The translations under genes and the position numbers were made by a program. Positions 1 to 12,250 of a stretch of DNA of 12,250 bases are shown here, piece after piece (the stretch's first letter is position 1; every line of letters starts with the position of its first letter). The notes under the pieces are model-generated. The model was not told where the DNA came from and did no database searches. It was given only the letters and a program-made list of their open reading frames with translations. The stretch comes from Nanopusillaceae archaeon (GTDB taxonomy: Archaea; Nanobdellota; Nanobdellia; Nanobdellales; Nanobdellaceae). The stretch is taken from assembly GCA_049973735.1 (NCBI GenBank), contig JBMFJL010000013.1, positions 1 through 12,250 on the forward strand, written 5' to 3'.

Positions 1-67
1 TTTTATTAATTTTATTTATTCATTTGATATATTTAATAAAAAAATAATAAAAGATTTTAAAAAATTT

Positions 68-586
68 ATGGAATTATTCTCTACTTATATAAAACTCACA
101 TTTAAAAAATTTATTTCATTTTCATATTTTTCTAGCATTTGTCAAAAAACTATTTCATTACCATTTGCTAATATTATTGATTTAAAATATGTATTCAATA
201 AAAATATAATAATACCAAACGTTAATTTAATTGATATAAAAGATCTGTTTAATAAAAACATAATAATTTCAAGGAATTTCTTAGATTTTATTCAAAAATA
301 TTCATGCTTTACTAAAGTTCCAATAAAAACATTTACTTCAAAAATTTTTTCAATAGAAGAATTTAAAACTCGATTAAAATCAGTAAGGGAAATAATTCAA
401 AAAATTAATTATTTACCAATAATAATAATATCTGCACCAATAAAATTACTATTTGAAGTTTCTTCTCCGCCATATCAATTAATAAAAGAGATAGAATCAA
501 CTTATAGCTATATAGCTTTTAGTGCATTTATTATTATAATTTCAGCATTTTTATATTTAAGAATATGGAAAAGATTGAAAAAATAA
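68..586 (+). CDS. Hypothetical protein with a hydrophobic C-terminal tail (possibly tail-anchored); contains an internal imperfect 18-aa duplication
   Basis: 172-aa ORF from the track. The C-terminus YIAFSAFIIIISAFLYLRIWKRLKK looks like a TM segment plus a basic tail. Extremely AT-rich, no recognisable domain, so a spurious ORF cannot be excluded. Confidence 0.4.
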   Translation: MELFSTYIKLTFKKFISFSYFSSICQKTISLPFANIIDLKYVFNKNIIIPNVNLIDIKDLFNKNIIISRNFLDFIQKYSCFTKVPIKTFTSKIFSIEEFKTRLKSVREIIQKINYLPIIIISAPIKLLFEVSSPPYQLIKEIESTYSYIAFSAFIIIISAFLYLRIWKRLKK

Positions 587-1002
587 TAGTGATGATTTAT
601 CCAATAATTTTAGCACTTATAAGTAGTGATATAAGTAAAATTTTAGAAATTATTCTTTTTGTTTTTCCCCTAATTTTTTTAAGGGATGAAAAAGTTTATC
701 TTTCATTTTTTTACGGTCTATATTATGTAATATTAAAATTGATTTCAAAATTTTATTTATACAATTCTGGAATTTATATTTTAGAATTTTTCATTTTCCC
801 AGCTGGCGCCTTTTTTTCCTGTTTTTCAATTTCAATATCAAATCAACCAAATTTATTAATTGTTTCTCTATTTTTACTTTTCATCTCTTTATCAATAATG
901 TATGGTTTATATGTAATTTCAGAAAACTATGGGAAAATTACATTAGCCTCTTTTATAAATTTTCTCCTTTCTTCTTTGCCAAAACATATAAGTAGAATAT
1001 AA
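565..1002 (+). CDS. Hypothetical polytopic membrane protein (about 4 TM segments)
   Basis: 145-aa ORF made almost entirely of hydrophobic helices. It overlaps the previous ORF by 22 nt. An in-frame ATG at 592 (MIYPIILAL...) would remove that overlap and is an equally plausible start. The 3' end overlaps the convergent ORF 943-1125. Confidence 0.5.
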   Translation: MEKIEKIIVMIYPIILALISSDISKILEIILFVFPLIFLRDEKVYLSFFYGLYYVILKLISKFYLYNSGIYILEFFIFPAGAFFSCFSISISNQPNLLIVSLFLLFISLSIMYGLYVISENYGKITLASFINFLLSSLPKHISRI

Positions 1003-1125
1003 AATAAAAATAAAATATATAATTGCACCAATAATTTCTAATAAACTTTCTGAAAAAAGCATAGAAAAAACTAGTAAAAATAATAAAATTGTTCCATATA
1101 TGAAAAATATTAAATCCATGTCCAT
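943..1125 (-). CDS. Small two-TM membrane protein, last gene of the minus-strand operon
   Basis: 60-aa ORF with two hydrophobic helices and a basic tail (WQRRKEKIYKRG). It starts 7 nt downstream of the stop of the protease gene on the same strand. Confidence 0.45.
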   Translation of the reverse strand: MDMDLIFFIYGTILLFLLVFSMLFSESLLEIIGAIIYFIFILYSTYMFWQRRKEKIYKRG

Positions 1126-1132
1126 AAATATA

Positions 1133-1879
1133 TTAAATATAAGAAGGTAATATAGTTAATTGTGTTGGAATTCCATATACTGTTAAATTCATTAAAACAT
1201 GAAAATCATAGCTCATATGTGCAAACAAAGGAATCCAAATTGTAAATGTTTTTATTCCCAATTTCCCAAAAGTTTCTTCATTTAATATAAAACCTGAAAC
1301 TGTGAAAAATATAACTACTAAAGTCATTGGAATTAAATATATTAAAATTGCCCTTCCCCATGCATAAAAGTGGTTTGCAACAAATAGTAAACTTGAAATT
1401 AAAACTGCTAAAAATAAGCTAAATCTATAATTTTTTGTTTTTTCAATAAAATAATTAAAGAAAATTAACATTCCAACAATTCTAATTATTTCTTCATGAA
1501 ATGCAATAACAAATGTTGCTAATATATTTTCAAAAGGAGAATAAGATAAAAAAACACTCATTACTAATGAATCAGCCGGAAAAATTGAAGATTTTGCAAT
1601 ATTATATACAATTGAACCACAAAACCAACCAATAATTCCTGCAATAATAAATCTTAAAGCAATTATATGAGATGGAGCATTATTTAATGAAAAACCTAAA
1701 GCCTTGAAAAATTGAGTTCCTCTTGCTGAAACAATAATTAAAATTGGAATTAAAGTTAATGTATAAAATTCAAAAATGTTTAAATTTGTTCCTTTAATTG
1801 CAATAAAAGTTAAATATAATGCTAACCAACCAAATAAAAATAATGCTAATAATGGATTTTTTGGAATTCCTTCTATCAT
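1133..1879 (-). CDS. CPBP/PrsW-type (Abi clan, CAAX-protease-like) intramembrane protease
   Basis: 248-aa polytopic membrane protein. It carries the three ordered family motifs: FHEEIIRIVG (EExxR; canonical CPBP is EExxxR), LLFVANHFYAW (FxxxH) and LFAHMSYDF (HxxxD). Their spacing is about 40 and about 50 residues. Its ATG overlaps the stop of the upstream 1017-aa gene in an ATGA. Confidence 0.65.
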   Translation of the reverse strand: MIEGIPKNPLLALFLFGWLALYLTFIAIKGTNLNIFEFYTLTLIPILIIVSARGTQFFKALGFSLNNAPSHIIALRFIIAGIIGWFCGSIVYNIAKSSIFPADSLVMSVFLSYSPFENILATFVIAFHEEIIRIVGMLIFFNYFIEKTKNYRFSLFLAVLISSLLFVANHFYAWGRAILIYLIPMTLVVIFFTVSGFILNEETFGKLGIKTFTIWIPLFAHMSYDFHVLMNLTVYGIPTQLTILPSYI

Positions 1880-4800
1880 AATAAACTTTTCAAAAAGTTA
1901 ATTAAGTTCATTACAATATTAATTATCCATTCAATAAAATTATAAAGCCATTCAGTAAATGCAGTTGCATAAACTTTTTCTTTAACCCAAACTGAAAAAT
2001 ATTTTATTTCTCCTAAATTAAAAGAGCCCAATAATGCATCAACTATTTCATCGTTTACACAATAAAATTCTATTTCTCTTAAATTGTTTTTACCCATTGG
2101 ATCTGATGTTTCAAAAATTTTGTAAACATCAGAACATCTATAATTTTTAATTTTGAACCTTATTCTAACATCATCTAAAGGATATGGACTTAATGACCTA
2201 ACTTCAAATGGATAAATTAAGTATTGTGTTGAATCAATCAATTTTCTATAATATTGTTTCCATGTTGCATTTCCAACTGGAATTTGAAAAGATATTAAAT
2301 ATTTTCTTGATTCATATGGTTTTAAATCAAAAATATCTAAATCATAAGAGCCCCTTACAACTTTTTTCTCATCTATTAATTTATCATTATAATAAAGTTT
2401 TAAATTCTCTCCATATGTAATTGGAATTTGCTTTCTAACTGCAGGAACAAATTCTCCAATCCAATTTTTTACATCAATATCAACAATTAAATTTGCTAAA
2501 TGTCCAACATAAAACTTTTCTGGATATTTAGGAGCAGAAACTAAAACAGTAACTGGGGGACCAATAAATTCAACAATATGATATGTTTTTGAATTAGCAG
2601 GGGCACTACCTTCAACATAAATATATGGACCAATAGGTGGAAAACTAGAAAAATGCATTTCTTTTGGAATTCCATCAACTTTTGCATTTGAAGATTCTAA
2701 TGGTAAATGAATTGGTTCTTTATAATCCAATCCAACAGGATATTCATTTACACAACTTACATTCCATAAAAATATAAGATTTTCGCCAGCAATTGCATGT
2801 TTAACAGTTTTATTTATAACTTCACAATATACTTTCATCATTATTCCATAAACAACAATTTCTACATATGAATTTTCATCAATTCTTGGAATTTTAAAAG
2901 TTAATAAATCTGGCTTACCATTATTATTTGTATCATAAGTTTTCGGCGGACCATATAAAGAATTATCTAATATGCTTGGTCCCCCTCTAATATATATATC
3001 TTTAATTGATAATCTTTCATCTATTGGTAATGCAACAAAAACATCAAATAAAGTAAATGATTTTCCAGAAACATTTATTGTTAAATAATATTCCAATCTT
3101 TCAAATCTTTCAATAGTATTATAATTAATTGCTGAAATGTTTGTCCAAACTCTATAAGTTCTTTCTTCTCCAGGTAAAAAGTTTGAAAAATAAACTCTTA
3201 CTTTATTTTCATCATAATTTACTTCAATATTTTGATATTGGTCATTATATGTTACATTTACTTGATTAAATAATGATTCTGGAGGAATTGGTAATTCTTT
3301 ATATCCTTCTTTTATTTCTAATTCACCAATATTTTTTAATACAAGATCTCTAAATACTAATCCTTTCTTTCCAATTTCATATTTACAATCTGGGCAATAT
3401 TTTTTACAATATGCTTCAAAATCCCAATTTTTACATGGAATTGCATTATATGTTCCAATTTGAATAATATTAACATAACCGAATTTAAATATTGAAAATA
3501 TTGATAAAATTTTTTGTAAAATTCTTGTTATTATAACATTTCTACTTAATTCTTCAATAAAATTTTGAGTAATATTTACAGTTTTTATCACACTTTTACT
3601 TAATTTATCAATAATGCTTTCTTTTACATCATCTTTTTTTTCTGTTTTTGCTAAAATATTAATATTTTTTATTTCAAAAGAACCACTATTATCAACAGTT
3701 ATATTTACTATCAAATAGCAATAACCATTATCATCTGGATTACAAGTATTTAACCAATTAAAAAAATCTGTTTCATTAATATTAACAACTGCCGTTTGAC
3801 CTAAAAAATCACCAGAATATGAATATTCAATATTATTATCATTAAATACATCAACTCTTGGATTATTTAGATCATAATTTGAACATCCACCACCACTTCC
3901 TGGACTTGGGCATGTACAATCTGGCGGGCTAGGAGTATAAGAACACGAATAACAAGATGCACATCCTCCACCAGTATATGGTGAAGTACATGAACATGGC
4001 GGGCTAGGAGTATAAGAACATGAATAACAAGAATTACAAGTAGCAGAACAACTAACATATTCTTCACCTGTGCAAGGGTCTACTGAAGGACAAGAAGTAC
4101 TAGTTATTGCACTACATTTTCTATATGAGGTATATCCATATCCACAACCCATCCCAACAGAGTAGCAATCTGCTGTTGAAACGCCTAGAGAACATGCTGA
4201 ATCTGAATATGCAGTAAAAGAACAATAACAGGTAATAGAAGAAGGAGGGCTATAACTACATGTTTGAGTTTTTGATGTTGAACCTGGACCTTGAACACAT
4301 TGAGGAACATAAGTACCTGAACATGCATTACCACACAATCCACCAGAGCAGCTATAAACTTGTGATAAATATGCCTGAACCGATGCTGTAAAGTAGTAGG
4401 TAGATGTACAATAAATGCTAGCAGATGAATAATCATAGAAACTTAAAGAAGAACCTTCATCAGTAAAACCACTATTACATGTTGGATATAGTATACTTAC
4501 AGATGCTGAACTTCCACAACCTATTCCTTGATCATAATCATAACTACAAGTATAAGTACTTTTATAGTCTTTTATTCCTCCACCACTTCCTGGACTTGGG
4601 CATGCACAATTTTCCGAACAACTTGGGGTATAATAACATGAATAACAACTTGCAATTCCTCCACCAGTATATGGGGAAGTACATGAACAAGAAGGACAAG
4701 AAGGGGTATAAGAACAAGAATAACAAGAAACACATTCTCCAGATTTACCATAAATTGTAAAATTGAAAGGTGGAATATAAGTAAAATTTTTAAATATTTT

Positions 4801-4929
4801 AAAATAAAAAATGTTTGAACCTTTTGAAACAGAAAATGTATAAACTTTATCAGTCCCTCTATCGTAATATACTTGTGCAAATGAAATCGTGAAAAAAAGT
4901 AAAAATATTATTAATGCTTCCTTTCTCAT
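1876..4929 (-). CDS. Large secreted surface protein with an N-terminal Cys/Ser/Tyr/Thr/Gly/Pro-rich nested-repeat domain and a long beta-rich C-terminal region
   Basis: 1017-aa ORF with signal peptide MRKEALIIFLLFFTISFA/QV. Residues about 66-349 are almost exclusively C/S/Y/T/G/P, with about 40 Cys by manual count, and contain two roughly 53-aa modules. The rest is Asn/Lys/Ile/Tyr-rich with many N-x-S/T sequons. The C-terminus is amphipathic and hydrophobic (...FIEWIINIVMNLINFLKSLL). Confidence 0.9.
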   Translation of the reverse strand: MRKEALIIFLLFFTISFAQVYYDRGTDKVYTFSVSKGSNIFYFKIFKNFTYIPPFNFTIYGKSGECVSCYSCSYTPSCPSCSCTSPYTGGGIASCYSCYYTPSCSENCACPSPGSGGGIKDYKSTYTCSYDYDQGIGCGSSASVSILYPTCNSGFTDEGSSLSFYDYSSASIYCTSTYYFTASVQAYLSQVYSCSGGLCGNACSGTYVPQCVQGPGSTSKTQTCSYSPPSSITCYCSFTAYSDSACSLGVSTADCYSVGMGCGYGYTSYRKCSAITSTSCPSVDPCTGEEYVSCSATCNSCYSCSYTPSPPCSCTSPYTGGGCASCYSCSYTPSPPDCTCPSPGSGGGCSNYDLNNPRVDVFNDNNIEYSYSGDFLGQTAVVNINETDFFNWLNTCNPDDNGYCYLIVNITVDNSGSFEIKNINILAKTEKKDDVKESIIDKLSKSVIKTVNITQNFIEELSRNVIITRILQKILSIFSIFKFGYVNIIQIGTYNAIPCKNWDFEAYCKKYCPDCKYEIGKKGLVFRDLVLKNIGELEIKEGYKELPIPPESLFNQVNVTYNDQYQNIEVNYDENKVRVYFSNFLPGEERTYRVWTNISAINYNTIERFERLEYYLTINVSGKSFTLFDVFVALPIDERLSIKDIYIRGGPSILDNSLYGPPKTYDTNNNGKPDLLTFKIPRIDENSYVEIVVYGIMMKVYCEVINKTVKHAIAGENLIFLWNVSCVNEYPVGLDYKEPIHLPLESSNAKVDGIPKEMHFSSFPPIGPYIYVEGSAPANSKTYHIVEFIGPPVTVLVSAPKYPEKFYVGHLANLIVDIDVKNWIGEFVPAVRKQIPITYGENLKLYYNDKLIDEKKVVRGSYDLDIFDLKPYESRKYLISFQIPVGNATWKQYYRKLIDSTQYLIYPFEVRSLSPYPLDDVRIRFKIKNYRCSDVYKIFETSDPMGKNNLREIEFYCVNDEIVDALLGSFNLGEIKYFSVWVKEKVYATAFTEWLYNFIEWIINIVMNLINFLKSLL
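3883..4038 (-). repeat. Cys-rich module copy A (aa about 298-349: CNSCYSCSYTPSPPCSCTSPYTGGGCASCYSCSYTPSPPDCTCPSPGSGGGC)
   Basis: Contains two 35-nt sub-repeats (3923-3957 and 3998-4032) that differ at 1 position. Each encodes SCYSCSYTPSPP. It shares caccacttcctggacttgggcatgYacaat with copy B. Confidence 0.9.
4576..4734 (-). repeat. Cys-rich module copy B (aa about 66-118: CVSCYSCSYTPSCPSCSCTSPYTGGGIASCYSCYYTPSCSENCACPSPGSGGG)
   Basis: Lies exactly 690 nt (230 codons) from copy A. The 30-nt stretch 4581-4610 matches 3891-3920 at 29/30 positions. The rest of the module is conserved at protein level but more diverged at DNA level. Confidence 0.9.
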
Positions 4930-4947
4930 AATATTATGGAAGAAAGG
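4920..4947. promoter_or_regulatory. Palindromic head-to-head start region of the divergent operons
   Basis: The sequence is CCTTTCT-CATAATATTATG-GA-AGAAAGG. The 12-bp core CATAATATTATG (4927-4938) is a perfect palindrome whose two ends are the start codons of the minus-strand gene (4929) and the plus-strand gene (4936). The flanking CCTTTCT / AGAAAGG arms are complementary, with a 2-nt offset. Confidence 0.6.
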
Positions 4948-5571
4948 CTAATAATGTTTATTGTAACGTCATTAATTGTAATATTTGTATCATATATTGC
5001 TTCTTTTGTTCATGGTTCTTTGTTCATTTTATCTACAATATTTGCCTCCCTATCTTCTTTATTATTTTTTTATAAAAATGAATATCCAATTTTAAAACTT
5101 TTTCTATTTTTCTTTTTATCAACTTTAATATTTTCAATTTTTATTAATCTTTTTTTCCCTAACATTTATAAAGAAATAAAAGAAGAATTAGGAATGGGTG
5201 AAAAATTAGAAAGTAAAGAAAATTTATTAAGAACAATATTTTCTCACAACTTATCATTATATTTACAAGCTTTCATTTTATCTTCTCTTTCAATTGTTGG
5301 TGGTTTTATATATTTATTTTGGAATTTATTACTTTTTTGGATTCTTATTATTAATAGTATAAATCCATTTTTTACATTTATTATTTTAGCACCTCATGGA
5401 ATTTTAGAGTTTTTCTCTTTTTATCTTGCCTCAATTTCTGGAACAAAAATATTTAAAAATTTAATACTTAAAGAAGAAATAAGTGAAAAAGAAATTTTGA
5501 AAATGTTTTTATTTGGAATTTTAATTTTATTTATTGCAGCATTAATTGAAGTTTTAATAATTTCATTATGA
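4936..5571 (+). CDS. SpoIIM/DUF95-like polytopic membrane protein
   Basis: 211-aa multi-TM ORF. It carries the family-typical segments ...SHNLSLYLQAFILSSLSIVGG... and ...IILAPHGILEFFSFYLASISG... (the PHGxxE motif). An alternative start is M7 at 4954. The stop overlaps the next gene in an ATGA. Confidence 0.65.
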   Translation: MEERLIMFIVTSLIVIFVSYIASFVHGSLFILSTIFASLSSLLFFYKNEYPILKLFLFFFLSTLIFSIFINLFFPNIYKEIKEELGMGEKLESKENLLRTIFSHNLSLYLQAFILSSLSIVGGFIYLFWNLLLFWILIINSINPFFTFIILAPHGILEFFSFYLASISGTKIFKNLILKEEISEKEILKMFLFGILILFIAALIEVLIISL

Positions 5572-6002
5572 TTTTATTAGAAGGAAACGAGAGAAAATTA
5601 ATTTTATATTTGTTAGAAAAGAAATATATTGATTCAAAAAGTAGAATTTCAAAAGAACTTGGATTACATAAATTTACAGTTTCAAACATATTGAAAAAAT
5701 TTGAAAAATATGGAATAATTAATAATAATACAATTGATAAAAGTAAAATAAAAATTGAAAGAAACAATGAATATTTAATAGAAAATATTCAATTTTTAAT
5801 TTTGGGAATGATTTTAGCAATAATTGTTTGTTTAGTTTATTTAAATATATCAATTTTATTAGGTGCATTGCTTGTTTATATTCCCCAAACTTTTTGGGTT
5901 ATAAGGAATTATTTATTTAATAAAGATATGTGGAAAATTTATATAATTAGTCAAGAAATTGAACAAAAAATGGATAACAAATCACTAAATATATCAAATT
6001 GA
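5568..6002 (+). CDS. Membrane-tethered winged-helix (MarR/ArsR/TrmB-like) transcriptional regulator
   Basis: 144-aa ORF. The N-terminus NERKLILYLLEKKYIDSKSRISKELGLHKFTVSNILKKFEKYGII has the classic wHTH pattern. It is followed by a long hydrophobic stretch (IQFLILGMILAIIVCLVYLNISILLGALLVYIP) that predicts 1-2 TM helices. Translationally coupled to the upstream gene. Confidence 0.7.
   Translation: MILLEGNERKLILYLLEKKYIDSKSRISKELGLHKFTVSNILKKFEKYGIINNNTIDKSKIKIERNNEYLIENIQFLILGMILAIIVCLVYLNISILLGALLVYIPQTFWVIRNYLFNKDMWKIYIISQEIEQKMDNKSLNISN
5986..5993 (+). promoter_or_regulatory. TATA-like box (TAAATATA) for the 6012 gene
   Basis: Located at -26..-19 relative to the ATG at 6012, the same position as TTAAATAT upstream of the ATG at 10659. 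No SD lies between it and the ATG. It sits inside the 3' end of the regulator CDS. Confidence 0.35.
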
Positions 6003-6011
6003 ATTAAGATT

Positions 6012-6641
6012 ATGGCCCTAAAAACTCAAGCAAATATATGGTTAGTAGTATTGCTATTACTAGGAATATTAGCAATAGCATTATATGTTAGACCACCAGC
6101 AGCTGTTCCACCAGCACCAGTAAAATATGAAGGAGAATTTAGAGCAATAGGATTACCAATGGAAGTAACTGGAACATGGTTAACTGGAAGTGAACAAGTA
6201 GTAACTCAATATGGTCAATATAACTTTACAACAAAGAAAGCATTAAGTGTTGTAGGTTCAGTATATCCATTAGCATTTAGATTTGATATAGATGATGCAT
6301 TTGAAAAAGTAAGAATAGATATTACAAAATTGTCAAGTGAGATTGATTTAGTAGAGGCTTGTATATTACCAGATGAAAAAGAAATGACATTAGATTGTAA
6401 AAATGCATTATATAAAGCAGAAATTGATACAGTAAGAGGTACAGCAGAATTTAAGATTGACAATTTAAGTGATAAGCAATATGATAAATATGTAATGCTA
6501 TTATCAACAAAAGTTACAGATCCAGCAGTAAATTCTACATATGTTACAGCAGATAGTGATCTATTCAAGCTAGTATTTGATGGTAAAAGTGATGGAGATG
6601 TTAAGGACTTTACAGTAATGATAATTAATGGAGGTTATTAA
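6012..6641 (+). CDS. Secreted or N-terminally anchored beta-rich protein, probably abundant and structural
   Basis: 209-aa ORF. The N-terminus MALKTQANIWLVVLLLLGILAIALYV is followed by a Pro/Ala linker (RPPAAVPPAPV). Codon choice is visibly different from neighbouring membrane genes (gca/gta/aca/gga-rich). It ends in a double stop TAATAG followed by an oligo-T terminator. Confidence 0.85.
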   Translation: MALKTQANIWLVVLLLLGILAIALYVRPPAAVPPAPVKYEGEFRAIGLPMEVTGTWLTGSEQVVTQYGQYNFTTKKALSVVGSVYPLAFRFDIDDAFEKVRIDITKLSSEIDLVEACILPDEKEMTLDCKNALYKAEIDTVRGTAEFKIDNLSDKQYDKYVMLLSTKVTDPAVNSTYVTADSDLFKLVFDGKSDGDVKDFTVMIINGGY

Positions 6642-6650
6642 TAGCTAGCC

Positions 6651-6672
6651 TCTCTCTTTTTTTTATTTTTTT
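6651..6672 (+). terminator. Oligo-T (archaeal-type) terminator
   Basis: tctctcttttttttattttttt lies 10 nt after the stop of the 6012 gene. It has no stem-loop. It closely resembles the tract at 9707-9727. Confidence 0.55.
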
Positions 6673-6704
6673 CACAATTTTTTTATGGAAAAAGAATTTA
6701 AATA
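6673..6704 (+). promoter_or_regulatory. Conserved promoter box 1 (CACAATTTTTTTATGGAAAA) plus TATA-like TTTAAATA
   Basis: The 20-bp box spans -48..-29 relative to the ATG at 6721. The TATA-like octamer lies at -24..-17 and is preceded by a purine-rich BRE-like GGAAAAAGA. The dyad is TCACAA-N5-TTATGG. Confidence 0.65.
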
Positions 6705-6720
6705 ATAATTAAATAGTATT

Positions 6721-7299
6721 ATGGCTAAAATAGAAAAGCCATCAATAATTGGAATAATAATTATTACTATTTTTGTAGTTGGATACTTTCTTTTTTCCAA
6801 AACTTTTCAACAAATTAGAGGAGTAAGATATGAAAAAGTAAAAACGCCATATGGGGAGGTAAAATATGAAGTTCGAATACCAACTATGTATGTAAAAGGT
6901 TCTTTTGAAATTGGTTGTATGGATATATGGATAAAAAAATGGTGTTGGTTGGTTGATAAGAGTGTAAAAATTGAAACTGTAGAATTAAGATATACAAAGC
7001 CATTATTTGAAATTTTTAAACCAAAAATACCAACACTTGCAATATGGACTGATCCTGCAATTATTACCACAAAATTAAAACTTATATCACCATCCGGTAA
7101 TGTATACGAATATGTAGATATGAAAGAAGTAAAATTTTATGATCCAGGAAAATATACAACAGAATTTACAACCGACTTTCTAAATGAAGAAGGTAGATGG
7201 CAAGTAACTCTTATTGTTATTGAACATAGAGAAGGAAAAGAATTAAGAGATTCAACTATTGTTGATGTAAGATTCCAAAAAATACCAGTAGGAACATAA
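6721..7299 (+). CDS. N-terminally anchored or secreted beta-sandwich-like protein
   Basis: 192-aa ORF with signal anchor MAKIEKPSIIGIIIITIFVVGYFLF. The remainder is beta-strand-type sequence (e.g. GKYTTEFTTDFLNEEGRWQVTLIVIE). It is the first gene behind box 1. Confidence 0.85.
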   Translation: MAKIEKPSIIGIIIITIFVVGYFLFSKTFQQIRGVRYEKVKTPYGEVKYEVRIPTMYVKGSFEIGCMDIWIKKWCWLVDKSVKIETVELRYTKPLFEIFKPKIPTLAIWTDPAIITTKLKLISPSGNVYEYVDMKEVKFYDPGKYTTEFTTDFLNEEGRWQVTLIVIEHREGKELRDSTIVDVRFQKIPVGT

Positions 7300-7300
7300 C

Positions 7301-7657
7301 ATGCTTCCTATTATTCTTAAAGTGATAATAATCTTATTACCAATTTTATTTATTGCATTTTCTGCTTATATTGTTTATTCTATTATTAATTTATTTATTA
7401 CAGTTTTAGATCTTTTAACTCCAGTAGTTGCATTTATTTTATCAATTTTCATATATATGGAGCTGTATAAATATTTAAAAAGCTTTACTGAATTAAGTGA
7501 AACATCAAGAGCAATTATTTCAGGAATTGCAGCAATTTTAGCATTTATATTTATGGTAAAAAGTTTTGTAAACTTAGTATTAATTGCAATATTTATTCTT
7601 ACAGTTTACTTTATTGTTAAAAATTTAAAGTCTATAAAAGAATTCATTAAACCATAA
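7301..7657 (+). CDS. Small polytopic membrane protein (3-4 TM)
   Basis: 118-aa hydrophobic ORF starting 1 nt after the previous stop. An AGGA lies about 8 nt upstream, consistent with an internal-gene SD. Confidence 0.7.
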   Translation: MLPIILKVIIILLPILFIAFSAYIVYSIINLFITVLDLLTPVVAFILSIFIYMELYKYLKSFTELSETSRAIISGIAAILAFIFMVKSFVNLVLIAIFILTVYFIVKNLKSIKEFIKP

Positions 7658-7684
7658 TTTTTTTGTGGAAAAACGATTTAAAAA
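7653..7684 (+). promoter_or_regulatory. Conserved promoter box 2 (CATAATTTTTTTGTGGAAAA) plus TATA-like TTTAAAAA
   Basis: Same -48..-29 position relative to the ATG at 7701. The dyad is CCATAA-N5-TTGTGG. The box overlaps the TAA stop (7655-7657) of the preceding gene, so its T7 run could also act as that unit's terminator. Confidence 0.65.
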
Positions 7685-7700
7685 AGATAAAATATAAATT

Positions 7701-8576
7701 ATGAGCATAAAAAATCAAGCAGGATTAATAGTAGGAATAACACTAATGATATTAGGAATAATTGGCTTATTAGATGAAATGGGTATAATAGACCTTAAAT
7801 TATTATCAGCATATCAACAAGGAAATCCGGGAATGGGGTTAAAACTATCAATAAAACCAGTATCATTATTCCCATTAGAAGTTGTTGAACCAGGAAAAAC
7901 ATATGAATTTGAAGTAACATTAAGAAATACTGGTACCATGAATTGGGATTCTGCTTGGGTCCATCTCAGAATTCCAAATTATAGAAATACAGGAAAGACA
8001 ACAACTAATGTACCAATAGGAGGAACATTAACTAGAAGCTGTGATTCAGGTGCTACAGAAATTCCAACTGGCTCTTGTAGCGAGGGTGTAGAGGTTGGAT
8101 GGACAGGTCAATGTGTTCAAGGATACGATCATTATGTTGTAGAATGGATACAAAAACCAGGAACTAAAAAATGTGTTGCAGACCATTCCACTTATAGTAG
8201 TAGTATAGATATGAATCAAATTATAACAAAAGTATCAGGAGATGGAAATTTTGTTAGAGATGGAAATTTTGTTAGAATTGATTATGGTTCAGTAAGTGCA
8301 GGAGCAAGTAAAACAACAAGACTAAGAATTACAATACCTTCAGATTTGCCAAATAAAATGTTTAATGACCCAAACGAAATTAATTATGTGCCATTAGTAA
8401 TAACAGGAGGAGCAAGTGCAGGCGGAACAAGAGCATTTGAAACAAAAATTATACAATTGCAAAATGGTGCAGTTTTTGCTTATGAATTTACAGTAAGATG
8501 GATAGGATTAGTATCAGCTGCAATAATTGGCACAGCATTAACTCTATTTTTCAGTAGAAGATTAGGATATATATGA
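7701..8576 (+). CDS. Surface protein with a CARDB/Ig-like beta-sandwich region, a 4-Cys insert and a C-terminal motif + TM + basic tail
   Basis: 291-aa ORF with N-terminus MSIKNQAGLIVGITLMILGIIGLL. LEVVEPGKTYEFEVTLRNTG is a typical CARDB/NEW3-like strand pattern. The C-terminus is FAYEFTVRWIG-LVSAAIIGTALTLFF-SRRLGYI. Confidence 0.9.
   Translation: MSIKNQAGLIVGITLMILGIIGLLDEMGIIDLKLLSAYQQGNPGMGLKLSIKPVSLFPLEVVEPGKTYEFEVTLRNTGTMNWDSAWVHLRIPNYRNTGKTTTNVPIGGTLTRSCDSGATEIPTGSCSEGVEVGWTGQCVQGYDHYVVEWIQKPGTKKCVADHSTYSSSIDMNQIITKVSGDGNFVRDGNFVRIDYGSVSAGASKTTRLRITIPSDLPNKMFNDPNEINYVPLVITGGASAGGTRAFETKIIQLQNGAVFAYEFTVRWIGLVSAAIIGTALTLFFSRRLGYI
8241..8276 (+). repeat. Perfect 18-bp tandem duplication (gatggaaattttgttaga x2)
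   Basis: 8241-8258 is identical to 8259-8276. The duplication is in frame and encodes DGNFVR-DGNFVR. Confidence 0.95.
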
Positions 8577-9343
8577 AAATTAAATTAGAACATTTAGCAA
8601 TAGTAGCAGCAATAGTAGTAGGTCTATATTTAGCTAAGACTTTCCTTCTTTCTTATATTTCTTATGTAAAATTAACATCAGATAGATACCATCTTCTTTA
8701 TGGTAAACCTGTTACTTTTACACTTACTTGCGAATATTATTTAAATGAGGGAGGAAAATATACAGTAAAAGTTGGAGATTGTACTTATAGTTATTATTGG
8801 GCTAGTAGTGGATTAAAAACAGATACGTGTACATATAAAGATAGCATTTTTTATACAGAAGGTGGTAAAACATTTTATTGTGAAGTTACACATGAAAGTA
8901 GTGGGGAAAAGAAAACAGCTTCTGTAACTGTTTGTTTTGATAGAGTTGAAAATTTAAGAGTAAGTCCAACATCTATTACAGTTTCACCAGGGCAAAAATA
9001 TACTATAACAGTTGAACTAAATGCTTATAGTTATGGGGCATGTGCTACTTATAATAAAAAAATTTATATAGATAATAATTTGGTTGATAGTTTTAGTTAT
9101 TTAAGCAATAATTATTATAAAAAATCATTTGAGCTAACTGCTCCAAGCAATCCAGGAACTTATACTAAATACGTAAGGGTAAAAACATATGATGATGCAT
9201 TTGAATTTACCTCAACATCTTTTACAGTAACTGTTACTTCTTCTCAACCATCACAACAATTTGGTTATGAATTTGTATATAGATGGATAGGTCAGGTTTT
9301 ATCATTAATAAAAGAAGCTTTATCATTAATTAAACCTATTTAA
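8573..9343 (+). CDS. Secreted or anchored Ig-like/CARDB-like protein, C-terminal paralog of the 7701 gene product
   Basis: 256-aa ORF in an ATGA overlap with the upstream gene, with an AGGA 5 nt upstream. The N-terminal TM is MKIKLEHLAIVAAIVVGLYLAKTFLL. Ig-like patterns include VSPTSITVSPGQKYTITVELN and APSNPGTYTKYVRVKT. The C-terminus is FGYEFVYRWIGQVLSLIKEALSLIKPI. Confidence 0.85.
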   Translation: MKIKLEHLAIVAAIVVGLYLAKTFLLSYISYVKLTSDRYHLLYGKPVTFTLTCEYYLNEGGKYTVKVGDCTYSYYWASSGLKTDTCTYKDSIFYTEGGKTFYCEVTHESSGEKKTASVTVCFDRVENLRVSPTSITVSPGQKYTITVELNAYSYGACATYNKKIYIDNNLVDSFSYLSNNYYKKSFELTAPSNPGTYTKYVRVKTYDDAFEFTSTSFTVTVTSSQPSQQFGYEFVYRWIGQVLSLIKEALSLIKPI

Positions 9344-9384
9344 ATATATCGATATAATTAAATATATATTTTTCCACATTTTCC

Positions 9385-9416
9385 CACAATTTTTTTATGG
9401 AAAATAGTTATATATG
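9385..9416 (+). promoter_or_regulatory. Conserved promoter box 3 (CACAATTTTTTTATGGAAAA) plus TATA-like TTATATAT
   Basis: Same -48..-29 position relative to the ATG at 9433. The dyad is CCACAA-N5-TTATGG. An extra half-site-like CCACAT lies 10 bp upstream (9374-9379). Confidence 0.65.
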
Positions 9417-9432
9417 AAATATATCTAATAGT

Positions 9433-9705
9433 ATGGAAGCAATTGGATTAACTACAATGCTATCTATAGTATTATTAGCAGTGTTAGGATTGCTAAATGC
9501 AAGAGTTAGAAGGACAGAAGAGCATGTAAAAGATATAGCAATGACATTAGCAATAGTAATGATTCTATCATTCGTACTTGGAACTCTTTTAGGAGAACAA
9601 GTTCTTTTTACTGCAACAGATATAGTTAGAACAATAATTGTAGGAATTGTAGCATATATAACAGGGTTAATAGTTGGTTATGCAAGAGAAAAAGTAACTG
9701 CTTAA
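9433..9705 (+). CDS. Small three-helix hydrophobic membrane protein in its own monocistronic unit
   Basis: 90-aa ORF with three hydrophobic helices. It has its own box 3 promoter and an oligo-T terminator immediately after the stop. Its codon choice resembles the other putatively abundant genes. Confidence 0.8.
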   Translation: MEAIGLTTMLSIVLLAVLGLLNARVRRTEEHVKDIAMTLAIVMILSFVLGTLLGEQVLFTATDIVRTIIVGIVAYITGLIVGYAREKVTA

Positions 9706-9706
9706 T

Positions 9707-9727
9707 CCCTTTTCTTTTTTATTTTTT
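9707..9727 (+). terminator. Oligo-T (archaeal-type) terminator
   Basis: cccttttcttttttatttttt lies directly after the TAA of the 9433 gene. It has the same C/T-rich lead followed by a T-run, an A and a second T-run, as at 6651-6672. Confidence 0.55.
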
Positions 9728-10078
9728 ATGAGAGTATGGAAAATATCTTTATTAATTTTAATTTTTTGGATAATTTTTATCAATGTTTTTTCAAATTATG
9801 AAATAAAAATAGAAGAAAACAAAACAAAAAATTTTGGTAATAGTTCTAATGTAAATATAGGAACAATGGCAAGCTTAACAGTAGAAGTAAAAAGGGCTAA
9901 ATATTTTTTCATTTTTCCAACATATATATATTTTTATAAGCCAATTATTTCAAATTTTAATATTTATTTAGTTCCTGGAGAAATTAGGGTTTTTGAAATT
10001 ACAATTGCATTAATAATTATTACTTTAATTCTTTTTATTTTTGATATTTTAAAGCGAAAAGATTATGAATTAATTTAA
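9728..10078 (+). CDS. Hypothetical bitopic membrane protein (N- and C-terminal TM)
   Basis: 116-aa ORF with N-terminal TM ISLLILIFWIIFINVF and C-terminal TM ITIALIIITLILFIF followed by KRK. It starts directly at the end of the terminator T-tract with no visible promoter, so expression is uncertain. Confidence 0.5.
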   Translation: MRVWKISLLILIFWIIFINVFSNYEIKIEENKTKNFGNSSNVNIGTMASLTVEVKRAKYFFIFPTYIYFYKPIISNFNIYLVPGEIRVFEITIALIIITLILFIFDILKRKDYELI

Positions 10079-10086
10079 TATATATT

Positions 10087-10623
10087 ATGGTTTCAAAGAA
10101 ATTGCTAATAGCTATTACATTAATAGGAATTTTATTAGGAATAGCAATTATATTTAAAGGAAATGAAAATTTAAAAGCTAGTGGCAAATATTTAACAACA
10201 GTAGAAATATATAAAAATGGGGAATTAATATGGAAAGGAAGTAATGTAATAACAGATATAGGATTTAACTTTACAAGAGGACAACTTTTAACACCATTAA
10301 CAGGAGTATCATTAAAATATATTAGCTTATCAAATGTTAGCGGAGTTTGTTCTAATACAGCAACAAATATACAAGAATTAAATGTATGTGGATTAACAAG
10401 AGCTGAAGGAACAGTTACACAATATGGATATAACCAATATATAGTTGAGAAAACATTTACATTAACTTGTGATGTTCCAAACGTTCAAGTAGCAGGATTG
10501 CATTGGGATCCAACAGCACAATCTGATAATAATTTATTTAGTTGTGCTAGCTTTCCAGTAGTTAATTTAGTAACTAATGACCAAATAACAATTAGGTGGA
10601 ATGTGACAATGATAGAAGGTTAA
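10087..10623 (+). CDS. N-terminally anchored or secreted beta-rich protein
   Basis: 178-aa ORF with N-terminus MVSKKLLIAITLIGILLGIAIIF. The all-beta-like remainder contains 4 Cys. Codon choice resembles the 6012, 7701 and 9433 genes. Confidence 0.85.
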   Translation: MVSKKLLIAITLIGILLGIAIIFKGNENLKASGKYLTTVEIYKNGELIWKGSNVITDIGFNFTRGQLLTPLTGVSLKYISLSNVSGVCSNTATNIQELNVCGLTRAEGTVTQYGYNQYIVEKTFTLTCDVPNVQVAGLHWDPTAQSDNNLFSCASFPVVNLVTNDQITIRWNVTMIEG

Positions 10624-10631
10624 CAGAAAAG

Positions 10632-10667
10632 CTTAAATATCTTTTCCATAATTATTTTATGGTAAAA
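10632..10667 (+). promoter_or_regulatory. TATA-like box (TTAAATAT, -26..-19) followed by variant box 4 (CATAATTATTTTATGGTAAAA) that overlaps the start codon
   Basis: The first 16 nt of the box differ from the CAYAATTTTTTTATGG consensus at one position. The dyad is CCATAA-N5-TTATGG, with extended arms CTTTTCCATAA / TTATGGTAAAAG. The ATG inside the box (10659) is the likely start of the next gene. Confidence 0.5.
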
Positions 10668-12095
10668 AGAATAATAATATTAATAATAATATTAAGCATA
10701 TTGCCAATAATATTTGCAGACTCAATAAATCCAAACAATTTAACTATATATGGATATGAAGGTGAAGAAGGGATTAGAGAATTTACTTTAACATTAGATA
10801 CAAATGAAACATGTTATTGGTATATTCCTTCTCCAACATTTGGATATGTTGATATAAGATTTTATCCATCAAAAATTTTGGGTCCAATTCAAACTACAAT
10901 TGCATTATGGTATAAATTAAAAAATGCAGGAAATTTTAATATTACAGCATATTATTGTAATGCATCTTTAAATTTAAATTTTATTGTTTCTCCTAAACCG
11001 ATTCAAACAGTTCAAACTCAAACAAATCAAACTCAAACATGCCCAAGAATAGTTAAAGTTTTTGGTTCTCCAAATCCGGGAAAAACAATAACATTTGATG
11101 TAAGAAATGAGCAATATTTTAGAGTTAAACATTCGGAGCAATCAATTTCACTAACTGATGAAGAAGGGAACACATATAATGTTGAATGTCCAAACGGTTT
11201 TTGCAAGTTTCAAATTCCTGAAACAGTTCAATCAGGAAAATTGGTATATGAAGTTGTTGTTCCTGGTTGTGAACCTTATGTTGGGGAAATAGAAATAAAA
11301 CCTCTTGGACAAATACAAATTAGTGCTCCAAGTAATATAAAATATGGAATAACATTTTTTGTTTATATTTTTGACCCTTTCAAAGGACCAATAAAATATG
11401 CAAATGTAAAAATTTTGAAACCTAATGGAGAAGTAATAAATGCAAGGACAAATGAAAATGGAATTGTTACAGACGAATCATTAACAAAAACTTTTGGAAA
11501 GGAGTTGTATCCAAATATGATTGGACCTTGGAAAATACAAGTATTTCAACCTGGATATGCCCAAGCAACATATGAAATAAATGTAGAAAAAGGAGCGTGC
11601 CCATTTGAATGTTGTGTTAATGAAGAACTTTATGTTGATAAGGAATGTGCTCCAGGGTATTACTGTTTAAATAGGGTTTGTAAATTAAAGGAACTTCCAA
11701 AAATAGATATAATTTGTGACCCATTACCAGAAATTGGAGCTAAATCAATTTGTAAATTATATTCTAATAATACAACTTTAAAAATAACAACAGATGCAGA
11801 TTTTATTTATGCTGGGGAAGCAATAAAAGTAAGATTTGTTGATGGAGAAGCAACAATAAATTGGGATAGAGTTGGAAATTATAAATTAATTGTCCAACCA
11901 GAAGGATATCAAAAAGCAATATTAGAAGGTGAAATTAAAGGTATGCAAATTCCTTTAGGTTTAGTAGCTGCAATTATTTTTATATTATTAATAGTAATCT
12001 TTATATTTTTAAAGAAAAAATATGAAGAAAAACCAAAAGAAACGAGAAAAATTAAAGTTGTTGCAAAAGGAAAAGGTGCACTTGAGGAGATATGA
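10659..12095 (+). CDS. Type I membrane surface protein with CarboxypepD_reg/Ig-like beta-sandwich domains, a QT-rich linker, a six-Cys knot and a C-terminal TM anchor
   Basis: The track ORF starts at 10596, but in-frame M22 (10659) gives a clean signal peptide MVKRIIILIIILSILPIIFA/DS, removes the overlap with the previous gene, and sits behind a TATA-like box. FDPFKGPIKYANVKILKPNGEVINARTNENGIVTDE is a CarboxypepD_reg-like pattern. The C-terminal TM is LGLVAAIIFILLIVIFIFL followed by a Lys-rich tail. Confidence 0.85.
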   Translation: MVKRIIILIIILSILPIIFADSINPNNLTIYGYEGEEGIREFTLTLDTNETCYWYIPSPTFGYVDIRFYPSKILGPIQTTIALWYKLKNAGNFNITAYYCNASLNLNFIVSPKPIQTVQTQTNQTQTCPRIVKVFGSPNPGKTITFDVRNEQYFRVKHSEQSISLTDEEGNTYNVECPNGFCKFQIPETVQSGKLVYEVVVPGCEPYVGEIEIKPLGQIQISAPSNIKYGITFFVYIFDPFKGPIKYANVKILKPNGEVINARTNENGIVTDESLTKTFGKELYPNMIGPWKIQVFQPGYAQATYEINVEKGACPFECCVNEELYVDKECAPGYYCLNRVCKLKELPKIDIICDPLPEIGAKSICKLYSNNTTLKITTDADFIYAGEAIKVRFVDGEATINWDRVGNYKLIVQPEGYQKAILEGEIKGMQIPLGLVAAIIFILLIVIFIFLKKKYEEKPKETRKIKVVAKGKGALEEI

Positions 12096-12250
12096 TAAAA
12101 AAAATTTTAAGATTTCTTTTTGGACCAAAGAAAAAAGAATACTATACTAAAGTTAGGCCAGAAGATTATGAAAGATTAGTAAAAAAAGGGGTTCAATTGG
12201 AATTAGCTGAATTAAGAAGGGAAAATTTAGAATTGAGAAAGGAGTTAGAA
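12092..12250 (+). CDS. 5' fragment of a further gene (continues beyond the window); basic N-terminus followed by a coiled-coil-like segment
   Basis: Not in the ORF track because there is no stop within the window. The ATG at 12092 overlaps the TGA of the previous gene (ATGA) and has GAGGAG just upstream. The frame is open for all 53 codons to the window end: MIKKILRFLFGPKKKEYYTKVRPEDYERLVKKGVQLELAELRRENLELRKELE. Confidence 0.5.
   Translation, partial: MIKKILRFLFGPKKKEYYTKVRPEDYERLVKKGVQLELAELRRENLELRKELE

Follow-up and report, generated by a model that had tools for sequence, protein, structure and literature searches.

In the MAG of a Nanopusillaceae archaeon, a tiny archaeon of the symbiotic type, a 248-aa membrane protein is functionally linked to the giant Cys-rich exported protein encoded next to it. 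Sequence comparisons support well that the 248-aa protein is a real, very divergent member of the CPBP/Rce1-like family, and its linkage to the giant protein, a plausible substrate, looks like a new variant of protease-assisted surface-protein maturation. In the window, i.e. the whole 12-kb stretch of DNA analysed (12,250 nucleotides), both genes lie on the minus strand together with a 60-aa ORF (Table 1). ORF coordinates and sequence agree with the original prediction of three co-directional ORFs (1017, 248, and 60 aa), of which the first two share an ATGA stop/start overlap, indicating translational coupling, and the third follows after a 7-nt spacer (1126-1132). The 3' end of the 60-aa ORF overlaps a plus-strand ORF (565-1002) by 60 nt.

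Table 1. Coordinates, strand, and supporting evidence for the features of the locus
Feature	Coordinates	Strand	Evidence
Giant exported Cys-rich protein, 1017 aa (NCBI hypothetical protein ACP5G1_01570)	1876..4929	-	ORF; exact match P0005
Signal peptide, residues 1-18, MRKEALIIFLLFFTISFA	4876..4929	-	Translation judged by eye
Cys-rich repeat region, residues 61-360	3850..4749	-	Cys count and motif matches
C-terminal ~510-aa module, residues ~480-990	1960..3492	-	Common to helix-bearing homologs (BLASTP)
C-terminal amphipathic helix, residues 991-1017, FTEWLYNFIEWIINIVMNLINFLKSLL	1879..1959	-	muH and insertion cost
ATGA stop/start overlap, giant gene and CPBP-like gene	1876..1879	-	Read in sequence
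Divergent CPBP/Rce1-like glutamic intramembrane protease homolog, 248 aa (NCBI hypothetical protein ACP5G1_01565)	1133..1879	-	Profile homology
Motif 1, E129-E130-I-I-R133 (EExxR; canonical CPBP EExxxR)	1481..1495	-	Alignment, codons read
Motif 2, F166-V-A-N-H170 (FxxxH)	1370..1384	-	Alignment
Motif 3, H221-M-S-Y-D225 (HxxxD/N)	1205..1219	-	Alignment
Mini membrane protein, 60 aa, two helices, acidic E(S/D)xxE motif, basic C-tail	943..1125	-	ORF and homologs
256-aa exported protein, amphipathic C-terminal helix ...YEFVYRWIGQVLSLIKEALSLIKPI	8573..9343	+	muH 0.60, insertion cost +9.2
178-aa exported protein	10087..10623	+	Homologs adjoin CPBP-like or big gene in other lineages

Routine annotation by the Pfam threshold, NCBIfam, and PGAP overlooks this protease family entirely. 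Direct HMM searches failed to recover the CPBP/PrsW-type protease that had been predicted: PF02517 aligned to the 248-aa protein at E 0.015 with only 16 bits, below the Pfam gathering (GA) threshold of 22.4 bits, and neither PF13367 (PrsW) nor any NCBIfam model, sortase-like CPBP models included, matched at E <= 1. The same holds for the Mrt models of NCBIfam (e.g. MrtA NF040590 and MrtJ NF033192), none of which it matched. Relatives of the protein scored 16-20 bits against PF02517 over the same region (E 0.015 for P0017, 8.6e-4, and 2.2e-3) and one, P0024, cleared the threshold (41 bits, E 2.3e-10), while four family members (P0002-4 and the L008 homolog) gave no match. Among 13 family members, a single one touched the MrtJ model at 2e-4, and a peripheral relative other than the window protein touched the MroQ model at E 1e-3. 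Profile-profile comparison upheld the CPBP/Rce1 part of the assignment, the PrsW part being unsupported. Using hhalign, 12 core sequences aligned to four PF02517-positive proteins with 95.9% probability (E 5.5e-9, 173 columns), pairing the EE, H, H, and D residues of the two groups, and the family profile recovered PF02517-annotated proteins from 5.8 billion sequences at 1.8e-6 to 1e-4. The family is very rare, with 11 representatives in 1.84 billion proteins.

The residues expected of a glutamic intramembrane protease are conserved. All 13 sequences compared have E129 and E130, which align with the EE of the PF02517-positive proteins; in place of the R of motif 1, some members have K, C, or T. 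Likewise invariant are H170, which aligns with the H of LIHLP and is preceded by F or W at position 166, and H221, which aligns with HITND and is followed by D or N at position 225. These EE, H, H, and D/N motifs persist even though identity between family members falls to ~20%. An AF2 model (pLDDT 83.5) has eight long helices, the 4th of which carries EE, the 5th H, and the 7th HxxxD/N. This layout may resemble that of Rce1, the type II CAAX prenyl endopeptidase, whose ~8 helices bear the motifs on the corresponding long helices. Motif spacings also resemble those of the MmRce1 catalytic residues (E140/E141/R145/H173/H227/N231; PDB 4CAD). Unlike Rce1, motif 1 reads EExxR instead of EExxxR, and Foldseek against the PDB linked the model neither to Rce1 nor to any other entry; a profile search of the PDB found nothing. 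PrsW, the site-1 protease of the anti-sigma factor RsiW, belongs to the same superfamily and has an EExxK spacing resembling EExxR, but PF13367 did not match, as noted above, and no anti-sigma or sigma gene lies near the 248-aa gene in the window. The 248-aa protein is probably a catalytically competent glutamic intramembrane protease.

The giant protein has 10 homologs in 5.8 billion proteins and no significant family match in Pfam, NCBIfam, or PHROG. The predicted signal peptide was borne out on inspection of the translation by eye, where MRKEALIIFLLFFTISFA, followed by Q, appears to be a Sec-type signal with a basic n-region, a hydrophobic core, and SFA before the Q. Forty of its 50 Cys fall within residues 1-360. 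There, residues 61-360 hold two tandem pairs of a ~23-aa motif, CxxCxYTPxxPxCxCxSP(Y/G)xGGG, on either side of a Cys-rich insert; the pattern C..C.Y.P..C.C.SP..GGG matches at residues 69, 301, and 326, and a looser fourth copy, CYSCYYTPSCSENCACPSPGSGGG, is seen by eye in the translation after the first. The Cys repeats also occur in P0006-P0013. BLASTP alignments with the helix-bearing homologs of L002, L008, L005/6, and L013 span residues 445, 480, or 492 to 1017 and delimit a C-terminal module that is missing from the TM-anchored variants P0011-P0013.

This module ends in the unusual amphipathic, hydrophobic C-terminus noted in the original prediction (FTEWLYNFIEWIINIVMNLINFLKSLL), and the physicochemical values agree with that description. 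The helix contains no Cys and no basic cluster, and carries a single Asn/Glu polar stripe. Because its hydrophobic moment (muH) is 0.56 and its summed Hessa-scale insertion cost is +6.2 kcal/mol, compared with -7.0 to +3.2 for true TM anchors, it is not a self-inserting TM helix. Its position and length are kept in 12 homologs, with a start motif (Y/F)(D/N)(F/L)(I/F)(E/D) and insertion costs of +3.7 to +11.2 kcal/mol; the last 60 residues are Cys-free in 11 of the 12, and in all 12 the final 8 residues include at most one that is basic. Comparison of tails also sustained the view that this end resembles no named -CTERM signal and no CAAX box: among the big proteins (the giant protein and its homologs), the giant protein ends in KSLL and the others in LLWR, FLWK, SIKL, SLIA, etc., with no Cys at -4. 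The CPBP sorting enzymes called myxosortases process C-terminal signals of surface proteins that are tripartite, combining a Cys motif with a TM segment and an Arg cluster. Being amphipathic, Cys-free, and without a basic tail, the helix described here is not such a signal. That it serves as a recognition or cleavage element is inferred, as is cleavage itself.

The linkage between the two genes is conserved. The order big gene, 25x-aa gene, ~58-aa gene, with overlapping stops and starts, recurs in four further contigs whose proteins are 45-98% identical, and the arrangement is therefore not due to chance. The CPBP-like gene directly adjoins and overlaps the big gene in the window, in L001 and L002 (10 nt each), and in L003 and L004/L010 (4 nt each in L003 and L004). 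The two lie two genes apart in L008 and L013; in L016 and L015, both very distant (GC 41-47%, big proteins ~22% identical), the distance is two to three genes. In L006/L012 they share a contig but lie 18 kb apart on opposite strands; the distance is thus 0-3 genes in eight lineages and 18 kb in the ninth. In agreement with the expectation that CPBP homologs should accompany helix-bearing proteins in related genomes, the enzyme is found on the same contig in 9/9 helix-bearing lineages and in 0/3 TM-anchored variants, a small and phylogenetically non-independent sample. In those three (L007, L017, and L018), where the C-terminal half is replaced and terminates in an ordinary TM anchor, no CPBP-like gene was found nearby, two of the three contigs being short. 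The two families co-diverge, their pairwise identities correlating with r = 0.86 over 36 pairs from few, non-independent lineages, and the linkage is kept between lineages whose proteins are ~20% identical and whose GC contents are 20 points apart. It tracks the ~510-aa module ending in the helix, and a correlation with the helix is inseparable from one with the whole module.

The proposal of a dedicated substrate/protease pair stood as regards conserved linkage, whereas constant adjacency and exclusivity did not hold. A pair is too narrow a description because the genes sit in a larger conserved cluster. In four lineages, a CP(H/Y)C thioredoxin-fold gene directly precedes the big gene, the CPHC thioredoxin-like protein of related clusters being membrane-anchored, and in L013 an S26 signal peptidase gene also lies upstream of it, which together suggest a maturation cassette for the giant protein. 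SipW-TasA is a dedicated secretion/maturation cassette, and DsbA-type oxidoreductases serve specific surface proteins; the related clusters, with their private S26 peptidase and thioredoxin-fold protein, may resemble them, and the 12-kb window itself differs in containing neither gene. In one MAG, the cluster lies 4.5 kb from a fusexin gene. The mini protein is conserved in five lineages and has a conserved E(S/D)xxE motif, and the protein collection does not contain its exact 60-aa sequence. In L001, L002, and L004, the gene for its homolog comes after the CPBP-like gene; in L003 it is inverted, and in L009/L012 it lies two genes downstream. In L012, the protease gene lies 18 kb from the big gene, in an operon that also encodes a protein of the 178-aa type, the mini protein, and a membrane protein of 167 aa; the CPBP-like protein may therefore have the mini protein, and not the big protein, as its constant partner.

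An alternative is that the CPBP-like protein serves the surface-structure gene cluster as a whole, its real substrate being of the 256-aa or 178-aa type or a prepilin-like protein, and that its adjacency to the giant gene in the window lineage reflects only cluster compaction. The window and related loci indeed have many other exported or membrane proteins in common (homologs of the 209-, 291-, 116-, 178-, and 499-aa proteins). A second amphipathic C-terminal tail is found on the 256-aa protein, the one further such protein within the 12-kb contig, whose helix differs in sequence from that of the giant protein, and on its counterparts in L013 (226 aa, ending IRKTIGDVLLSLFRSLFG) and L015; the 256-aa protein is a possible second client. 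Homologs of the 178-aa protein occur in L007, next to the big gene in L013, and directly after the CPBP-like gene in L009/L011/L012, where the giant gene is 18 kb away. Against this, the giant gene is within three genes of the CPBP-like gene in 8/9 lineages and translationally coupled to it in four, the 178-aa type in the window lies 8 kb from the CPBP-like gene on the other strand, and in L007 it sits beside a TM-anchored big-protein variant where the CPBP-like gene was not found. We consider this alternative unlikely.

Some CAAX-family proteins function without proteolysis, among them the bacterial SpdA-C and Abx1, and the CPBP-like and mini proteins could similarly act as a non-cleaving receptor or scaffold tethering the giant protein by its helix, or as an Abi-type immunity or regulatory protein. 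The high insertion costs among homologs and the conserved Asn/Asp/Glu stripe would suit helix-helix contacts, and the conserved acidic motif of the mini protein would fit such a role. The catalytic cavity of Rce1 opens to the cytosol, whereas the presumed substrate end is extracellular here, which counts against the cleavage proposed below. However, at ~20% identity the E, E, H, and H residues never vary and the D/N of the oxyanion hole is retained, the pattern expected of an active enzyme and not of a scaffold; in SpdC-like scaffolds, the motifs have diverged. A purely non-proteolytic role appears unlikely. The notion that the 248-aa protein is an unrelated polytopic membrane protein, its sub-threshold Pfam match noise (with four other members unmatched and no structural matches) and the gene order an accident of a compact genome, is highly improbable, being largely refuted by the strong hhalign and transitive homology and by linkage maintained across distant lineages.

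We tentatively favor, as a reading with somewhat less than even standing, that the divergent CPBP protease and the 60-aa protein form the membrane unit of a giant-protein maturation cassette. The giant protein would be exported by Sec and its signal peptide then removed, and its cysteines would be oxidised; related clusters encode the thioredoxin-like protein and the S26 peptidase alongside. Its Asn/Glu-striped helix, unable to span the membrane alone, would be held at or in the membrane by docking onto the CPBP-like and mini proteins. The protease could then cut within the linker, which is short and often rich in Pro, or at the conserved (Y/F)(D/N)(F/L) helix start, and the cut would free or hand over the ectodomain. 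Mechanistically, a cut next to the amphipathic tail is best compared with MroQ, a CAAX/Abi-family protease of the S. aureus agr pathway, which requires its EE/H residues and cleaves AgrD in the linker adjoining the amphipathic helix that anchors it to the membrane. AgrD differs from the present case of a C-terminal helix on 1017 aa in carrying its helix at the N-terminus and in being a peptide precursor of 46 aa.

As in the Mrt systems (MrtX/MrtC/MrtP, MrtJ, MrtS, and archaeomyxosortase MrtA), an Rce1-related glutamic protease is tied genetically to exported surface proteins, and as in MYXO-, JDVT-, Synerg-, and CGP-CTERM substrates, the conserved element lies at the extreme C-terminus. Unlike Mrt substrates, the tail has no invariant Cys, membrane-spanning hydrophobic segment, or Arg cluster, and unlike Mrt enzymes, the 248-aa protein matches no Mrt model. 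Furthermore, within the 12-kb contig one or two apparent clients lie beside the enzyme, whereas Mrt clients are many and genome-wide, and a mini two-helix partner is present. A difference from Rce1 substrates is the missing CAAX box.

A sortase-like role of CPBP/Rce1-like proteases for prokaryotic surface proteins has been recognised only recently, and all known signals are of the Cys-TM-Arg type. It is possible, if somewhat doubtful, that the locus represents an unrecognised archaeal sorting/maturation system, in which a deep CPBP branch and a mini subunit would read a Cys-free, non-tripartite helix signal on giant disulfide-rich surface proteins, with sister clusters adding a private DsbA-like oxidoreductase and signal peptidase, the whole being a cell-contact cluster, rare and perhaps laterally mobile, that occurs in DPANN and other thermophilic archaea. 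If true, a branch tied to a terminal helix that is amphipathic and free of Cys would broaden the criteria by which sorting signals are sought. Giant surface proteins of DPANN archaea are prime host-attachment candidates in these obligate symbionts, and the system would provide a first functional handle on those still annotated as 'hypothetical'.

The window is the entire 12,250-bp contig (GC ~25%) of a MAG from a member of the Nanopusillaceae (Nanoarchaeota, DPANN). The original prediction described here a giant secreted protein in one operon with a CPBP/PrsW-type protease and a mini membrane protein, and this basic observation is confirmed, as the nucleotide sequence directly shows both the 7-nt spacer and the ATGA overlap and the C-terminus quoted for the giant protein matches the translation exactly. 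The giant protein begins with a Sec-type signal peptide and contains 50 cysteines, 40 of them within the first 360 residues. A ~23-aa motif, CxxCxYTPxxPxCxCxSP(Y/G)xGGG, is present as two tandem pairs (the fourth, looser copy was recognized by eye from the translation). Direct family assignment with Pfam, NCBIfam and PHROGs gave sub-threshold matches or none, sequence-profile searches of the PDB with queries A1 and A2 gave no match, and scanning the window for tRNAs, Rfam families and tandem repeats revealed nothing relevant. The exact sequence of the mini protein was absent from the protein collection searched. The 3' end of its gene overlaps by 60 nt (943-1002) that of a 145-aa membrane-protein ORF on the plus strand (565-1002), which is present only in the near-identical contigs L004 and L010. 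At the other end of the operon, the divergent starts of the giant gene and of a SpoIIM-family gene are only 6 nt apart (AATATT, 4930-4935), and therefore any promoters must be located within adjacent coding sequence, unless one of the start codons is miscalled.

Judged from sequence homology, the 248-aa protein very probably represents a deep branch of the CPBP superfamily that has gone unannotated. In direct searches PF02517 (Rce1-like) matched it at E 0.015 and 16 bits, under the cut-off of 22.4, and did not match its closest relatives at all. Homologs are scarce: four among 5.8 billion clustered proteins and 11 representatives among 1.84 billion, including P0023, a protein with a helicase HA2 domain that is probably a spurious match. 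PF02517 also matches several distant members over the same region (E 8.6e-4 to 0.015), and one member clears the threshold (E 2.3e-10). A profile of 13 family sequences recovers proteins that are annotated with PF02517 and named 'CAAX protease family' (E 1.8e-6 to 1e-4). Profile-profile comparison with the bridging sequence left out gave a probability of 95.9% (E 5.5e-9), and its alignment pairs EE with EE, H170 with the histidine of FxxxH, and H221/D225 with HxxxD. E129, E130, H170 and H221 are invariant in the 13 sequences (identity down to 20%), with D or N at residue 225 and F or W at residue 166. This conserved set corresponds, with similar spacing, to the catalytic residues of MmRce1 (E140, E141, H173, H227 and N231), although the first motif is EExxR instead of the canonical EExxxR. 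An AF2 model built from the 13-sequence alignment (pLDDT 83.5, pTM 0.82) contains eight long helices and places the motifs on the fourth, fifth and seventh; a Foldseek search of the PDB recovered nothing. Thus, the CPBP half of the proposed assignment holds, as a divergent branch that direct searches place below threshold, whereas PrsW identity is rejected, since no PrsW Pfam model hit the protein.

Linkage between the genes is conserved in other genomes, and more deeply than could be known from the window. The giant gene, an overlapping 25x-aa gene and a ~58-aa gene follow in the same order in loci L001, L002 and L003, whose proteases are 45-50% identical, and in the near-identical L004/L010; L003 has the mini gene in reverse orientation, and L002 has an additional 88-aa gene within the run. 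Further away, in L008 and L013 (GC 29%; its contig is labelled Thermoplasmata), a CPBP-like gene of 24-29% identity lies two genes upstream of a giant homolog of 1346 or 1316 aa. In L015 and L016 (GC 41-47%), the big proteins are ~22% identical to the window's, and CPBP-like genes with intact EE/H/HxxxD lie three and two genes upstream, respectively. The L005/L006 lineage is missing the adjacent copy and has a window-type CPBP-like gene 18 kb off on the other strand of the same contig, where it shares an operon with genes for a mini protein of 61 aa, a membrane protein of 167 aa and a protein of the 178-aa type. A locus search with a five-sequence alignment found close relatives only. When pairwise identities within the protease family are compared with those of the final 170 residues of the big protein, the two are correlated (r = 0.86, 36 pairs), which shows long co-inheritance. 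Functional coupling of the two proteins is likely. On contig Ga0190367_1000362 (L006 vs L012), the giant protein P0007 has its nearest relative in L008, whereas the CPBP-like gene most resembles those of the window clade, suggesting two protease subtypes, one replaced by the other.

Twelve giant-protein homologs share a ~510-aa C-terminal module, followed by a short, often Pro-rich linker and a helix of 27-30 residues starting (Y/F)(D/N)(F/L)(I/F)(E/D). The helix is amphipathic (muH 0.50-0.72), carries a single Asn/Asp/Glu/Lys stripe and has at most one basic residue near its end, and the last 60 residues are Cys-free in 11 of the 12 (P0008 has one Cys). The summed cost of inserting it is +3.7 to +11.2 kcal/mol versus -7.0 to +3.2 for real TM anchors of the same loci, which rejects an ordinary TM anchor. 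A CAAX box is also rejected. In the homologs P0011, P0012 and P0013, the entire C-terminal half is replaced and ends in an ordinary TM anchor, and no CPBP-like gene was found near them on the available DNA (L007 with ±8 kb flank, 9.9 kb of L017, 7.5 kb of L018). Such a gene is therefore on the contig in 9/9 helix-bearing and 0/3 TM-anchored lineages, a comparison in which the helix is inseparable from its module, the three negatives may be one clade and two of these negatives lie on short contigs. Small M50B-like HExxH membrane proteins encoded upstream of the giant variant in L017 and L018 are possible substitutes for the CPBP-like protein as intramembrane protease partner. It is plausible, but tentative, that the terminal helix serves as a cleaved signal.

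Known CPBP sorting enzymes (myxosortases, MrtJ/S/A) act on tripartite tails composed of an invariant Cys, a TM segment and an Arg cluster. The giant protein's tail has none of the three, which rejects a tripartite -CTERM signal, and the enzyme matches no NCBIfam model, including those of the named Mrt families; because of both, the system is outside the known Mrt systems, although it may work similarly. The best mechanistic analogy is MroQ. This member of the CAAX/Abi protease family depends on its EE/H residues and cleaves AgrD in the linker next to a membrane-anchoring amphipathic helix. A role of the CPBP-like protein as scaffold or receptor, with no cleavage, has to be kept in view, as SpdA-C and Abx1 of the same family function non-proteolytically.

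Features of the window and of related loci (L numbers)
Feature	Location	Strand	Remarks
Giant protein gene	window 4929..1876	-	1017 aa; identical to NCBI 'hypothetical protein ACP5G1_01570'
CPBP-like gene	window 1879..1133	-	248 aa; 'hypothetical protein ACP5G1_01565'
Mini protein gene	window 1125..943	-	60 aa
SpoIIM-family membrane protein gene	window 4936-5571		divergent from giant gene; PF01944, E 3.8e-9
Prepilin-like N-terminus	window 6012-6641		
Prepilin-like N-terminus	window 7701-8576		
Prepilin-like N-terminus	L013:3653-4321		
CPHC/CPYC thioredoxin-fold gene	L005:7526-7972		
CPHC/CPYC thioredoxin-fold gene	L007:7447-7902		
CPHC/CPYC thioredoxin-fold gene	L008:6438-6872		
CPHC/CPYC thioredoxin-fold gene	L013:7803-8282		
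S26 signal peptidase	L013:8267-8647		126 aa; between thioredoxin-like and giant genes; PF10502, E 5.6e-5
Small HExxH membrane protein	L017:137-640		upstream of TM-anchored giant variant; weak Peptidase_M50B match
Small HExxH membrane protein	L018:731-1237		upstream of TM-anchored giant variant; weak Peptidase_M50B match
Similar HETSHY protein	L009:1378-1854		divergent, beside CPBP-like gene

The idea of a dedicated pair survives as a link and not as an exclusive one, since the protease is one member of a conserved surface-structure cluster. It is too narrow because the loci share further exported Ig-like or prepilin-like proteins, homologs of the window's 209, 291, 178 and 499-aa products, and a second amphipathic-tailed protein (256 aa in the window, 226 aa in L013, 272 aa in L015). 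Directly upstream of the giant gene, L005/6, L007, L008 and L013 encode a thioredoxin-fold protein that is anchored in the membrane and has a CP(H/Y)C motif, and the S26 peptidase of L013 could serve as a private signal peptidase. Combined with the CPBP-like gene, these read as a set of genes private to the export and maturation of the disulfide-rich giant protein; the window has neither a thioredoxin-fold nor an S26 gene.

Two adjacent, overlapping genes of the window (7701-8576 and 8573-9343) encode exported products sharing the C-terminal motif F(A/G)YEF(T/V)(V/Y)RWIG, which in one product leads into a true TM helix followed by RR and in the other into an amphipathic helix; L013 has the same pairing (236 and 226 aa). 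Some N-termini (MALKTQ|ANIW…, MSIKNQ|AGLIV…, MKGQ|ISTAG…) look like the class III (prepilin-type) signal peptides of archaea; Pfam gave no support for this, and the window contains neither a pilus ATPase nor a platform gene. After the giant gene of L008, a 263-aa protein (10938-11729) is an apparent fusion whose N-terminal part is of the window's 116-aa type (9728-10078; BLASTP E 3e-4) and whose C-terminal part is, by eye, of the 167-aa multi-helix type (L009:3443-3946), encoded after the mini gene in L009/L012.

A viral origin of the locus is rejected, as megablast and tblastn against 50,697 phage and archaeal-virus records gave no match, IMG/VR held no relatives and the contig has no terminal repeat. 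In the Aenigmatarchaeota MAG contig JAWBVK010000001.1 (L007), a 610-aa Fsx1/HAP2-GCS1 fusexin gene (15191-17023) lies 4.5 kb downstream of the giant Cys-rich homolog P0012. Archaeal fusexins have been reported within integrated mobile elements (PMC9259645), raising the question of whether the surface-protein cluster is mobile or tied to cell contact or fusion.

Finally, the CPBP assignment of the 248-aa protein is supported as a divergent new branch. The relevance of the system to prokaryotic protein sorting and to the surface biology of DPANN archaea is bounded by its rarity and by the lack of cultivated hosts.

Follow-up and report, generated by a model that had tools for sequence, protein, structure and literature searches.

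The VSPs of Giardia (PF03302) are variant-specific and extracellular. Their Cys content is about 11-14%, with CXXC motifs accounting for much of it, and they are rich in Ser, Thr and Gly, carry a C-terminal membrane anchor and are thought to build a tough surface coat. These CXXC-rich proteins bind Zn. In the type IV pilin of Neisseria, a hypervariable loop is located between the conserved cys1 and cys2 stretches, which are the borders of recombinational replacement, and silent pilS cassettes are present. The targets of DGR in DPANN archaea are reportedly hypervariable ligand-binding surface domains.

The gene described here is encoded in a window of 12,250 nucleotides (the whole stretch of DNA that was analysed) belonging to an episymbiotic DPANN archaeon of the Nanopusillaceae. 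The cultured member of this family lives on Acidilobus as an obligate ectosymbiont, and the isolators of Nanopusillus considered the proteins behind host recognition as unknown (PMC4935971). Residues 66-349 of the encoded protein are probably a stalk-and-head recognition or adhesion module on a C-terminally anchored surface protein, with heads exchanged between strains and repeats used as crossover sites. Coordinates of all features are given in Table 1.

Table 1. Features of the surface-protein gene, with positions in the window.
Feature	Position	Strand	Remarks
Surface-protein gene, 1017 aa	1876..4929	minus	NCBI ACP5G1_01570, Nanopusillaceae archaeon MAG (DPANN); ORF list, 100% identity match
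Putative Sec-type signal peptide, residues 1-19, MRKEALIIFLLFFTISFAQ	4873..4929	minus	Read off sequence; AF2 helix at 3-16
N-terminal half of predicted split display beta-sandwich, residues ~28-62	4744..4848	minus	pLDDT 84-92; profile positions ~45-88
N-side stalk (putative), residues 66-118: units A1 (66-92), A2 (93-118)	4576..4734	minus	A1 Cys invariant in alignment
Cys-framework head, residues 119-297, 19 Cys	4039..4575	minus	Segmentation and framework alignment; hypervariable and exchanged in homologs
C-side stalk (putative), residues 298-349: units B1 (298-322), B2 (323-348), closing Cys349	3883..4038	minus	Repeat comparison, unit profile
B1 36-nt core, SCYSCSYTPSPP	3997..4032	minus	1/36 nt different from 3922-3957
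B2 36-nt core, SCYSCSYTPSPP	3922..3957	minus	Partner of B1 core
C-terminal half of predicted display beta-sandwich, residues 350-428	3646..3882	minus	pLDDT 89-96; E 4e-24 by profile
Body, residues 429-990	1960..3645	minus	Homologous to P0002-P0006; without known domains
C-terminal hydrophobic/amphipathic helix, residues ~991-1017	1879..1959	minus	Probable anchor; read off sequence

The putative signal peptide would direct the protein to secretion. At the other end, the protein terminates in ...NLINFLKSLL, and the C-terminal helix is a probable anchor; every homolog terminates in an equivalent helix or in a clear TM anchor, across three different C-terminal bodies. Homologs extend over ~53% of the query protein, and the sole Pfam match obtained with the whole protein was a weak one to DUF7570, outside the Cys-rich region. 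The downstream CPBP/Rce1-like gene was rejected as a dedicated partner, the match being weak (E 0.015) and the gene being absent among the homolog neighbours listed in two loci (L001, L003).

The Cys-rich region (window positions 3883-4734, minus strand; 284 aa) contains 40 Cys, 63 Ser, 32 Tyr (11%), 31 Gly, 28 Thr and 22 Pro. The preliminary description of this DNA had estimated roughly 40 Cys in about 285 residues, a count that is confirmed; against a Cys background of 1.3% (other 14 ORFs and remainder of the protein), the binomial probability of at least 40 Cys in 284 residues is 3.7e-28. Charged and aliphatic residues, which it had called almost absent, are scarce, although "few" is the better word (18 D/E/K/R and 35 A/V/I/L). 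The local rise in GC content was also found (0.35-0.42 in the region vs 0.19-0.25 around it). The increase is entirely located at codon position 2 (0.70 vs 0.29), position 3 being still AT-rich (0.11 vs 0.08), and is therefore attributed to amino-acid composition and not to foreign DNA; horizontally acquired GC-rich DNA is ruled out by the unchanged GC3.

The region is composed of four units of ~26 aa, two on either side of a 179-aa head. The unit consensus, derived from 40 units of 9 proteins, reads C-x2-C-x-Y-T-P-x4-C-x-C-x-S-P-[Y/G]-S-G-G-G, and its Cys, Tyr and Pro are invariant across seven aligned homologs. The central part likewise has a conserved Cys framework (14 alignment columns with at least 80% Cys), and the earlier designation of the region as a low-complexity domain was consequently abandoned. 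A unit profile built from homologs gave exactly 4 matches in the ORF (E 2.6e-29) and detected no unit in any of the other window ORFs. The two-module motif structure initially reported is found exactly so at residues 66-118 and 298-349, with 79% DNA identity between modules; a spacing of exactly 230 codons was retained for the C[AT]CPSPGSGGG tails (690 nt), whereas the 105-nt repeat is spaced by 693 nt and the SCYSC cores by 231-232 codons. As side observations on the chemistry of these residues, the C-x2-C...C-x-C tetrads could alternatively bind metal, and reducing habitats, which are possible for these archaea, would disfavour extracellular disulfides.

In 15 of 18 proteins the N side and the C side have the same number of units: one protein is 2+2, twelve are 3+3 and two are 4+4. 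The exceptions are the divergent members P0009, P0012 and P0014. Five Cys are present in 73 of the 102 units. Of the 53 N-side units, 29 have a linker Cys (YTPSCP), vs none of 49 C-side units. Two features of disulfide-rich repeats, a signal peptide (read off the sequence) and an invariant Cys spacing, were observed. Even Cys parity was discarded as evidence for disulfides, being found in just 12 of 18 proteins with counts that shift with arbitrary boundaries. A first AF2 run (7 sequences) had a mean pLDDT of 47, with stalk and head unusable; a second one (27 sequences) resolved the host domain alone, the stalk and head having a pLDDT of 25-50, too low for Cys pairing.

A pair of units nearly identical at the DNA level had been noticed before. 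The pair is real, with one synonymous difference in 36 nt, and is located in the module with the lower coordinates, which is the C-terminal one in the protein. The recent duplication or conversion proposed at that time is supported, since such near-identity is exceptional among homologous genes: the closest unit pair shows 9-14 differences per 36 nt in 10 of 11 of these genes, and near-identical neighbouring units are confined to the window gene (1/36) and to one homologous locus (L009, 3/36). The near-identity of B1 and B2 points to recent local gene conversion.

By sequence, the Cys block is an insertion within a conserved, predicted split beta-sandwich, hereafter the display domain. Its C-terminal half carries the pattern NP..D....EYSYSG.F....VN.N....NWL.TC.PD.NGYC... 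and drove most of the 623 matches obtained when 1.84 billion representative proteins were searched by profile. Cys units were found in 9 of 156 proteins examined (150 matches listed and earlier ones), the remainder matching flanking pieces alone. Among the matches listed, 136 ordered pairs of N-terminal and C-terminal halves were counted, with unrelated inserts of 56-382 aa between the halves; inserts in other proteins of this type include CBM96, FG-GAP and a Vgb-lyase-like propeller, as well as LamG-like segments identified by eye. This co-occurrence, together with the AF2 confidence, suggests that the two halves would be in contact. No significant match to the display domain was found with Foldseek in PDB and BFVD (best E 0.17, best BFVD E 0.11), its weak neighbours being CBM4/32/35/61, MAM and MATH jelly rolls; a PDB search with the profile of the C-terminal half gave nothing under E 0.2, and no Pfam model covers the halves.

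About 18 metagenomic homologs, eleven further loci included, share the same unit-head-unit layout. Searches of Pfam and NCBIfam with residues 64-353, with module B alone and with four homologs (P0003, P0007, P0008 and P0012) returned zero families at E<=10. The Cys-rich region had not been recognised as any described archaeal domain, which agrees with these results and with searches of PHROGs and PDB (whole protein and unit profile). The 26-aa Cys unit and the split display beta-sandwich would be two sequence families new to Pfam, NCBIfam and PDB. No relevant literature was found on cysteine-rich or hypervariable DPANN surface proteins; the cysteine-rich proteins of Asgard viruses were considered and rejected as unrelated, small HNH-like nucleases.

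Comparison of homologs indicates that recombination exchanges the head as an entire allele. Proteins L005 and L008 are 100% and 99% identical in the flanks vs 43% in the heads; the corresponding values are 98/98 vs 57% for P0003 and L012, and 97/92 vs 22% for P0007 and L009. Conversely, L009 and L015 share only 50% identity in the C-side flanks, yet 62% in the heads. L005 and L008 share 97-100% DNA identity as far as about aa 160, 27-62% over about 170-350 (68% at 350) and 85-100% from about 360, which places one breakpoint in the last N-side unit and the other in the first C-side unit. Identical flanks with divergent centres and breakpoints at the borders, as in pilin- or VSG-like cassettes, were thereby observed. 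In three of four clusters of at least 90% identity, variable sites are concentrated in the head, which holds roughly 58%, 69% and 79% of them, the fourth cluster having merely 3 differing sites.

Between L001 and L012, the head exceeds the flanks in dS (0.83 vs 0.11-0.16) and in dN/dS (0.5 vs 0.05); more generally, strain heads differ at every codon position, with dS of 0.8 or saturated. Since dS is raised alongside dN, the heads would be old alleles that were imported rather than mutated in situ, and in-situ positive selection was rejected as the origin of their divergence for the same reason. Head exchange is seen in lineages 30-40% identical to the window protein. The homologs searched included no close relative of the window gene, whose own lineage presumably swaps heads too. 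The window and the loci L001 and L003 contained no silent donor copies of the head. A DGR variable protein was considered and rejected, as the window ORFs encode no RT domain and the 12-kb contig has no template repeat or second head copy.

The module would be inserted in a beta-sandwich loop near the N-terminus of the secreted protein. The chain would ascend via A1 and A2, form the head of ~180 aa and descend via the matching B1 and B2. As most units have five Cys, the two limbs are most likely cross-braced by disulfides, which would give a rigid, heat- and protease-resistant support. The head would be the exposed, specificity-setting part, most likely binding the surface of another cell, here the host archaeon. 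In the family, heads would be replaced wholesale between strains via homologous recombination with crossovers in the conserved units and, since the crossovers fall in these units, the repeats would have a structural role and provide handles for recombination as well. We infer the disulfides, the limb pairing and the adhesion function; as the region would be extracellular, given the putative signal peptide and the anchors of the homologs, a disulfide-rich structural role is plausible. It is possible, though doubtful, that the Cys units additionally form a disulfide-laddered stalk of adjustable length (2, 3 or 4 rungs) whose fixed head-swap crossover sites would change host attachment or evade host or viral recognition.

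The units could instead be metal-binding beads, each one chelating Zn (or Fe) in the manner of a zinc knuckle, zinc ribbon or metallothionein, in a region that stores or senses metal or is folded by it. The four invariant Cys per unit, in C-x2-C and C-x-C, formally fit a Cys4 site, and disulfides are harder to maintain under the reducing conditions in which these organisms are often found. However, most units have five Cys and not four, the region would be extracellular, behind the putative signal peptide, and its Tyr content is atypical for metallothioneins. Models of zinc ribbons, metallothioneins and other metal domains gave no match at E<=10, and no PDB sequence was matched. Metal binding also leaves unexplained both the exchanged hypervariable head and the matched numbers of N-side and C-side units, and is considered as unlikely.

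A purely structural, cross-linked part of the wall or S-layer, which would only toughen the envelope in the way of keratin-associated proteins and in which variability would be drift in an unconstrained spacer, accounts poorly for a head that has a Cys framework, moves between strains as complete alleles with the breakpoints in repeats and has an ancient dS. Elsewhere, this insertion site is occupied by binding modules (CBM96, FG-GAP, propeller), and the family is sparse, unlike a core S-layer gene: with the patterns used, a single locus was confirmed among GTDB species representatives (L004, Ca. Naiadarchaeum), matching the display domain alone. We thus regard this explanation as improbable, even if the protein is large, secreted, anchored and high in Cys, Ser, Gly and Tyr, has 0 N-glycosylation sequons in the region vs 11 in the rest of its length, and belongs to a group, the Nanoarchaeota, in which an S-layer is present (PMC4935971).

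It is very unlikely that the protein is the spike or receptor-binding protein of a virus or of an integrated mobile element, with an exchangeable head that would set the host range. This would fit a 12-kb contig on which most genes code for small proteins of the membrane or secreted type, alongside an HTH regulator, the phage tail proteins in the weak Foldseek list, and the Aenigmatarchaeota homolog located 4.5 kb from a fusexin (Fsx1/HAP2) gene, fusexins having been reported on integrated mobile elements (PMC9259645). Yet no relative was found among 2.9 million IMG/VR contigs, the only PHROGs match was phrog_4822 (unknown function; E 0.003, outside the Cys-rich region), and genes for an integrase, a capsid, a terminase or replication are absent from the window; moreover, codon position 3 composition is native and the neighbours include cellular-type SpoIIM and CPBP-like genes. 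An assembly artefact as the origin of the repeats, or of their near-identity, is hardly credible in spite of the metagenome-assembled source, as the repeats are short (36-105 nt), in frame and preserve the ORF, and more than 18 independent assemblies (JGI, ENA, NCBI, Logan) agree in the order of the units.

For host recognition and attachment in DPANN archaea and Nanoarchaeota, the stalk-and-head module is a concrete candidate: it would combine the exposed end of a protein, a presumably rigid support and a putative specificity part exchanged among otherwise identical strains. The display beta-sandwich is widespread, occurring in hundreds of mostly unannotated metagenomic proteins with interchangeable inserts, and together with the Cys unit it could be used for finding surface-interaction genes in uncultured archaea. 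If the head-swapping system is true, archaea would have an equivalent of antigenic or host-range variation, based on an undescribed fold and display domain.

Among known systems, keratin-associated proteins and metallothioneins correspond to the keratin-associated-protein-like and thiol-rich metal-binding analogies of the preliminary description. High Cys in a context rich in Ser, Gly, Tyr and Pro is common to both sides, but there is no homology, those proteins are intracellular or belong to eukaryotic matrices, and they have neither the invariant 4-Cys unit nor an exchanged head; the analogies miss the insertion in a display domain, the matched two-limb stalk and the strain-exchanged head. 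The DGR targets of DPANN archaea are also hypervariable surface domains, and in the same organism group, but DGR makes adenine-specific changes on a conserved backbone, whereas the strain heads are essentially unalignable at the DNA level with saturated dS. Display scaffolds of the CBM-type jelly-roll class are comparable in that the loop of the split beta-sandwich holds CBM96, FG-GAP or a propeller elsewhere, and differ in having no significant structural or sequence match to the display domain (best Foldseek E 0.17).

Giardia VSPs show no sequence relationship (Pfam E<=10), have neither the 26-aa YTP...SPYxGGG unit nor the insertion in a beta-sandwich, and vary by switching expression among many genes instead of replacing a head within a gene; the window protein, for its part, has no CRGKA tail. 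The VSPs and the family described here are nevertheless alike as Cys-rich, Ser/Thr/Gly-rich, C-terminally anchored and variable surface proteins. The Neisseria pilin has another fold and no homology, and its pilS cassettes are in the same genome, whereas exchange here appears to occur between strains; the two are alike in that an exposed hypervariable segment is bracketed by conserved Cys stretches, the breakpoints falling here in the Cys units.

The window covers a whole contig (12,250 nt) from the MAG of a Nanopusillaceae archaeon (Nanoarchaeales, DPANN), and the interval singled out in the preliminary description is part of the gene for a 1017-aa surface protein. The extreme composition claimed for this interval was confirmed: its 284 aa include 40 Cys, 63 Ser, 32 Tyr, 31 Gly, 28 Thr and 22 Pro with just 18 charged residues, and the Cys content has a binomial P of ~4e-28 against a background of 1.3%. 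The local GC increase was also recovered and is restricted to codon position 2 (0.70 vs 0.29), which makes it a consequence of the amino-acid composition, with codon usage remaining native; imported DNA was ruled out as its source, position 3 staying at 0.11 vs 0.08. N-glycosylation sequons number 0 in the interval vs 11 in the remainder of the protein. A Sec-type signal peptide opens the protein and a hydrophobic/amphipathic helix closes it. Such helices, or else clear TM anchors, also terminate all the homologs, whose C-terminal bodies fall into three types; signal peptide and anchor would thus place the Cys-rich module far from the membrane.

Location of the features in the window and in its 1017-aa surface protein
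Feature	Position	Strand	Remarks
Surface protein ORF	1876-4929	-	1017 aa
Flagged interval	3883-4734	-	residues 66-349
N-half of display domain	residues ~28-62	-	consensus TFYIKIPKNxxVxxAxLNxSG
N-side module (units A1, A2)	residues 66-118	-	
C-side module (units B1, B2)	residues 298-349	-	
C-half of display domain	residues 350-428	-	consensus NPxLDxxxDGxxEWSxSGEFN...INxYLSTCxxDSNGxCxVPLxxHSDxAGxIQISxINIxY
Near-identical 36-nt unit cores	3997-4032, 3922-3957		C-terminal module
Polytopic membrane protein	1133-1879	-	248 aa; weak Rce1/CPBP-like match (E 0.015); start overlaps stop of 1017-aa ORF by 4 nt
SpoIIM-like membrane protein (E 4e-9) and HTH-plus-TM regulator	4936-6002	+	divergently upstream; coding regions overlapping
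Run of ten genes for small proteins	6012-12095	+	most with a single N-terminal hydrophobic segment
Small proteins with homologs beside family genes	6012-6641, 7701-8576, 10087-10623		E 1e-13, 1e-6, 2e-12
~58-nt intergenic motif	6667-6724, 7647-7704, 9379-9436		end at ATG of plus-strand genes (6721, 7701, 9433)
18-nt tandem duplication	8239-8276		in ORF 7701-8576; period 18, 2.1 copies, 100% match
Secreted protein with C-terminal TM anchor	10596-12095		499 aa

Two modules had been described, each built from two SCYSC[SY]YTPS units separated by CSCTSPYTGGG and closed by C[AT]CPSPGSGGG. Both were found with this structure (DNA identity 79%); their spacing, given as exactly 230 codons, varies from 230 to 232 with the sub-element measured. 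The term low-complexity domain had to be abandoned for that of a conserved repeat family, as all core unit Cys are invariant in a 7-sequence alignment, likewise the Tyr and Pro of Y-T-P. The unit consensus, derived from 40 units of nine proteins, is C-x2-C-x-Y-T-P-x4-C-x-C-x-S-P-[Y/G]-S-G-G-G (~26 aa). A first protein search retrieved ten homologs, mainly unnamed metagenomic proteins with one assigned to Aenigmatarchaeota. When unit numbers were compared across relatives, as had been proposed, the N side equalled the C side in 15 of 18 proteins (2+2 in the window protein, 3+3 in twelve, 4+4 in two). Five Cys are present in 73/102 units; an extra Cys occurs in the Y-T-P-S-C-P linker of 29/53 units on the N side vs 0/49 on the C side, where its position is directly upstream of the unit. 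The unit profile detected four units in the window protein (E 2.6e-29) and none in the window's remaining ORFs or in those of L001 and L003, two metagenomic loci with family genes. The region, the unit profile and the homologs matched no model of Pfam, NCBIfam or PHROGs and no PDB sequence, in agreement with the view that no described domain is involved.

The recent duplication or gene conversion proposed earlier was borne out: the two cores of the C-terminal module are one synonymous base apart (1/36), whereas ten of eleven homologous genes have 9-14 mismatches in 36 nt even between their closest cores. Near-identical neighbouring units were otherwise found only at locus L009 (3/36; four C-side units). 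B1 and B2 are homogenised over their first half only, including the rare-codon run AGC-CCG-CCA, and have unlike tails (CSCTSPYTGGG vs DCTCPSPGSGGG), so a short gene-conversion tract is a better fit than duplication of a complete unit. The DNA of the A1 and B1 tails, and likewise that of the A2 and B2 tails, is nearly identical (1/36 nt, read from the alignment, and 2/35, i.e. 94% identity), which is consistent with sequence exchange between the two sides.

Among 1.84 billion representative proteins, a profile made from the N-terminal region had 623 matches (E<=1e-3). Cys units occur in only 9 of the 156 proteins examined, the others matching two short flanking pieces, the N-half and the C-half. 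In 136 ordered N/C pairs, the halves enclose unrelated inserts of 56-382 aa (median 181). Those recognised by Pfam are binding-type modules, such as CBM96 (library match P0037), FG-GAP (P0022) and a Vgb-lyase-like propeller (P0013); the inserts of P0016 and P0020 appear LamG/ConA-like by eye, Pfam giving no such match for P0016. Structure prediction of the region was informative in part: AF2 with 27 sequences carrying these halves was confident for the halves (pLDDT 84-92 and 89-96) and not for the Cys insert (pLDDT <50), an earlier run with 7 sequences having been poor overall. From the co-occurrence, order and AF2 confidence of the halves, we infer that they may form one beta-sandwich with the Cys block emerging from a loop. 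Foldseek against PDB and BFVD returned nothing significant (best E 0.17, a chondroitin-sulfate CBM), its weak list consisting mainly of CBM, MAM and MATH jelly rolls. Pfam holds no model for either half, and the split sandwich looks like an undescribed, widespread domain family. It is frequently present in 2-3 copies per protein (P0013-P0156), and an extra partial C-half lies right behind the complete one in many proteins (e.g. P0017, P0025, P0029).

Each family member was divided into N-flank, N-stalk, head (the segment between the two sets of units), C-stalk and C-flank, and mosaicism was evident from segment-by-segment identities. N/C flanks and heads share 100/99% and 43% between L005 and L008, 98/98% and 57% between P0003 and L012, and 97/92% and 22% between P0007 and L009, which have different head types and unit numbers. 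For L015, which begins inside the N-flank (not scored), C-flank and head share 50% and 62% with L009, and 94-96% and 32/22% with L005/L008. L005 and L008 DNA is 97-100% identical to ~residue 160, 27-62% over ~residues 170-350 (68% at 350) and 85-100% from ~residue 360, the transitions mapping to units 149-169 (last on the N side) and 369-388 (first on the C side). Variable sites are mostly in the head in three of four clusters (>=90% identity), the fourth differing at just 3 sites. Both dN and dS are higher in heads: dS is 0.83 vs 0.11-0.16 in flanks for L001 and L012, and saturated vs 0.01 for L005 and L008. dN/dS is ~0.5 in heads vs ~0.05 in flanks. Judging from this joint rise, heads in sister lineages of the window protein are old, divergent alleles shifted between backbones by recombination; local hypermutation was ruled out, dS being raised along with dN. 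Heads retain a Cys framework (14 alignment columns with >=80% Cys), to which the window protein's head aligns at ~30% identity.

In the window, neighbouring genes code for an HTH regulator, for proteins resembling SpoIIM and, weakly, CPBP/Rce1, and for small secreted proteins anchored at the N-terminus; among the genes listed next to the homologs of L001 and L003, the CPBP-like gene does not appear. Three small proteins have homologs adjoining family genes in these loci, so that linkage is partly conserved, which suggests a conserved surface-structure gene cluster. Some of its products look pilin-like (e.g. MSIKNQAGLIVGITLMILG). The three copies of the ~58-nt motif (core CCAYAATTTTTTTRTGGAAAA...) have 67-72% identity with the reference copy and probably serve this cluster of secreted-protein genes as a common promoter or operator. 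The perfect 18-nt copies encode DGNFVR-DGNFVR and therefore represent a very recent in-frame duplication. The 499-aa protein, in which some of the 15 Cys form the cluster GACPFECCVNEELYVDKECAPGYYCLNRVCKL, adds another Cys-containing surface protein to the contig. Its CarboxypepD_reg-like domain stays below threshold (E 1.9e-5; 25.4 bits, cut-off 32.3), and neither the unit profile nor the host-domain profiles match the protein. In L003 (Aenigmatarchaeota MAG GCA_038999945.1, JAWBVK010000001.1), a 610-aa archaeal fusexin (15191-17023; Pfam Fsx1 and HAP2-GCS1) is encoded 4.5 kb downstream of family member P0008 on the same strand, directly preceded by a 1609-aa DUF2341 protein; this cell-fusion protein and the hypervariable display protein may be linked in function. 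The window itself encodes no fusexin. In L001, P0003 is adjoined by a Peptidase_M10 gene and two giant proteins of 2216 and 2168 aa with DUF2341 and LamG domains (12445-19095; 20059 onward). Library match P0071 (2216 aa, same Pfam domains) is probably the first of these; a copy of the split display domain is present here too, its Cys-containing insert (residues 934-1203) being a different one, indicating reuse of the domain within one locus.

The explanation that we favour, with moderate confidence, is a two-limb stalk of Cys units presenting the Cys-framework head at the distal tip, the head being a specificity element for cell binding. Architecture, conservation, insertion and, in sister lineages, exchange and breakpoints are shown by sequence comparison. 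Disulfide bonding in the units is suggested by odd five-Cys units, extracellular location and invariant spacing, and pairing of the limbs by their matching numbers of units and by the different placement of the extra Cys on the N and C sides. Paired units would build a rigid stalk holding the head at the outermost tip of the anchored protein, and would double as homologous borders where heads get swapped. A putative adhesion role is indicated by the module's position and by the binding-type modules that occupy this site elsewhere in the display-domain proteins; the head would set the specificity of binding to another cell, most plausibly the host, the family of the organism consisting of obligate ectosymbionts (PMC4935971). 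That the Cys units are instead metal-binding beads is unlikely, and a purely structural, cross-linked envelope protein is equally doubtful. A receptor-binding protein of a virus or mobile element appears quite improbable; no relatives were found among IMG/VR viral contigs. An assembly artefact is hardly credible: the same Cys modules are present in the N-terminal regions of the ten homologs, and a metagenome scan added eleven further loci.

The 26-aa unit, matched two-limb stalk, Cys-framework head and split display domain are absent from the libraries searched, and the literature searches turned up no description of them. Surface proteins that vary between conserved recombination borders are themselves a known kind, pilin and the Giardia VSPs being the closest analogies.

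What the first reader, a model, noticed from the sequence alone, without database searches (positions are those of the whole stretch)
6673..10667. Conserved 20-bp box with dyad CCAYAA-N5-TTRTGG at an invariant distance from three start codons, plus a fourth copy over a start codon
CAYAATTTTTTTRTGGAAAA occurs at 6673, 7653 and 9385, each time exactly 48 nt upstream of an ATG (6721, 7701, 9433). Each copy is followed by a TATA-like octamer at -24..-17. A variant at 10647 places the box's own ATG as the likely start of the 10659 gene, downstream of a separate TATA-like box. The hexamer arms are mutually complementary and their centres lie 11 bp apart, about one helical turn. That geometry is expected for a dimeric HTH factor. 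The internal T7 run could also terminate the upstream transcript, since box 2 overlaps the preceding stop codon. The box may therefore be a terminator-operator-promoter cassette defining a small regulon of surface-protein units. The genes at 6012, 9728 and 10087 lack it.
Basis: seen in the sequence. Interest (0 to 1): 0.75.

Follow-up and report, generated by a model that had tools for sequence, protein, structure and literature searches.

The report
Conserved operator-like dyad in nanoarchaeal promoters
A 17-bp dyad-symmetric DNA site heads four operons of membrane and surface proteins in an uncultured nanoarchaeon and recurs at matching promoters in distant relatives, so it is most likely the docking site of a dimeric regulator, a familiar kind of switch in a barely studied symbiont.

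Summary
CAYAATTTTTTTRTGGAAAA occurs exactly at 6673, 7653 and 9385, each 48 nt before an ATG, and a 2-mismatch copy at 10647 contains the ATG of the 10659 gene. No shuffle in 200 gave 4 matches. The exact 20-mer occurs only as singletons in the genome and metagenome collections.

The window is a whole contig of a Nanopusillaceae archaeon MAG. The conserved core is the dyad TTTnCCAnAA-N5-TTnTGGnAAA. I found 13 such sites in at least 5 lineages, down to 48% protein identity, at syntenic promoters.
- The arms are kept.
- The A/T-only spacer varies.
- The T7 run is not conserved.

There are two placements: abutting the BRE/TATA about 41 nt before a leaderless-type start, or between the TATA and the start codon.

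Best reading: the binding site of a dimeric winged-helix regulator, working like the Thermococcales TGM or the Sulfolobus ArnR boxes. The adjacent membrane-anchored wHTH gene (5568-6002) stays linked to the island across lineages and is the leading candidate, but this is untested.

This is a new member of a known kind, of moderate interest. Relatives carry a Fusexin1 homolog under the same box.

The parts
6672..6688 (+). Dyad site W1, TCACAA-TTTTT-TTATGG (20-bp box 6673-6692). 'Upstream' class. It heads the 6721-7299 / 7301-7657 operon.
   Evidence: The syntenic sites in L187 (ACATAA-AAATT-TTATGG) and L182 (TCAAAA-TCATT-TATTGG) align with it (A3).
6697..6704 (+). TATA box TTTAAATA of the W1 promoter. 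It lies 8 nt after the dyad, and the purine-rich gap AAAAAGAA is BRE-like. The ATG at 6721 follows 16 nt later with no SD.
   Evidence: N. equitans box A TTTAAA lies 26-27 nt before the TSS (PMC3491384).
7652..7668 (+). Dyad site W2, CCATAA-TTTTT-TTGTGG (box 7653-7672). It overlaps the stop codon of 7301-7657 and heads the 7701-8576 / 8573-9343 operon. Its TATA is at 7677-7684.
   Evidence: L180 (92% aa relative) has CACAAATTTTTTATGGAAAA exactly 48 nt before the same gene start, with unrelated sequence upstream of the box.
9384..9400 (+). Dyad site W3, CCACAA-TTTTT-TTATGG (box 9385-9404). It heads 9433-9705 and probably 9728-10078 and 10087-10623. Its TATA is at 9408-9416.
   Evidence: It is unchanged in L113, where 4 substitutions fall in the rest of the spacer region. 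The syntenic L181 site is CCAAAA-AATAA-TTTTGG (A4).
9374..9378 (+). Extra left-type half-site CCACA, 10 bp upstream of W3. It is also present in L113. L181 has an extra CCAAAA 22 bp upstream of its syntenic site.
   Evidence: from the sequence. Its significance is unproven.
10646..10662 (+). Dyad site W4, CCATAA-TTATT-TTATGG. 'Over-start' class: the right arm contains the ATG at 10659 of the 478-aa gene. The extended palindrome is CTTTTCCATAA...TTATGGTAAAAAG.
   Evidence: The same placement, 13 nt before the ATG, occurs in L181 (two genes), L183 and L113, and is lost in L184.
10632..10639 (+). TATA box CTTAAATA of the 10659 gene, at -27..-20. It places W4 between the TATA and the start.
   Evidence: L181, L183 and L113 show the same arrangement.
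5568..6002 (+). Candidate regulator: a 144-aa protein with an N-terminal winged helix-turn-helix followed by two transmembrane helices. It overlaps, and is co-directional with, the SpoIIM-like gene 4936-5571.
   Evidence: Pfam and NCBIfam give HTH hits only below the cut-offs. The AF2 model has pLDDT 83 and shows a wHTH plus a helical hairpin. Foldseek finds MarR/Lrp-type wHTH regulators. Linkage to the island is conserved in L186, L188, L187, L198+L182 and L192.
6642..6671 (+). Pyrimidine-rich T-run block (CCTCTCTCTTTTTTTTATTTTTTT) after the stop of the 6012-6641 gene. It is the likely real terminator ahead of W1.
   Evidence: The block CCCTTTCCCTTATTTTTTATTT is conserved in L187 and L182 (A3). 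Polypyrimidine T-stretch terminators are reported in N. equitans (PMC3491384).
6721..12095 (+). The genes behind the four boxes: 6721, 7301, 7701, 8573, 9433, 9728, 10087 and 10659. Nearly all have N-terminal hydrophobic anchors, and some show Ig-like, CARDB-like or CarboxypepD_reg-like traces.
   Evidence: They are syntenic with L181/L182.

Best explanation
The box is the binding site of a dyad-symmetric (dimeric) winged-helix transcription regulator and forms part of a fixed archaeal promoter architecture.

The recognised element is TTTnCCAnAA-N5-TTnTGGnAAA. The two CCAnAA arms lie one helical turn apart around an A/T-only spacer.

At three promoters (W1-W3) the dyad ends 8 nt before the TATA (7 nt at W3 if its TATA is read from 9408), so it abuts the BRE. 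It is centred about 41 nt before the start codon of a leaderless-type first gene. From there a bound dimer would touch TFB/TBP and most likely help recruit them (activation).

At the fourth promoter (W4) the same dyad sits between the TATA and the start codon, centred at about -5. There a bound dimer would block RNA polymerase (repression).

One factor would therefore set the balance between the 6721, 7701 and 9433 operons and the 10659 operon. The most likely factor is the membrane-anchored wHTH protein encoded at 5568-6002.

Shown: the motif, its geometry, its two placements, and its conservation at syntenic promoters across lineages.

Inferred: the transcription start sites, protein binding, the sign of regulation, and the identity of the factor.
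For: 1. Non-randomness. There are 4 copies against 0.15 expected. The dyad with at most 1 mismatch occurs 6 times against 0.83 expected in the window, and 6 times against 0.63 in L181, where 5 are perfect. Real AT-rich DNA carries 0.24 perfect dyads per 12 kb.

2. Phylogenetic footprint. I found 13 sites in the window lineage, L180, L187, L183 and L181/L182. They lie at syntenic promoters: W1~L187~L182, W3~L181b, W4~L181c~L183. The proteins have diverged to 30-63% identity.

3. Pattern of conservation. Information content peaks on CCA.AA and TT.TGG and on the symmetric TTT/AAA flanks. The spacer varies (TTTTT, AAATT, AATAA, TTATA, TTATT) but is always A/T. This matches the 13-17 bp imperfect inverted repeats with an AT-rich centre that dimeric archaeal wHTH regulators bind (PMC6396743).

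4. Fixed architecture. The dyad is followed 5-9 nt later by a TATA. The dyad start lies 49-53 nt before the ATG in the upstream class and exactly 13 nt before it in the over-start class.

5. Leaderless first genes. Box-headed genes have no SD, while internal genes do (AGGA before 7301 and 8573, GAGGAG before 12092). The TATA sits 24-27 nt before the ATG, close to the 26-27 nt reported for N. equitans.

6. Specificity. Other promoters of the island lack the dyad (6012, 4936, 4929-, and all of L198).

7. Candidate factor. The model shows a wHTH plus two TM helices. The family is rare, with 5 representatives among 1.84 billion proteins. The gene stays next to homologs of the island genes in four lineages despite an inversion.

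8. Precedent. TGM sites (TATCAC-N5-GTGATA) activate when upstream of the BRE/TATA and repress when over the TSS (PMC4158304). ArnR is a membrane-bound HTH activator that binds N5-spaced inverted repeats upstream of a surface-structure promoter.
Against: - No binding, TSS or expression data exist.
- The rest of the source genome could not be scanned. Regulon size is therefore unknown, and I cannot tell whether the motif is confined to this island.
- The TTTAAA of W1-W3 starts 24 nt before the ATG, 2-3 nt closer than in N. equitans. TSS placement is therefore uncertain.
- The right arm TTATGG resembles the common start context ttATGG of this genome, which has 6 such gene starts. Part of the conservation of over-start sites is therefore forced by coding.
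- The wHTH gene's own promoter has no dyad. The more distant L192 lineage keeps the wHTH-island linkage but has no dyad.
- Another small wHTH gene (L181 11193-11567) lies beyond the part of the island that the window covers.
Confidence: 0.65

Rival explanations
1. The box is a general or extended core-promoter element read by the basal machinery. One form is a palindromic BRE-TATA-BRE unit, in which CCAAAA/CAYAA acts as a BRE and the A/T core as a TATA. On this view it is not the site of a specific regulator.
For: The centre is entirely A/T, and CAAAA fits a VRAAA-type BRE. The A-run after the dyad lies where a BRE is expected. TATA-like words are everywhere in this 26% GC DNA.
Against: Only 4 of about 10 promoters in the window have it, and none in the left half of the island does.

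In the over-start class the dyad lies 13 nt before the ATG, downstream of a proper TATA, where a core promoter makes no sense.

If the box were the promoter of W1-W3, the mRNAs would carry leaders of about 14 nt without an SD, whereas internal genes do use an SD.

A separate TATA follows every upstream-class site at a fixed distance.
Confidence: 0.12
2. The box is mainly a transcript 3'-end signal for the upstream gene, either an oligo-T terminator or a weak hairpin plus T-run. It would be fused by chance to the next promoter.
For: W1-W3 carry T7. Box 2 overlaps the upstream stop codon and is the only T-run there. Archaeal RNAP terminates at T-stretches (PMC3491384).
Against: The T-run is not conserved. 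Relatives have AAATT, AATAA or TTATA.

Separate conserved pyrimidine/T-run blocks precede the boxes.

The RNA hairpins are weak, at -3.7 to -5.3 kcal/mol at 37 C with z about -1.1.

The distance to the downstream ATG and TATA is fixed, whereas the distance to the upstream stop varies from overlapping the stop codon (W2) to 41 nt.
Confidence: 0.06
3. The boxes are junctions for recombination that swaps surface-protein gene cassettes. Their conservation would reflect a recombinase site or repeated homologous exchange.
For: The boxes bracket the segment of the island that differs between lineages: 192+118+291+256 aa in the window against 180+233+596 aa in L181/L182.

In L180, homology to the window starts exactly at the left edge of the box, with unrelated sequence upstream.
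Against: All copies are in direct orientation. The 6-bp arms and 5-bp spacer are short for known tyrosine or serine recombinase cores. No recombinase gene was found in the window or in L181/L182/L198. The tight spacing to the TATA and ATG is not explained by this model.
Confidence: 0.06
4. The boxes are non-functional leftovers of a duplicated promoter segment.
For: Three copies within 2.7 kb are 100% identical over 18 fixed bases. L181 has two identical 23-bp copies.
Against: Similarity ends at the box and TATA, and the flanks are unrelated. The dyad survives at syntenic sites in lineages whose proteins are 30-60% identical, where neutral intergenic DNA is saturated. The changes keep the dyad symmetry (CCAcAA/TTaTGG to CCAaAA/TTtTGG).
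Confidence: 0.05

Closest known systems
Thermococcales glycolytic motif (TGM, TATCAC-N5-GTGATA), bound by TrmBL1/Tgr
   Same: Hexamer inverted repeat with a 5-bp spacer. It occurs at many promoters in two placements. Upstream of the BRE/TATA it activates; over the transcription start it represses (PMC4158304). The window and L181 show the same two placements.
   Different: The arm sequence is different. No TrmB-family regulator was detected: the 5568 product hits the TrmB HTH only at E 0.05, below the cut-off. The target genes encode surface or membrane proteins, not sugar metabolism. Nothing has been tested experimentally here.
ArnR/ArnR1 and the ArnR boxes (TCGAC-N5-GTCGA) of the Sulfolobus acidocaldarius flaB promoter
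   Same: A membrane-bound one-component regulator with an N-terminal HTH and two C-terminal TM helices. It binds N5-spaced inverted repeats upstream of the BRE/TATA of cell-surface-structure genes (PMC6396743). The 5568 product has a wHTH followed by two TM helices and sits next to a surface-protein island.
   Different: The 5568 product is only 144 aa and has no HAMP or sensor domain. The box sequence is different. ArnR needs two boxes between -43 and -84, whereas here a single dyad abuts the BRE. Homology to ArnR was not tested. The target genes are not type IV pilus genes.
Archaeal Lrp/FFRP-type operators (13-17 bp imperfect palindromes with an AT-rich centre, e.g. Ptr2, Ss-LrpB)
   Same: A 17-bp imperfect inverted repeat with an A/T-only centre. 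Activation from a position just upstream of the BRE/TATA is documented for Ptr2 (cited).
   Different: No RAM/AsnC domain protein is present in the window. LrpA similarity of the 5568 product is limited to the HTH and is not significant (E 0.17; 0.028, below the cut-off).

Membership tests
TGM-type position-dependent operator (TrmBL1/Tgr regulon) | Inverted hexamer repeat with a 5-bp spacer | tested here: met
   CCAnAA-N5-TTnTGG in 13 sites.
TGM-type position-dependent operator (TrmBL1/Tgr regulon) | Consensus TATCAC-N5-GTGATA | tested here: not met
   The arms are CCAYAA or CCAAAA.
TGM-type position-dependent operator (TrmBL1/Tgr regulon) | Sites either upstream of the BRE/TATA or over the transcription start | tested here: inconclusive
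   Both placements are seen relative to the TATA and the ATG. The TSSs are inferred from TATA spacing and lack of SD, not mapped.
TGM-type position-dependent operator (TrmBL1/Tgr regulon) | TrmB-family regulator (PF01978 plus a sugar-binding domain) | tested here: not met
   The best TrmB HTH hit of any window protein has E 0.053 and 13.8 bits, against a cut-off of 25.6. No effector domain is present.
ArnR-type membrane-bound HTH regulator with ArnR boxes | N-terminal HTH and two C-terminal transmembrane helices | tested here: met
   AF2 model (pLDDT 83): H7-17, H24-31, H35-47, a wing at 51-65, and long hydrophobic helices at 67-91 and 94-117. The layout is conserved in 6 family members.
ArnR-type membrane-bound HTH regulator with ArnR boxes | HAMP and sensor domains between the HTH and the TM helices | tested here: not met
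   The protein is 144 aa. The wing is followed directly by the first TM helix.
ArnR-type membrane-bound HTH regulator with ArnR boxes | Sequence homology to ArnR/ArnR1 | not tested
Pfam and NCBIfam gave only generic sub-threshold HTH hits.
ArnR-type membrane-bound HTH regulator with ArnR boxes | The regulator binds the inverted repeats | not testable with these tools
   This needs EMSA, footprinting or MST.
Lrp/FFRP-type operator | [quoted passage not shown] | tested here: met
   The dyad is 17 bp, and its spacer plus the inner arm bases are all A/T.
Lrp/FFRP-type operator | Regulator with an HTH plus a RAM (AsnC-type) domain | tested here: not met
   No AsnC/RAM hit for any window protein.
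Archaeal core promoter (BRE/TATA) | A/T box about 26-27 nt upstream of the TSS, with a BRE immediately upstream | tested here: not met
   The dyad centre lies 41 nt (upstream class) or 5 nt (over-start class) before the ATG. A separate TATA sits at the expected distance of 24-27 nt. The TSSs are not mapped.
Archaeal oligo-T terminator | A run of 5 or more T after the stop codon, conserved as such | tested here: not met
   T7 is present in W1-W3 only. The spacer is AAATT, AATAA or TTATA in relatives, and separate T-run blocks lie upstream.
Known structured RNA families (Rfam 15) | A match at the gathering threshold | tested here: not met
   No matches in the whole window.

The most novel reading that the evidence does not exclude
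The dyad is the operator of a minimal membrane-tethered one-component regulator, the 144-aa wHTH-2TM protein. This regulator would sense the state of the envelope or contact with the host cell. It would then switch a dedicated island of host-interaction surface proteins reciprocally, turning three operons on and the 478-aa protein operon off. In sister lineages this island includes a Fusexin1 cell-fusion protein under the same box. If so, the box is a regulatory handle on attachment or membrane fusion between a nanoarchaeal ectosymbiont and its host.
Probability: 0.15. Interest if true: 0.75.

Novelty: new member of a known kind. Interest (0 to 1): 0.45.

Why it matters
I found no described pair of regulator and operator for Nanoarchaeota in the papers I searched. 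These are obligate ectosymbionts with tiny genomes. Their fast-evolving 'hypothetical external' proteins are suspected to mediate host recognition (PMC6142677), and it is unknown how they exchange material with the host (PMC4935971).

The box marks out a co-regulated set of such proteins and gives a short, testable DNA probe. It could be used for EMSA or DAP-seq, and for a PWM to scan MAGs. It also nominates a regulator.

A Fusexin1 homolog sits behind the same box in relatives. This ties the element to the open question of whether archaeal fusexins act in cell-cell contact.

The mechanism itself, a palindromic operator with position-dependent effect, is conventional.

Tried and rejected
- **Collection scans with the exact 20-mer.** The viral hit is unrelated (52% GC, no protein similarity). 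The genome collection gave 69 singletons and the metagenome collection 109, which is chance level apart from L113. Five contigs of metagenome Ga0208946 share the 20-mer inside an unrelated GTGTTAAAA-repeat element.
- **Phage or virus origin.** No DNA match in the phage collection. No relative of the 478-aa protein in IMG/VR. No meaningful PHROG hits.
- **Bacterial reading.** Sigma-70-like promoters number 35 against 37 expected, and intrinsic terminators 1 against 1.2. Rejected.
- **RNA element.** No Rfam match. The hairpins are weak. The upstream-class boxes lie outside the predicted transcripts.
- **Upstream mini-ORFs starting at the box ATG/GTG** (MEKEFK*, VEKRFKKDKI*, MENSYI*). There is no conserved peptide and no consistent upstream TATA (and my reading). 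Rejected as coincidence with the common ttATGG start context.
- **Dyad in more distant wHTH-linked loci.** None in L198, L192 or L191.
- **Structure of the 291-aa protein**, to test a fusexin-like fold. The pLDDT of 50.6 is unusable, so no fold search was run. Its sequence gives no PDB hit.
- **Re-checking the Fsx1 Pfam hit locally.** The local Pfam copy gave no family hit for this protein, so the precomputed PF28161 hit could not be re-checked there. The PDB search confirmed homology instead.
- **Exact look-up of the 209-aa window protein.** Not on record.

Full report
**Observation.** The 20-mer CAYAATTTTTTTRTGGAAAA is present exactly at 6673, 7653 and 9385, and with two mismatches at 10647, always on the + strand. 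The expectation is 0.15 matches, and 0 of 200 dinucleotide-preserving shuffles reach 4. In copies 1-3 an ATG lies exactly 48 nt after the box start (6721, 7701, 9433). An A/T octamer of TATA type lies at -24..-17. The repeat finder independently returns these three 58-nt box-to-ATG units as its best direct-repeat family. Copy 4 carries the ATG at 10659 in its right arm and has its own TATA (CTTAAATA, 10632-10639) upstream. The 478-aa product starting at 10659 is what NCBI annotates. There are two small corrections. The arms of copies 1-3 are not fully complementary at the Y/R position, and the outer base of the left arm of copy 1 is T.

**How rare the word is.** The exact pattern occurs 69 times in one genome from each of 185,579 species and in 109 stretches of the metagenome collection. 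It never occurs twice in one stretch. By BLAST only one of these loci, L113, is related to the window: 94.7% identity over 9305-11874. The looser dyad CCANAA-N5-TTNTGG occurs 0.24 times per 12 kb in 446 kb of unrelated AT-rich loci.

**Source and setting.** The window is a complete 12,250-bp contig of a MAG named 'Nanopusillaceae archaeon' (Nanoarchaeota), with 26% GC. Archaeal promoter rules therefore apply. In Nanoarchaeum equitans the box A TTTAAA lies 26-27 nt before the transcription start, and terminators are polypyrimidine T-stretches (PMC3491384). In the window, first genes have a TATA starting 24-27 nt before the ATG and no Shine-Dalgarno sequence. Genes inside operons do have one: AGGA before 7301 and 8573, and GAGGAG before 12092. 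I infer that the box-headed genes are leaderless or nearly so. The four boxes would then head four transcription units: 6721+7301; 7701+8573; 9433 (+9728, 10087); and 10659+12092. A sigma-70 and intrinsic-terminator scan gives nothing above chance.

**Relatives.** Protein searches found few relatives.
- *Near-identical strains:* L185, L186, L188-L190 and L113.
- *L180:* 92% aa identity in the 291-aa protein.
- *L187:* wHTH protein 60% identical, DNA about 70% identical.
- *L183 and L184:* 63% and 54% identity in the 478-aa protein.
- *L181/L182:* 48% identity in the 478-aa protein, contigs of 12 and 10 kb.

L181/L182 are syntenic with the window: 198~209 aa, 91~90 aa, 131~116 aa, 183~178 aa, 461~478 aa and 213 aa~12092 gene, with a different middle part.

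**What is conserved.** L181 has five perfect CCAAAA-N5-TT(T/A/C)TGG dyads, and chance expectation for up to 1 mismatch is 0.63. All five are at promoters:
- before the 596-aa gene;
- before the 91-aa ortholog of the 9433 gene;
- over the ATG of the 461-aa ortholog of the 10659 gene;
- over the ATG of a 108-aa gene;
- in a divergent intergenic region.

L187 has ACATAA-AAATT-TTATGG at the place of W1. L182 has a degenerate copy there. L183 has ACAAAA-ATATA-TTATGG at the place of W4. L184 has lost it. L180 has CACAAATTTTTTATGGAAAA exactly 48 nt before the ortholog of the 7701 gene.

Across the 13 sites, information content is concentrated on CCA.AA and TT.TGG and on the symmetric TTT/AAA flanks.

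**Two placements.** The sites fall into two classes, and both occur in both major lineages.
- *Upstream class:* the dyad starts 49-53 nt before the ATG. A TATA follows 5-9 nt after the dyad, across a purine-rich BRE-length gap.
- *Over-start class:* the dyad starts 13 nt before the ATG. The right arm is TT-ATG-G and the TATA lies upstream.

**Interpretation.** Several features together are the signature of a site for a dimeric DNA-binding protein that works with the basal machinery:
- symmetric arms one helical turn apart;
- a free but A/T-only centre;
- symmetric flanks;
- a fixed distance to the TATA;
- survival at orthologous promoters whose flanks are saturated with substitutions;
- absence from the other promoters of the island (6012, 4936, 4929-, and all of L198).

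Archaeal precedents are close. The TGM (TATCAC-N5-GTGATA) of TrmBL1/Tgr activates when upstream of the BRE/TATA and represses when over the start (PMC4158304). Lrp-type dimers bind 13-17 bp imperfect palindromes with an AT-rich centre (cited in PMC6396743). ArnR is a membrane-bound HTH protein with two C-terminal TM helices. It activates a surface-structure promoter through TCGAC-N5-GTCGA boxes upstream of the BRE/TATA.

I therefore commit to a dual-function operator: activation at W1-W3 and repression at W4. My confidence is about 0.65 that it is a regulator site and about 0.4 for the signs.

**Candidate factor.** The 5568-6002 product models with pLDDT 83 as a winged HTH followed directly by two long hydrophobic helices. 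Foldseek finds only MarR/Lrp/DtxR-type wHTH regulators, and weakly. Pfam, NCBIfam and PDB sequence hits are all sub-threshold HTH hits. The family is tiny, with 5 representatives among 1.84 billion proteins.

Its gene stays with the island.
- It lies next to the SpoIIM-like gene and the 209-aa gene in L186, L188 and L187.
- In the L181/L182 lineage, L198 overlaps L182 by 714 bp at 100%. It shows the 31%-identical homolog divergent from the 198-aa gene and co-directional with homologs of the window's 1017-aa and CPBP genes.
- In the more distant L192 it lies beside homologs of the 478-aa and 291-aa proteins.

This is association, not proof. The gene's own promoter has no dyad, L192 has no dyad, and L181 encodes another small wHTH further right.

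**Rivals.**
- *Core-promoter reading (BRE-TATA palindrome).* It fails on the over-start class, on the separate TATA that follows every upstream-class site, and on the lack of SD in the leaders it would create.
- *Terminator reading.* The T-run is not conserved, separate conserved T-run blocks precede the boxes, and the hairpins are weak.
- *Recombination-junction reading.* It is suggested by the boxes bracketing the variable middle of the island, and by L180, where homology begins at the edge of the box. No recombinase is present, and the site is too short for known recombinase cores.
- *Neutral duplication.* Cross-lineage conservation excludes it.
- *RNA family.* None matches.

**Limits.** Genome-wide specificity is therefore unknown. 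TSSs are inferred. TTTAAA starts 24 nt before the ATG in W1-W3, slightly closer than in N. equitans, and no alternative start codon exists for 6721 or 7701.

**Verdict.** This is a real, conserved cis-regulatory dyad. It is a new member of a well-known kind of archaeal operator, in a phylum where I found none described. Interest is moderate (0.45). It is raised somewhat by the setting: a conserved island of surface proteins in an obligate ectosymbiont, which in relatives places a Fusexin1 homolog (PDB 7P4L, E 1e-18) behind the same box.

Noticed in passing
L181 1430-3220 (= L182 1998-3788): A 596-aa protein directly behind a box (L181 1379) is a Fusexin1 homolog. It matches PDB 7p4l at E 1.1e-18 over residues 133-443 and has a precomputed Pfam PF28161 hit. 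It occupies the slot where the window has the 291-aa and 256-aa genes, which show no sequence similarity to it. Fsx1 is described as carried by integrated mobile elements (PMC9259645).
   Followed up: partly
window 4927-4938: The start codons of the divergent genes 1876-4929 (-) and 4936-5571 (+) are 6 bp apart, inside a perfect 12-bp palindrome CATAATATTATG. Each gene's TATA must therefore lie inside the other's coding region. The start context aatattATG recurs at many genes here and in L181.
   Followed up: no
window 1876-4929 (-): A 1017-aa secreted protein is extremely Cys/Ser/Thr/Tyr-rich in its N-terminal third, with repeated SCYSCSYTPS / CSCTSPYTGGG motifs. A 43%-identical homolog (1019 aa) lies in L198, and part of one in L191.
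   Followed up: no
window 8475-8506 and 9260-9291: The 291-aa and 256-aa proteins share a C-terminal motif, (A/G)YEF(T/V)xRWIG, encoded by 81%-identical DNA. This suggests a common anchoring or sorting signal or partial paralogy. The 7701 gene also has an exact 18-nt tandem duplication at 8239-8274 (GDGNFVR x2).
   Followed up: no
L180 1-42 and 992-1033: The 1034-bp contig carrying the 92% homolog of the 7701 gene begins and ends with the same ~42 nt. It is therefore either a collapsed tandem array of this gene, each copy with its own box-promoter, or a circularised assembly artefact.
   Followed up: partly
window 9706-9727: Gene 9728 starts 22 nt after the stop of the 9433 gene. It lies directly behind T4/T6/T6 runs that look like a strong archaeal terminator, with no TATA and no SD. 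How it is expressed is unclear.
   Followed up: no
window 1-12250; L181, L182, L198: Neither the whole 12.25-kb contig nor about 17 kb of the syntenic relative contains a recognisable housekeeping gene. They hold only membrane or secreted proteins, a CPBP-type protease, a SpoIIM-like protein, small wHTH proteins and coiled-coil proteins. This may be a genomic island or an integrated element. No virus or recombinase signal was found.
   Followed up: partly
L074, L121, L132, L133, L151 (metagenome Ga0208946): Five contigs of one metagenome carry the exact 20-mer CACAATTTTTTTATGGAAAA inside a different repeated element, flanked by GTGTTAAAA/TTTTAACAC repeats. They have no protein or DNA similarity to the window.
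   Followed up: no
window 9374-9378; L181 3203-3208: The promoter of the 90/91-aa gene has an extra left-type half-site upstream of the dyad in both lineages. It is 10 bp away in the window and L113, and 22 bp away in L181. These are whole helical turns, which hints at cooperative binding.
   Followed up: partly
L192 (GC 39%), 8051-13366: A more distant archaeon keeps the wHTH-2TM gene beside homologs of the 478-aa and 291-aa proteins. It uses SD-led genes and has no CCAnAA dyad. Its 42-nt divergent intergenic region holds two inverted TTTAAATA boxes.
   Followed up: partly
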